A stretch of 32,000 bases of DNA from Candidatus Brocadia sp. (GTDB taxonomy: Bacteria > Planctomycetota > Brocadiia > Brocadiales > Brocadiaceae). Of this stretch, positions 1 to 32,000 are shown in pieces; the stretch's first letter is position 1; each line of letters begins with the position of its first letter. The translations under genes were made by a program, and so were the position numbers. The notes under the pieces are model-generated. The model had not been told where the DNA came from. It did no database searches and saw only the letters and a program-made list of their open reading frames with translations. The stretch is from positions 73,385-105,384 of the forward strand of contig SOEU01000011.1 in assembly GCA_021646415.1 (NCBI GenBank), in the 5' to 3' direction.

Positions 1-78
1 CGTGTAATTCAATCCAACTGGCATAATAAAACAGAAAAGAAACAGAACGGCGGTGATGAATATATTCTTGTACTTCAT
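1..78 (-). CDS. First 26 codons of a membrane or secreted protein that runs off the left edge
   Basis: ATG on the minus strand at 78-76, with GGAG (revcomp of 86-89) 7 nt upstream. Translation is MKYKNIFITAVLFLFCFIMPVGLNYT, a hydrophobic signal/TM segment. It is too short to appear in the ORF track. Confidence 0.3.
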   Translation of the reverse strand, partial: MKYKNIFITAVLFLFCFIMPVGLNYT

Positions 79-144
79 TTCTCTACTCCTTTTCAAAACT
101 TTCCAAGTGATTTTCCATTAAATTTGTTGTTAGGCAGATAAAAC

Positions 145-351
145 TCATCGGATGGAGGGGAAGCCCTGACAATTTATTTTCGCTGTATCACCAGAAGTGT
201 TCTGTTGCCCTAAAATTCTTGTTAATTCACCTGCAGAGTATGAAGGCAGGGGATTTTGATTAACCGGGGTGGATGCCCATGACCCACAGGAACAAGACAT
301 GAAAATAGCACTTAAAGTGCCCATTATCAACAGATGTCTTTTTGCGAACAT
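145..351 (-). CDS. Small putative secreted protein or lipoprotein (68 aa)
   Basis: ORF-track entry. N-terminus MFAKRHLLIMGTLSAIFMSCSCGSWA looks like a signal peptide with Cys near the cleavage region. No recognisable domain and only a weak RBS. Confidence 0.3.
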   Translation of the reverse strand: MFAKRHLLIMGTLSAIFMSCSCGSWASTPVNQNPLPSYSAGELTRILGQQNTSGDTAKINCQGFPSIR

Positions 352-867
352 ACACGATCCGCTCTGTCAAAACAAATACCCGGCTATCTTTCTTTAGAAA
401 ATAGTAAGTCTTAAGGTATCACATGTTTGAATAAGATGTCAAACGTAATCTGTGGAAGGGATTTCCGGGATAATGAAAATGAGGTCTTTTTAATGAAGAA
501 AAGGTATTTATCGATTTTTGTTTTGTTTTTTTGTCACAATAGATATAGAATTCGACAATAGATTCGGGGAATTGATGTATGCGTTCATTACTGCATACCA
601 CCTAACGCAAAGGAATCATCAATGAATACCTTCACAAACCTGGTTCTTCTCATCGGCACAAACCCATTACCGAATTACGTAGTTGCAGGGATGGGAAATA
701 GCGCTGTCCCCATTCCCCTAAAGATTCCACTTGGCAGGCCCAAAAACCATTGAAAGCAGTTGAGTCGGGAAAGCCTGATTCTCCAACATAGGAGGATAAG
801 ATTTTTGGAAGTGCAGGAACTGGGCAGGGATGTTTTTCCATGAGATTAAAAGATGGCTCTTTAAAAG

Positions 868-1752
868 ATGATAAAGAGTGGAATCATGATGATTATCCAA
901 ACAAAAATGGAGTCCGTTTTTTCCACCGCCCTTCTGAGGAAATGCACGGAGGACAATATCCCGCTCACCATTGCTCTGGGCTCCGGGTATTACATCACAA
1001 CGGTGAAGCCGGATTCAAAAAAATACTATGATGTCTCTTACGAACACGGGAAGAAGTATTATTCACTCTCTGAGACCGAAGTGCTCTGTATTGCAAAGGA
1101 ATTTGCTGCAGGCAAGATACAAAATTACATTGCTCTTTTTCAGCAGAGATTTCTTAAGGAGCAGTACCGGTTTATCGATGAACTGGAGGGGGTGATCTGC
1201 CAGATGCATCAGGCAGGTGACGTTGCGCAGGTGCGCGGCCTGGAAGGTGCGGCGGCAAAGAAGATTTATCAGAGGCTGAATAACTTTATCGATGACGATG
1301 CCTTTCGTATTCTGAAGCGGGACAGGCGGAGCCCAGACCGCATGAACGCCCTGTTAAATTTTGGATATTACCTCCTCTTCTCCCGCATCAATGCCACGGT
1401 GAGGGCGGTTGGCCTGAATCCCTACCTGGGCTTTTTGCACAATCCGCAGGATAATTATGAATCCCTTGTGTGCGATATTGAAGAGCTGTTCAGGGCGAGG
1501 ATTGACCGGTTTATCATACGTCTGATCAATCTGAAGGTTGTTGGTCGGGACGATTTTGTTGAGACGGAAAGGGGTCTCCATCTGAAAAAGGATGTCGTCA
1601 GAAAATTCATCGACCTGTTTGAGTCGGAGATGGAGAAAAAGGGCGCTCAGGGCACATTGTCGATGAAGGAAGACATCTATGTCCAGACCATCGTGCTGAA
1701 GAAATGGGCGATAGAGAACAATTCACTTTCATTCTACCGTTGGAAAATATAA
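868..1752 (+). CDS. cas1: CRISPR-associated endonuclease Cas1 (orphan, N-terminally short)
   Basis: Cas1 alpha-helical-domain signatures read by eye: GLEGAAAKKIYQ, RRSPDRMNALLNFGYYLL, GLNPYLGFLHNPQDNYESLVCDIEELFR. The Glu (GLEG), His (GFLH) and acidic (DIEE) metal-site positions are present. The N-terminal beta domain (GIMMIIQTKMESVFSTALLRKCTEDNIPLTIALGSGYY) appears about 25-35 aa shorter than typical Cas1. No cas2 or array is adjacent. Confidence 0.85.
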   Translation: MIKSGIMMIIQTKMESVFSTALLRKCTEDNIPLTIALGSGYYITTVKPDSKKYYDVSYEHGKKYYSLSETEVLCIAKEFAAGKIQNYIALFQQRFLKEQYRFIDELEGVICQMHQAGDVAQVRGLEGAAAKKIYQRLNNFIDDDAFRILKRDRRSPDRMNALLNFGYYLLFSRINATVRAVGLNPYLGFLHNPQDNYESLVCDIEELFRARIDRFIIRLINLKVVGRDDFVETERGLHLKKDVVRKFIDLFESEMEKKGAQGTLSMKEDIYVQTIVLKKWAIENNSLSFYRWKI

Positions 1753-1825
1753 ACGAAAATTAAAAAAAGATTGAATTTTTCAATTACCCCATCTTTCAAA
1801 GATGTGCCAGACAGTATCGTGCGGT

Positions 1826-2380
1826 TTATGAAAAATGTGGGTTTGATTTTAGCATCTGTACACTCCCGTTAAATATCCCACCCTTTTTTACGATTAGTTT
1901 ACGGCACGTAATTTTACCGCAGATTTCACCCGGCTTTAAAATCTCAACAGTCCCCATTGCATAAAGGTCACCATGAATTTTGCCTTTTATAATAGCATTC
2001 CCAACCCGAATACTTGAGATTTCTATGACACCTTTTCTTTTTAAATACAATGTGCCGTGTGTCTCAATATTTTTCCCCAAAACGGCTTTTATCTTATAAT
2101 CACTCAGGTCATTGTGGTGATAGCAATAACAACATGTTACCGCCTGAGCCTTCGCATTTGTAAAAATTTCTTTTCCACACTTGTAACAAAGAATCCGCCG
2201 GTCTCCCCTCGAAGGTTTTTTCTTTTCTTCGGGTGGTGAGAGAATCGCTTTAACATCGATATACCGATTACAATGACGGCATGGTATCGAAATACAATGG
2301 ACCGATACGGTGAGATTATGCTGGCAATAAGGACATACAATATCTCTGGTTCCATGCAGTTCGTTTGCTTTCGAATTCAT
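1826..2380 (-). CDS. Bactofilin-domain protein with two N-terminal zinc-ribbon-like CxxC pairs
   Basis: The C-terminal half (GTLYLKRKGVIEISSIRVGNAIIKGKIHGDLYAMGTVEILKPGEICGKITCRKLIVKKGGIFNGSV) has the repetitive beta-helix pattern of bactofilins. The N-terminus has CPYC...CRHC and CYKC...CCYC. Confidence 0.7.
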   Translation of the reverse strand: MNSKANELHGTRDIVCPYCQHNLTVSVHCISIPCRHCNRYIDVKAILSPPEEKKKPSRGDRRILCYKCGKEIFTNAKAQAVTCCYCYHHNDLSDYKIKAVLGKNIETHGTLYLKRKGVIEISSIRVGNAIIKGKIHGDLYAMGTVEILKPGEICGKITCRKLIVKKGGIFNGSVQMLKSNPHFS

Positions 2381-2416
2381 AAATCAATTCTATTATAACG
2401 TGACCTCGATGAAAAA

Positions 2417-2896
2417 TTATTCCAGATTCTTTTTTGGTTCCTTTTTCCATTCCTTTGAATTTGTGGTTTCTGTTTTGAATCCATCCGGATTCACATTGCA
2501 ATTTCCGACAAAAACAACCCCTTCTTCGATAACCAGGGTTCGTGCTTTGAGATCACCGATGAGTTGTGCCAGTTTTCTGAGTTCAACTTTTTCGGTTGCA
2601 ATAACGTTTCCATCCACATGACCTTCAATAATGGCATTTTTCACCTTAACATTTGCTTTAATACTACCCGTTTTGCCAACAACGAGCTCTCCGTCATCTG
2701 TTATCATTTCCCCTTCAAACTTTCCGTCAATTTTCATGATACTGCTAAACTTGATTGTACCTTTGATTTCAACATCCGATGTTAAATTCGTTATATTTTC
2801 TCCACTCATTTCAGTCTCCTTTCCTGGTTCGATCATTTCTTCAGTTTTATCTCTGGTCTCATCTGATACCGTACCTTTTCGGAATATATTAATCAT
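2417..2896 (-). CDS. Bactofilin (polymer-forming cytoskeletal protein, CcmA-like)
   Basis: Core sequence DVEIKGTIKFSSIMKIDGKFEGEMITDDGELVVGKTGSIKANVKVKNAIIEGHVDGNVIATEKVELRKLAQLIGDLKARTLVIEEGVVFVGNC matches the bactofilin repeat pattern. It has disordered charged N- and C-termini. Confidence 0.85.
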   Translation of the reverse strand: MINIFRKGTVSDETRDKTEEMIEPGKETEMSGENITNLTSDVEIKGTIKFSSIMKIDGKFEGEMITDDGELVVGKTGSIKANVKVKNAIIEGHVDGNVIATEKVELRKLAQLIGDLKARTLVIEEGVVFVGNCNVNPDGFKTETTNSKEWKKEPKKNLE

Positions 2897-3038
2897 TCTC
2901 TATGCCTTTCTTTTCTTAACAACTACATTGTTGCTATGTTAAACCCAAACCCGTCTTCAAGTGGAGGAGTGTTCCCATGCTCCTTTCGGGCAGAGTCTGG
3001 GTGAGGGGTATTTTCGTGTCAATACTCTACAATCATTG

Positions 3039-3293
3039 CTAGTGCCGGAAACGTACAAAGAGTCTTCCAAAATTTTCACTGTCTTTATCTATACGATGAT
3101 ATAACTTTTTGATGTCAGGACGGTTGAGAAAACGCAAGACGGTCTTCTTTAACTGCCCACTTCCTTTTCCGGGAATGATTTCCACCATCGCAATCCTTTT
3201 CTCGACGGCTTCAAAGATAACACGATTGAGTTCTTTTTCGATTAAATCCCCTTTTTTACAGATGTCGTGTAGATCGAGTTTTAGTTTGGCCAT
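3039..3293 (-). CDS. Smr (small MutS-related) domain protein
   Basis: 84 aa. LDLHD...VEIIPGKGSGQLKKTVLRFL matches the Smr pattern LDLHG...IIHGKGxGxLr..v...L. Confidence 0.7.
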   Translation of the reverse strand: MAKLKLDLHDICKKGDLIEKELNRVIFEAVEKRIAMVEIIPGKGSGQLKKTVLRFLNRPDIKKLYHRIDKDSENFGRLFVRFRH

Positions 3294-3376
3294 GCAATTA
3301 TTTCTTACCGGGCACTAATTTTTTCTTTGTGGCTCAGCGTCTGGTTTATAACAAAAAACTACAGAAGGCAACCGGC

Positions 3377-4156
3377 TTAGTAACTTTCCTTGACAACCCG
3401 ACCATGGACTGGTTGAATCGGCCTTGCATCATACTTGAATATTGAACTAAATTTACCCACCCCTGCTTTTGATACCTCAATCGGCGTCTTTAAAATAAAC
3501 CAATTCACAATTTCATTGCAAGGGGGGGTGGTAAGTGAACCAGTGTAGTTATAATATCCTGTGGCATTCTTTGGAAGGAGTTGGCTTGCACATATCCTTA
3601 TATCAGAGACTATATGCTCTTTACCCACATCTTTTGGGAAGTTACTCCACAGGGTTTTTATGAATGCGTTTTCTTTACCTGCCTCAATGAGTACAGCAAC
3701 AACTGCTATTTCTCCATGCTCCCCTTTATGCACGAGATGCGCTTCCATATCGTAATGTTTTCCATGTATTATATGTTCACTCGGCGTATGAAAGTGAAAC
3801 TGTATAAGTTCGAACCTTTTATGGCCTATTGATATTGAGCTTCCTTTCCCATAATTGACCTGAATAGTATGACCGTTATTTATGATTTTTAACGGAGTTG
3901 GGTAATAATGAAAAATTATGTTTTCCATTTTGGCCTTTTCGGTTATAGAAATACCGATCGGTGATTGCATGTCTCCGGTTTTGCACTTGCAATATTCTCG
4001 TTTTAGTTCACCCCAATGATCGGGACCCTGTTCACCTTCGTAATCCCAATGGTCGGAAGGAATGTGCTCACCAACGCCAGCGAACAAAGATGTTGCTGCA
4101 ATAAAGGAAAGGAACACAAAAGCAGACGTTAAAAAAATATATTGAACAGTCTTCAT
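3377..4156 (-). CDS. Alpha-class carbonic anhydrase, secreted
   Basis: Signal peptide MKTVQYIFLTSAFVFLSFIAATSLFA. Motifs HWDYEGEQGPDHWGEL, QSPI, NNGHTIQV, QFHFHTPSEH and EAHLVH include the three zinc-ligand His positions of alpha-CAs. Confidence 0.92.
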   Translation of the reverse strand: MKTVQYIFLTSAFVFLSFIAATSLFAGVGEHIPSDHWDYEGEQGPDHWGELKREYCKCKTGDMQSPIGISITEKAKMENIIFHYYPTPLKIINNGHTIQVNYGKGSSISIGHKRFELIQFHFHTPSEHIIHGKHYDMEAHLVHKGEHGEIAVVAVLIEAGKENAFIKTLWSNFPKDVGKEHIVSDIRICASQLLPKNATGYYNYTGSLTTPPCNEIVNWFILKTPIEVSKAGVGKFSSIFKYDARPIQPVHGRVVKESY

Positions 4157-4282
4157 CTTGCCTCCTTATAAAATTGATTAAGTTTATGAAAATACATAAT
4201 ACAAGGTAAAAATATTAGTCATATTTACCTGGTTCGAACGAGTCGGAAAAAGACAAAAACCGAAGCACGAAATTTGTGAGTC

Positions 4283-4297
4283 AACCCTGACAGGGTT
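4283..4297. promoter_or_regulatory. Perfect 15-bp palindrome AACCCTGACAGGGTT upstream of the carbonic anhydrase gene (candidate operator)
   Basis: Read directly: AACCCTG-A-CAGGGTT, immediately adjacent to repeat copy A. Confidence 0.3.
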
Positions 4298-4298
4298 A

Positions 4299-4350
4299 GT
4301 TTTATTCATATTTTTGCTAAAAATGTCCAAATATTCTTTATATGATACTT
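4299..4350. repeat. Intergenic repeat copy A (about 50 bp), upstream of the minus-strand carbonic anhydrase gene
   Basis: gttttattcatatttttgctaaaaatgtccaaatattctttatatgatact aligns with 4811-4860 at about 43 of 50 positions with one gap (by eye). Confidence 0.6.
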
Positions 4351-4429
4351 CTTATAGCATTTCAACGAGCCTCCTGTCAATTTGGAAATTATCTGTTTGA
4401 AATTTGAAAACCCATTATGATTGACCAAC

Positions 4430-4750
4430 TTATTCAGAAGCTTGTAATTTGAAGAGCAGAGGGGCAGTACATCGTTCGAGAAATTCTAGATATGCGTATG
4501 CTTCTTCAGCCGTTTGTCCGCACATCTCTTCCGAGGGTTGAAGGCTCAAACAAACTGCCGGCCTTTCCGGTTTGCCAAAGAGGAGGCAGCGGTTATCCGA
4601 ACTGAGTTGCTGGCATTGAATACCGGCCGGTTTACCATTCGGCATACCGGGAATTGGAGATGAAATTGATAGTGCAACACAACAGGCGCCACATCCTATT
4701 CTACATTTCACGTGATATCCCTGCAATTTTCCTAAGGCCTTCCATTCCAC
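4430..4750 (-). CDS. YkgJ-family cysteine-cluster (zinc/iron-chelating) protein
   Basis: CRIGCGACCVALSISSPIPGMPNGKPAGIQCQQL..NRCLLFGKPERPAVC matches the CxxCGxCC...C pattern of the YkgJ/UPF0153 family. Confidence 0.7.
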   Translation of the reverse strand: MEWKALGKLQGYHVKCRIGCGACCVALSISSPIPGMPNGKPAGIQCQQLSSDNRCLLFGKPERPAVCLSLQPSEEMCGQTAEEAYAYLEFLERCTAPLLFKLQASE

Positions 4751-4810
4751 AAGTCAAAAACCCGCGTAAGTGCTAAAAGAGCCAGTGAATGTCTGAAACT
4801 ACCCTTATGA

Positions 4811-4860
4811 ATTTTATTCATGTTTTTGCTAAAATGTCAAAATTATCTTTGGAAGATACT
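4811..4860. repeat. Intergenic repeat copy B, upstream of the minus-strand ykgJ-like gene
   Basis: attttattcatgtttttgctaaaatgtcaaaattatctttggaagatact is the homolog of 4299-4350. Both copies have the same orientation relative to the downstream minus-strand gene. Confidence 0.6.
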
Positions 4861-4869
4861 ACGCCCTTG

Positions 4870-5520
4870 TTATACGGTACGAGGCTGTTTTTTGCCTTCT
4901 TGCGGACGCAGATAGGCAATAGCATCCGGAGAAAGAAATTGAATTTGGTTGCCTGCATAAAGGATAATCTCACAAGCCAATTCAAAGAAACTTGCCTTTT
5001 GAATTGCGTCATCAAAACTTCTTCCCACGGTGACCTGACCGTGGTTCTTCAAAATCACTAGATCGTGTCCCTTCGCGGCAGAAATGACTTCTTTTGCAAG
5101 ATCATTTGATCCGGGATTCAGGTAAGGTACAACCGCAATTGAGCCAATATAGTAAGGAATTTCTGGAATAACAAAAAAATTCTCAGGATTCCTGCTATTG
5201 CAGGCGACCGCTGTGGCAAAGGGAGACTGAAAGTGCAGAACCACATTAACATCAGAACGTTCACGGAATATGCCAAAGTGGAAATCATTCTCTGCAGAAG
5301 GTCTCTTTTCGTTCAGGACAGTGCCATCTGAAATCCGGCAAATTGCAATCTGCTCTCTGCTCATCTCTGCCATCCATGAGCAGGTTGCAGTAATAAGCAT
5401 ATATTCTTCATTTACCCGCCAGGATAAGTTCCCGCTGCTACAACGTGCCAATCCATGGGACGCCACCCGATGGCAGGCAGCAACAAACTCTTTTAAATAC
5501 TTTTCTGAAATATGGCGCAT
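4870..5520 (-). CDS. Class II aldolase/adducin-family protein
   Basis: SSGNLSWRV...MLITATCSWM...RPSAENDFHFGIFRERSDVNVVLHFQSPFATAVA fits the class II aldolase pattern (GNiS.R, liT.sG, PSsE...H, vvHtHsp.atA). Confidence 0.8.
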   Translation of the reverse strand: MRHISEKYLKEFVAACHRVASHGLARCSSGNLSWRVNEEYMLITATCSWMAEMSREQIAICRISDGTVLNEKRPSAENDFHFGIFRERSDVNVVLHFQSPFATAVACNSRNPENFFVIPEIPYYIGSIAVVPYLNPGSNDLAKEVISAAKGHDLVILKNHGQVTVGRSFDDAIQKASFFELACEIILYAGNQIQFLSPDAIAYLRPQEGKKQPRTV

Positions 5521-5678
5521 CGATACTTCCCGATTTTATTTGGTTGTGATTTATACATAATTCTAAATAATTTCCGGGATTTAATGCAAGGAAAACTATT
5601 ACTGAAAAACCGGTGAAAGATCTAAGACAGGTTCCTGGTTTCAGGGCACAACCTTGCGTCATAATAATTACTTTAGAG

Positions 5679-5706
5679 TTGTATTTTGAAATATAAAATT
5701 TATAAT
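5679..5706 (+). promoter_or_regulatory. Candidate sigma70-type promoter for the Ig-repeat protein gene
   Basis: TTGTAT (5679-5684), 16-nt spacer, TATAAT (5701-5706), about 85 nt upstream of the ATG at 5791. AAGGAG RBS at 5777-5782. Confidence 0.35.
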
Positions 5707-5790
5707 ACCGCGTGAGACTAATAATGCAGAAGATTATGATAGAGTCTCTGTATTTTAAAAGACCCTCATGAAAATTAAGGAGAAATATAC

Positions 5791-7269
5791 ATGAAATGGT
5801 TGAATTTTAAGCATCCGTTTTATTTGACAACTTTAATTTTATGCGGCTTTACCATAGTAGCTATTCCCCATGGTGTGATTGCAAAGGAGAAAAAAAACAA
5901 GGATAAAAAAAGCACTGTAACGGCAGAATGCGTGTTAAAGAAAATAACGACCATTCCTGGGCAGGAGTTAGTAGTCGAAAGGGGGAAGGGTGTTAATGTT
6001 ACGGTAGTGGTGAAATGCAAAGGTGATATTCCTGCCGCAGGCGTTACGGTTGAAGCTGCTACATTGAAAGGGAAAAAGGTCATTGAACTTTCTCCTATAA
6101 GTGCTGTAACAGACAAAGATGGCAAAGCAGTTTTCACCATTACAGGCAACAGAAAAACAGAAGAGGAACTTGCAGAGATTAAATTTACGGCAGAGAAGCT
6201 TGCCACAAAATTGGCGGTAAAGGTCAGAAGAACCGAATGTAAACCTGGAAATATCAAAATAGAACCCGCGAAGGAATTGGTACTTGAGCCCGGGAAAAGC
6301 AGTCAGATCACGGTAAAGGTGATATGCGAAAACGGTAGCCCTGCTGTGGATGCCAAGGTAGATGCACTTGTTCAGGTTGGCAGCGATAAGTTAGACATTT
6401 CATCATCGGCAGAATTAACCGACGCAAGCGGGAAGGCGGTCTTTACCGTAACGGGTATTCAGGAGACCAAAAAAGGGTCTGCCTCAATCAGGTTTATGAC
6501 CGGAGACCTTAAAGCGGAAGTGGATGTAAAAGTCAAATCAGTTGCAGGAGAGGAAGGCACAGAAACGACACAGTTAGTGCCAAAGGCAATACAAACTATT
6601 CCAGGGCAGGAGGTGACGGTTGCAAGAGGAAAAGATGTCAATGTCGTTGTAAAGGTGATGGGCAAAGGTAACATTCCTGCTGCCGGCGTTACCGTTGAAG
6701 CAGCTACACTGAAAGGGAAAAAGGCCATAGAACTTTCTCCTGTAAGTGCTGTAACAGACAAAGATGGCAAAGCAGTTTTTACCATTACGGGCAACAGAAA
6801 AACAGAAGAGGAACTTGCAGAGATTAAATTTACGGCAGAGAAGCTTGCCGCAAAATTGGCGGTAAAGGTCAGAAGAACCGAATGTAAGCCAGGAAGAATG
6901 AAGATAGAACCCGATCAGAAGGTAGTACTTGAACAGGGAAAGAGTAAGCAGGTCACGGTAAAGGTGATATGCGAAGACGGTAGCCCTGCTGTGGATGCCA
7001 AAGTGGATGCAATCGTCCAGGTTGGCAGTGGTAAGATAGACCTTTCGCCGTCCGCAGAATTAACCGACGCAAGTGGTAAGGCGGTCTTTACCGTAGCGGG
7101 TATTCAGGAAACCAAAAAAGAGCCAGCTACTATTAGGTTTATGACTGAAGACCTTAAAGCATACCTCAACGTAAAAGTTATACCAGTAACGGCAGAGATA
7201 ACACAACCAGAAGAGGCGACACCAAAAGAAATTGCAACTCCAAAAGAAGAGGCAACGCCTGAAAAGTAA
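5791..7269 (+). CDS. Secreted protein with four tandem bacterial Ig-like (Big-type) domains and a Pro/Glu/Thr-rich tail
   Basis: N-terminal signal/TM segment (FYLTTLILCGFTIVAIPHGVIA). Four homologous units of about 100 aa share the pattern EC..(I/K).P..ELV.E.GK...V.V.C..G.PA....V.A...TD..GKAVFT.TG...I.F....L.....VKV. C-terminal tail is EITQPEEATPKEIATPKEEATPEK. Confidence 0.75.
   Translation: MKWLNFKHPFYLTTLILCGFTIVAIPHGVIAKEKKNKDKKSTVTAECVLKKITTIPGQELVVERGKGVNVTVVVKCKGDIPAAGVTVEAATLKGKKVIELSPISAVTDKDGKAVFTITGNRKTEEELAEIKFTAEKLATKLAVKVRRTECKPGNIKIEPAKELVLEPGKSSQITVKVICENGSPAVDAKVDALVQVGSDKLDISSSAELTDASGKAVFTVTGIQETKKGSASIRFMTGDLKAEVDVKVKSVAGEEGTETTQLVPKAIQTIPGQEVTVARGKDVNVVVKVMGKGNIPAAGVTVEAATLKGKKAIELSPVSAVTDKDGKAVFTITGNRKTEEELAEIKFTAEKLAAKLAVKVRRTECKPGRMKIEPDQKVVLEQGKSKQVTVKVICEDGSPAVDAKVDAIVQVGSGKIDLSPSAELTDASGKAVFTVAGIQETKKEPATIRFMTEDLKAYLNVKVIPVTAEITQPEEATPKEIATPKEEATPEK
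5935..7200 (+). repeat. Two-copy tandem duplication (period 645 bp) inside the Ig-repeat gene
   Basis: attcctgc at 6028 recurs at 6673. In the roughly 217 nt compared by eye (6031-6247 vs 6676-6892) I count 13 mismatches. Each unit encodes two Ig-like domains. Confidence 0.85.
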
Positions 7270-7418
7270 CAACGCCGGAAGTACAGGTTACACCGTCGTG
7301 GTAATTTTTAGGGATTCATTTTCTTACGGAGAAAAAAGAGAGAAAGGTACGTGGATGAATATCTTGTTTCTTAGATAATGAAACAGGAAAGATTTTTTAG
7401 AGAAGAAAGGGAAGAACA

Positions 7419-8036
7419 ATGACTGCAATATTAAAAGAAGATATTTTGCGGGGGAAAAATAAGGAAACCTCCGGTAAAGAAAAAGTAGATAAAATAATGG
7501 ATACCATAGTTGAGTCAATAGAGGCACCACATCATGCAAAAATGGAGAGTGTAGAAAGTAAGGTAGCATCAGAATCAATAAAACCAACGGAAATGGAAGG
7601 TGCTGGAAAACAATATCTCTTTAGCAGTGAAATATTGATAGAAGGCGAAAACAAGTCCGACCTCGATGAGGTTAGGAGCAGGCTTCTAAAAGAATTGAAA
7701 CCCTCAGATGAAATAGAATCAATTATTGTGGATCGTATCGTTTCAAGTGTCTGGCGATTAAAACGATGCTTGAAAATTGAAAGCCAGATGATGGAGTATG
7801 AGACGTCATGCATTCAGGAATATGAGCAAGGATTTTTTAGAACCAGGAAAAGGACTGGCAAAGAACTGATACAATTAAAGGCATTAAAAATTATCGAAAA
7901 CAAAAACAGAATCGCTGAATTATCTAAATATGAAACAATGTTAGAAATGCAAATATATAAGGCATTGAGAGAATTGTCTAAATATAGACGACGAGAGGCG
8001 AGACAAGAGAAGAGGACGCTGAGAAGGGCTAAATAA
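7419..8036 (+). CDS. Hypothetical protein with an acidic N-terminus and a basic coiled-coil C-terminus
   Basis: 205-aa ORF with a purine-rich stretch (AAGGGAAG) upstream of the ATG. The segment SDEIESIIVDRIVSSVWRLKRCLKIES and the C-terminus KYRRREARQEKRTLRRAK match no family I can name. Confidence 0.5.
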   Translation: MTAILKEDILRGKNKETSGKEKVDKIMDTIVESIEAPHHAKMESVESKVASESIKPTEMEGAGKQYLFSSEILIEGENKSDLDEVRSRLLKELKPSDEIESIIVDRIVSSVWRLKRCLKIESQMMEYETSCIQEYEQGFFRTRKRTGKELIQLKALKIIENKNRIAELSKYETMLEMQIYKALRELSKYRRREARQEKRTLRRAK

Positions 8037-8123
8037 TCGTGAATGGGAAAATATTGGGAGGATTTTTGATATTGTAACATAATATACATTATCAGACGTT
8101 GTAAATTTATTGACAAAATATTA

Positions 8124-8152
8124 TTGACAATAGAAATTACGTCTGCTACTAT
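8124..8152 (+). promoter_or_regulatory. Candidate sigma70-type promoter of the ACP-to-radical-SAM operon
   Basis: TTGACA (8124-8129), 17-nt spacer, TACTAT (8147-8152). A second TTATTGACAA copy lies 14 bp upstream (8107-8116). The 7-bp inverted repeat CAGACGT (8093-8099) / ACGTCTG (8139-8145) brackets both boxes. Confidence 0.4.
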
Positions 8153-8212
8153 GTTGCCCTGAGTTTTAGCAACGATGGTTGTTTTATTGTTTTGAGCAGT
8201 TTATTATGGAGG

Positions 8213-8491
8213 ATGACGATTTTGAACGCTGAAGAAATTGAAAAAGGTGTAACCGCGATAGTCGCTGAGGTTACAGAATTAGATGAAAAAGAAATTTGGG
8301 ATAAAAGAGATGCAAATTTCTTTAAAGACCTCGAGATTGATTCCCTTTTGGCCTTAGAAATTCTTGCGCTTATTGAGAAGAAATTCAAGGTGCAAATCCC
8401 CGAAGAAAAGCTTGTTGATATTACATCCCTAAGTGCCACCATTGATTTAACAAAATCTGTTTTGGCAGAAAGCGGAAAACTTTCATCTTAA
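8213..8491 (+). CDS. Acyl carrier protein (specialised, operon-encoded)
   Basis: DANFFKDLEIDSLLALEILALIEKKFKVQIPEEKL carries the DSL phosphopantetheine-attachment serine in the normal helix-II context. The start is uncertain: the ORF-track start 8192 is TTG, ATG 8213 abuts GGAGG (8208-8212), and TTG 8222 has better 9-nt spacing. Confidence 0.85.
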   Translation: MTILNAEEIEKGVTAIVAEVTELDEKEIWDKRDANFFKDLEIDSLLALEILALIEKKFKVQIPEEKLVDITSLSATIDLTKSVLAESGKLSS

Positions 8492-8570
8492 AGCTCCAAA
8501 TAACAGGGTGAGAATTGTATATTGTGTTAGGTAATATTATTCTGATTAACGAGACGATGGGCTACAGTAA

Positions 8571-9026
8571 ATGATGCTTTTTGAGGAAATCCGATCTCTT
8601 CTTCCTCAAAAATATCCTTTTTTATTTATAGATAAAGCTATTGAGTTTGAAGAAGGAAAAAGAATTGTTTGTGTAAAAAATGTCTCAGGTAATGAACCAG
8701 TCTTTGTCGGACATTTCCCTGACTTTGCCATTATGCCCGGGGTTTTAATCATCGAGGCAATGGCACAGGCTTCTATCGTCCTGTTCAAGAAGAGCCTTCC
8801 CCCAAAAAATGACAGGGATACGGTTTTTTTATTGGCATCAGTAAATAACGCTCGGTTTACAAAACCCGTCTTTCCTGGCGACCAACTCTTCATAGAAATC
8901 ATTGTAGAAAAAATTGTGTCTAAGGGAGCTATTGTTCAAGCTGCAGTAACGGCTGATGAAAAAGCGGTTGCTAAGGCAACGCTGACTTTTGGAATTGCAG
9001 ATAAAAGCGCATTAATATCGAGTTGA
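8571..9026 (+). CDS. fabZ: 3-hydroxyacyl-ACP dehydratase FabZ
   Basis: [17 protein letters not shown]...[26 protein letters not shown] has the hot-dog-fold FabZ signature, with the catalytic His (GHFP) and Glu (IIEAMAQ) present. Confidence 0.9.
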
Positions 9027-9039
9027 TAAAATTATATTT

Positions 9040-10266
9040 ATGAATAAACGTGTGGTTATAACAGGCGTAGGTATGATCACCCCTATCGGATCGGGAAAGG
9101 ACACATTCTGGAGTGCCCTAATTACTGGGGTATCTGGTGTTGATGATGTGACGTGTATTGACACTTCCGGATATAAGGTACATAAAGGATGCGAAGTAAA
9201 AAACTTCAAGTATTCCGATTATATAAAAAATGGCATCCTTAAAAAAATTGGTAAAGGTTCGCAATTTGCGATTGCGGCAACAAAGCTTGCTCTGGATGAT
9301 GCCAAGCTTAACATCCGTGCCGTTGACTTAGAAAGGCTTGGAGTTTCTGTTGGAACTACTGCGGGAGAAATACAAATCCTGGAAAAAGTCAATTATATAC
9401 GACACAAAGAGGGAGAAGATAAAGTAGACCCCGATTTGTTTCTCATGCATCCATGTAATAATATTCCTGCTAACATTGCCATTGAGTTTGGTTTCAAAGG
9501 TCCCAATACTATTATTCCCACAGCGTGCGCAGCGGGTAATTATGCAATTGGGTATGCTTATGATTTGATTAAGTTCGGACGGGTGGCTATGATGGTTGCT
9601 GGCGGTTCAGACCCTTTTTCGAAAGTTGCCTATACAGGATTTGCCAGATTGGGCGCCATCGCTCCAGAGATATGTCAACCATTTGACAAAAACAGAAAAG
9701 GCATGATGGTTGGTGAAGGCGCAGGCATGCTTCTCTTAGAATCACTTGATCATGCGATGGAGAGGAATGCAAATATTTATGCCGAAATCATTGGTTACGG
9801 CCTTAGCTGTGACGCCTATCATATAACTATCCCTCATCCCGATGGGGAAGGCGTTATCTCCGCTATGAAAAAAGCCTTAAAATGCGCAAATCTAAAACCA
9901 GAAGACGTCCAGTATGTCAGTGCCCATGGAACAGGAACTCCTGCTAATGACAAAGCCGAAACGATCTCTATTAAAAAGGTATTTGGGGATAAACCTGAGC
10001 ATCTCGCAATTAGTTCAATAAAATCAATGATTGGTCATACCATGGGTGCTGCCAGTGCAATAGAAGCCATTACCTGTGCATTGGTTGTCCAAAACGATAT
10101 CATTCCCCCGACGATTAATTATGAAACACCGGATCCTGAATGTGATCTGGATTATGTACCTAATGTAGCAAGAAAACAAAAGGTAAATATCGCACTGAAT
10201 AACGCTCATGCATTTGGTGGCAATAATAGCTGTTTAGTCGTTAAAAAATTTACAGGCAGAACGTGA
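9040..10266 (+). CDS. fabF: Beta-ketoacyl-ACP synthase II (FabF-type), catalytic triad intact
   Basis: [15 protein letters not shown]; active-site Cys in [11 protein letters not shown]; His in [14 protein letters not shown]; His in [13 protein letters not shown]; C-terminal [14 protein letters not shown]. Confidence 0.92.
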
Positions 10267-10319
10267 AAAAACAAACAGTTCTCCGGAACTGAATTAGGCG
10301 CCTATAACAGAGGTTTGTA

Positions 10320-11561
10320 ATGGAAAAAACGAGGATAGTTGTTACCGGTGTTTCGGTTATTTCATCCATTGGAAGTAATAAGGAAGTTTTTTGGAATAAT
10401 TTAACCAATGGTGTATCAGGCATTAAACCCATTACCTTGTTTGATGTAAGTAAATTTCATAGTAAACAAGCCGGTGAGATTTCTGATTTTGACGCAAAGG
10501 TCTACCTTGGCCAAAAGGGAATCCGCCATATTGATAGGACATCCCTTCTTGTATCATCTGCGACGGTTCTTGCCATTAAGGATGCCAATTTAGAGAATAA
10601 TACCTACAGTGGTGATGAATTAGGTATTGTCGTTGGTTCTACGTATGGCAGTATTGATAGTATCAGTTCTTTCGATTTCCAGTCTTTGCGTGAAGGTCCT
10701 AATTATGTGAATCCCATGGATTTTCCTAATACCGTGCTGAATGCACCAGCAAGCCGTGCCTCTATTTTTTGTAAGGCAACAGGGCTGAATACAACCATTT
10801 CAAATGGTGTAACAAGCAGCATCGATGCGATTATTTATGCCTCTGATTTCCTTCGGATGGGTCGGGTAAAGGCTGTAGTTGCCGGAGGCGTGCATGGATT
10901 AACTCATGACATCTTTTGGGGAGCACATAATTCTAAAATATTATCGGGAAGTAAGGATGGGACTCAGGAAATTTGTGCACCCTTTGACAAAAGACGCAAT
11001 GGGATGGTCATTGGTGAAGCATCGGCATTAGTCATCCTCGAAACCTTAGAAGATGCGCTCCGGAGAAATGCACATATTTATGCAGAAATCAAGGGTTACG
11101 GAACCGCATTTGACCCTGAAATGGCTGTTAGCAGGGATTATCAGATAGACGGCAACAAAAGGGCTATCATGGGTGCCATTCATGATGCCAGTCTGACGTT
11201 GAATGATATTTCTTACATATCTGCCAATGCTTATTCTGGTGTTTATGGCGATGCAATGGAAACCAGAGTTATTAAAGAAGTCTTCGGCATGAGAGCAAAT
11301 CTTATTCCTGTTACCGCAATAAAATCTATGACAGGTGAATGTTATGATGCCTCGGGAGCATTGCAGACAATAGCCGCAGCAATGTCCATGAACACACACA
11401 CAGTTCCACCGACAATTAACCTTAAGGAACGTGACCCTGAGTGTGATTTAGATTATGTTGCCAATATCGCCAGGGTCTTACCAGTCAAAAATGTCCTAAT
11501 CAACACCTTTTCACGATTGGGAAATAATTCGGCCTTAATTATCTCCAAATACAAGCAGTAA
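10320..11561 (+). CDS. Ketosynthase paralog lacking the Cys-His-His triad (chain-length-factor/KS-beta-like)
   Basis: Full-length thiolase-fold KS similarity to the upstream FabF (TRIVVTGVSVISSIG..., [34 protein letters not shown]). In ungapped local alignment [11 protein letters not shown] aligns with SNGVTSSIDAI (Cys to Val), SAHGTGTP with SANAYSGV (His to Asn) and [11 protein letters not shown] with KSMTGECYDAS (His to Glu). Confidence 0.85.
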   Translation: MEKTRIVVTGVSVISSIGSNKEVFWNNLTNGVSGIKPITLFDVSKFHSKQAGEISDFDAKVYLGQKGIRHIDRTSLLVSSATVLAIKDANLENNTYSGDELGIVVGSTYGSIDSISSFDFQSLREGPNYVNPMDFPNTVLNAPASRASIFCKATGLNTTISNGVTSSIDAIIYASDFLRMGRVKAVVAGGVHGLTHDIFWGAHNSKILSGSKDGTQEICAPFDKRRNGMVIGEASALVILETLEDALRRNAHIYAEIKGYGTAFDPEMAVSRDYQIDGNKRAIMGAIHDASLTLNDISYISANAYSGVYGDAMETRVIKEVFGMRANLIPVTAIKSMTGECYDASGALQTIAAAMSMNTHTVPPTINLKERDPECDLDYVANIARVLPVKNVLINTFSRLGNNSALIISKYKQ

Positions 11562-11564
11562 TTC

Positions 11565-13025
11565 ATGATATCTTCCAACCGGTGCATTCAATCCACTAAA
11601 AAGGATAGTCTTTATCCTTCTTATGATGCAATTGTGATTGGTGCAGGTATTGCTGGTCTGGTTTGCGGTGCATTCCTCGCCAGGATCGGGAAAAAGGTAC
11701 TCATTGTGGAGCAGCATTCCATCCCTGGCGGTTATTGCACTTCATTTAAAAGGAAAGGTTTCAATTTCGATGCGGCAGTTCACCATATTGGGGGTTGTGG
11801 AAAATGGGGTATTGTAGGGCGTTGCCTTAAAATTCTGGAGATAGAGCTGGATTTTTATCCTCTCGATCCAATGGACCATTTGATTTTCCCCAACCTTACC
11901 ATAGAAATTCCAGCCGATTTGGACGAATATATCATACGTTTACAGGGTCGCTACCCATCGGAAAAGGATAGCGTCAAGCATTTCTTTCAGGATTTTTTAA
12001 AGCTCTATCGCGCTACATTCAATAATGAGAAAAGCCAAATTATAGATAAATATAAAAATCAGACGTATATTGAAATGTTGAATGCTTTTTTGAAAAATGA
12101 CGAGCTCAAGATGATACTTTCTGGTCAATGGGGTTATATAGGGCTCCCCCCTACCCAAGCTTCTGCTATAGGCATGTGCCAGATGATGATCAATTATCTC
12201 AAAGACGGCGCCTTTTTTCCTGCGGGTGGTACGCAAGAGTTTGCTAATGCAATTTTTAAGAAATTTATTGATTTTGGTGGGCATATTATGCTATCATCCA
12301 AAGCCGAAAAAATTTTATGTACCGGCAAAACCGCCGTTGGTGTAAAATTGCAGGAAGGGAAAGAGATATCCTCGGACGTTGTTGTTTCAAACATTGATGC
12401 CCGGCAGACCTTTTTCGGATTATTAGAAGGTAAATCAGATACACCATTCCTTCAAAGAATTAGAGAAATGAAGGAAAGTTGTTCCTTTTGCCTTTTATAC
12501 TTGGGAGTAGGTGAAGGCATAGATTTAAGTGAATTAAAAAGAGGATTTTATCATACTGCCACAGATGCAAGATATGTAAATGACGAGTGGATGTATGTGT
12601 CGGTTCCAACGAAGATAAGCCCTGCACTTGCCCCGCCAAACAAGCAGATAATCTCTGCGGTTGTTTACATGGAGAAAGAAAAATATAATGATATTACTGA
12701 TTGGAAATCTTTTAAAGAAAGTATGATATCAGGTACAATAAATCGACTGGAAGAATACGTCCCTGATATAAAAAAACATATCGAAGTAAAAGATGCGGCT
12801 ACCCCGAAAACTCTGGAGCGGTACACGTTAAATACCAATGGAGCCGCTTACGGCTGGGAGGTCAGTGTGGATCAAATATGGGATAATAGACTTCCCCATC
12901 AGACGCCGATTGATAATCTGTATTTGACTGGTCATTGGACAAGGCCTGGTCCTGGAATTTGTGCTGTTGTTTCTTCTGGATGGGGTGTAGCAAATTTAAT
13001 TATGGAGAAGGAGAATTGGAGGTAA
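11565..13025 (+). CDS. Phytoene-desaturase-family (CrtI-like) FAD-dependent oxidoreductase
   Basis: N-terminal dinucleotide-binding fold YDAIVIGAGIAGLVCGAFLARIGKKVLIVEQHSIPGGYCTSF. About 486 aa, with the C-terminal LYLTGHWTRPGPGI motif typical of CrtI/amine-oxidase-fold enzymes. It starts 3 nt after the KS-like stop. Confidence 0.85.
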   Translation: MISSNRCIQSTKKDSLYPSYDAIVIGAGIAGLVCGAFLARIGKKVLIVEQHSIPGGYCTSFKRKGFNFDAAVHHIGGCGKWGIVGRCLKILEIELDFYPLDPMDHLIFPNLTIEIPADLDEYIIRLQGRYPSEKDSVKHFFQDFLKLYRATFNNEKSQIIDKYKNQTYIEMLNAFLKNDELKMILSGQWGYIGLPPTQASAIGMCQMMINYLKDGAFFPAGGTQEFANAIFKKFIDFGGHIMLSSKAEKILCTGKTAVGVKLQEGKEISSDVVVSNIDARQTFFGLLEGKSDTPFLQRIREMKESCSFCLLYLGVGEGIDLSELKRGFYHTATDARYVNDEWMYVSVPTKISPALAPPNKQIISAVVYMEKEKYNDITDWKSFKESMISGTINRLEEYVPDIKKHIEVKDAATPKTLERYTLNTNGAAYGWEVSVDQIWDNRLPHQTPIDNLYLTGHWTRPGPGICAVVSSGWGVANLIMEKENWR

Positions 13026-13029
13026 ATTT

Positions 13030-14490
13030 ATGAAAAGAAAAATGATGTTGATTAACCCACACAAGCCGGGTAGGCATGGCGAAGAGAGTATTACCGTAAT
13101 CGTCCAGATGCCTTTGAATCTTGCTTATGTTGCCGCCCTTACGCCAGGCGATTGGGAATTTGACGTTATTGACGAAAATCTCGAATTGGCAATAGATGAT
13201 AACGGTGAAATTACCTTTAAACCCGTAGATCTTGTGTGTATAACAGCAGTTACCTATCAATCTCCCAGGGCCTACACGATTGCTACTGCCTGTAGGAAAA
13301 AGGGTATGACCGTAATCATGGGTGGAATACATGCGTCTGTAATGCCTGAGGAAGCCATAAAGTACGTCGATGCTGTTTTTGTGGGTGAGGCAGAGGAAGT
13401 ATGGCCACAGGTAATCAAAGATTTTGAAGACGGAAAGCTCAAGAAGATTTATCAGGGAGGATTGCCTCCCCTCAGCCTGATGAAAAAGGTATATCCTAAT
13501 CGGGAGCTCATGAAGAAAAAATATGACTATAAATTTTCTTCCATTGTCACAACGAAGGGATGCCCGAACTATTGCGATTTCTGCAGCGTCCCCACATTCC
13601 AGGGAAGAAAATTCAGGGAGAGACCTTATGAAGATGTTCTCGCAGAGATGGCCGCAACAGATTATAAGGGTTTGATGCTGGCAGAGGATAATTTTTACGG
13701 TCATGGGAAAAAGTCAAACGAGAGGGCACGGGATCTTTTTAAGGGCATGGTGGAGCGCGGCATCCACAAAGATTGGCTAGGATTTACTGCTTTAAATATT
13801 TCTCAGGATCCTGAGACATTAAATTATATGGCAAAGAGTGGCTGCTTTGGTATGCTTATCGGTATCGAATCTACCAATGAGGCCGTTTTACAGAAGATGA
13901 ATAAGCGGGTAAACCTTAAGCTGGGTACAGATAGTTACTTTGATTGTATCCAAAAGATACACGATGCCGGCCTGGTTGTTTGGGGATCAGTAGTGTTTGG
14001 AGCCGATGGAGATGATAAAGACTCCTTTAAAAGAATGACTGAGTTCATATTGGAAAATAATATTGATATTCTTACCTTTGGTATTAACTGCCCATTCCCC
14101 AAGACTCAACTTTATGCCAGACTGGATTCAGAAAAGAGGATCTTCAGGAAAAATTATCCAGAAGATTGGCAATACTATGATACTGCTCATGTGGTTCATC
14201 GTTTCGTAGACATGACGTTAGAAGGCTTTATCGAAGGTATGCAATATGTTTATGATCATGTTTACGCAGGTGATAACCTAAGAACACGTTTCAGAAATTC
14301 TATTAAGACAACGAAAAATCCGAGAAATTCCATGTTTGCATTCAGGGTAGGTTCTGACTGGAAACAGGTCTTTGAACAGGTCTTGCAGAATTTAAAAGAG
14401 TTGTATGACTCAGGTGATTATTATAAAGATTATTACAAATCAAGTGCGGTACCTGTTTCAAAACCCATAATGGAAGCAGTTACTACATAA
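13030..14490 (+). CDS. B12-binding-domain radical SAM enzyme (class B)
   Basis: N-terminal Rossmann-like cobalamin-domain pattern (LNLAYVAALTP...VCITAVTYQSPRAYTIATACRKKGMTVIMGGIHAS...VFVGEAE). Radical SAM cluster motif TKGCPNYCDFCSV (CxxxCxxC). GGAGG RBS 7 nt upstream. It starts 4 nt after the oxidoreductase stop. Confidence 0.9.
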   Translation: MKRKMMLINPHKPGRHGEESITVIVQMPLNLAYVAALTPGDWEFDVIDENLELAIDDNGEITFKPVDLVCITAVTYQSPRAYTIATACRKKGMTVIMGGIHASVMPEEAIKYVDAVFVGEAEEVWPQVIKDFEDGKLKKIYQGGLPPLSLMKKVYPNRELMKKKYDYKFSSIVTTKGCPNYCDFCSVPTFQGRKFRERPYEDVLAEMAATDYKGLMLAEDNFYGHGKKSNERARDLFKGMVERGIHKDWLGFTALNISQDPETLNYMAKSGCFGMLIGIESTNEAVLQKMNKRVNLKLGTDSYFDCIQKIHDAGLVVWGSVVFGADGDDKDSFKRMTEFILENNIDILTFGINCPFPKTQLYARLDSEKRIFRKNYPEDWQYYDTAHVVHRFVDMTLEGFIEGMQYVYDHVYAGDNLRTRFRNSIKTTKNPRNSMFAFRVGSDWKQVFEQVLQNLKELYDSGDYYKDYYKSSAVPVSKPIMEAVTT

Positions 14491-14526
14491 TACAAACAAA
14501 TTATGTATTCCTGAATAAGAAGTTTA

Positions 14527-14572
14527 CAAAGGCACATCAATTTTTATGCATTTGATGTGCCTTTGTGTTATG
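14527..14572 (+). terminator. Intrinsic terminator closing the six-gene operon
   Basis: Perfect 14-bp stem CAAAGGCACATCAA (14527-14540) / TTGATGTGCCTTTG (14552-14565), an 11-nt loop, followed by a T-containing tail TGTGTTATGG. Confidence 0.7.
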
Positions 14573-14597
14573 GATTTTATGTTCGGTGGGGAATTGA

Positions 14598-15023
14598 GTG
14601 AAAGATATTCTGGACCGAATTAAAAATTTTGTCAAACGAGTAGAACTCTTTTATGTGGCAACTTCTAATCAAAAGGGAGAGGTACATCTTGCTGTAGCGA
14701 AGGATTTGATTTTTTTACCTGATACGGAACACATAGCTTTTAAGGCGTGGTTTTGCAAAAAAACGATTGAAAATATTCAAAAAAACCCGAATATATCCAT
14801 TGCCATTTATGATGCAAAGTCTGATACGGGTTACCAAATTATTGGTAAGGCAATTTCAAAGAGTGTCGTTGCTGTTTTGAATGGTTACGCACCTGAGTTA
14901 GAAATGGTTGAAAAAGAATATCCGCAAGAAGAGTATCAACTAAAGATAAAGATAATAAATATTATGGAACTACATAGAGTAACACATTCTGATAAGTATC
15001 TTTTAAGTAATGGATCTTTATAG
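14598..15023 (+). CDS. Pyridoxamine-5'-phosphate-oxidase-like (split-barrel flavin-binding) small protein
   Basis: GTG start. VELFYVATSNQKGEVHLAVA...IAFKAWFCKKTIENIQKNPNISIAIYD...GYQIIGKA resembles the PNPOx/general-stress-26 fold pattern. The family assignment is tentative. Confidence 0.5.
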   Translation: MKDILDRIKNFVKRVELFYVATSNQKGEVHLAVAKDLIFLPDTEHIAFKAWFCKKTIENIQKNPNISIAIYDAKSDTGYQIIGKAISKSVVAVLNGYAPELEMVEKEYPQEEYQLKIKIINIMELHRVTHSDKYLLSNGSL

Positions 15024-15213
15024 GAATTTGAAAAAGAGTGATACTTATTGATCCATTTACAGAAATCGTTACAGTCTGTCATCATGGCAGAAGGGAAGCT
15101 GGATATTATAGCTTTGATGAAGAGTTTGAGTTGGTTGCTGGAGTTTCAATAAAATTAAAGGAACTATATTAAATTTGCATAACAAAATTTAGCTCAAAAA
15201 GGAGGTAAAAGTC

Positions 15214-15342
15214 ATGATAGGTAAATTATTATCTCTGTCTATGGAAAAATCAGTTATCCCGGATATTAGCCCAAAAGCGATTATGGTTATCGCCATCGCA
15301 CTTATATTCGTTATTCTATTTACCTGGAAAAAGGAGGGGTAA
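15214..15342 (+). CDS. Micro-ORF (42 aa) for a single-pass membrane peptide, translationally coupled to lpdA
   Basis: AAGGAGG (15199-15205) lies 8 nt before the ATG at 15214. Product is MIGKLLSLSMEKSVIPDISPKAIMVIAIALIFVILFTWKKEG, with one clear TM helix. Its TAA (15340-15342) directly abuts the lpdA TTG start (15343), and its last codons form the lpdA RBS (AAGGAGGGG). Absent from the ORF track (<60 aa). Confidence 0.4.
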   Translation: MIGKLLSLSMEKSVIPDISPKAIMVIAIALIFVILFTWKKEG

Positions 15343-16776
15343 TTGCCTGAAGGAAACTCTACCTTTGATCTTACAATCATTGGTGGCGGGCCAGGTGGTT
15401 ATGTAGCGGCTATAAAAGCTGCTCAGCTAGGAATAAAAACCGCTCTCGTCGAAAGGGATAAGGTTGGTGGTACGTGTTTACATAAGGGTTGCATTCCAAC
15501 AAAGGTACTCCTCCATTCCGCGGACCTTTACATGCAATTTCTCAAGGCAAATGAATTCGGGATCGTCGTTGATAAAATAGGAATTAATTATCCACAATTT
15601 CATCGGCGAAAGGAAGCAGTTGTTAAACGACTATTTCAAGGGACGCAATTTCTCCTCAAAAAAAATGGTGTAGAAGTTTTTTCTGGTGAAGGACAGCTCA
15701 CATCATCAAACAACGTCTTAATCAAAAAAAATGGAACGGACGTTGGTAAAATAACTACAAAAAATGTTATCGTAGCTACGGGGTCGGTTCCGCTCATTCC
15801 GGTTAATATCCCATGCGACGGAAAATACGTGCTTACCAGTGATGATGTTTTACTATGGGAAGAAATCCCGAAATCTATTATCATTGCAGGTGGCGGTGCT
15901 GTCGGAGTGGAATTCGCCCACCTTTTTAATAGCCTTGGAACTAAGGTAACCATTATAGAACTCCTGGATGATATCCTTCCTGCCGAAGATAAGGAAATTA
16001 GTACCACTTTAAGAAAAATTTTCAATAAGAGAGGCATCGATGTCCTGACAAATACCTCTTTAGAAACAGTCATAATCGATAATGGCGTTCGTGTAAAAAT
16101 AAGCAGAAAAAACAATACATCTCCCCCCCCTGCGAAAACTGAAAATAAAGAATTTATAAAAGCGGATCGTTTACTCCTCTCATTGGGCAGAATGCCTGCC
16201 TTTGCAGATATTGGGATAGAAAAATTGTCATTACATTTTAAAGGAAAATATCTGCAAACCAATGAGGTTATGGAAACCAATCTAAGCGGACTCTTTGCTA
16301 TTGGAGACATTAAAGGCCCCCCCCTTCTTGCCCACAAGGCTTCGCACGAAGGGGTACTGGCTGTTTCTCACATCGCTGGCAAAGAAACCACCCCGATAAA
16401 TTATCAGAATATACCGAGAGTGACGTACTGCCTTCCACAGGTAGCAAGTATAGGACTCACACAAGAAGAGGCAGAAAAAAGAGAATACAAAATAAGAGTA
16501 GGAAAATTTCCACTCATTGCTAACAGTAAAGCCATTATTGACGGTGAATATGAAGATGGATTTGTAAAAATCGTTTCTGATGAAAAATACGGTGAGATAT
16601 TAGGAATGCATGCCATAGGACCAAACGTGGGTGAATTGATGTGGGGTATGTCACTTGCAACTATTCTGGAAGGGACGGCCATTGAGTTAAGGAATACTAT
16701 ATTTCCCCACCCCACTCTCTCCGAGGCCATTTCAGAAGCTGCCCATGCAGTTGTTGATAAACCAATACATTTATAA
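15343..16776 (+). CDS. lpdA: Dihydrolipoyl dehydrogenase (E3)
   Basis: FDLTIIGGGPGGYVAAIKAAQLG; redox-active disulfide GGTCLHKGCIPTK; second NAD-binding GGGAVGVEFA; C-terminal HPTLSEA interface motif. TTG start. Confidence 0.92.
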   Translation: MPEGNSTFDLTIIGGGPGGYVAAIKAAQLGIKTALVERDKVGGTCLHKGCIPTKVLLHSADLYMQFLKANEFGIVVDKIGINYPQFHRRKEAVVKRLFQGTQFLLKKNGVEVFSGEGQLTSSNNVLIKKNGTDVGKITTKNVIVATGSVPLIPVNIPCDGKYVLTSDDVLLWEEIPKSIIIAGGGAVGVEFAHLFNSLGTKVTIIELLDDILPAEDKEISTTLRKIFNKRGIDVLTNTSLETVIIDNGVRVKISRKNNTSPPPAKTENKEFIKADRLLLSLGRMPAFADIGIEKLSLHFKGKYLQTNEVMETNLSGLFAIGDIKGPPLLAHKASHEGVLAVSHIAGKETTPINYQNIPRVTYCLPQVASIGLTQEEAEKREYKIRVGKFPLIANSKAIIDGEYEDGFVKIVSDEKYGEILGMHAIGPNVGELMWGMSLATILEGTAIELRNTIFPHPTLSEAISEAAHAVVDKPIHL

Positions 16777-16792
16777 ATAAGAAACCATTACA

Positions 16793-18490
16793 ATGAATAA
16801 TGAAGCAAAGATTGCCTATTTTTCCATGGAAATCGGCCTCTCCAATGACATACCAACTTACAGCGGCGGCCTGGGTGTCCTTGCCGGAGATACCATAAAA
16901 TCAAGTGCCGATCTCAAGATACCACTTGTTGCCGTCACGCTGATCTCAAAAAAAGGATACTTTCGTCAAGACATCGCCAGCGACGGAAAACAAATTGAAT
17001 CTCCTATAGATTGGGATCCATCTAAGTTTATGGTACGGCTGCCTAAAAAAGTTAAGGTTCAAATTGAAGATCGCAACGTTTTTGTTCAAGCCTGGTGCTA
17101 CCGTGTGCGAAGTATTACTGGCGGAGAAGTGGATGTCCTCTATCTCGATACAGATATTGAGGAGAACGTAAAAGAAGACAGAGAGATTACCGCCTTTTTA
17201 TACGGAGGCGATGTGCACTACCGGCTTAAACAGGAGGTCGTACTCGGCATTGGAGGGGTGCGCATGCTCCATGCCCTTGGATTCCATATCAAAAAATACC
17301 ATATGAACGAAGGGCACGCCAGCTTATTGGTTCTGGAATTGCTTTTGATGCACAAGAAAGATGTTGAAAGTGTTTGGGACGAACGATGGATCTGGGATAC
17401 AGATACCGTGAAAGACTTGTGTGTGTTCACGACCCATACCCCCATCGAAGCAGGTCATGATCGGTTTTCTTATGACCTCGTAAATAAAGTTCTGGGCGAT
17501 ATTGTCCCATTAGAGCTATTGAAAAGACTTGGAGGTGAACACTATCTGAATATGACGCTCCTTGCATTGAACCTGAGTAAATATGTTAATGGCGTTGCCA
17601 AAAAGCACGGTGAAGTTTCTAAAACCTTATTCCCTGGTTACGAGATCAATGCCATTACCAATGGTGTCCATTCATTTACATGGACGTGTGAAAGTTTTAA
17701 GCAATTGTACGACAAATACATCCCCAGCTGGGCCAATGAACCAGAGTTATTTGTTCGTGCCGAAAATATTCCCGATGATGAACTGTGGGATGCTCATTTT
17801 CGCGCTAAAAAGGACTTAGTTAACTATGTAAAGGAGGTAACTGCTATCGAGTTAAGTCCGGATATTTTAACCATTGGATTTGCAAGGAGATTTACTTCAT
17901 ACAAGAGGGCCGATTTACTATTTTTAAATCTGGAACGGCTTTTAAAAGTGAGCGAAAAGGAAAAGTTTCAAATTATTTATGCAGGAAAGGCTCACCCAAA
18001 AGATATTCCTGGCAAAGACATCATAAAAAAAATTATTGAACTTGCAAAAAAAATTGATGATAAAATAAAAATTGTATTTTTAAAGGATTACAATATAGAA
18101 AAAGCCCTAAAATTAGTCTCCGGAGTGGATGTCTGGCTTAATACACCTTTACGCCCGCGCGAGGCATCAGGTACTAGCGGCATGAAAGCAGCTCATAATG
18201 GTGTAATCAATTTTAGTATCCTGGATGGTTGGTGGATTGAGGGGCACATTGAGGGAATTACCGGGTGGTCTATTGGTCCCAAGCCATTAGAATCGTCTCT
18301 TACAAATGTTAACGATATGACAGACGCTGAGGATTTGTATAACAAATTGGAAAATATCATTATTCCGATGTATTATAAAGACAAAAATCAGTGGATAAAG
18401 ATTATGAAAAATTCTATTGGTAAAATTGCATATTATTTTAATACCCATCGCATGATGCGCCGGTATGTGACTGAAGCCTATATAAGATAG
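16793..18490 (+). CDS. glgP: Alpha-glucan (glycogen/maltodextrin) phosphorylase, short GT35 type
   Basis: AYFSMEIGL...PTYSGGLGVLAGDTIKSSADLKIPLVAVTLISKKGYFRQ and the PLP-lysine region PREASGTSGMKAAHNGVINFSILDGWW. Confidence 0.9.
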   Translation: MNNEAKIAYFSMEIGLSNDIPTYSGGLGVLAGDTIKSSADLKIPLVAVTLISKKGYFRQDIASDGKQIESPIDWDPSKFMVRLPKKVKVQIEDRNVFVQAWCYRVRSITGGEVDVLYLDTDIEENVKEDREITAFLYGGDVHYRLKQEVVLGIGGVRMLHALGFHIKKYHMNEGHASLLVLELLLMHKKDVESVWDERWIWDTDTVKDLCVFTTHTPIEAGHDRFSYDLVNKVLGDIVPLELLKRLGGEHYLNMTLLALNLSKYVNGVAKKHGEVSKTLFPGYEINAITNGVHSFTWTCESFKQLYDKYIPSWANEPELFVRAENIPDDELWDAHFRAKKDLVNYVKEVTAIELSPDILTIGFARRFTSYKRADLLFLNLERLLKVSEKEKFQIIYAGKAHPKDIPGKDIIKKIIELAKKIDDKIKIVFLKDYNIEKALKLVSGVDVWLNTPLRPREASGTSGMKAAHNGVINFSILDGWWIEGHIEGITGWSIGPKPLESSLTNVNDMTDAEDLYNKLENIIIPMYYKDKNQWIKIMKNSIGKIAYYFNTHRMMRRYVTEAYIR

Positions 18491-18563
18491 ATGGAAGTGT
18501 TCAGTTAACAGTAGTCAGCATTCAATTTGCCGTCACCACTCCCGATCGTTTGCAGATAAACGT

Positions 18564-19277
18564 ATGCAAAAAAATTCCCGAAAAATTAAAGCAATCATCC
18601 TTGATCTGGATGATACCCTTTATGACTGCAGCGGTACACTTGTATTACGGGGTCGAAGGCAGGTTGCTAAAACGATTGCCAGGATAATCAACTGCTCTGA
18701 AGACGAAGCATATAACCTGCAATTGAAAATGGAGAAAACGTATGGAAAGAAAGATAGCATCTACGAAAATATTGTATCACATTACAATCTTCCATATGCA
18801 TACGCAAAAGAATTGTTAGAAGAATTTATTCATGTAGATATCTCCAATATTACCCTCTTTTCTGGCGTAACAGACGCCCTGATACAACTGAAAGTGCAAG
18901 GCTACAAACTCATTCTCGTTACTTCCGGGGAGAAACAAATACAAAGAACGAAGATCGATCTGCTGGGTTTAAATAACGGTTACTTTGATGAGATTCTGAT
19001 TACGGATAGAAATAATGGACAGGCAAAAAAGGATTGCTTCCGGGAAATCATGCAGCGACATAATTTGAATCCTGAAGAAATTATCTGCGTGGGAGATAAG
19101 ATAGATGATGAATTAACCGCTAGCAAGTCCTTGGGGATGATTACAGTGATGTTGAAACACGGAAGACATTTTGAAGCATATCTAGAAGAGCCTTCTAAAT
19201 ACATCAAACCTGATTATTCTATCAAACATATTAAAGACCTTTTAGAATTAAAAATCATGAATTGTTTACCTATTTAG
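18564..19277 (+). CDS. HAD-superfamily hydrolase (subfamily IA-like)
   Basis: Motif I IILDLDDTLYD, motif II LVTSG, motif IV VGDKIDDE. Confidence 0.8.
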   Translation: MQKNSRKIKAIILDLDDTLYDCSGTLVLRGRRQVAKTIARIINCSEDEAYNLQLKMEKTYGKKDSIYENIVSHYNLPYAYAKELLEEFIHVDISNITLFSGVTDALIQLKVQGYKLILVTSGEKQIQRTKIDLLGLNNGYFDEILITDRNNGQAKKDCFREIMQRHNLNPEEIICVGDKIDDELTASKSLGMITVMLKHGRHFEAYLEEPSKYIKPDYSIKHIKDLLELKIMNCLPI

Positions 19278-19299
19278 CGTATTTTAAGGAGACCTATTA

Positions 19300-19773
19300 C
19301 TACACTACCATCCCAATAATGACTCCTTCAAATACGAGTTTTCCATTTACCACACCTTGAGTATCAAAGACGGCCCTGCGTGAACGCAATTCCTTGTTTT
19401 TTGCAATGAGAATAAGTTTGTCGCCAGGGATAACTTTTCCACGGAATTTTACTTTATCGATACCACCAAAGCCAAGGAAGCGGTCGTCCTGTGTGGTTTT
19501 TTTGTAATAATAGGTACATAACTGTGCGGCCGCTTCAAGCATAATTACCCCAGGCATCAGGGGACGGCCAGGAATGTGTCCCTGCACCCAAAATTCACTA
19601 TTCGAAATGTCTTTATAACCTATTATAATTTTATTTTCAGGATCAAATTTTATAATGCCGCTCAATTGTTCCATCTCATATCGGTGCGGTATGACGGCAC
19701 GAATAGCCTCGATACCCACTGTCGGTTTATTTAAATCCAAATTGTTTAAATCAGTTAAAATGTCCTGTGGCAT
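19300..19773 (-). CDS. Second FabZ/FabA-like 3-hydroxyacyl-ACP dehydratase
   Basis: IPHRYEMEQL...SEFWVQGHIPGRPLMPGVIMLEAAAQ has the catalytic His and Glu positions conserved. The ORF-track start at 19818 is GTG; I prefer the ATG at 19773 (MPQDILTDL...), but the start is uncertain. Confidence 0.85.
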   Translation of the reverse strand: MPQDILTDLNNLDLNKPTVGIEAIRAVIPHRYEMEQLSGIIKFDPENKIIIGYKDISNSEFWVQGHIPGRPLMPGVIMLEAAAQLCTYYYKKTTQDDRFLGFGGIDKVKFRGKVIPGDKLILIAKNKELRSRRAVFDTQGVVNGKLVFEGVIIGMVV

Positions 19774-19911
19774 ATGATACACGAGAAAATTATTTGTAAA
19801 AACCGGCAAATAAAGCACACTATTTTGTTTGATTCAAAATATTAATAATGATTCGTTATCGTGTCAATGAAAATCTCATAGAGCAAGAAAAACATTCAGC
19901 AAAAAATATAA

Positions 19912-19940
19912 TTGACAACTACAATATATTTTGATATAAA
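19912..19940 (+). promoter_or_regulatory. Near-consensus sigma70-type promoter for the Cys-rich micro-ORFs
   Basis: TTGACA (19912-19917), exactly 17 nt spacer, TATAAA (19935-19940). Confidence 0.55.
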
Positions 19941-20026
19941 ACTTAACAGTGTCTGTTTTGGAGAAAAATTCTTGGTGGCCTCGTGGGTAGCATTTAGTTT
20001 TTTGCAATGTTTGCAACAAGGAGGTG

Positions 20027-20203
20027 ATGCTAGTGAAAAAATTATATGTTTCACTTATGGTATTTGGTACGCTAACGTTTGGAATCGGCTTAGTAAATGT
20101 ACCGACTCTTATAAAATCAGTAATTGCTGGTACATGCCAGTGCTCGGAAGGTTGCCCGTGCGGTCATTGTTTAAACAAAGCCAAGGATTGTTGTTGCAAA
20201 TAA
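20027..20203 (+). CDS. Micro-ORF A: exported cysteine-dense peptide (58 aa from ATG 20027, 56 aa from GTG 20033)
   Basis: AAGGAGG at 20018-20024. Product is (ML)VKKLYVSLMVFGTLTFGIGLVNVPTLIKSVIAGTCQCSEGCPCGHCLNKAKDCCCK: a hydrophobic leader followed by 8 Cys in the last 24 residues. Absent from the ORF track. Confidence 0.5.
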   Translation: MLVKKLYVSLMVFGTLTFGIGLVNVPTLIKSVIAGTCQCSEGCPCGHCLNKAKDCCCK

Positions 20204-20256
20204 TTAAGTACCGTACACAAGCTCATTACCTTAAATGATCCGAAAGGAGATTGAAA

Positions 20257-20418
20257 ATGTTAAAGAAGATTGGTATTACGATGGCTTTTGTGGGTGCATT
20301 AATGATCGGTGCATGTGTCACTACAATTTACGCTGCGCCTTGTGGTTGCCCAGAAGATATAAAGTGTAAAGAGGGTTGTGAAAAGGGGAAAACGGATCCT
20401 TGTATTTGTAAACACTAA
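20257..20418 (+). CDS. Micro-ORF B: exported cysteine-dense peptide (53 aa)
   Basis: AAAGGAGA (20243-20250) lies 6 nt before the ATG. Product is MLKKIGITMAFVGALMIGACVTTIYAAPCGCPEDIKCKEGCEKGKTDPCICKH: a classic signal peptide (K-K, hydrophobic core, IYA|AP) followed by 6 Cys in 27 residues. Absent from the ORF track. Confidence 0.55.
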   Translation: MLKKIGITMAFVGALMIGACVTTIYAAPCGCPEDIKCKEGCEKGKTDPCICKH

Positions 20419-20455
20419 GAATCCTAAAATTTTTAATTTAATGGTTTTATAACTC

Positions 20456-20493
20456 AAAAAGCGCCTTATATGATAAGGCGCTTTTTGATTTTC
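20456..20493 (+). terminator. Intrinsic terminator after micro-ORF B, 22 nt before rplM
   Basis: Stem AAAAAGCGCCTTA (20456-20468) / TAAGGCGCTTTTT (20474-20486), 5-nt loop, then GATTTTC. The T-run is part of the 3' arm. Confidence 0.7.
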
Positions 20494-20515
20494 ATCGTTT
20501 AAGGAATACAATGCA

Positions 20516-20950
20516 ATGAATACTTTTATGGCAAAAAAAGAGAATGTGAAAAGAAATTGGTACATAGTAGACGCCAACGATAAAATATTGGGGCGAATGT
20601 TAACCACAGTTTCCAGGGTTCTTCAAGGTAAGCATAAACCTGAATATACGCCTCACGTTGACGTAGGGGATTTTGTTATTATTACCAATGCGAGTAAGGT
20701 AAAGCTTACTGGGAAAAAGATGCAGGAGAAGGTTCACTATTATGTCACTGGTTTTCAAAGTGGTCTGCGAAAACGAATGGTTGGGAAAACCTTGGAAACT
20801 GCGCCAGAAAAGATACTTAGCCGATCAGTAAGAAGAATGTTGCCCAGATCGAGGCTGGGAAAGGATATGTTGAGAAAATTAAAGATTTATGCAGGTGCAG
20901 AGCATCCGCATCAGGCACAACAACCCAAAGAGTTGGTTATTCGTAATTAA
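20516..20950 (+). CDS. rplM: 50S ribosomal protein L13
   Basis: KRNWYIVDANDKILGRMLTTVSRVLQGKHKPEYTPHVDVGDFVIITNASKVKLTGKK is the L13 signature. Confidence 0.95.
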   Translation: MNTFMAKKENVKRNWYIVDANDKILGRMLTTVSRVLQGKHKPEYTPHVDVGDFVIITNASKVKLTGKKMQEKVHYYVTGFQSGLRKRMVGKTLETAPEKILSRSVRRMLPRSRLGKDMLRKLKIYAGAEHPHQAQQPKELVIRN

Positions 20951-20965
20951 TTCAAGGAGGAGAAA

Positions 20966-21361
20966 GTGGCAGAAGAACAATATATATGGGGTACAGGCAG
21001 GCGTAAATCATCTATTGCAAGGGTAAGAATAAAAAAGGGATTGGGGAAAATCCTGGTCAATAATAAGGATCTGGACACTTACTTTCCTATAGACCGGGAG
21101 AGAGGTATGGTACAGGTTCCCCTGAAGACCACGAAAACATTAGGGGAATTTGACGTATTGATAACCGTACAGGGAGGAGGTTTAACCGGACAGGCAGGTG
21201 CAATATCCCTTGGCATTGCACGTGCGCTTTCCAAATCGGACCCTTCCTTTATTGATAGTTTGCGTGAGGGTGGTTTCTTAACAAGAGACAGCAGAATGAA
21301 AGAACGGAAAAAATATGGCAAAAAGGGAGCAAGAAAGAGCTTCCAGTGGACAAAACGATAA
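20966..21361 (+). CDS. rpsI: 30S ribosomal protein S9
   Basis: GTG start with AAGGAGG at 20954-20960. GTGRRKSSIARVRI...GGGLTGQAGAISLGIARAL...GFLTRDSRMKERKKYGKKGARKSFQWTKR is the S9 signature. Confidence 0.95.
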   Translation: MAEEQYIWGTGRRKSSIARVRIKKGLGKILVNNKDLDTYFPIDRERGMVQVPLKTTKTLGEFDVLITVQGGGLTGQAGAISLGIARALSKSDPSFIDSLREGGFLTRDSRMKERKKYGKKGARKSFQWTKR

Positions 21362-21421
21362 TTTTTTGTTTTCCGTATTCACTTAGTTTTTTGAAAAATC
21401 TCAATAAAGTTAAGGTTGCAG

Positions 21422-21444
21422 ACCCTATACGAATAGGGTATTTT
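21422..21444 (+). terminator. Weak hairpin plus T-run downstream of rpsI (candidate terminator)
   Basis: ACCCTAT-ACGA-ATAGGGT followed by ATTTT. The stem is short and AT-rich. Confidence 0.3.
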
Positions 21445-21526
21445 CCCTGTACCAGACCATCATAAATCCTCAGATGTCGGGCAAGTATCCCCGATTGACA
21501 CCATCGCGATGATCGTGGAGCTTGCC

Positions 21527-21554
21527 TAGAGAGGGGATTTTTCACCCCTCTCTA
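21527..21554 (+). terminator. Strong GC-rich hairpin, alternative rpsI-operon terminator
   Basis: Perfect 10-bp stem TAGAGAGGGG / CCCCTCTCTA with an 8-nt loop. The downstream tail ATTGGTTATTCTTC is only moderately T-rich. Confidence 0.35.
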
Positions 21555-21932
21555 ATTGGTTATTCTTCAAAACCCTACCTTTTTAGTATATTCCTTATCT
21601 GAATTTCCTTATCCCATCTCAGATTATAGATATCCCCCATTTTAACATTGGCAGGATAAATGTTGCCCACCCAGTCGGGAAAAGGAAGGCCTGATGTCCA
21701 TACTTTGATCTATCGAAAACCTTTTCGTTTAAACTTGCTATATTCTATGCGGAAACAGCGCTATTTAAGAGTTGTTGCTTATGCTCCCTATCTTCGCCGA
21801 GAGCAAGATATTCCCTTGCAAAATCTGCAACCATTTCAGAAATCTTTTCTCTTTTTCTTTCCTTCAATTTTCCCCCCGGTGTTTAAGACTATAGTGAGCG
21901 TCTTAAAGAAGTTGATATTATTATCACTTCAT

Positions 21933-22002
21933 GTCATTCCCACGCAAGTGGGAATCCAGAAGAATAGCAGAAAGACTGGATTCCTGCTTTCGCAGGAATG
22001 AC
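21933..22002. repeat. REP-type inverted doublet (REPIN-like): two 27-nt hairpin elements in opposite orientation
   Basis: Left element is GTCATTCCCACGCAAGTGGGAATCCAG (21933-21959), right element is CTGGATTCCTGCTTTCGCAGGAATGAC (21976-22002). The revcomp of the right element matches the left at 22/27 positions, and the differences are compensatory within each 7-bp stem (ATTCCCA/TGGGAAT vs ATTCCTG/CAGGAAT). 16-nt spacer. Confidence 0.65.
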
Positions 22003-22154
22003 AACTTACTTTTGTCGTTGACTATAACTGTTGTCGGTTCCTTTTATTTCTTTTTGATTCTAAAATTGCTATTTTACATAGCATAGGCAAATTCTAAAAT
22101 CCCCCGCTTCCCTCTCACTACACTGCTCAATTTGGTGGCGGTTTCTCATTGTGG

Positions 22155-22880
22155 CTAGTAACTCCAATTCTCGTGGCGCAAAGGACTTTTATTCAACTCC
22201 TCTTTGTAAAATCTCCACTTTAGCAAATACGTATCCATGTAGGCGATAAATCTTTCATTATGATGACGTTCTAACAGATGCACCATTTCATGCACAATGA
22301 TATATTCAATACATTCTTTTGATTTTTTGGCCAGTTCAAGATTTAACCAGATCCTTTTTGCCTCTCTGTTACACGTACCCCATTTCGTCTTCATCTTTTT
22401 TATGGCATACTCAACACCGTCCAGTCTCATCTTTTTCTTCCAACAAGCAATATATTCGGGAACAATTTCCTTCAGTTTCTGGCGATACCATTCTTCCAAA
22501 ACAACCCGTTTTTTTTCTATGCTTGCGCCAGGTCTTACATACAATTCAAGAACGCTGTGCTTTAATATAACTTTTGGAGCAGCGTTATGCTCAAAAACTT
22601 TCAGCAGGTATCGCTTGCCCAGATAGTAATGACTTTCCTGTGTTAAAAATTCCCTTGGGGTTTCTCGTTCCTGACTGAGCAGTTTTTGCTGCTGTTTCTT
22701 TATCCAACTTAATTTTGATAGAGCGAAAACCCTAATAGTTTCAAGGTCCATGCGTAAGGGAGCGGAAATTCTTACCCTCCCTATTGGCGGATAAACACCC
22801 AGATGAATATTCTTAATATCCTTTTGAATTACATCAATAGGTAAATTACTCAATTGGATTTGCTGCATATCAATACTCAT
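22155..22880 (-). CDS. YgjP-like/DUF45 zinc metallopeptidase (M48-like), the usual type I R-M companion
   Basis: C-terminal HExxH in IIVHEMVHLLERHHNERF, preceded by KWGTCN. It overlaps the hsdR stop by 11 nt. Confidence 0.8.
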   Translation of the reverse strand: MSIDMQQIQLSNLPIDVIQKDIKNIHLGVYPPIGRVRISAPLRMDLETIRVFALSKLSWIKKQQQKLLSQERETPREFLTQESHYYLGKRYLLKVFEHNAAPKVILKHSVLELYVRPGASIEKKRVVLEEWYRQKLKEIVPEYIACWKKKMRLDGVEYAIKKMKTKWGTCNREAKRIWLNLELAKKSKECIEYIIVHEMVHLLERHHNERFIAYMDTYLLKWRFYKEELNKSPLRHENWSY

Positions 22881-25800
22881 TCTGCTGTTTTATGATCGGA
22901 AAAATACGCTCAACTTCATTGGCATCCTTTAAAATATCATAAAGCGCTTTTTTAATTTCTCTTTCCTTAGCATCATTACCACGCCAGTCAGCCTTCTTTA
23001 CATATCTGACGGCTTCATCCATTACAACGGCCAATTCCTCATCGTGATTGAGGTTGTTGTATAATGCCCGTCTGGCGTTACTGTTTTTTATACTTGCCGG
23101 CAAATTATCTCTTGCGGGATTATTTACCTTCTTTGCCAATTCAGCGATCTTCTTTAAATATGCTTCATAATTGATGGCATTTGTCTTTCTCTCTTTAACA
23201 ATTTCATGTAAAAGCTTTGACATTTCTTCAAAGTAAGCAGGGTCTATCAAATGCTCCTGTATGATTTTCTTCCGCACGTTGTTTTCAATAGTTTCCGCCA
23301 CTGCTTCTTTATTGCGTTTAATCCCTTCGGGCAAACTGTTGATGGCATCAGCAATGCCGGAATTAACGAGTAAATCCAGCAACGACATATTCGCAAAAGG
23401 AGAAATTGTCCTGGGTTCCTCCGCCTGTATGTAAGTGTCAATTAAATGCCGCATATCAGCTTCGTAGGTCTTCATATCGAGCGTTTCGCCGCTGGCATTC
23501 CTGATCTCTTCCCTGAGTTTCAAATAATAATCCACTTTCTTTTTGATATCTGCAATCTCTGCCTGGGTATAGCCTGCTTCTTCCATTTCCGCCGCGATAT
23601 TGGCATAAGCCCTTATGAGTGCCACCGTTTGTTTATAAAGAGACGTTCTCTTTACCTCATTGGACTTCAGGTCTTCTTCGTTTTCCGGATCACCACAGAA
23701 GTAGCGGATGTACGCCAGTGAGTCTTTTGGCGGCGCTACCGGTTCGCATAATAAGGCCATTTCTTCCAAGGCATTATCCAGCCGTTCCCTGCCTTTCTCC
23801 AGGCGGTCTTTTAATAACACATCCACGTCCCCTTTCTCAAACGTATCATAATCCAGTTCCGACGTGTACACAGCAACGGCATTTTCAACCTTTCTGAACA
23901 GGTCTTTATAATCAACAATGTAACCAAACTCCTTGTCATCGCTGTCCAGCCGGTTGACCCTGCAAATAGCCTGGAATAAGCCATGATCCTGCATGCTTTT
24001 GTCGATATAGAGATAGGTGCAGGGTGGCGCATCAAAACCGGTAAGGAGTTTATCAACCACGACAAGCAGTTTCATATTTGACGGCTCTTTTATAAACTTT
24101 TCCTTCGCCTCATCTTCGTATTTCTCGGTGGGCTTGTTTCCCAGCAACGATTTATAGATGTTATAGATATATTCCTTTTCCGTCTCTGTATTTGCGCCGG
24201 TATCTTCCGTTGTTATATCCCTTGTTGATGGATTGTATGAGGTAACAATGGCGCATTTGCCTTTCAACTCGGTAGTTTGAAACAGTTCAAAATACCTGCA
24301 TGCTTCATAAATACTTGATGCCACCAGAATGGCATTTCCCCTGTCCGAGTTCAAACGCGGTTTTACATTAAAATCAAACACGATGTCGCTTACGATCTTT
24401 TCCAGTCTGGAACGGGAACTCAGCACCTTCTGCATCGTACCCCATTTCTTCTTGAGCTCAGATTTTTGAAAGTCGTTCAAACCACGGGTCTTGGCTTCAA
24501 ACCATTCATCTATCTTTTGAGATGATGATATTTTCTGGTCGATATCACGGGCTTCGTACACCAAATCAAGCACCACTTCATCCGCAACCGCCTCGTTGAA
24601 CTTATAGGTATGAATGTATTTACCAAATACCTCAAGACTGGTTTGCTTATCTTGTTTTAAGAGTGGGGTTCCGGTAAAGCCAATAAAGATGGCATTTTTT
24701 AAAATTGCCTTCATCGTTTTGTGCAGCTTGCCCGATTGGGTACGGTGACACTCATCTACAAAGATAAATAATTCACCAACGGTATGGATGGGACTCCTTT
24801 TTAATTCTTCAATGAATGCATCAAAATTATCGACTCCCTTCCTGCCAAATTTATGCACCAGCGAACACAGCATGCGGGGCAATGCCTTGCCCAGTTGGTC
24901 CATCAGGTCTTTACCATTGCGGGTACGCACCATGCTTTCCCCAACATCGGTAAATATGCGTTCTATCTGTTTATCCAACTCGTCACGGTCGGTAATAATT
25001 ACCACGCGTGCATGGGGGTTGTTTTCAAGAATCCATTTGGCAAGCCACACCATTACCAGGCTTTTACCGCTGCCCTGCGTATGCCAGATAATTCCACCCT
25101 CTCGCCTTTTCGCATGCTCCTGTGCGGCCTTGACGCCAAAGTATTGATGCGGACGGCACAATTTTTTCATGCCGCCGTCAAACAGGGTAAAGTCGTAGAT
25201 GATTTCAAGAAACCTTCTTTTATCGCACAGTTTTACAAGGTATTTATCGAAGAGATTTTCTCCCTCGCCTTCTTCCTTCCACGTCAGAAAATATTTTTCA
25301 GGTGTCCCAATAGTACCATAGCGGAGCCCCTGGGTATCATTCCCGGCAAACACCCATTGAATGGTGGTAAAGAAGGACTGGATGAATTCTTTCTGCTGGT
25401 TGACAATATTCTGCCGGATACCGTCGCCTATGGAAATCGTGCTTCGTTTCAGTTCCAGCACCCCAAGTGCTACGCCGTTTACGTAGAGCACAATATCAGG
25501 GCGTTTTTCGTGATTGCCCCGGATAGTAACCTCTTCGGCAATGGCAAATTCGTTTTCAAGCGGGTGCTTCCAGTCAATAAGTTCAACGGTCTCATAGTTT
25601 TCACCGGCTTCTGCCTTGACTTTTACGCCGTAACGCAGCAGTTGATATACCTTTTTATTGGCGCTGTATAGACCATCGTTCAGGTTATTAGCCGCCTTGC
25701 CGAGTTCATATAAGGCTTTGTTGATAAGGGTATTATTGTAGCGTTTTCTCTCACGTAAATATTTACGAAGGATTGCTTCTTCAATATTGCTGTTGTTCTG

Positions 25801-25902
25801 GCGGTCTTCCCAATTGCCCAGGTAGTTATAGCCCAATTCTTTATGGAACAAGGCAATTATCCTGTTTTGGGTTTCACGTTCTTTTTTGCCGATGTTGCTC
25901 AT
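22870..25902 (-). CDS. hsdR: Type I restriction enzyme, R (endonuclease/translocase) subunit
   Basis: PD-(D/E)xK nuclease region RPDIVLYVNGVALGVLELKRS. SF2 helicase motif I HTQGSGKSLVMV, motif II (DEAH-type) FVDECHRTQ, later motifs TGTPL and QAICRVNR. 1010 aa. Confidence 0.95.
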   Translation of the reverse strand: MSNIGKKERETQNRIIALFHKELGYNYLGNWEDRQNNSNIEEAILRKYLRERKRYNNTLINKALYELGKAANNLNDGLYSANKKVYQLLRYGVKVKAEAGENYETVELIDWKHPLENEFAIAEEVTIRGNHEKRPDIVLYVNGVALGVLELKRSTISIGDGIRQNIVNQQKEFIQSFFTTIQWVFAGNDTQGLRYGTIGTPEKYFLTWKEEGEGENLFDKYLVKLCDKRRFLEIIYDFTLFDGGMKKLCRPHQYFGVKAAQEHAKRREGGIIWHTQGSGKSLVMVWLAKWILENNPHARVVIITDRDELDKQIERIFTDVGESMVRTRNGKDLMDQLGKALPRMLCSLVHKFGRKGVDNFDAFIEELKRSPIHTVGELFIFVDECHRTQSGKLHKTMKAILKNAIFIGFTGTPLLKQDKQTSLEVFGKYIHTYKFNEAVADEVVLDLVYEARDIDQKISSSQKIDEWFEAKTRGLNDFQKSELKKKWGTMQKVLSSRSRLEKIVSDIVFDFNVKPRLNSDRGNAILVASSIYEACRYFELFQTTELKGKCAIVTSYNPSTRDITTEDTGANTETEKEYIYNIYKSLLGNKPTEKYEDEAKEKFIKEPSNMKLLVVVDKLLTGFDAPPCTYLYIDKSMQDHGLFQAICRVNRLDSDDKEFGYIVDYKDLFRKVENAVAVYTSELDYDTFEKGDVDVLLKDRLEKGRERLDNALEEMALLCEPVAPPKDSLAYIRYFCGDPENEEDLKSNEVKRTSLYKQTVALIRAYANIAAEMEEAGYTQAEIADIKKKVDYYLKLREEIRNASGETLDMKTYEADMRHLIDTYIQAEEPRTISPFANMSLLDLLVNSGIADAINSLPEGIKRNKEAVAETIENNVRKKIIQEHLIDPAYFEEMSKLLHEIVKERKTNAINYEAYLKKIAELAKKVNNPARDNLPASIKNSNARRALYNNLNHDEELAVVMDEAVRYVKKADWRGNDAKEREIKKALYDILKDANEVERIFPIIKQQNEY

Positions 25903-26465
25903 GGTATTTCCTGTTTAAAGAATGTATCTTTTTCCCATTTTTCGGGATTGGTTCTGATATAATTTGCAATTCGGTGGTATTCATCCTCGTCGCGGATGAT
26001 GTGGTCATGAAAACGGGATTGCCACACAGGTATTTTGGGCGTATTACGAAATTCGTTGATGCGTTTGGTTGCAGATGATTTGAATCCCCCCCCAAATGAT
26101 GAAATGGATCGGATCGAACGATGGGCAATTCCCGTGTTCGTGGGCGTTTGTAGAGACGCACGGCCGTGCGTCTGTACGGATGTGGTTGGGTCGGAATTTT
26201 CAATTCGCACAATGGCGTGCAGATGGTTGGGCATCAATACAAATGCATCGCAAAATAATTCCGCCCGAATTTGAAACGATTGTTCCCATTCCCGCAAAAC
26301 GATTTCGCCCATGGGCGATGGTTGCATTTGTCCGTCGCGAATTTTGCCAAAGACACATTCATGATGTGCGGTACAAATGGTGATGAAATAACACCCGCGC
26401 CATGAATAATCCCACCACGGCGCCCGTGCCGATGGTATGCGGTATCTATTTTTGAATTTTTCCAT
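25899..26465 (-). CDS. IS200/RAYT-like Y1 HUH transposase-family protein embedded in the R-M operon
   Basis: YFITICT, HUH motif in FVLMPNHLHAIVRI, and WQSRFHDHIIRDEDEYHRIANYIRTNPEKW (catalytic-Tyr helix). The start codon shares nt 26465 with the hsdS stop, and its stop overlaps the hsdR ATG (ATGA, 25899-25902). Confidence 0.8.
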   Translation of the reverse strand: MEKFKNRYRIPSARAPWWDYSWRGCYFITICTAHHECVFGKIRDGQMQPSPMGEIVLREWEQSFQIRAELFCDAFVLMPNHLHAIVRIENSDPTTSVQTHGRASLQTPTNTGIAHRSIRSISSFGGGFKSSATKRINEFRNTPKIPVWQSRFHDHIIRDEDEYHRIANYIRTNPEKWEKDTFFKQEIP

Positions 26466-27622
26466 TATACCAACCTGATTTTCCCGGTTAATAAATTCTG
26501 CATCATCCCCTGTTTTATCATTTTGTATTTCTCCAACTTCTTTTCCAGGGCTTCTATTTCGGCATCCATATCGTAAAGAATTTGGGCAATAAGGGTTTGT
26601 TCCTCTTTTGTTGGAGGAAATAGCAATTCTATTTTTTCAATTGACTTAGCATTTAAACTCGGAACTCCAGAAGCTTCATTGTGAGAATACCAATCAATCA
26701 AATTGAATTTATAGAAAATGAATTTTGGAAAAGCGTTGTCCATAATTTCTGTATAGAAGATTGTATCAATTGCCCAAAATGGTGTGTCCATGTATTGAGG
26801 AACATCAATTGTTCCTTTTCTACCAATTAAAACTGATGGCTTGTTGTATATAAATGTTCTTGTTCTCCCAACAACGCCACTAGTTGCCAAAATTGGAAAT
26901 TCACCATTTTCATCAACAATTTCTTTTTGACTTTTTCCATGTCTGACTTTTAAAACTTCTCCCAATTTCTTCACTTCCCACATCCCGTTAAACCCCGGCA
27001 GGCGTTTTTTGCCGGTAAGGAGTTGTTGCATAGCCCCTTGTTTGATGTTCCGCTTTTTGGCAATGAGCTTTTCTAATTGGGTAATGAGTGCATCGGCATC
27101 ACTTAATACAGCAGCAATGGCGGTTTGTTCGGCTTTGGTGGGGGGAGTAGCGATTTTAAAATTTGATATCGCGGTAGTATCAAGAAAGGGTTGGGCTGCG
27201 CCCACGAACCATGCTTTTTGTTGTTTGGCGACATATTCAGATTGCAAAGAATAAAGTAAATATTCTTTAAACTGATTTTTATAAACTCTGATTCTTGGAG
27301 CATTATAGCTGTGTGGCAAGCCAATCCAAGCGTTTTTAGGAATATATGATGCTCCTGCTGATGCACCTGTTCCAGCAAATAGCACATCTTGTTCGTTAAT
27401 TGCATACCTCATTATCTCATCAGTTGGTGATACAAATACTGGATTGTCTTCGAAGAAATCATTGATCCTGATTAACCTTATTCCATTACTGTTTACATAC
27501 CTAATATATTGTGATCCAGCGCCTCGTTTTACTTCTCCAAATTGAGAAACTGCTTGAACATTCCAATCCTCTGGAATTATACCTACCTCAGTTTTTTTGT
27601 AACCTTTTTTTACTATCTCCAT
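26465..27622 (-). CDS. hsdS: Type I R-M specificity subunit (two TRDs)
   Basis: Two copies of the conserved spacer region: PPTKAEQTAIAAVLSDADALITQLEKLIAKKRNIKQGAMQQLLTGKKRL and PPTKEEQTLIAQILYDMDAEIEALEKKLEKYKMIKQGMMQNLLTGKIRL. Each follows a variable target-recognition domain. Confidence 0.92.
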   Translation of the reverse strand: MEIVKKGYKKTEVGIIPEDWNVQAVSQFGEVKRGAGSQYIRYVNSNGIRLIRINDFFEDNPVFVSPTDEIMRYAINEQDVLFAGTGASAGASYIPKNAWIGLPHSYNAPRIRVYKNQFKEYLLYSLQSEYVAKQQKAWFVGAAQPFLDTTAISNFKIATPPTKAEQTAIAAVLSDADALITQLEKLIAKKRNIKQGAMQQLLTGKKRLPGFNGMWEVKKLGEVLKVRHGKSQKEIVDENGEFPILATSGVVGRTRTFIYNKPSVLIGRKGTIDVPQYMDTPFWAIDTIFYTEIMDNAFPKFIFYKFNLIDWYSHNEASGVPSLNAKSIEKIELLFPPTKEEQTLIAQILYDMDAEIEALEKKLEKYKMIKQGMMQNLLTGKIRLV

Positions 27623-30027
27623 ACCAACCCCATTTTCTTCAGGTGCCCGTGTACCTTTTTCTCTAATGCATCCACTTCGGCAGTAATAGCAGGCAATGGA
27701 GCTTCATAGCGTTCTGCCAGTTCTTTAATGCGTCCCGTAAGCCGCTGACTGATACGCTCCATCTCTGTTCTGATATCTCTTTCCAGTGTGGCCATCCATT
27801 TATCTTCCACCATTAGAATTTTTATTTCGGCTTCGGTAAGGGCTTTGTATTTTTCCAAGACCTTTTTCTTCAGAGCAGCCTGCGCATCTTTTATTTTCTT
27901 GCTGACTTCTGCTTCCTGTTTTGTCAGTTTCAAACAATCCTGCAACACTTTTCTCTCATCTGCCGATTCCTTTTCGTTTTGTATCTCTTTAAGGCGATCC
28001 TTCACACTTGTTTTGGTAATCTTATCCTTATCATTTTTGGCATCTGCCATTAGCCCTTCTTCCCCGCCGTGTTCTTCTTCCAACTCCTCCATTTGCCTGA
28101 CAATCGCATCGCGGTCGGCCTCTAAATTTTCAATGGCCTTTTGCTCTGTCACAAAATAGCGGGCAATGATAAGCCCTTTGGGTATGAGGCGTCCTTCCCA
28201 TTGTTTTTTATCTCTTTCTATTTCCTTTCCTGCTTCCCACCCATCGCTTACCAAAGCATACACGTCATCCTGTATGGTTTCAGACCAGTAAATCATGAGA
28301 TGCTGGTAGACATCATATTTGTCGATCAGCTTTAAGCTGGAAAAGGCTTGCAATAAATCTTCCGATATTTCGTGTATCAGTTTTTTGGGTTTATCACCAA
28401 CGGCAATGCCTTTCAGTTTTGGCATGTTTTTGGCTTTCCATTGGCTAAATACGGTATCTACTTTTTTGCTGTAAGCAGTAAACTCCGGGTGAGAAAAAAT
28501 GGCGGGTTTTACGGCATCATGGGCAATAAGCAGCTTGCTGTAATTGACACGGTTTCCCGTCGTGAATAATGTTTTTCTCAGGGCTGGATAAACGTCCCAA
28601 TACGGGTGCAAGGCGTCAATATCGTCATTGGGTATATCGCCCAGCAAATGCGCCTCGATATCCTGAATGTCCTCGGCATCCTGGCTATCAATGTAGCGGG
28701 GAATGTTCAGGTTAAACTCATTGGCCTCGATCTCCGTTACCGGCACCATGCGGCTGTATTTTTCCATTTCCAGATGTTTGTTGAATACATCTACTATCTT
28801 GTGTATATCCTGTTCACGCAGGCGGTTTTTGTTGCCGTCTTTCTCAAAACCCCTGCTGGCATCAATCATAAAAATGCCTTTGCGGTGTTCGGCGCCTTCC
28901 TTATCCAGCACAATAATGCAGGCGGGAATGCCGGTGCCGTAAAACAGGTTGGGAGGCAGGCTGATGATGCCTTTCATGTATCCCCTGCGAATGATATTTT
29001 TCCGGATTTCCCCTTCGACATTTCCGCGAAACAATACCCCGTGCGGAAGGATCACGGCGCCCTTGCCTTTGCTTTTTAAGGAACGGATGATGTGCAAAAG
29101 AAAGGCATAGTCTCCATTTTTCTTCGGGGGTATACCGTAATCTTTGAAACGATCGTGGATATCGGATATGGTTCCCTCCTGAACGGCAAAACCGCTGCTC
29201 CACGCCTTGTATGAGAAGGGAGGATTTGCCACCACAAAGTCAAAGGTTTTGAGCCTGCCTCTTTCGTCCAGAAACAACGGATCGGAAAGGGTACTTTGTC
29301 CTTTCCTGATCTCTGCGGTAGGGTTGTTGTGCAAAATCATATTCATTCTTGCCAACGCCGCCGTTGCCACCTCTTTTTCCTGGCCGTAGATGGACATGCC
29401 CGACTCGGATTCATCAGCCACTTTGAGGAGTAATGACCCTGAGCCGCACGTGGGGTCATACACCGTTGTTGAGGGATTTGTTTTCGAGTGAAAGGTGATG
29501 ATCTTAGCCATAACACGGCTTACCTCGGCAGGGGTATAGAATTGTCCTTTGCTCTTCCCACTCTCAGTGGCAAAGTGCCGCATCAGGTATTCGTAAGCAT
29601 CGCCAAGGATATCATCCCCTTCTGCCCTGTTTTTACTGAAATCGAGCGCCGGGTTTTCAAAAATGGCGATGAGATTGGAGAGGCGGTCAACCATCTCTTT
29701 GCCGCTGCCCAGTTTATCGGCGCTGTTGAAGTCGGCGACATCGATAGTGCCGGTAAGTTTGTTGGCTTCGGCAATTTTCCCGATGATTTTTTTGTTAATG
29801 TCATCGCCAATAGTGGGCTTACCTTTAAGGGCAACCATGTCTTTAAAGCTGGCGCCTTTGGGCACAGTAATGGGCGCATAGGGCACTCCGGCATATTTGT
29901 CAGAGATGTATTTGATGAACAAAAGTACCAGCACATAGTCTTTGTATTGAGAGGCATCCATACCTCCGCGGAGTTCGTCACAACTCGCCCAGAGTGAACT
30001 GTACAGTTCAGATTTTTTTATGGCCAT
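27613..30027 (-). CDS. hsdM: Type I R-M N6-adenine DNA methyltransferase subunit, long form (804 aa)
   Basis: HsdM N-domain LWASCDELRGGMDASQYKDYVLVLLFIKYISDKY. SAM motif I DPTCGSGSLLL and catalytic motif IV VANPPFS. About 320 additional C-terminal residues rich in charged heptad-like sequence. Confidence 0.95.
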   Translation of the reverse strand: MAIKKSELYSSLWASCDELRGGMDASQYKDYVLVLLFIKYISDKYAGVPYAPITVPKGASFKDMVALKGKPTIGDDINKKIIGKIAEANKLTGTIDVADFNSADKLGSGKEMVDRLSNLIAIFENPALDFSKNRAEGDDILGDAYEYLMRHFATESGKSKGQFYTPAEVSRVMAKIITFHSKTNPSTTVYDPTCGSGSLLLKVADESESGMSIYGQEKEVATAALARMNMILHNNPTAEIRKGQSTLSDPLFLDERGRLKTFDFVVANPPFSYKAWSSGFAVQEGTISDIHDRFKDYGIPPKKNGDYAFLLHIIRSLKSKGKGAVILPHGVLFRGNVEGEIRKNIIRRGYMKGIISLPPNLFYGTGIPACIIVLDKEGAEHRKGIFMIDASRGFEKDGNKNRLREQDIHKIVDVFNKHLEMEKYSRMVPVTEIEANEFNLNIPRYIDSQDAEDIQDIEAHLLGDIPNDDIDALHPYWDVYPALRKTLFTTGNRVNYSKLLIAHDAVKPAIFSHPEFTAYSKKVDTVFSQWKAKNMPKLKGIAVGDKPKKLIHEISEDLLQAFSSLKLIDKYDVYQHLMIYWSETIQDDVYALVSDGWEAGKEIERDKKQWEGRLIPKGLIIARYFVTEQKAIENLEADRDAIVRQMEELEEEHGGEEGLMADAKNDKDKITKTSVKDRLKEIQNEKESADERKVLQDCLKLTKQEAEVSKKIKDAQAALKKKVLEKYKALTEAEIKILMVEDKWMATLERDIRTEMERISQRLTGRIKELAERYEAPLPAITAEVDALEKKVHGHLKKMGLVWR

Positions 30028-30497
30028 TCTTTTATTCTCTTATCATAAGCATCTTGTTGGTGAAGATTAAAAATACTTTAAAAATAACACATGTATATCG
30101 GAAGATACACAATGTGTTTAACTGAAGGATCTTTCCGTTCTTGATTATCAATTTACCATGATTACGGTGAATATGCGATACAATTGGTTTGTAATAGAGA
30201 CAGGGAAACCCCTTTTCAAGGGTAACTGGCAAAGTATGATAGCACTTTACAGGAACAAATCAATACAAAATCATTTCCATGAAAATACATCGAAACGAAT
30301 GAAGTATATTAAGAGTCCACAAGAAATGGCAGAAGATAGACAAACAATCCCTATGTCAAAAGGTAATTCATCTTGCAAAAAGTTTCAGTTTCATCAAGCG
30401 GTTGTTCGTCTGGTGTGAAATTGCTTTGTTTGAGACAAATTACAAGTGCTTGGTATCAAGTGGGCGGGCGGTACCGAATGAATATGTAATAACAAAT

Positions 30498-30524
30498 GTA
30501 GCCCGAAACGCTGTTTCGGGCTAC
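30498..30524 (-). terminator. Intrinsic terminator of the minus-strand secreted-protein gene
   Basis: Perfect 12-bp stem GTAGCCCGAAAC / GTTTCGGGCTAC with a 3-nt loop, 28 nt past the stop at 30552. On the minus strand it is followed by ATTTGTTATTAC. Confidence 0.55.
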
Positions 30525-30551
30525 AACTATCATTCCTTTCTTTCTCCTGTT

Positions 30552-31565
30552 TTATTTCACAAAACAGATTTTCATTTTGTGAATGTTATCTATACTAGAA
30601 CTGACAAATGTCCCAGAAACAAGCGCTGCAGTAAATTCATAGACTTTTGCAAAGGCTTGGATAGTATAATCTCCCCCTGAACTTTGAGGTGTAAATGAAG
30701 CAGTAAGTACCTCATGTTCTGCCGTTGATTCATAATAAGTGTACCAAATTACGGGTGCTATTGCCCATTGTGTGATTTTGTTGCTTACCTTATCTAATCC
30801 ACCAGGACCTTTCAGAGAAATAGCTATTTGGCTTTCGCCATATCCGCCCCCTATCACAGAATATATTTTACCATCCATGCTATAGTCCTCTTCAAGGGTA
30901 ATATCCACTCTACTCATATTCGCAGGAACGCTTACCGTTTTGCCCAATCGTATGGTTTTTTCTCCTCCCCCGGCTAATGTAGTAAATCCACGTAGAAAAC
31001 CACCACATTTGTCAGTATCAATAAAAGCAGATCCAAAGTCAATAAGACTACCACTACTTGTCGTTTTTGTTACCTCAAAAGGGCAAACATATTCCTCACA
31101 TCCCGAATCATCTGAAGGGGAAAAGGTCGTAACATTTGTGCCAATGATTGACATAAAATCGCCAAATCTAAATTTGCCTGCAGATATACCTAAAATACTT
31201 TTGGCTTTATTTTGAAATGCCTTTTCATCAATTTTTGCCGCCTTATAAACTTTGGTTACAAAAGCCAAATATTTAGCATCCATAGCTTTTATGGCTTTTG
31301 TTAGTTCCTTAGGGTCTGTGATTTTTAAGAGTTTTTTTTGGTCTGCCAAATAGGATTTGTACAAAGCTGGGTCTTTTTTTTCCAAAGCCTTATCCAATTG
31401 CTGGCGTATAGGAGCCATAAGTGCCTCAATTTCCTTGCGTTGGTCTTTGCTCACAGTGGGTCTAAGCATTTTTTCAGCGGTATCTTCAAGTGCAAACACC
31501 TTCGGCATCATGCATGCCAGCACAATCACGCCGATACACAACACACTCTTTAAAATCTTCTTCAT
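30552..31565 (-). CDS. Secreted hypothetical protein (Lys-rich helical N-domain plus beta-rich C-domain)
   Basis: Signal peptide MKKILKSVLCIGVIVLACMMPKVFA. GGAG-containing RBS region (revcomp of 31566-31580). No motif I can name. Confidence 0.6.
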   Translation of the reverse strand: MKKILKSVLCIGVIVLACMMPKVFALEDTAEKMLRPTVSKDQRKEIEALMAPIRQQLDKALEKKDPALYKSYLADQKKLLKITDPKELTKAIKAMDAKYLAFVTKVYKAAKIDEKAFQNKAKSILGISAGKFRFGDFMSIIGTNVTTFSPSDDSGCEEYVCPFEVTKTTSSGSLIDFGSAFIDTDKCGGFLRGFTTLAGGGEKTIRLGKTVSVPANMSRVDITLEEDYSMDGKIYSVIGGGYGESQIAISLKGPGGLDKVSNKITQWAIAPVIWYTYYESTAEHEVLTASFTPQSSGGDYTIQAFAKVYEFTAALVSGTFVSSSIDNIHKMKICFVK

Positions 31566-31797
31566 CTCCTATCCCTCCAGAATAAATTCCTTAAATAAAA
31601 AAGCCCTTCGTCCAAGCATCATTACTGAAAACTATGTAAGTTGATGATGGGAAACTGCCTTTTCCCATTATGGGGGGTTAGTTTAGCAAAAACAAAGAAA
31701 AGTGCAGGATTTATTTATTTTATCAGCTACATTGAACAAGCCATTTTGTAATTTTGTAAACATATGGGAATATTTTAGAAAAGGCCAACCGAGGAGG

Positions 31798-32000
31798 TCA
31801 CGGCTTTTCGCTAATTGTTGAAATATTCTGCTGCCATTTCCAGGCCGAAAGCATCATGTCGTCTAATCCGTACTTAGGTTGCCAGCCGAGTTCCTTCCTC
31901 GCGAGATCGTTATTGGCATAAATTGCCATGACGTCCCCGCTTCTTCTTGGTCCAACCTCGTAATTCAGCTTTTTCCCCGATACTTTTTCAAAGGATTTGA
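31798..32000 (-). CDS. galE: UDP-glucose 4-epimerase, C-terminal 66 codons (gene continues beyond the right edge)
   Basis: The minus-strand translation KSFEKVSGKKLNYEVGPRRSGDVMAIYANNDLARKELGWQPKYGLDDMMLSAWKWQQN matches the GalE C-terminal pattern (RR.GD......d...A..eLgW.p......m....W.Wq). Stop codon at 31800-31798. Confidence 0.8.
   Translation of the reverse strand, partial: KSFEKVSGKKLNYEVGPRRSGDVMAIYANNDLARKELGWQPKYGLDDMMLSAWKWQQNISTISEKP

Follow-up and report, generated by a model that had tools for sequence, protein, structure and literature searches.

Anammox Cluster I in Candidatus Brocadia and its collinear counterparts outside the anammox bacteria

Is the six-gene operon studied here the gene cluster that has been proposed for ladderane lipid synthesis in anammox bacteria, and how far does its gene content point to a ladderane product? 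The window, by which we mean the whole analyzed stretch of 32,000 nucleotides, has a GC content of 41%. The original prediction assigned it to a Brocadiales genome, and this assignment was correct: proteins MCF6155650-59 of a MAG whose source labels read Candidatus Brocadia are exact matches to the window proteins, and synteny with B. sinica JPN1 spans about 19 kb, from a carbonic anhydrase gene to rplM/rpsI, with 91% DNA identity across the operon (7 kb). The Kustd1514-family S-layer-like gene which neighbours the operon also fits an anammox host. No hydrazine synthase gene was found within the window.

All six genes lie on the plus strand. The gene of an acyl carrier protein (ACP, 92 aa, amxACP ortholog; positions 8213-8491; PF00550, 52.6 bits) is followed by those of an amxFabZ-type 3-hydroxyacyl-ACP dehydratase (8571-9026), an active ketosynthase (KS, amxFabF2 ortholog; 9040-10266), a dead ketosynthase resembling a chain-length factor (CLF) partner (amxFabFmut ortholog; 10320-11561), a CrtI/CrtD-fold FAD enzyme (kuste3607 ortholog; 11565-13025), and a radical SAM enzyme with a B12-binding domain (kuste3608 ortholog; 13030-14490). 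The common direction of the genes and the intergenic gaps of exactly 79, 13, 53, 3, and 4 nt had been predicted and are the same in the ORF list. The predicted gene labels agree with the Pfam domains, which are in turn PP-binding, FabA, N- and C-terminal ketoacyl-synt domains in both ketosynthases, Amino_oxidase with NAD_binding_8, and B12-binding with Radical_SAM. We conclude with high confidence that this operon is orthologous to anammox Cluster I (kuste3603-3608) and is its Candidatus Brocadia copy, a self-contained type II FAS/PKS-like module with its own ACP. The operon is therefore real but not new, since the cluster has previously been proposed, and partly characterised, as the anammox ladderane-lipid cluster.

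Cluster I was proposed for ladderane lipid synthesis in Kuenenia stuttgartiensis (Rattray 2009), and the same functions were given for kuste3603-3608 in a later work, in which expression of these genes in E. coli yielded neither ladderane nor other new fatty acid (Javidpour 2016). Both papers, the expression result, and the locus tags had been given correctly in the original prediction. Other literature on Cluster I includes Dietl 2023 and the Granatino 2026 preprint. In the K. stuttgartiensis cluster (locus L001) all six genes recur with unchanged order and orientation, and protein identities are 70-93% (ACP 88-93%, FabZ 82%, KS 88%, dead KS 81%, CrtI-like 70%, radical SAM 87%). This cluster also resembles the window operon in the triads of the live and dead KS, the amxFabZ signatures, the promoter block, and the downstream 42-aa ORF with dihydrolipoyl dehydrogenase, but it lacks the PNPOx-like gene and the strong hairpin of Brocadia and has other upstream neighbours. 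Cluster I of B. sinica JPN1 (L093) and B. fulgida (Broful02170/02171; 9S5H, 9S5I) shows 86-100% protein identity, PNPOx-like gene and hairpin included. Here the divergence is only at the species level, and the least conserved products are the CrtI-like (90%) and PNPOx-like (86%) proteins.

The Cluster I genes of Kuenenia and Brocadia are reciprocal best matches of the window genes, and in searches with the radical SAM and CrtI-like proteins Brocadia, Kuenenia, Jettenia, Scalindua, and Tripitaka come first. The orthologous cluster expected in Kuenenia and other anammox genera was found, collinear in L001 and L093. The anammox radical SAM clade is supported by 83/100 NJ bootstraps. A separate clade (100/100) is formed by the radical SAM enzymes of a paralogous anammox cluster outside the window (L009, L010), which we equate with kuste2803-2805 (radical SAM, FabF, non-canonical KS) by gene order only. 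In this cluster a live KS and a dead KS come after a B12 radical SAM gene whose product shares 52-55% identity with the window enzyme, and ACP, FabZ, and the CrtI-like gene are lacking.

How well do the individual products agree with their characterised orthologs? The ACP reading frame opens at a TTG at 8192, while the ATG at 8213 gives the 92-aa form. This form is one of the two called in B. sinica assemblies (89 or 92 aa), and its sequence matches the B. sinica protein at 100% identity. The phosphopantetheine site is a DSL motif with Ser44. Among the crystallised amxACP chains (structures 7AUF and 9S5I), identity is about 99% to 9s5i_E over the aligned residues and 93% to 7auf_A, so the unusual long 3-10 helix of amxACP is expected in the window protein. 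It scores under the cut-off of every NCBIfam ACP model. The FabZ protein has PDB 8ayd as its top structure match (263 bits), is 82-83% identical to the kuste3604 ortholog at L001, and exceeds the cut-off of one NCBIfam FabZ model (149 vs 113 bits). Structures of amxFabZ have been solved and its short-chain preference measured; its signatures are Ile69 for Gly, and Ser/Thr96 and Val/Ile115 for Lys/Arg (PMC10139942). Aligned to 7qv0/8ayd, the window protein keeps Ile69, Thr96, and Val115, as well as the catalytic His48/Glu62.

For the ketosynthases, a preprint (10.64898/2026.05.19.726425) distinguishes amxFabF2, with Cys-His-His, from amxFabFmut, in which Val (or Thr) stands in for Cys, and Asn, Glu, or Cys for both His. 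The window pair agrees with this distinction. The live KS carries the motifs PTACAAG, AHGTG, and GHTMG with an intact triad Cys163/His296/His333, and the dead KS has NGVTSS, ANAYS, and GECYD with Val, Asn, and Glu at the triad positions. The live KS matches 9s5h_B with 856 bits, is 97% identical to its B. sinica ortholog, and lies above the PRK07314 subfamily cut-off (453 vs 387 bits); the dead KS matches 9s5h_C with 836 bits and is 91% identical to that of B. fulgida. The pair was reported in the same preprint as a KS/CLF-like heterodimer decarboxylating malonyl-amxACP (PDB 9S5H/9S5I), where the activity is that of the Kuenenia ortholog and the crystal structures are those of B. fulgida orthologs; the heterodimer failed to extend hexanoyl-ACP in vitro. 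Judging from their sequences, the window KS and dead KS would form the same malonyl-ACP-decarboxylating heterodimer.

What can be said of the last two enzymes? The flavoenzyme has an N-terminal FAD-binding Rossmann motif (NAD_binding_8, 52.9 bits), and its AF2 model (pLDDT 90.4) has a CrtI/CrtD fold, with TM 0.82 to 4rep and E = 1e-25 to 4dgk. It remains below the threshold of the phytoene desaturase model TIGR02734 (166.5 bits, cut-off 238.1) and of a carotenoid isomerase model (172 bits, cut-off 587), and kuste3607 was negative for phytoene desaturase (CrtI) activity in vivo (Javidpour 2016). The radical SAM enzyme contains PF02310 (40.1 bits, cut-off 32.1) and PF04055 (52.7 bits), and its CxxxCxxC motif, Cys178/182/185, is invariant across 16 homologs. 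Structure searches found no close solved relative; the nearest folds are AprD4, MgmA, TsrM, TokK, OxsB, and CysS, with AprD4 as the best structural match. AprD4 carries a B12-binding domain yet is not known to make use of cobalamin, and for this reason cobalamin binding by the window enzyme cannot be assumed. The fold searches on both enzymes could not tell a methylase apart from enzymes of other chemistry. Membership of TIGR04072 (rSAM_ladder_B12) was considered and rejected, as the score of 90.4 bits is far under the cut-off of 360 and the model stands for another family of radical SAM enzymes. The original view that the chemistry of this operon has no demonstrated enzymology consequently holds for the CrtI-like and radical SAM enzymes and not for the ACP, FabZ, and KS pair, for which structures or assays exist.

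Upstream of the operon a motif scan finds the putative sigma-70-like promoter of the original prediction, TTGACA-17-TACTAT with a TG extension, on the plus strand at 8124-8152. Its -35 and -10 blocks are unchanged in the window, B. sinica, and Kuenenia, and the rest of the spacer is divergent. Promoter-like matches over the whole region are not enriched (28 vs 23.5 expected). On the same strand, 3′ of the radical SAM gene, there is a perfect hairpin at 14527-14565, a candidate terminator or attenuator, with a stem of 15-16 bp (14 in the original prediction), a loop of 11 nt, and z = -6.9 against shuffles. It is kept in B. sinica and missing from Kuenenia. The terminator scan gave no call at this hairpin because its 3′ tail has no clean U-run and its loop is longer than 8 nt, and the predicted terminator role is therefore at most plausible.

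These components suggest a possible course of synthesis. The conserved sigma-70-like promoter would drive all six genes, and the ACP, by homology, would be phosphopantetheinylated on Ser44. The KS/dead-KS heterodimer would then decarboxylate malonyl-ACP and yield acetoacetyl-ACP, as shown for the Kuenenia ortholog, whose proteins are 81-88% identical to those of the window (preprint 10.64898/2026.05.19.726425). The beta-keto group would probably be reduced by a ketoreductase encoded elsewhere; FabG adjoins some of the clusters found outside anammox bacteria. FabZ, with its tunnel-narrowing Ile, may dehydrate short 3-hydroxyacyl-ACPs up to a limit of about C6-C8, an activity shown for the Scalindua ortholog (PMC10139942). 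As the operon has no enoyl reductase, enoyl or polyenoyl intermediates might be tailored by the last two enzymes: we speculate that the CrtI-fold flavoenzyme could desaturate or isomerise them, and that the B12-type radical SAM enzyme could add radical C-H/C-C chemistry. On balance we lean slightly to the view that the product of the cluster feeds ladderane lipid synthesis, and the basis of this view is association.

Cluster I has been called "unique to ladderane-producing bacteria" (preprint 10.64898/2026.05.19.726425). Clusters in Acidobacteriota and in a Planctomycetota-labelled MAG contradict this exclusiveness. We detected collinear ACP-FabZ-KS-dead KS-CrtI-like-B12 radical SAM clusters in Blastocatellia GCA_035652355.1, in Acidobacteria 13_1_40CM_2_60_7 / GCA_036790625.1, in the Planctomycetota-labelled MAG GCA_008501825.1 (57% GC), and on an unlabelled JGI metagenome contig, 3300082212 (66% GC). 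The homology and synteny check suggested with the original prediction thus has a divided outcome: the best matches are all anammox, but the same synteny occurs in non-anammox lineages too. The Blastocatellia cluster is 76% identical to the window in ACP, 69% in KS, and 61% in radical SAM, and the seryl-tRNA synthetase on its contig is Blastocatellia-like. In the non-anammox clusters Cys-His-His is present in the first KS, and none of these residues remains in the second; three of the four have Ile at the tunnel position of FabZ, and the other has Leu. At the Cys position of the dead KS, which is Val in the window, the residue in homologous clusters is Glu, Ala, or Leu. These clusters also differ from the window: protein identities range over 33-76%, GC content is 50-66% versus 41%, FabG and FabH adjoin some of the clusters, two carry a second radical SAM-KS-dead KS module as a fusion, and one contains inserted FGE-sulfatase-like and SRPBCC cyclase-like genes.

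The hosts of these clusters, soil Acidobacteriota among them, are not known as ladderane makers, which makes it less safe to go from Cluster I to ladderane. The product of the operon may instead be an acyl chain, of short or medium length and either unsaturated or radically modified, that anammox bacteria have in common with some Acidobacteriota and other Planctomycetota, with the ladderane ring steps carried out by other genes. The collinear clusters speak for this, as do the grouping of their radical SAM proteins with the Cluster I enzyme and not with the anammox paralogs (84/100 NJ bootstraps), the short-chain preference of FabZ and of the KS/CLF pair, and the heterologous expression without ladderanes (Javidpour 2016). 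However, the cluster is kept in all anammox lineages sampled and is highly expressed, and the non-anammox carriers might themselves make ladderane-like lipids. We consider such a non-ladderane product a serious possibility, though on the doubtful side.

Could the operon be a pigment or natural-product cluster, of the aryl-polyene or another type II polyketide kind, which only resembles the anammox one? A likeness to type II PKS KS/CLF systems has been drawn (preprint 10.64898/2026.05.19.726425). In such systems (actinorhodin ActI; ishigamide Iga11/Iga12) an active KS and an adjacent inactive homolog are likewise combined with a dedicated ACP and a dehydratase and no enoyl reductase. The Pfam annotation of homologous FabZ proteins in databases includes ApeI-like and ApeP-like families, and the ishigamide KS (6kxd) comes close to FabF in score (335 vs 370 bits). 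By sequence both window subunits are nearer FabF than they are to KS or CLF proteins of PKS systems, and their genes are 53 nt apart and not translationally coupled. Aryl-polyene clusters have accessory genes for an adenylating or CoA-ligase enzyme, a thioesterase, acyl- and glycosyltransferases, LolA-like export, and a ketoreductase. None of these, the ketoreductase included, turned up among the window genes that were scanned with Pfam, and no second ACP was found in the flanks either. Aromatic-PKS CLFs typically carry Gln at the Cys position, where the window dead KS has Val. For each of the six proteins the close homologs all come from anammox bacteria, and a polyketide cluster is very unlikely. 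A housekeeping role, as a further FAS II operon that makes ordinary straight-chain fatty acids, is hardly credible at all, although FabZ passes one NCBIfam model and the KS passes PRK07314. The ACP is under all NCBIfam ACP cut-offs, one KS is catalytically dead by its triad residues, FabZ has the tunnel-blocking Ile, the operon has no FabG, FabI, FabD, or FabH, and CrtI-like and B12-type radical SAM enzymes are embedded in it; in Kuenenia the canonical FAS II cluster is separate, kustd1386-1391 (Javidpour 2016).

Returning to the Cluster I ortholog itself, three genes follow it on the plus strand. Whether the PNPOx-like flavoprotein gene (14598-15023; PF01243, 33.5 bits) belongs to the operon had been left undecided in the original prediction. 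The ORF exists and occurs in three B. sinica-type loci (86-87% identity), but it is missing at the Kuenenia locus and in every other cluster examined, and it is probably a Brocadia-only neighbour outside the cluster core. A 42-aa hydrophobic ORF (15214-15342) abuts the dihydrolipoyl dehydrogenase gene (15343-16776; TIGR01350, 528 bits). These two are possible members of the operon; neither was seen beside the cluster in other lineages, and the pair lies downstream of the radical SAM gene in Brocadia and Kuenenia alike.

The six-gene operon of the window (8213-14490, plus strand) is orthologous to Cluster I of Kuenenia stuttgartiensis, the proposed ladderane operon. It consists of genes encoding an acyl carrier protein (ACP, ending at 8491), FabZ (8571-9026), a ketosynthase (KS, 9040-10266), a second KS-like protein without the catalytic triad, here called dead KS (10320-11561), an amine-oxidase/CrtI-like protein (11565-13025) and a B12-binding/radical SAM protein (13030-14490), all on the plus strand. 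The ORF list gave the same gaps of 79, 13, 53, 3 and 4 nt as in the original prediction of six co-directional genes, and each predicted gene label was upheld by both Pfam and NCBIfam. In B. sinica JPN1 the stretch between the carbonic anhydrase gene and rplM/rpsI, both included, is syntenic with the window, and the operon DNA is 91% identical to that of this strain. K. stuttgartiensis has the identical six-gene set and order, with 88-93% identity to the window for ACP, 82% for FabZ, 88% for KS, 81% for dead KS, 70% for the CrtI-like protein, and 87% for the radical SAM protein. Of the ten window products tested, nine exactly matched proteins in the series MCF6155650-59, encoded on a contig of 119,585 bp in a MAG of Candidatus Brocadia sp.

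These comparisons support the interpretation of the operon as the proposed anammox ladderane-lipid cluster. The locus tags kuste3603-3608 and the two citations of the original prediction proved to be right, because Javidpour et al. list the same functions for kuste3603-kuste3608 (ACP, FabZ, FabF, non-canonical FabF, phytoene desaturase, and SAM radical enzyme) and Rattray et al. proposed the clusters in 2009. According to Javidpour et al., expression of kuste3603-kuste3608 in E. coli yielded neither ladderanes nor new fatty acids, and kuste3607 was without CrtI activity. This operon has been described before, and part of it has been characterised.

The ACP reading frame opens with TTG at 8192, and the ATG at 8213 gives a 92-aa form. 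This form is one of the gene calls of the B. sinica assemblies at the locus (89 or 92 aa), and its sequence matches the B. sinica protein at 100% identity. The version read from TTG 8192, which was the tenth product tested, was absent from the protein collection, which is consistent with the later start. The predicted TTGACA-17-TACTAT element was found at 8124-8152, together with a TG extension, and promoter-like matches showed no enrichment across the region as a whole. When the spacer 5′ of the ACP gene was compared between the window (8040-8215), the B. sinica locus (L093:4016-4200), and the Kuenenia locus (L001:5040-5190), it diverged between Brocadia and Kuenenia except at AATATTATTGACAA and GTCTGCTAC(T/C)ATG, the −35 and extended −10 of the promoter-like site. 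This site is supported as a putative real promoter because the −35/−10 block is invariant in all three inside an otherwise divergent spacer. At the other end of the operon, the hairpin at 14527-14565 does have a perfect stem (15-16 bp, loop of 11 nt, folding z = −6.9), but it is no more than a plausible terminator: its tail has no clean U-run, and the terminator scan passed over it on account of its weak T-tract and a loop of more than 8 nt. The hairpin is kept in B. sinica and missing in Kuenenia. Rfam detected no RNA families in the window.

The products of the first four genes could be compared with proteins of known structure. The window ACP shares 93% identity with 7AUF and, across the residues aligned, about 99% with chain 9S5I_E; KS scored 856 bits against chain B and dead KS 836 bits against chain C of 9S5H. 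The first KS has Cys163/His296/His333, and dead KS has Val, Asn, and Glu in their places, as described for amxFabF2 and amxFabFmut, the Cluster I KS and dead KS. In the window FabZ the catalytic His and Glu are present, as are the Ile69, Thr96, and Val115 specific for the Cluster I enzyme, amxFabZ, which prefers 3-hydroxyacyl chains up to C6-C8 (PMC10139942). The proteins amxFabF2 and amxFabFmut co-purify as a heterodimer resembling a KS/chain-length factor; in vitro it decarboxylated malonyl-amxACP and formed acetoacetyl-ACP, and did not elongate hexanoyl-ACP (10.64898/2026.05.19.726425). Such a heterodimer accounts for dead KS, but not for the CrtI-like and radical SAM enzymes. Readings of the operon as an aryl-polyene cluster, a type II PKS, or a housekeeping FAS were considered and rejected.

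The CrtI-like protein was modelled with a CrtD/CrtI fold (pLDDT 90, TM 0.82 to 4rep), and it scores under the NCBIfam crtI_fam cut-off. The radical SAM enzyme has class B architecture, and the solved folds nearest to its model are AprD4, MgmA, TsrM, TokK, OxsB, and CysS at 12-18% identity. Its membership in the 'ladder' radical SAM family TIGR04072 was ruled out, as it scored 90 bits where the cut-off is 360. Both models give family-level folds only, with 12-21% identity to the nearest structures, and these predicted folds tell no mechanism apart for either enzyme.

The radical SAM search gave a continuum of matches down to 52% identity, some of them labelled Acidobacteria or Planctomycetota, and context look-ups of individual proteins revealed the same six-gene order at four places outside anammox bacteria. 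These are a Blastocatellia MAG (GCA_035652355.1, L090:5170-11476), an Acidobacteria MAG of 60% GC (13_1_40CM_2_60_7 / GCA_036790625.1, L004:5476-11476) where FabG and FabH follow, a Planctomycetota-labelled MAG of 57% GC (GCA_008501825.1, L089:4338-10434), and a metagenome contig of 66% GC (JGI 3300082212, L088:3101-10437). Their proteins are 33-76% identical to those of the window; in the Blastocatellia cluster the values are 76% for ACP, 57% for FabZ, 69% for KS, 52% for dead KS, 44% for the CrtI-like protein, and 61% for the radical SAM protein. In all four clusters the first KS keeps Cys-His-His, of which the second retains no residue, and the FabZ tunnel position is occupied by Ile in three of them and by Leu in the other. 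The CrtI-like and radical SAM proteins of a Terriglobales MAG carry consecutive accession numbers.

The Blastocatellia contig is genuine: all named relatives of the seryl-tRNA synthetase encoded 3 kb 5′ of the cluster, at about 70% identity, are labelled Blastocatellia. When the CrtI-like protein of the Blastocatellia cluster served as query, a discrete family at or above 366 bits comprised the anammox genera and a few Acidobacteriota MAGs, and the next matches were at 299 bits. The genome-contig search with the radical SAM alignment, which is no phyletic census, gave four close loci among the 80 matches listed, most of which had 28-39% identity. All non-anammox carriers among the matches were MAG or metagenome records, with no cultured organism. 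The literature searched, with its incomplete coverage, held no description of close collinear acidobacterial clusters, which leaves their novelty unproven.

At a separate locus (L009:10001-14271; L010:10001-14185), anammox genomes also have a paralogous cluster in which a radical SAM gene is joined by KS and dead KS genes. Its gene order agrees with kuste2803-2805, and its radical SAM proteins are 52-55% identical to that of the window. In the metagenome contig and the Planctomycetota-labelled MAG, a second radical SAM-KS-dead KS set lies directly 3′ of the six genes (L088:10481-16519, L089:10480-14838); both sources are unassigned or non-Brocadia-labelled and fall outside the known anammox genera. 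This arrangement points to a functional link between the two anammox clusters, or to their descent from one cluster. In the NJ tree of radical SAM proteins the anammox Cluster I clade had 83/100 bootstraps, the paralog clades had 100/100, and the group of Cluster I with non-anammox sequences, excluding the paralogs, had 84/100; NJ on a single protein is a weak method and gives no direction of transfer.

How ladderanes are made has long been an open problem; we know of no enzyme demonstrated to build the fused cyclobutanes and of no genetic system for anammox bacteria. A review of August 2026 presents three speculative ladderane routes, with no experimental link. The operon is the consensus ladderane candidate, known since 2009 and under active structural study, so one more Brocadia MAG copy adds nothing alone; the part worth following is the comparative result, which ties Cluster I physically to the second module. 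The presence of the module in non-anammox genomes contradicts the published view that only ladderane producers have Cluster I. The link between Cluster I and ladderanes is one of association, which we rate at slightly better than even, somewhat lowered because the cluster also occurs outside anammox bacteria.

A tentative reading, to which we give about one chance in three, is that Cluster I is neither an anammox invention nor a specific marker of ladderane producers, and would be part of a wider ACP-FabZ-KS/dead-KS-CrtI-like-B12-radical-SAM family. This family would extend to Acidobacteriota (Blastocatellia, Terriglobales, and Vicinamibacteria MAGs), the Planctomycetota-labelled MAG, and the unlabelled high-GC contig, with the second module fused in some; no description of it was found in the literature searched. 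If this is true, then either the module builds a shared modified acyl chain and the ladderane-specific steps are encoded at other loci, or cyclobutane-type lipids also occur in organisms other than anammox bacteria. Either way, the non-anammox carriers would offer an independent route to the product, and their clusters point to alternative hosts, or alternative sets of genes, for heterologous expression.

More distant arrangements, at about 30-36% identity, occur in two Geobacter MAGs (L018, L023) and a Thermodesulfobacteriota MAG (L029:7834-11122). In the Geobacter loci radical SAM genes are followed by KS and truncated KS genes, with a FabZ-like gene also in L018, and in L029 a CrtI-like gene adjoins the radical SAM gene. 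Rattray et al. reported more distant similar clusters in Deltaproteobacteria, and these arrangements are probably the same ones.

The neighbours of the operon vary between genera. The PNPOx-like gene, proposed as a possible seventh member, was rejected as such, being confined to Brocadia loci (86-87% identity) and missing in Kuenenia. A hydrophobic 42-aa ORF (MIGKLLSLSMEKSVIPDISPK..., 15214-15342, plus strand), without a family match, abuts the dihydrolipoyl dehydrogenase gene at its start. The ORF is conserved with 100% identity in B. sinica and 79-80% in Kuenenia. This pair lies 3′ of the radical SAM gene in Brocadia and Kuenenia, and neither gene stands beside the cluster in the deeper-branching lineages L007 and L008. 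A second FabZ/FabA-like gene (19300-19818, minus strand, 172 aa) lies between a HAD hydrolase gene and rplM, as in B. sinica. Its product is only 29% identical to Kuenenia Cluster I FabZ and under both FabZ cut-offs (107 vs 155, 104 vs 113).

Upstream of the operon, a secreted-looking 492-aa protein with Big_1 domains (5791-7269, plus strand) consists of two halves, nearly identical and each about 230 aa long, and matches the Kustd1514 anammox S-layer family below cut-off. The 3′ end of its gene contains a short 18-nt repeat (7209-7256); tandem repeats of note were absent from the window. The Cas1 gene (868-1752, plus strand, 154 bits on TIGR00287) is followed directly by two bactofilin genes on the opposite strand, and no CRISPR array or other cas gene was detected alongside it in the window. 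A type I restriction-modification operon (hsdR, hsdS, hsdM; 22870-30027, minus strand) carries between hsdR and hsdS an inserted REP-associated tyrosine transposase-like gene (25899-26465), which scores 70 bits where the cut-off is 80. The gene of a eukaryotic-type (alpha) carbonic anhydrase (3377-4156, minus strand) has the same position in B. sinica.

Follow-up and report, generated by a model that had tools for sequence, protein, structure and literature searches.

The window analysed here is a stretch of 32,000 nucleotides of DNA from Candidatus Brocadia sp. It contains two ketosynthase (KS) genes side by side in an operon that resembles one for fatty acid synthesis. The second of them, ORF 10320-11561, encodes a protein of ketosynthase type in which the Cys-His-His catalytic triad is replaced. 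It is important to ask what such a protein is, and what it does next to an intact ketosynthase. The evidence presented below indicates that it is very probably the counterpart in Candidatus Brocadia, by orthology, of amxFabFmut (KustE3606 / Broful02170), a dead homologue of FabF that forms an obligate heterodimer with amxFabF2 and sets the chain length.

Both ORF 10320-11561 and the upstream ORF 9040-10266 contain the N- and C-terminal ketoacyl-synt domains of Pfam. A gapped BLASTP alignment of the two proteins covers 407 residues with 6 gaps and gives an identity of 35% (E 6e-81); they are therefore paralogues along their whole length, as an earlier note made from the raw sequence had proposed. 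The three active-site segments that were set out in that note, including KSMTGECYDAS, recur in the gapped alignment. When the proteins are aligned by HMMER with FabF of B. subtilis (PDB code 4LS5), the Cys and both His residues of the latter correspond to V164/N303/E340 of ORF 10320-11561 and to C163/H296/H333 of ORF 9040-10266, and the columns are the same when 141 related sequences are aligned with MAFFT. The replacement of Cys-His-His by Val-Asn-Glu in the second protein and the retention of all three residues in the first, both claimed in the earlier note, are thus found by three methods. A gapped or profile alignment had been named there as the check on the loss of the triad, and none of these alignments restored a Cys or a His at the catalytic positions of ORF 10320-11561.

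The assignment of ORF 10320-11561 as a canonical beta-ketoacyl-ACP synthase II (FabF) was considered and is ruled out: the triad is absent, and the protein scores 326.3 bits with the NCBIfam fabF equivalog model (TIGR03150, cut-off 493.75) and 318.5 bits with the subfamily model NF005589 (cut-off 387), below the threshold in both cases. The upstream protein passes NF005589, the KAS II model, with 452.8 bits and lies below the cut-off of the fabF equivalog model (471 versus 493.75).

The closest protein of determined structure is chain C of PDB entry 9S5H, which aligns with ORF 10320-11561 from end to end (835.7 bits, E 4.6e-251), while the next match in the PDB scores only 256 bits. In the printed alignments both window ketosynthases are more than 90% identical to their respective chains in 9S5H and 9S5I. 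The two proteins are identical in sequence to the database entries MCF6155654.1 and MCF6155655.1, the latter being the product of ORF 10320-11561, from a contig of 119.6 kb in a metagenome-assembled genome (MAG) of Candidatus Brocadia sp.; the B. fulgida protein KKO19127.1 and the ORF 10320-11561 protein belong to one cluster at 90%. The replacement pattern of amxFabFmut, in which Cys is changed to Val or Thr and both His residues to Asn, Cys or Glu, is also found in the window protein. For the orthologue Kuste3606 the residues Val163/Asn298/Tyr300/Gly302/Lys328/Glu333/Gln342/Arg392 were tabulated by Rattray et al. (2009, Table 2, PMC2649909), who deemed normal FabF chemistry impossible for this protein. 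All of them recur in the window protein as V164, N303, Y305, G307, K335, E340, Q349 and R399.

The features of the locus are collected in Table 1. The operon is the anammox "Cluster I" (kuste3603-3608), an identification that follows from the structure matches for four of its genes and from the Candidatus Brocadia records. [quoted passage not shown]

Table 1. Features of the Cluster I operon in the window (positions within the 32,000-nucleotide stretch)
Feature	Position	Strand	Remarks
Promoter-like site TTGACA-17-TACTAT with TG	8124..8152	+	Just 5' of the ACP gene; candidate operon promoter only
amxACP orthologue, anammox-specific acyl carrier protein	8213..8491	+	Pfam PP-binding; PDB 7AUF 152 bits, 9S5I chain E 146 bits
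amxFabZ orthologue, 3-hydroxyacyl-ACP dehydratase variant	8571..9026	+	Pfam FabA; NCBIfam FabZ NF000582 149 bits (cut-off 113); PDB 8AYD 263 bits
amxFabF2 orthologue, active KS subunit	9040..10266	+	408 aa; Pfam KS N and C domains; Cys163/His296/His333 intact; 9S5H chain B 856.3 bits
Perfect hairpin CAGTTC-TCCG-GAACTG, 16 nt	10276..10291	.	In the 53-nt gap between the KS genes; from the minus-strand terminator scan
KSmut, amxFabFmut orthologue	10320..11561	+	ATG start, 413 aa; Val164/Asn303/Glu340; tunnel loop GPNYVNPMDFPNTVLNAP (126-143)
Phytoene-desaturase-like FAD amine-oxidase family protein (PDH of Cluster I)	11565..13025	+	Pfam Amino_oxidase and NAD_binding_8; NCBIfam crtI_fam 166 bits, under cut-off 238
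B12-binding radical SAM enzyme of Cluster I	13030..14490	+	Pfam B12-binding and Radical_SAM

The gene order ACP-FabZ-KS-KSmut-PDH-radical SAM recurs without rearrangement in genome collections, in 16 anammox loci which cover Brocadia, Jettenia, Loosdrechtia, Kuenenia, Scalindua-type and deep-branching lineages of 52% GC. In the window and in all 16 loci the amxFabFmut gene lies 3' of amxFabF2, which matches the numbering of KustE3605 and KustE3606; the text of the preprint discussed below (bioRxiv 10.64898/2026.05.19.726425) places it "just upstream" of amxFabF2. The PDH-like gene begins 3 nt past the stop codon of KSmut. The likely start of the carrier protein is the ATG at 8213, while the mechanically called ORF begins at a TTG at 8192; the alignments with 7AUF and with chain E of 9S5I begin at residues 12-15 of this longer ORF.

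The surroundings of the operon were also inspected. The promoter-like site in Table 1 is the best match to the consensus on the plus strand within 7200-15500 (10/12), but the evidence for it is weak because the total number of matches in this region (29) does not exceed that in shuffled sequences (24.4 +/- 5.5). The terminator scan of the same region gave a count no higher than that of the shuffles, and nothing was found in the Rfam and tRNA scans of the window. Next after the radical SAM gene the window has an additional PNPOx-like ORF (14598-15023), for which no related locus has an equivalent. An LpdA gene trails the cluster in the loci of Brocadia, Jettenia and Kuenenia.

The orthologous pair from K. 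stuttgartiensis and B. fulgida has been characterized by Granatino et al. (May 2026 preprint, bioRxiv 10.64898/2026.05.19.726425). In that work amxFabF2 and amxFabFmut co-purify as a heterodimer. Neither protein is active singly; jointly they decarboxylate malonyl-amxACP and yield acetoacetyl-ACP, and no elongation past acetoacetyl-ACP was seen for the pair in vitro. The crystal structure of the B. fulgida heterodimer was determined at 2.6 Å, and that of the complex with crosslinked C8-amxACP at 2.1 Å. The substrate tunnel starts at the active site of amxFabF2, and its wall is formed in part by Phe135, Thr138 and Val139 of amxFabFmut. The mutations V139G and F135G/V139G in amxFabFmut altered the preference among C6, C8 and C16 chains in a non-physiological crosslinking assay. 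The carrier protein amxACP contacts both subunits. When amxFabFmut from Scalindua was crystallized alone it formed a homodimer with a disordered helix-loop-helix. The authors named the pair a KS/CLF-like heterodimer, after the chain-length factor (CLF) of type II polyketide synthases (PKS).

The preprint attributes the selectivity of the heterodimer to a negative/positive electrostatic asymmetry. Net charges were counted here from sequence in both window ketosynthases and 141 relatives, a measure too crude for electrostatics; the helix-loop-helix (108-142) has a net charge of -3 in both KS proteins, and the partner helix (194-210) has +2 in KS1 and 0 in KS2. This crude count gave no sign of the asymmetry in the two KS proteins.

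The species-level substitutions are the only differences between the window pair and the published heterodimer (amxFabFhet; Broful02171/02170; KustE3605/3606; 9S5H, 9S5I), which shares with it the triad replacement, Phe135/Thr138/Val139, the six-gene operon and the genus. The heterodimer, the joint-only activity and the mutational effects would therefore carry over to the window protein from orthologues of more than 90% identity. According to this mechanism, the protein would be folded but catalytically dead and would pair obligatorily, as a heterodimer, with the protein encoded directly 5' of its own gene, the working Cys-His-His site being present in amxFabF2 only. Its helix-loop-helix (about residues 110-143, with Phe135, Thr138 and Val139) would form part of the wall of the acyl tunnel that leads from the amxFabF2 site, and the dead subunit would also touch amxACP, the carrier protein dedicated to the pathway. 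It would thereby set the accepted chain lengths (crosslinking assays showed a preference for C6-C8 relative to C16), and the pair would be inactive in its absence. Its role would be that of the chain-length factor in type II PKS. The physiological reaction may be a short-chain (C6-C8) elongation that feeds ladderane synthesis. The earlier note had suggested a non-condensing partner of the KS-beta/CLF type that shapes the acyl pocket, in an operon whose product is not an ordinary straight-chain acyl-ACP; this is supported, since the orthologues are the two chains of 9S5H and 9S5I and the preprint provides co-purification and mutants.

The pattern of conservation among 125 orthologues of the dead subunit is informative. 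In the tunnel loop GPNYVNPMDFPNTVLNAP, which contains Phe135, Thr138 and Val139, 72% of the sites are invariant, against 26% overall, and these three residues are present in the window protein and invariant in 126 sequences. The former Cys site varies among the 125 orthologues (Val in 87, Thr in 29, Ile in 6 and Glu in 3), and the first His site is divided between Asn (63) and Cys (62). In two deeper anammox lineages Glu-Asn-Asp is found in place of the triad. This pattern fits what would be expected for selection on a tunnel and interface loop and not on catalysis. What the window itself establishes, at the sequence level, is that the triad has been lost, that the protein is orthologous to amxFabFmut, which genes surround it in the operon, and that the tunnel loop is conserved. 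Three residues near the dead site, Lys335, Glu340 and Gln349, are also invariant in the 125 orthologues, and their invariance is not explained by a purely passive pocket.

These three residues could be taken to mean that amxFabFmut is an enzyme with a different chemistry of its own, for example one that recruits a separately made ladderane moiety or couples it to a short acyl chain, a hypothesis already made in 2009 (Rattray et al., PMC2649909). The intact reading frame, the strong conservation (62-93% identity across anammox lineages) and a second tunnel, which reaches the mutated site and holds a PEG molecule in the crystal (bioRxiv 10.64898/2026.05.19.726425), are in line with such a proposal. 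However, the replacements differ by genus (Val, Thr, Ile or Glu; Asn or Cys), which is unexpected for a new catalytic centre, and most orthologues have no nucleophile at the Cys position. In addition, no activity was found for the protein by itself, its tunnel does not reach any catalytic triad, and the idea of ladderane coupling was rejected by the authors of the preprint (bioRxiv 10.64898/2026.05.19.726425). An independent catalytic role is thus very unlikely, because the replacements vary by genus and the protein is inactive by itself.

A second possibility is that amxFabFmut is a classical CLF (KS-beta) of a type II PKS, or a KS partner from an aryl-polyene system, acquired from a cluster of that kind. 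In the KS-beta subunits of type II PKS the Cys is lost, and Gln at this position serves decarboxylative priming in the CLFs of aromatic PKS; the actinorhodin CLF has Gln there. The general logic is the same in the window, where a KS fold without the nucleophilic Cys is encoded 53 nt from an active KS. However, the residue at the Cys position is Val164 and not Gln, and this position is highly variable in the wider family; the remark in the earlier note that CLFs usually carry Gln rather than Val was apt. The scores point in the same direction, with 256 bits for FabF of B. subtilis, 152 for the actinorhodin KS and 138 for the actinorhodin CLF. The 60 best PDB matches of the family profile are all FabF, FabB or KS-alpha chains, and there is no solved CLF chain among them. 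The nearest relatives of the protein, among 1.84 billion representatives, are degenerate ketosynthases of FAS-like type with an x-x-Glu signature. Because the FabF scores exceed those of the solved CLFs, amxFabFmut appears to lie outside the lineage of characterized PKS CLFs, with which it shares no closer sequence affiliation than with FabF. On this comparison with solved PKS and FabF chains, an origin from such a cluster is highly improbable. The protein would resemble a CLF in its way of working only.

The window pair was also compared with individual systems. The actinorhodin KS-alpha/CLF (PDB code 1TQY) is, like the window pair, an active KS and a Cys-less partner of the KS fold encoded side by side, and its partner helps to form the tunnel and influences chain length as amxFabFmut does (bioRxiv 10.64898/2026.05.19.726425). 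However, the actinorhodin genes overlap, whereas those in the window are separated, and the window operon contains FabZ, PDH-like and radical SAM genes and no annotated cyclases or aromatases. The ishigamide pair Iga11/Iga12 of a highly reducing type II PKS (PDB codes 6KXD-F) acts on reduced, fatty-acid-like chains, as the window pair would, and Iga11 is the closest structural neighbour of the active partner amxFabF2 in the preprint (bioRxiv 10.64898/2026.05.19.726425); here Iga11 (6KXD_A) scores 335 bits with the window's KS1. Iga12, in contrast, is absent from the 60 best PDB matches of the dead partner and of its family profile, and the product and tailoring enzymes of the ishigamide system are unlike those of the window operon. 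In the human mitochondrial ketosynthase OXSM (PDB code 2IWY) a Leu at the position equivalent to Val139 limits longer substrates (bioRxiv 10.64898/2026.05.19.726425). The way in which a short-chain limit is set would be similar to that in amxFabFmut, but in the OXSM homodimer both sites are active and there is no dead partner.

The relatives beyond anammox bacteria were found by an exhaustive search of the 1.84 billion representatives. They form a large set of degenerate ketosynthases with the signatures FSE, FNE, ESE, ISE, QSE and others, and this set includes fusions of about 800 residues in which an intact KS with Cys-His-His is joined to a degenerate one. The nearest non-anammox relatives, at 41-50% identity, are the degenerate KS partners of FAS-like clusters in Omnitrophota, Nitrospirota and other uncultured phyla, together with the fused proteins. 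They resemble amxFabFmut in the VNPxxFPNTV loop, in having an acidic residue, mostly Glu, where the second His would be, and in adjoining an active KS, an ACP, a FabZ and often a PDH-like gene. They differ in the Cys position, which is usually Phe and is Val in the window protein. Their clusters differ from Cluster I in the order KSmut-FabG-ACP-FabZ-KS, and a B12 radical SAM gene is missing from most of them. Genes for Lpd, a lipoyl protein and an enzyme of LipB/LplA type come before the related Omnitrophota cluster in 4 of the roughly 60 non-anammox loci, with an HTH gene between. A link to lipoate through octanoyl-ACP, suggested by these genes and by the LpdA gene of the anammox loci, was considered and judged to be a lineage-specific adjacency, seen among the non-anammox loci in these 4 only and interrupted there by the HTH gene.

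A neighbour-joining tree, calculated without bootstrap, contains two clades: one comprises every degenerate partner except one, the other the majority of the active partners. The two clades branch as mirror images, anammox sequences grouping with those of non-anammox contigs of 56-70% GC and then with Omnitrophota and Nitrospirota. Each window ketosynthase is 41-60% identical to its counterpart in non-anammox organisms, while the two are only 35% identical to each other; the pair thus appears to be older than anammox and to have been inherited or transferred as a unit. On contigs of 56-70% GC (L001, L051) the KS/dead-KS/PDH module is also present, colinear and accompanied by three radical SAM genes; one of these contigs, 1.8 Mb long, belongs to a MAG that carries the label delta proteobacterium. 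A Val-His-His protein (P0054) was considered as an evolutionary intermediate and rejected: on a MEGAHIT contig of 2.5 kb, the N-terminal half of amxFabFmut passes into the C-terminal half of an active KS at the IYAEI junction, which is conserved, and an ACP and then a PDH-like gene lie 3' of it. It is most likely an assembly chimera and was left out of the analysis.

That amxFabFmut is a decaying duplicate, a functionless relic that has lost all three catalytic residues, is excluded by its conservation (a full-length frame with no frameshift, kept beside the partner in every anammox locus examined, with 72% of the loop 126-143 invariant), by a degenerate lineage that predates anammox and mirrors the phylogeny of the partner, and by the need for both subunits in vitro and the expression of both homologs (bioRxiv 10.64898/2026.05.19.726425).

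The reading of amxFabFmut as a dead, chain-length-setting subunit of a heterodimer may be extended. In such an extension the dead subunit would be more than a passive wall: Lys335, Glu340 and Gln349, together with the separate tunnel, would constitute a retained binding site, which could accept, for example, a second acyl chain or a partly cyclised one, or a PDH-like or radical SAM partner. The KS/dead-KS/PDH module, with radical SAM enzymes in some lineages, may in addition be an ancient system for making modified lipids that has been shared by horizontal transfer. We regard this extension as rather unlikely.

The construction of ladderane lipids by anammox bacteria is a long-standing problem, for which the Cluster I operon is the leading candidate, and few parts of Cluster I besides the dead-KS pair are understood structurally. 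The role of amxFabFmut is already known: the substitutions have been in print since 2009, and the structure and properties of the heterodimer were reported in 2026; the finding is therefore not new. The window adds just another Brocadia orthologue, and therefore does not move the field; it is worth recording that the hypothesis reached from raw sequence in the earlier note is the one confirmed experimentally on orthologues. What is new here is that conservation among 125 orthologues is far higher in the tunnel loop than at the dead triad, that the protein is nearer in sequence to FabF than to the solved PKS CLFs, and that the tree topologies of the active and dead partners are mirrored and reach into non-anammox phyla. 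The selection on the loop and not on the triad, the co-diversification of the partners and the related clusters in Omnitrophota, Nitrospirota and high-GC contigs of non-anammox MAGs may aid the search for a tractable non-anammox host. If the module is indeed a shared one for modified lipids, the chemistry of Cluster I would not be confined to ladderane producers.

The gene order found in the window operon (ACP-FabZ-KS-KSmut-PDH-rSAM, where KSmut is the dead ketosynthase partner lacking the catalytic Cys-His-His, PDH is phytoene-desaturase-like and rSAM is a B12-binding radical SAM protein) is also present, as a colinear cluster, in non-anammox high-GC contigs (L051, L001, L034 and L067). The proteins of these clusters have identities of 46-62% with those of the window. 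The clusters also carry extra genes, namely two further B12 radical SAM paralogues and another KS pair, and the dead partner of L001 has the triad Glu-Gly-Glu at the catalytic positions. The cluster has been called unique to ladderane producers in a 2026 preprint (bioRxiv 10.64898/2026.05.19.726425), and clusters described as similar, not identical, were reported from Desulfotalea and Geobacter by Rattray 2009 (PMC2649909).

Dead KS partners that share 41-50% identity with that of the window occur in dozens of MAGs from Omnitrophota, Nitrospirota/Thermodesulfovibrionales and others (loci L020-L081). The triad in these proteins is mainly Phe-x-Glu, and the genes are arranged as KSmut-FabG-ACP-FabZ-KS. 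The cluster often also has genes for a fatty-acyl reductase and a PDH-like protein, and a radical SAM gene is usually missing.

Loci of Brocadia, Jettenia and Kuenenia contain the operon (Cluster I) followed by LpdA. In four Omnitrophota loci (L029, L033, L073 and L078), the region shortly 5' of the related KS cluster encodes Lpd, a small lipoyl protein and an enzyme of the LipB/LplA type. As the heterodimer reportedly prefers C6-C8 chains, a link to octanoyl-ACP or lipoate is conceivable. This lineage-restricted adjacency may be a coincidence.

The 205-residue protein preceding the operon has no Pfam match, and is kept at the same position with 50-70% identity in Brocadia, Jettenia and Loosdrechtia (L003, L005, L006, L008, L009 and L013). 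On the other side of the operon, the PNPOx-like ORF has a counterpart in none of the 82 related loci compared, where lpdA directly follows the radical SAM gene. The kilobase that holds this ORF has the lowest GC content in the window (34.7%). The ORF probably inserted recently and does not belong to the conserved operon. The second FabZ-like dehydratase is extended by about 35 residues at its N-terminus and gives a weak ApeI-like match; loci of Brocadia, Jettenia, Loosdrechtia and Kuenenia (L003, L005, L008, L009 and L010) have a homologue in the corresponding place.

Coordinates of the window genes and related loci
Feature	Location	Strand	Remarks
Cas1 homologue	window 868-1752	+	Pfam match begins at profile position 45
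Big_1 (bacterial Ig-like) secreted protein	window 5791-7269	+	492 aa
205-aa protein	window 7419-8036	+	directly 5' of operon
PNPOx-like ORF	window 14598-15023	+	pyridoxamine-phosphate-oxidase fold; between radical SAM gene and lpdA
LpdA, dihydrolipoyl dehydrogenase	window 15343-16776	+	
Second FabZ-like dehydratase	window 19300-19818	-	~5 kb 3' of operon, opposite strand
Type I restriction-modification region	window 22155-30027	-	includes downstream metallopeptidase
YgjP-like metallopeptidase	window 22155-22880	-	downstream of type I restriction-modification genes
hsdR	window 22870-25902	-	
Unannotated 188-aa ORF	window 25899-26465	-	between hsdS and hsdR
hsdS	window 26465-27622	-	
hsdM	window 27613-30027	-	
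High-GC cluster	L001 644-12079		Logan SRR32147499; GC 56.5%
KS protein, triad Val-His-His	L002 372-1604		ENA ERZ27247924, 2.5 kb contig
Omnitrophota dead-KS cluster (example)	L033 7989-16246		1.57 Mb contig
High-GC cluster	L051 6012-16567		1.8 Mb contig CAWFFN010000005.1, 'uncultured delta proteobacterium'; locus GC 70%
rSAM-KS-dead KS (Phe-Asn-Glu)	L074 5049-9218		Scalinduaceae MAG

Among the remaining window genes, that for the Big_1 protein encodes two halves, each about 230 residues long, that are nearly identical, and the Pro/Glu/Thr/Ala-rich C-terminal tail of this protein is encoded by a short 18-nt tandem repeat (7209-7256). The Cas1 homologue is a solo or remnant Cas1; neither a Cas2 gene nor a CRISPR array was found across the whole window.

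Two further KS loci should be mentioned. In L002, the N-terminal half of the KS is like the window's dead partner (amxFabFmut) and the C-terminal half is like an active KS, with an ACP and then a PDH-like gene downstream. This protein is probably an assembly chimera joined at the conserved IYAEI junction, a genuine recombinant being less likely. The L074 genes form a second, more distant locus of the KS/dead-KS type within an anammox genome, and the same Phe-Asn-Glu pattern is seen in Kuste2805 (Rattray 2009, PMC2649909). It therefore seems that anammox genomes contain several pairs of this kind, at least two.

Follow-up and report, generated by a model that had tools for sequence, protein, structure and literature searches.

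Apparent orthologues of the last two anammox Cluster I genes in a Candidatus Brocadia operon: a flavoenzyme and radical SAM pair that may act during growth of an ACP-bound chain

Ladderanes are fatty acids that bear five fused cyclobutane rings; how they are constructed is a famous unsolved problem of lipid biochemistry, and its main suspect is a pair of genes that is already known and has long been suspected of this role. Ladderanes are described in the literature as unique to anammox bacteria, and the suspected genes are the last two of Cluster I (kuste3603-3608) of Candidatus Kuenenia stuttgartiensis, which has been studied by Rattray 2009, Javidpour 2016, Dietl 2023 and Granatino 2026. Cluster I has been reported to be highly expressed, to be the consensus ladderane candidate and to be exclusive to ladderane producers; its proteins have no experimental link to ladderanes (PMC10139942; bioRxiv 10.64898/2026.05.19.726425). 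Expression of kuste3603-3608 in E. coli left the fatty acids unchanged and gave no new ones, with most of the proteins insoluble and cobalamin unmentioned in the paper, and the Kuenenia flavoenzyme failed to replace crtI (that is, lycopene was not produced; PMC4790861). The second ketosynthase (KS) of the cluster carries published substitutions of the catalytic Cys (to Val or Thr) and His (to Glu, Cys or Asn), and a KS/dead-KS heterodimer has been demonstrated for orthologues (bioRxiv 10.64898/2026.05.19.726425). Both this heterodimer and the dehydratase amxFabZ prefer C6-C8 substrates, which the authors of these studies take to favour separate synthesis of the linear part of the lipid (type b) over ring-by-ring construction (PMC10139942; bioRxiv 10.64898/2026.05.19.726425).

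Here we analysed a 32,000-nucleotide stretch of DNA from Candidatus Brocadia sp. [quoted passage not shown] Kuenenia Cluster I consists of the same six gene types and shares both this order and the dead-KS substitutions (Val, Asn and Glu at the mutated triad of the window), and the last two genes are, as judged by sequence, orthologues of kuste3607 and kuste3608. The organism is a different one, its nearest named relatives being Brocadia, and no functional difference between the two pairs is visible. Finding the pair is a rediscovery that alters nothing alone, but the comparative results may help; new here are the adjacency of the pair across related loci, the gap in conservation between its members, the four contexts of the radical SAM gene, the missed family cut-offs and the high-GC soil clusters.

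Table 1 Features of the operon, in window coordinates
Feature	Position	Strand	Details
Promoter-like site TTGACA-17-TACTAT with TG	8124-8152	+	Upstream of ACP gene; possible operon promoter
Acyl carrier protein gene	8192-8491	+	amxACP orthologue; DSL phosphopantetheine site, LEIDSL motif
FabZ-like 3-hydroxyacyl-ACP dehydratase gene	8571-9026	+	amxFabZ orthologue
Active FabF-like ketosynthase gene	9040-10266	+	amxFabF2 orthologue; Pfam KS N- and C-terminal domains
Inactive ketosynthase gene (predicted)	10320-11561	+	amxFabFmut orthologue, chain-length-factor-like; KS domains
Oxidoreductase gene	11565-13025	+	CrtI-fold FAD-dependent oxidoreductase, 'PDH', kuste3607 orthologue
FAD-binding GxGxxG (GAGIAG)	11640-11657	+	Residues 26-31
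Clade signature FDAAVHHIGGCG	11766-11801	+	Occupies the place of CrtI FDAGPTVIT (alignment to 4dgk)
Shine-Dalgarno GGAGG of radical SAM gene	13018-13022	+	Within final oxidoreductase codons
Radical SAM gene	13030-14490	+	B12-binding domain present; kuste3608 orthologue
Rossmann-type B12-binding-like domain	13111-13410	+	Residues 28-127; PF02310, 40.1 bits (cut-off 32.1)
CxxxCxxC motif CPNYCDFC for [4Fe-4S] cluster	13561-13584	+	C178, C182, C185
PNPOx-like small flavin-barrel protein gene	14598-15023	+	PF01243, 33.5 bits; 107 nt downstream

The initial annotation had placed the oxidoreductase start 3 nt after the dead-KS stop, and the radical SAM start 4 nt after the oxidoreductase stop with a GGAGG of its own, and both junctions were found exactly so: the dead-KS TAA (11559-11561) is followed by TTC and the ATG at 11565, and the oxidoreductase TAA (13023-13025) by ATTT and the ATG at 13030, 7 nt ahead of which the GGAGG lies. 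These are the tightest junctions of the operon (the remaining gaps are 79, 13, 53 and 107 nt), and translational coupling links the two genes with one another and with the dead KS. No Shine-Dalgarno-like sequence was found before the oxidoreductase ATG, and no cobalamin riboswitch within the window. The ACP gene probably starts at a downstream ATG, and the promoter-like site before it is weak evidence for a promoter, with 29 such sites observed in the region as compared with 24.6 +/- 5.7 expected by chance. At the other end, the PNPOx-like gene probably lies outside the core of the cluster; it is found 3' of the radical SAM gene in some Brocadia-like loci only and is absent from Scalindua-like and high-GC loci.

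The two gene identities first proposed (a flavoenzyme of CrtI fold, and a radical SAM enzyme that carries a B12-binding domain) were correct. The oxidoreductase shares with CrtI of Pantoea ananatis (4dgk) and gamma-carotenoid desaturase (4rep) an FAD-dependent fold with an N-terminal GxGxxG (model pLDDT 79; 4rep, TM 0.80, E 4.7e-31; 4dgk, Foldseek E-value 1.6e-23), but just 17-21% identity, and its gene neighbours are ACP and KS genes rather than crtE or crtB, as for CrtI. GAGIAG is invariant in an alignment of 33 homologues, and the clade signature, in the form FD[AS]AVHH[IV]G[GA]C[GS], persists to as little as 39% overall identity in all related loci but one, L151, in which its Cys is replaced by Gly; a 33% identical homologue (L023) has lost the motif. 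Proteins of a B. sinica MAG and of Jettenia share 90% and 77% identity with the oxidoreductase, Kuenenia-type proteins 70-73% and Scalindua proteins 61%. The Pfam domains PF13450 (52.9 bits) and PF01593 (amine-oxidase domain, full length; 47.6 bits) both exceed their cut-offs, whereas phytoene desaturase (TIGR02734, 166.5 bits, cut-off 238.1) and carotenoid isomerase (TIGR02730, 172 bits, cut-off 587) are matched equally well and below both cut-offs, and CrtD, CrtO and CrtID fall far under theirs; no curated named-family cut-off is reached by either enzyme of the pair. As the CrtI-type family also holds isomerases, saturases, ketolases and the reductive dehydroxylase HpnE, membership does not fix the redox direction, and the term 'desaturase' in the initial annotation restates the published type-a hypothesis rather than a property visible in the sequence.

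The radical SAM protein carries GCPNYCDFCSVP and, as had been noticed at the outset, combines an N-terminal cobalamin-type domain with CPNYCDFC; it matches PF04055 (Radical_SAM) with 52.7 bits (cut-off 29.5) and DUF4070 weakly. The cysteines of the CxxxCxxC motif are the sole invariant ones among 55 homologues, and no auxiliary cluster is therefore evident. A T-Y-Q signature (residues 75-77) is found in every family member with 52% or more identity, and distant homologues have lost it. The K. stuttgartiensis counterpart of the radical SAM protein (P0009) is 87% identical to it, and a MAG protein of 'Brocadia sp. AMX2' 96%. The best NCBIfam match is TIGR04072 (rSAM_ladder_B12, 'lipid biosynthesis B12-binding/radical SAM protein'), which has the same domain architecture and scores 90.4 bits, under its cut-off of 360; the other top matches are HpnR, PhpK, MCR glutamine methylase and HpnJ. 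By these scores the window enzyme and TIGR04072 are different families, the former having no curated model of its own, and we take the latter model to have been built around the other anammox fatty-acid cluster. The predicted structure (pLDDT 91.6) matches the folds of AprD4, MgmA, TsrM, TokK, OxsB and CysS, and MgmA/QCMT (9ccb), TsrM (6wte), TokK (7kdy), CysS (9n1b) and OxsB (5ul3) combine a Rossmann B12 domain with a radical SAM barrel, as here (fold probability 1.0, TM 0.58-0.64 and identity 13-18% for the class B structures). OxsB forms a four-membered ring via ring contraction and has extra domains by comparison, and CysS and TokK are B12-radical SAM enzymes acting on pantetheine-linked substrates, which is supportive of an ACP-bound substrate. 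Nearest of all in fold is AprD4 (6fd2), a diol dehydratase that one 2026 review (PMC12931638) lists as unrelated and as independent of B12; for the window enzyme, the B12-binding domain suggests that it may use cobalamin.

The upstream genes resemble type II polyketide synthase (PKS)-like systems for polyenes and cispentacin (Iga11/Iga12, and AmcF with the FabZ-like AmcE), which likewise comprise a discrete ACP, a KS with an inactive partner and a FabZ-like hotdog enzyme. In type II polyene PKSs, a KS/chain-length-factor (CLF) pair and a dehydratase suffice to make polyenes without a desaturase, and we know of no CrtI-like or radical SAM partner in these systems. The FabZ-like protein (PF07977, 90.6 bits) exceeds the cut-off of NF000582 FabZ (149 bits, cut-off 113) and stays under that of AmcE (95 bits, cut-off 140), as does the KS for AmcF (238 bits, cut-off 325). 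The active KS keeps its Cys/His/His triad, and compared with this neighbour the second KS has Val in place of Cys, and Asn and Glu in place of the two His, so that it is predicted to be truly inactive, as the initial annotation had it; published structural work on Cluster I orthologues bears out the KS/CLF analogy. Across related loci of low GC content (35-54%) ACP identity is 75-98%, and across the high-GC clade 51-61%; the ACP homologue of one related locus (L081) has PF00550.

Comparison with related loci showed the pair to be nearly inseparable from the side of the oxidoreductase. Of the 62 related loci that extend far enough downstream, 61 have a radical SAM homologue whose start lies within 400 bp of the oxidoreductase end, most gaps being -4 to +13 nt; the gene is missing 3' of the oxidoreductase in L134. 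This adjacency is not due to chance. The order ACP-FabZ-KS-deadKS-oxidoreductase-rSAM is kept from 35 to 70% GC, and the earlier proposal of tailoring of an ACP-bound chain fits this conserved order; the cluster itself is conserved in every anammox lineage sampled. Conservation of the radical SAM enzyme consistently exceeds that of the oxidoreductase, by about 17 identity points (93, 78 and 58% where the oxidoreductase has 78, 59 and 43%), and the radical SAM enzyme and the ACP are the best conserved cluster proteins at every distance. For close relatives of the radical SAM enzyme, those with 52% identity or more, we found four settings: downstream of the oxidoreductase, as rSAM-KS-KS' (L003, L004), as KS-KS'-rSAM (L160) and alone (L159). 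A KS/KS-like pair is thus present in three of the four and the oxidoreductase in one, and L084-L085 and L137 have a further rSAM-KS-KS' module fused with the cluster (with an SDR gene after it in L084-L085). The whole six-gene cluster is also found on soil contigs of 54-70% GC and in MAGs with Acidobacteria or Planctomycetota labels, in a colinear and tightly packed version that adjoins glycoside hydrolase genes, often has a second rSAM-KS-KS' module attached, and in which the second KS is still inactive by its residues (oxidoreductase identity 39-47%, radical SAM 57-61%). The high-GC operon contains two radical SAM genes, two KS pairs, and one each of dehydratase, ACP, oxidoreductase and SDR genes.

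The initial annotation fairly stated that no feature of the sequence proves substrate or reaction. The explanation that we prefer, tentatively and at slightly less than an even chance, is that the Cluster I pair modifies ACP-tethered intermediates during chain growth and not a finished long polyene. Both enzymes would work on intermediates carried by the ACP that the cluster itself encodes, with the KS/dead-KS heterodimer and FabZ making short enoyl or dienoyl intermediates. The radical SAM enzyme would take the difficult step, in which a 5'-deoxyadenosyl radical abstracts a hydrogen and a C-C bond is then formed or rearranged on the short unsaturated acyl-ACP, and the flavoenzyme may determine how many C=C bonds are present, or what geometry they have, via dehydrogenation, isomerisation or saturation. 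After every modification, the heterodimer and FabZ would elongate the product, and the anammox product is most likely the ladderane part of the lipids. Action during elongation is favoured because relatives of the radical SAM enzyme are found with a KS/KS-like pair more generally than with the oxidoreductase, and a dedicated condensing-enzyme pair beside each radical SAM paralogue is to be expected if the modified chain needs further elongation. The C6-C8 preference published for the heterodimer and amxFabZ was also counted in its favour. We counted against the preferred explanation the type-b reading that the authors of those studies give this preference, the best fold match to AprD4, the standalone gene of L159, the locus without a radical SAM gene, the cluster's presence in bacteria not known as ladderane makers and the unchanged fatty acids in E. 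coli.

A working model for such a mode is Jaw5, a radical SAM cyclopropanase of jawsamycin biosynthesis that partners an iterative PKS; a 2026 review offers it as an analogy for stepwise ladderane formation. Jaw5 has been proposed to modify an alpha,beta-unsaturated thioester in each elongation cycle, giving contiguous small rings, and its likeness to the window enzyme would be one of working mode and not of family membership. It is HemN-like, without a B12 domain, and makes cyclopropanes from SAM-derived methylene; to our knowledge, it has no flavoenzyme partner.

The initial annotation had instead followed the published type-a hypothesis (PMC2649909, PMC4790861, PMC13459092), in which a long saturated acyl-ACP would become a conjugated polyene through the CrtI-like enzyme and be cyclised by the radical SAM enzyme to fused cyclobutanes. 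The CrtI fold and FAD motif agree with this cascade, as do the strict order and coupling of the two genes, but we consider it unlikely and, as stated, unsupported, given that published isotope-labelling results oppose it, as does a lack of polyunsaturated intermediates (PMC10139942), and that the orthologue lacked CrtI activity and heterologous expression gave no polyunsaturated fatty acids (PMC4790861). The flavoenzyme's missed phytoene desaturase cut-off with an equal isomerase score, the radical SAM paralogues that accompany KS pairs without an oxidoreductase, and the possible desaturase-free polyene route (the cluster KS and FabZ matching AmcF and AmcE sub-threshold) also speak against it. 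Distinctly unlikely, too, is an iterative TokK/CysS-like methyl or alkyl transferase that transfers C1 units from SAM to the ACP-bound chain, the carbons becoming ring atoms (for example, via cyclopropanes) and the flavoenzyme giving unsaturation. Most characterised enzymes of this architecture are methyltransferases, as are HpnR, PhpK and MCR glutamine methylase among the top family matches (TIGR04072 and HpnJ have no assigned reaction), and the pantetheine-linked substrates of TokK and CysS would suit such a role. A cyclopropane-rearrangement route has been computed to be feasible (cited in PMC10139942), and alkylation would account for the odd acetate-labelling pattern, but cyclopropyl or methyl-branched intermediates have gone undetected in anammox bacteria (PMC10139942). 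Similarly, the lower-axial Trp76 of TokK aligns with a family-wide Tyr, and hydrophobic lower faces are typical of radical methylases, but the alignment is very weak (6.9 bits) and methylating enzymes are indistinguishable by sequence from non-methylating B12-radical SAM enzymes such as BchE, OxsB and HpnJ (PMC12931638).

In the type-b model, the KS/dead-KS pair, FabZ and ACP would produce no more than a short linear piece of C6-C8, to be joined by the radical SAM enzyme, in a radical C-C coupling, to a ladderane unit made elsewhere, the flavoenzyme preparing one partner. The short-chain preference of amxFabZ and the heterodimer led their authors to favour this model, and labelling of the linear part is consistent with ordinary fatty acid synthesis (PMC10139942). 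We regard it as very unlikely, as it requires a second pathway for the ladder itself and the high-GC operon looks self-contained; moreover, the ladder sits at the methyl end of the chain and, in fatty-acid-synthase-like growth, would come first, on a chain that is still short, so that a short-chain preference does not discriminate between the models. There is similarly a slim chance that the cluster makes a different ACP-derived lipid or polyketide, as might be argued from the missing experimental link to ladderanes and from the complete cluster beside glycoside hydrolase genes in Acidobacteria- or Planctomycetota-labelled DNA. Against this stand the cluster's presence in every anammox lineage sampled, its high expression and consensus status, the anammox-unique ladderanes, for which anammox bacteria offer no better candidate genes, and the low identities of the high-GC versions, which would allow a related but different product there.

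In summary, the comparative results oppose the idea of making a polyene and then zipping it up, favour ring formation while the chain grows, and single out the radical SAM enzyme as the cluster's most constrained catalyst. In a reading that we hold with some reserve, at not quite even chances, Cluster I would not be confined to anammox bacteria, so that either ladderane-like strained lipids exist outside them or the product is other than assumed, and the constant partner of the radical SAM enzyme would be the KS/inactive-KS pair and not the flavoenzyme, which argues for rings formed during growth. The homologous soil clusters lie outside the slow-growing and genetically intractable anammox bacteria, and if one of their hosts proves culturable, the pathway might become testable.

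The oxidoreductase and radical SAM genes are members of the published anammox Cluster I (kuste3603–3608 of Kuenenia stuttgartiensis), which comprises amxACP, amxFabZ, amxFabF2, amxFabFmut, a phytoene-dehydrogenase-like enzyme and a B12 radical SAM enzyme (PMC2649909, PMC4790861, PMC10139942, bioRxiv 10.64898/2026.05.19.726425). In the window, the open reading frames from ACP through radical SAM form a single plus-strand run, and the oxidoreductase and radical SAM genes are translationally coupled. As the initial annotation had read from the sequence, the oxidoreductase starts 3 nt past the stop of the dead KS (TAA at 11559–11561, then TTC and ATG at 11565) and the radical SAM gene 4 nt past that of the oxidoreductase (TAA at 13023–13025, then ATTT and ATG at 13030), with its own GGAGG lying within the final oxidoreductase codons; the dead KS is indeed inactive, its Cys, His and His being replaced by Val, Asn and Glu. 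An Rfam scan of the window returned zero matches (that is, neither a cobalamin nor a SAM riboswitch), and promoter and terminator scans gave counts no higher than chance level.

Features of the Cluster I operon and its surroundings in the window
Feature	Position	Strand	Remark
Cas1 gene	868–1752	+	Near start of window
Secreted Big_1 (bacterial Ig-like) protein	5791–7269	+	Just upstream of operon; two near-identical ~220-aa halves
205-aa protein	7419–8036		After Big_1 gene; no family match
ACP (amxACP)	8192–8491	+	DSL site
FabZ (amxFabZ)	8571–9026	+	
Active FabF-like KS (amxFabF2)	9040–10266	+	
Second KS, inactive (amxFabFmut)	10320–11561	+	
Oxidoreductase	11565–13025	+	486 aa
Signature FDAAVHHIGGCG	11766–11801	+	In oxidoreductase
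GGAGG	13018–13022	+	Of radical SAM gene
Radical SAM protein	13030–14490	+	486 aa
CPNYCDFC	13561–13584	+	In radical SAM protein
Small PNPOx-like flavin-barrel protein	14598–15023	+	107 nt past radical SAM gene; position conserved only in some Brocadia-like loci
Second FabA/FabZ-like hotdog dehydratase	19300–19818	−	Weak ApeI-like match; 4.8 kb downstream of cluster
Complete type I restriction-modification system	22870–30027	−	hsdR, 188-aa unknown, hsdS, hsdM; YgjP-like metallopeptidase gene adjoining

Around the operon, the PNPOx-like gene is followed by a dihydrolipoyl dehydrogenase and a glycogen-phosphorylase-like gene that are syntenic in Brocadia- and Kuenenia-like loci, and a homologue of the second hotdog dehydratase occupies the equivalent place in one related locus (L098). 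No repeat array was found near Cas1 in the stretches scanned (1–1000 and 1700–5800).

For comparison, all six window proteins were mapped onto two sets of loci: 73 from metagenomes, for which the oxidoreductase served as the seed, and others from genomes and contigs, for which the radical SAM enzyme did; an alignment scan of genome contigs with the radical SAM enzyme, in which the peptide patterns were general, gave at least four close loci among the 80 matches listed. A radical SAM homologue starts within 400 bp of the oxidoreductase end in 61 of the 62 loci in which the oxidoreductase C-terminus is present with at least 400 bp downstream, and the gap is −4 to +13 nt in most of these 61, so that the frequent separation of the pair, which the initial annotation had named as evidence against its proposal, was not found. 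In the exceptional locus (L134:4324–8610), a small 151-aa YjbQ/UPF0047-like ORF separates the oxidoreductase from the dead KS, and the 4.4 kb downstream of the oxidoreductase hold a ROK-family kinase and no radical SAM gene. The complete gene order of Cluster I is conserved from 35 to 70% GC, and the pair keeps its company of ACP, dehydratase and KS/inactive-KS genes.

Identity (%) of Cluster I proteins in three groups of loci to the window proteins
Group	ACP	FabZ	KS	Dead KS	Oxidoreductase	Radical SAM
Brocadia-like	95	85	~91	87	78	93
Scalindua-like	80	64	73	65	59	78
High-GC		48	53–57	36	43.5	58.5

Among named relatives, a protein named 'Brocadia sp. AMX2' shares 96% identity with the radical SAM protein, and that of K. 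stuttgartiensis 87%. For the oxidoreductase, the best named match is a protein from a Brocadia sinica MAG (90%), and the proteins of Jettenia, Kuenenia and Scalindua share 77, 72 and 61% identity with it, respectively. The disparity between the two proteins in their identity to Kuenenia raised the suspicion of a chimeric window, which we rejected because the radical SAM protein is the better conserved of the two in all 61 loci (mean difference, 17 identity points).

The folds and cofactor motifs of both proteins are clear. The oxidoreductase carries GAGIAG in translation and scores above the cut-offs of Pfam Amino_oxidase and NAD_binding_8 and below each curated NCBIfam cut-off (phytoene desaturase family, 166.5 versus 238; carotenoid isomerase, 172 versus 587); its model (pLDDT 79) adopts the CrtI fold (TM 0.80 to 4rep; E 1.6e-23 to CrtI 4dgk). 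Where CrtI has FDAGPTVIT, the window protein has FDAAVHHIGGCG, a signature conserved in cluster-linked homologues down to 39% identity (with the sole exception of L151, which has Gly for Cys) and absent from a 33% homologue of another context. The Kuenenia oxidoreductase was no substitute for CrtI (PMC4790861). A soluble form of the flavoenzyme is available as an MBP construct (PMC4790861).

In the radical SAM protein, the N-terminal cobalamin-type domain noticed earlier corresponds to Pfam B12-binding (residues 28–127; 40.1 bits versus a cut-off of 32.1), and the CPNYCDFC motif is accompanied by a Pfam radical SAM domain (52.7 bits versus 29.5). The top NCBIfam match, TIGR04072 'rSAM_ladder_B12' (90 bits), is below its cut-off of 360, and the next ones (HpnJ, HpnR, PhpK, MCR glutamine methylase, BchE and AprD4) are all well under theirs. 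The model (pLDDT 91.6) matches the fold of AprD4 best, then those of MgmA, TsrM, TokK, OxsB and CysS; the only cysteines invariant in 55 homologues are the three of the motif, and an auxiliary cluster is therefore not seen. When 1.84 billion cluster representatives were scanned, all close relatives fell in one 50%-identity cluster (697 bits), beyond which came a single protein at 46% and then thousands at 42% or less, so that the clade is small and sharply bounded within a large B12-radical SAM group. A 2026 review (PMC12931638) finds that structure does not separate methylases from non-methylating members, and it counts AprD4 among the enzymes that do not depend on B12; for the window's enzyme, we therefore infer both 'class B' chemistry and the use of cobalamin. 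The lower-axial cobalamin residue might tell a methylase from a non-methylase, but the sole alignment to the TokK B12 domain is too weak for this purpose (6.9 bits).

Relatives of the radical SAM protein at 52% identity or more occur in four gene arrangements: behind the oxidoreductase, as in Cluster I; as rSAM–KS–KS' (KS', a KS-like partner gene) lacking an oxidoreductase (L003 and L004, from Brocadia and Subterrananammoxibius), which is the kuste2803–2805 type (PMC4790861); as KS–KS'–rSAM on a 72% GC contig (L160), whose radical SAM protein is NCBI-labelled Planctomycetota; and standing alone in Bathyanammoxibius (L159). In three loci (L084, L085 and L137), Cluster I is continued directly, in the same orientation, by a second module of radical SAM, KS and KS-like genes, after which an SDR gene comes next in L084 and L085; the corresponding run is seen as far as the KS in L138, and L136 ends inside the second radical SAM gene. 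In a rough neighbour-joining tree, the anammox paralogues of the second arrangement branch at the base, and the sister group of the anammox Cluster I proteins is the high-GC clade. More distant homologues, at 39% or less, have unrelated gene neighbourhoods, such as one with polyamine genes and an MMPL transporter. One such locus, in a Thermodesulfobacteriota MAG (L023:7828–13742), pairs an amine-oxidase-like gene (33%) with a B12 radical SAM gene (36%) and an MMPL transporter adjoining polyamine biosynthesis genes (that is, a flavoenzyme/radical SAM pairing without any ACP context).

Complete, colinear Cluster I also occurs on soil-metagenome contigs of 54–70% GC; all anammox-named loci in the fetched set have 39–52% GC. 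The high-GC loci (L081–L085, L136–L143, L145, L149, L152 and L156) include MAGs NCBI-labelled 'Acidobacteria bacterium 13_1_40CM_2_60_7' (L081) and 'Planctomycetota bacterium' (L084), and the second KS is inactive in all three representatives aligned (L081, L084 and L151). MAGs with the accessions GCA_036790625.1 and GCA_008501825.1, as well as IMG soil contigs, belong to this high-GC set. In L081, the cluster has as neighbours pectate-lyase/GH28 and apiosidase-like genes together with an SDR, a FabH and an aminotransferase whose sole named matches are Terriglobia (74%) and Acidobacteria; a Terriglobia contig bearing this homologue is without Cluster I. A further homologue of the aminotransferase (75%) adjoins PSCyt/PSD1/DUF1501 genes, which are commonest in Planctomycetota. 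Published antiSMASH calls of 'ladderane' in many phyla, being short KS-only fragments or unspecified clusters, were set aside as evidence. The soil contigs and the Acidobacteria- and Planctomycetota-labelled MAGs would run contrary to the statement that Cluster I is 'encountered exclusively' in ladderane producers (PMC10139942), and we regard them as a lead rather than a result.

As to mechanism, both enzymes would take intermediates bound to amxACP as substrates; the radical SAM enzyme would presumably abstract hydrogen and form or rearrange C–C bonds, and the flavoenzyme would perhaps adjust unsaturation. We tentatively prefer a modification that takes place as the chain grows ('type c' in the literature, Jaw5-like) to the post-assembly polyene cascade of the initial annotation, because radical SAM paralogues each tend to have their own condensing-enzyme pair and the flavoenzyme accompanies only one of them; such a cascade, for which a CrtI fold would be apt, seems unlikely. 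The KS pair forms a KS/CLF-like heterodimer with malonyl-ACP decarboxylating activity, and in crosslinking assays it favoured C6–C8 over C16 substrates (bioRxiv 10.64898/2026.05.19.726425), and amxFabZ prefers chains up to C6–C8 (bioRxiv 10.64898/2026.05.19.726425, PMC10139942). These authors prefer convergent coupling with a separate linear part ('type b'); because the methyl end of the chain carries the ladder, synthesis would begin with the rings, at a stage when the chain is short, so that the short-chain preference fits type c equally well, and we consider the coupling route improbable.

Iterative cobalamin-dependent alkylation, conceivable for a protein with a B12-binding domain, is to our minds quite unlikely. 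That Cluster I is no ladderane pathway at all strikes us as a long shot. Escherichia coli with the six genes made no new fatty acids, in a paper that never mentions cobalamin (PMC4790861). The Cluster I papers and two 2026 reviews (PMC13459092, PMC12931638) all say that the cluster has no experimental tie to ladderanes. In the KS/CLF-like AmcE/AmcF system of cispentacin, ring closure is catalysed by the FabZ-like protein; the matches of the window FabZ to AmcE (95 bits; cut-off 140) and of the KS to AmcF (238; cut-off 325) are sub-threshold.

The mechanism put forward in the initial annotation is the one already printed in those papers and reviews; the finding is accurate but already known, the gene pair and the hypothesis having been in the literature, still unresolved, since 2009. 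The underlying biological question is important, but the window's own addition to it is limited to the comparative points.

Follow-up and report, generated by a model that had tools for sequence, protein, structure and literature searches.

Two tandem micro-genes 5′ of rplM in Candidatus Brocadia encode conserved cysteine-rich peptides with export-type N-termini

Two short tandem genes, pep1 and pep2, were found directly 5′ of rplM-rpsI in a 32,000-nt stretch of DNA from Candidatus Brocadia sp. (GCA_021646415.1, contig SOEU01000011.1, positions 73,385-105,384 of the forward strand; hereafter "the window", to which all coordinates refer). These are genuine protein-coding micro-genes under strong, frame-specific purifying selection; they are paralogs of one family, and this family is lineage-restricted, as all occurrences so far come from one anammox family, the Brocadiaceae. 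Each product combines a Sec-type N-terminal segment with a small cysteine-dense domain, and the explanation that is tentatively favored here is that they are Sec-exported, metallothionein-like peptides that would bind metals through their thiolates. Anammox bacteria are responsible for much of the nitrogen lost globally, and their internal organelle is packed with metalloenzymes; they are also employed to treat wastewater, a setting in which Cu, Zn, and Cd toxicity is a practical problem.

The peptide genes lie on the forward strand, downstream of a divergent gene for a FabZ/FabA-like dehydratase (19300-19818, reverse strand), which is a conserved neighbor, and upstream of rplM (20516-20950, forward; Ribosomal_L13, Pfam) and rpsI (20966-21361, forward; Ribosomal_S9, from precomputed Pfam matches on an identical contig). 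The unit begins with a sigma-70-type promoter (19912-19940), consisting of the -35 element TTGACA (19912-19917), a 17-nt spacer, and the -10 element TATAAA (19935-19940), which is extended by a TG at 19932-19933. The consensus promoter scan demands a T as the final base of the -10 element, and the promoter went unlisted for that reason only. The Shine-Dalgarno sequence of pep1, GGAGGTGA (20020-20027), is located about 8 nt 5′ of a GTG start codon and has GGAG equivalents in the orthologs, and that of pep2, AAAGGAG (20243-20249), is located 7 nt 5′ of an ATG. The unit ends in an intrinsic-terminator-like hairpin, AAAAAGCGCCTTA-loop-TAAGGCGCTTTTT, with a T-run (20454-20492). An initial annotation had described this promoter, the two Shine-Dalgarno-led reading frames, and the hairpin with its T-run, and all were found at the places it gave, the frames having 56 and 53 codons.

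The pep1 coding sequence (20033-20203) encodes 56 residues, MKKLYVSLMVFGTLTFGIGLVNVPTLIKSVIA followed by GTCQCSEGCPCGHCLNKAKDCCCK. Its start was placed at 20033, rather than at the GTG at 20024 that opens a mechanically called 59-aa reading frame, because the orthologs have an ATG at the aligned position. The alignments show an export-type segment of 32 residues (20033-20128), modeled as helical by AF2, with the n-region MKK, a hydrophobic core, invariant G17 and N22, a lysine within the c-region, and a conserved small-x-small motif (V/A-I/F-A) preceding G33. The remaining 24 residues (20129-20200) form the Cys-rich domain, with eight cysteines and one histidine. The pep2 coding sequence (20257-20418) encodes 53 residues, MLKKIGITMAFVGALMIGACVTTIYA followed by APCGCPEDIKCKEGCEKGKTDPCICKH; its N-terminal segment has invariant K3, K4, G6, T8, and A10, and its Cys-rich domain (20335-20415) contains six cysteines and one histidine in 27 residues. 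The predicted mature sequences and the Cys and His counts given in the initial annotation were exact.

Conservation, rather than motif scans, makes the case that these reading frames are more than chance occurrences. In the pep1 family, described by the pattern C-x-C-x3-C-x-C-x-H-C-x6-C-x-C, seven Cys columns and the histidine are invariant among 21 database homologs; 20 of the 21 have seven cysteines, and the eighth cysteine is found in the window version only. The pep2 domain follows the pattern C-x-C-P-x4-C-x3-C-x7-C-x-C-(KH/HK), with 6/6 cysteines invariant across 21 loci. The frames are intact in the relatives, and all Cys columns and the histidine are kept. Pooled dN/dS values were 0.153 (pep1) and 0.161 (pep2), and dS exceeded 1; within the pep1 Cys domain pN was 0.08, compared to a pS of 0.79. 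Shifted frames across the two genes gave pN/pS values of 1.1-1.7 (1.5-1.7 for pep1), in contrast to the dN/dS of about 0.15 in the called frames. The two longer overlapping reading frames, previously dismissed as spurious, do not maintain their length in the relatives, where the counterpart of 19912-20238 (forward) varies between 16 and 127 codons and that of 20299-20607 (reverse) between 43 and 110.

A profile alignment of pep2 with pep1 (hhalign) gave a probability of 97.8% and an E-value of 1.2e-12. An exhaustive HMM search over 1.84 billion cluster representatives recovered only seven clusters, and all members with a named source were from Brocadiaceae (Brocadia, Jettenia, and Kuenenia). 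The description of the genes as unannotated held in part: in Brocadia sinica (UZ01_00671/00672, GAN35284.1), Jettenia CY-1, and Kuenenia (WP_164994597.1), existing annotations list homologs as "hypothetical protein", but pep1 is uncalled on a Logan contig identical to the window, on which pep2 is called as a gene. Recovery of pep1 was also harder, since the window pep1 query returned one cluster and the pep2 query 12; a GTG start and shortness make genes of this type easily overlooked. One UniRef entry automatically names a B. sinica homolog "Lipoprotein".

No protein-family library describes this family, in agreement with the earlier statement that the peptides could not be placed in a known one. 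Pfam contained no family for the full peptides (hmmscan, E up to 0.1) or for the mature domains (E up to 10), including the metallothionein families and Metallothio_Pro (SmtA/BmtA), and NCBIfam (E up to 10) contained no SCIFF, RiPP, or metallothionein match. The sole match in these scans was a weak, signal-peptide-like one to the Phr_nterm model. A PDB sequence search returned insignificant matches only, the best of which paired pep1 with the DppA signal peptide (5f1q). Literature on anammox bacteria or Kuenenia in connection with metallothioneins, cysteine-rich proteins, or copper storage proteins yielded nothing on these peptides.

Both N-termini have the features of a Sec (SPase I) signal peptide, as read from the alignments rather than by a trained predictor. 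A positively charged n-region (MKK/MRK or MLKK) leads into a core of some 17 hydrophobic residues and then into a small-x-small site, (A/V)-(I/F)-A before G in pep1 and (I/T)-(F/Y)-A before (A/G) in pep2, with the alanine at -1 conserved in both; these observations bear out the hydrophobic Sec-type leader that had been proposed. Twin-arginine motifs were absent from the peptide N-termini, and the weak matches of the N-segment to other proteins fall on genuine signal peptides (DppA and the Phr N-terminal model). Export through Sec is judged likely, and cleavage would be expected after the small-x-small site. The lipobox-like IGAC in pep2 of the window species is lineage-specific: cysteines in the h-region of pep2 (IGAC, ISAC, or ISVC) are confined to the Brocadia sensu stricto clade and are absent from other lineages. 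Lipoprotein modification as a family trait was rejected, as the lipobox [LVI][ASTVI][GAS]C is not conserved across lineages. AF2 models built from both family alignments (mean pLDDT 62.5 and 65.8) have a helical N-terminus and Cys domains without a defined fold (pLDDT about 55); such low confidence may merely reflect tiny peptides and shallow alignments.

The arrangement of the FabA-like gene on the reverse strand, the promoter, pep1 and/or pep2, the hairpin, and rplM was observed at 19 loci, as well as in Jettenia and at one further locus (L033), representing about 20 Brocadiaceae genomes. The promoter, in the form TTGACA-17-TATA(A/T)(A/T/G) and usually with TTTTGnTATAAA, precedes the peptide genes at the 19 related loci and in Jettenia. 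The frame formed by promoter and hairpin is constant, whereas its cargo varies among loci, consisting of pep1 and pep2, pep1 only, or pep2 only. The hairpin (20454-20488) has 16 pairs, six of them G-C, and the T-run TTTTTGATTTT directly follows it, a combination that predicts an intrinsic terminator. When the 112-nt stretch 20419-20530 was folded, its centroid structure consisted of the hairpin alone (-22.5 kcal/mol), and the stretch as a whole scored z = -3.7 against shuffles. Among 19-20 loci the stem, GCGCCTTA/TAAGGCGC, is near-invariant and the loop is variable; the hairpin is absent beside paralogs at other loci.

The hairpin and T-run that had been called a textbook terminator are real, but the element ends about 25 nt before rplM. 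Because of this short distance, some read-through into rplM-rpsI is probable, and because no well-placed conserved promoter was found between hairpin and rplM at the related loci compared, insulation of the unit is probably incomplete. Some transcripts from the peptide promoter probably run on into rplM-rpsI, so that this promoter would feed both, at least in part. A promoter-like sequence, TTGAT(A/T)-16-TA(T/C)AAT, coincides in part with the T-run at roughly half of the loci (with 11/12 matches in both L003 and L015) and is degenerate in the remaining loci; its -10 element ends 3-4 nt before the rplM ATG. No Rfam family was detected in the window at the gathering score, and no L13 leader or riboswitch at a relaxed threshold; in the relaxed scan, the hairpin alone drew sub-threshold sRNA models. 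Metal transporter, sensor, or chaperone genes were not found near the Brocadia/Jettenia locus, where the neighbors are the FabA-like dehydratase and ribosomal protein genes.

Kuenenia and other lineages have peptide homologs at sites distant from rplM. That of Kuenenia stuttgartiensis adjoins another exported-type Cys/His-rich protein (K93), a pairing that recurs in other lineages, and another paralog adjoins an exported-type His/Glu-rich protein. A DUF326/Csp3-like protein (113 aa; PF03860, E 7e-17) is encoded about 500 bp from the K. stuttgartiensis homolog, in a cluster that also has CsbD, BON, DUF3309, and sll1863-type stress genes. A metagenome scan for long variants recovered eight Kuenenia-like, mostly short contigs, which confirmed the pairing with K93 and with PepSY-like genes; the Csp3-like neighbor was absent from these contigs and was seen in one species only. 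A candidate sigma-54 promoter before the Kuenenia homolog was rejected, as a single near-match, at chance level, occurred elsewhere.

The following mechanism would account for these features. The near-consensus extended -10 promoter and the strong ribosome-binding sites would provide high expression, and the Sec-type N-segment, with its positively charged n-region, core, and small-x-small site, would take a domain of 24-27 residues, rich in Lys and poor in aromatic residues, to the periplasm or the anammoxosome lumen. Sec has been predicted on the cytoplasmic membrane as well as on that of the anammoxosome (PMC2881027). The candidate ligands of the domains are 7-8 cysteines and a histidine in pep1, and six cysteines and a histidine in pep2. 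A strict anaerobe may keep these thiols reduced, allowing soft metals such as Cu(I), Zn(II), or Cd(II) to be held in small metal-thiolate clusters, and the peptides could thereby buffer or donate metals outside the cytoplasm in the manner of metallothioneins. The metallothionein-like composition previously noted was confirmed, with 22-33% Cys, C-x-C and CCC motifs, and aromatic residues that are absent or single (none in 16 and one in 5 of the 21 pep1 homologs). Metal-thiolate chemistry of the Cys domains, as suggested by their composition, is plausible at somewhat short of an even chance. The Kuenenia setting, with its Csp3-like and Cys/His-rich neighbors, and the His/Glu-rich neighbor of another paralog speak for it; the absence of metal-handling genes around the Brocadia/Jettenia locus, the restriction of the Csp3-like neighbor to one species, and the lack of any match to a metallothionein family speak against it. 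If this reading is confirmed, an abundant and lineage-specific group of micro-proteins, exported and rich in thiolates, would be new to anammox metal or redox homeostasis, and the peptides would be small and convenient cargo with which to trace the destination of Sec substrates in a compartmentalized bacterium. An improbable extension is that pep1/pep2, the Cys/His-rich K93, and the His/Glu-rich proteins constitute an anammox-specific system for buffering and delivering thiolate-bound metals outside the cytoplasm, in service of the very large metalloenzyme load of the anammoxosome, with the unusually conserved N-terminal module that they share, GALMFGxGxxN..LVxSAxA, as a dedicated compartment-sorting signal. 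A sorting signal for the anammoxosome was sought in 2010, and was not found (PMC2881027).

Export-type N-termini would be equally expected if the peptides were exported for a thiol or disulfide role other than metal handling, either as disulfide-stabilized periplasmic or secreted peptides, or as sacrificial thiol buffers against reactive nitrogen and oxygen species (NO, hydroxylamine, hydrazine, and O2 intrusions) in the compartment of anammox chemistry. The even number of cysteines in pep2 is compatible with three disulfides, and the general-stress cluster around the Kuenenia homolog is consistent with such a role. However, the seven cysteines of nearly all pep1 homologs are an odd number, and the count drifts between six and eight among paralogs, so a fixed set of disulfide pairs does not fit; in addition, AF2 produced no compact knotted fold, and both the conserved histidine and the C-x-C/CCC spacing are characteristic of residues that coordinate metals. 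This alternative is considered unlikely. A different fate for the N-segment, retention as an uncleaved anchor, is rated as distinctly unlikely; the peptides would then be single-pass membrane micro-proteins whose helix holds the Cys-rich tail as an accessory subunit, assembly factor, or metal/redox relay of a membrane complex. The long pep1 segment could be such an anchor, which counts against the favored reading: the N-segments are more conserved than ordinary signal peptides (dN/dS 0.19-0.30, with invariant residues), AF2 models pep1 residues 2-35 as two helices, and in Kuenenia a similar module, GALMFGxGxxN..LVxSAxA, is found in front of mature domains that are unrelated. Against this, the small-x-small motif occupies the same aligned position in all module-bearing proteins, including a 300-aa PepSY-like protein, as fits cleavage by signal peptidase, and no partner complex is encoded among the nearby genes.

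Short precursors with a Cys-dense C-terminal core also resemble RiPP precursors or bacteriocins of the SCIFF/ranthipeptide or lanthipeptide kind, and a B12-binding radical SAM gene is located 5.5 kb upstream in the window. That gene belongs to a separate fatty-acid-type cluster, however, and none of the loci has an adjacent maturase, protease, or transporter gene. The hydrophobic Sec-like leader, the stable housekeeping position, and the strong purifying selection across genera likewise speak against a RiPP reading, which was rejected for want of an adjacent maturase and of any SCIFF/RiPP match and is regarded as very improbable. The constant promoter-hairpin frame with varying peptide content, together with the closeness of rplM to the hairpin and the missing promoter between them, might suggest that the region is essentially a 5′ leader of rplM-rpsI, in which the reading frames are regulatory (e.g., Cys-codon-rich attenuator peptides) or non-functional. 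Yet purifying selection acts at the amino-acid level over the whole peptides, export segment included, and the pep2 stop codon precedes the hairpin by 35 nt, too far for classical ribosome-position attenuation. With homologs residing away from rplM and no L13 leader recognized by Rfam, a pure leader, the outcome that would have undermined the initial annotation, was rejected and is scarcely credible.

Comparison with known systems places the favored metal-thiolate reading in context. Ribosomal-protein operon leaders, such as the L13 leader of rplM, share the position 5′ of rplM-rpsI and a conserved hairpin that closely precedes the ribosome-binding site of rplM, but the present region codes for conserved peptides, has no Rfam match, and contains a terminator-shaped hairpin. 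The SCIFF (six cysteines in forty-five residues) or ranthipeptide precursors are similar in length (about 45-55 aa) and in having about six C-terminal cysteines; unlike pep1 and pep2, they are encoded next to a radical SAM maturase and are devoid of a hydrophobic Sec-like N-terminus. The copper storage proteins Csp1 and Csp3 (DUF326, PF03860; TIGR04401) bind Cu(I) on thiolates, and Csp1 is a thiolate-lined Cu(I) store exported by Tat to the periplasm or an internal compartment, possibly the intracellular compartments of methanotrophs (PMC7558416); the Csp3-like gene near the Kuenenia homolog adds to this parallel. In contrast to the peptide domains of 24-27 residues, Csps have 110-150 aa and assemble as tetramers of pre-folded four-helix bundles, and pep1 and pep2 gave neither a helix-bundle signal nor a DUF326/PF03860 match (Pfam, E up to 10).

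The metallothioneins, including the Cu-metallothionein of Neurospora crassa, mycobacterial MymT, and cyanobacterial SmtA/BmtA, resemble pep1 and pep2 in their tiny Lys-rich domain, Cys-rich composition with C-x-C and CC(C) motifs, scarcity or absence of aromatic residues, occasional His ligand, and lack of a predicted fold in the metal-free state. The fungal Cu(I)-type protein is closest in size, with 25 residues and seven cysteines in N. crassa, compared to 24-25 residues and 7-8 cysteines in predicted mature pep1. The metallothioneins differ in having no sequence relationship to pep1 and pep2 (Pfam, E up to 10), whose metal binding is putative and whose N-termini are of the Sec type. To our knowledge, the characterized bacterial metallothioneins are all cytosolic, and pep1 and pep2, if correctly interpreted, would represent their exported counterpart.

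Re-reading the sequence found a promoter, two Shine-Dalgarno-led ORFs and a hairpin with a T-run exactly where the initial annotation had placed them. The -35 (TTGACA, 19912-19917) and -10 (TATAAA, 19935-19940) elements of the plus-strand promoter are separated by a 17-nt spacer, with the TG of an extended -10 one base upstream; a consensus scan picked up the hairpin and missed this promoter solely because it demanded a T at the last -10 position. The pep1 coding sequence (56 aa, plus strand) follows a ribosome-binding site, GGAGGTGA (20020-20027), and runs from a GTG at 20033, assigned as the start because orthologs have ATG at the aligned position, to a stop at 20203. On the same strand, pep2 (53 aa, ATG 20257 to stop at 20418) is preceded by AAAGGAG (20243-20249) and followed by the 16-pair hairpin (20454-20488) and its T-run, and rplM (20516-20950) and rpsI (20966-21361) lie directly 3′ of the unit. 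A divergent FabA/FabZ-like gene (19300-19818) lies 5′, faced by a minus-strand promoter-like TTGACA-17-TAATAT (19839-19867), so that the intergenic region looks like a divergent promoter pair. Flanking genes and related loci assign the window to Candidatus Brocadia, an anammox planctomycete.

The window also encodes Cas1 (868-1752), two bactofilins (1826-2896), a eukaryotic-type (alpha) carbonic anhydrase (3377-4156), and the full HsdR, HsdS and HsdM set of a type I restriction-modification system together with a YgjP-like metallopeptidase (22870-30027). A co-directional cluster at 8571-14490 comprises a FabA/FabZ-like protein, two beta-ketoacyl synthases, an amine-oxidase/phytoene-desaturase-like flavoprotein and a B12-binding radical SAM enzyme; we take it to resemble the sets of genes that have been put forward for making ladderane lipids in anammox bacteria.

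Both pep1 and pep2 are almost certainly real genes. The pep2 sequence of the window matched 12 homolog clusters, all of 53 aa save one of 59 aa, and pep1 matched one homolog with the window sequence alone and 21 with the family profile. Scanning GTDB species genomes recovered 18 loci, every one of which bears a Brocadia, Brocadiaceae or Planctomycetota MAG label. The layout of a FabA-like gene (minus strand), TTGACA-17-TATA(A/T)(A/T/G), pep1 and/or pep2, GCGCCTTA-loop-TAAGGCGC-Tn and rplM was found at 19 loci, and also in Jettenia CY-1 and the more divergent locus L033. Frame and Cys-column conservation were borne out in these relatives: the called frames are under purifying selection, with pooled Nei-Gojobori dN/dS values of 0.153 (pep1) and 0.161 (pep2) at near-saturated synonymous sites, and the Cys patterns are kept. 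Within the pep1 Cys domain, pN was 0.08 versus a pS of 0.79. Read in either of the other forward frames, the peptide-coding DNA gave pN/pS of 1.1-1.7. The longer ORFs at 19912-20238 (plus) and 20299-20607 (minus), already suspected to be spurious, are not conserved, their counterparts in relatives spanning 16 to 127 codons. The alternative raised at the outset, that the region is merely the 5′ leader of rplM, is contradicted by the selection at the amino-acid level and by homologs that lie far from rplM.

Most loci carry both genes. In L006 (2880-3000), L008 (2870-3000) and L014, pep1 has been lost, with promoter, pep2 and hairpin retained and, at L006, a short remnant ORF left by the deletion; Jettenia (L032) has pep1 without pep2. 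When the pep2 profile was run exhaustively with HMMER against 1.84 billion cluster representatives, only 7 clusters emerged, among them longer variants (59-84 aa) that carry an additional CPxxCKC element. Every source-named member has a Brocadia, Kuenenia, Jettenia, Brocadiaceae or Planctomycetota MAG label; none falls outside the Brocadiaceae/Planctomycetota labels, and Scalindua is absent among them. The description of the genes as unannotated did not stand: homologs in B. sinica (UZ01_00671/00672, GAN35284.1), Jettenia (QY310_11020) and Kuenenia (WP_164994597.1) are deposited as "hypothetical protein", which makes the genes uncharacterised, not unannotated. The failure to place them in a familiar family held up: Pfam, NCBIfam and PDB sequence searches found no relative even at permissive thresholds, and in the tests run the peptides did not belong to the known families of metallothioneins, Csp proteins, SCIFF peptides or lipoproteins. 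The peptides are a previously undescribed, lineage-restricted family of Cys-rich micro-proteins, which are probably exported.

Homologs of pep1 share seven Cys and one His in the fixed pattern C-x-C-(P)-x-G-C-P-C-x-H-C-x6-C-x-C, to which the window's copy adds an eighth Cys, creating CCC. In pep2, six Cys are kept (C-x-C-P-x4-C-x3-C-x7-C-x-C), followed by KH or HK. Profile-profile comparison (probability 97.8%, E 1.2e-12) identifies the two as paralogs. As proposed, the aligned N-termini have the anatomy of Sec signal peptides: positively charged n-regions (MKK/MRK, MLKK), hydrophobic cores of ~17 residues, no twin-arginine motif, and conserved small-x-small sites ((A/V)-(I/F)-A|G in pep1, (I/T)-(F/Y)-A|(A/G) in pep2) that match the previously predicted mature sequences. 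The Cys domains probably reside outside the cytoplasm. At 32 residues the pep1 segment is long, and its conservation is unusual, so it may be an uncleaved anchor instead of a cleaved signal peptide. In the window's species, a lipobox-like IGAC lies inside the pep2 hydrophobic core (residues 17-20, 20305-20316); only the Brocadia sensu stricto clade has its Cys, so lipidation does not characterise the family as a whole. One UniRef entry for the B. sinica homolog bears the automatic name "Lipoprotein". AlphaFold2 models from both family alignments have helical N-termini and Cys domains without defined structure (pLDDT 55-63).

The hairpin and T-run, as judged from sequence and folding, resemble an efficient intrinsic terminator, in agreement with the original assignment; on folding 20419-20530, the centroid consisted of the hairpin alone (-22.5 kcal/mol), and the whole stretch had z = -3.7 versus shuffles. 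The GCGCCTTA/TAAGGCGC stem is almost invariant in ~20 loci with saturated synonymous sites in their coding regions, the loop varies freely, and the rplM ATG lies ~25 nt 3′ of the T-run, which together suggest a sequence-specific role beyond plain termination, as an attenuator or a ribosomal-protein binding site. The hairpin is confined to the rplM locus and absent beside paralogs elsewhere. Expression of rplM-rpsI would depend either on read-through from the peptide promoter, across this hairpin, or on an odd promoter-like element, TTGAT(A/T)-16-TA(T/C)AAT, which overlaps the stretch between T-run and ATG in about half of the loci. The -10 of that element ends 3-4 nt 5′ of the rplM ATG, so that its use would yield a leaderless mRNA and leave the conserved AAGGA unused. 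In one metagenome contig (L024 653-2395), a DDE transposase (IS) directly follows the hairpin, in the expected place of rplM.

The neighbours at the Brocadia/Jettenia locus offer no functional pointer. The 59-aa homolog of Kuenenia stuttgartiensis (L030, CP049055.1) lies at a different locus, 3′ of a sigma-54 activator, among a series of stress-type genes (ABM, CsbD, BON, DUF3309 and an sll1863-family protein). This series includes a predicted exported 300-aa PepSY-like repeat protein (3403-4305) and K93, a predicted exported 93-aa protein with two CEKCGHLPTKxENDCKCxCH repeats (4590-4871). After the homolog comes a 113-aa DUF326 protein (5684-6025; PF03860, E 7e-17), which gives a sub-cut-off match to the Csp1-family copper-storage model as well; having no evident export signal, it is read as a Csp3-like, Cys-lined four-helix bundle of the copper-storage type. 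The pairing of K93-type and PepSY-like proteins with peptide homologs recurs in other lineages and Kuenenia-like metagenome contigs, where the Csp3-like neighbour does not. Elsewhere, an 84-aa paralog is followed by a predicted exported, His/Glu-rich protein of 106 aa (L027 778-1098). K93-type proteins (L030 4590-4871, L034 3177-3443) form a second uncharacterised small, Cys/His-rich, predicted exported family, with the repeat C-(E/Q)-K-C-(G/K)-H-L-P-x-K-x-E-x-D-C-x-C-x-C-H; it has no Pfam family and repeatedly adjoins pep2-like genes. An N-terminal module, GALMFGxGxxN..LVxSAxA, is common to pep1 (residues 1-34) and the PepSY-like, K93 and His/Glu-rich proteins, all with their putative small-x-small cleavage sites in register in the alignment, and an HMM of the pep1 N-terminus alone matched K93 (16.8 bits, E 8.5e-4, 3,518-sequence database). 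This likeness is suggestive only, since hydrophobic segments readily match each other.

We propose that the peptides are exported and might act as metallothionein-like metal-thiolate peptides, a tentative reading that falls just short of an even chance. It draws on the composition (22-33% Cys, C-x-C and CCC motifs, Lys-rich, nearly no aromatics), the conserved His with its swappable position (KH or HK), the absence of any fold predicted for the apo form, and the neighbours in Kuenenia and other lineages, which include Cys/His-rich and His/Glu-rich predicted exported proteins and the Csp3-like protein. It draws also on the odd, conserved Cys count of pep1 and the drift of paralogs between six and eight Cys, both of which sit poorly with a fixed set of disulfide pairings. 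The specific metal is not readable from the sequence. Nor is the destination, as Sec in Kuenenia is predicted to act at the anammoxosome membrane as well as at the cytoplasmic one, with no sorting signal identified (PMC2881027). Csp1 provides a precedent for holding Cu(I) on thiolates outside the cytosol (PMC7558416), alongside the copper storage protein Csp3 (PMC5171941). Compared with metallothioneins, pep1 and pep2 are alike in their probable way of working and unlike in family membership.
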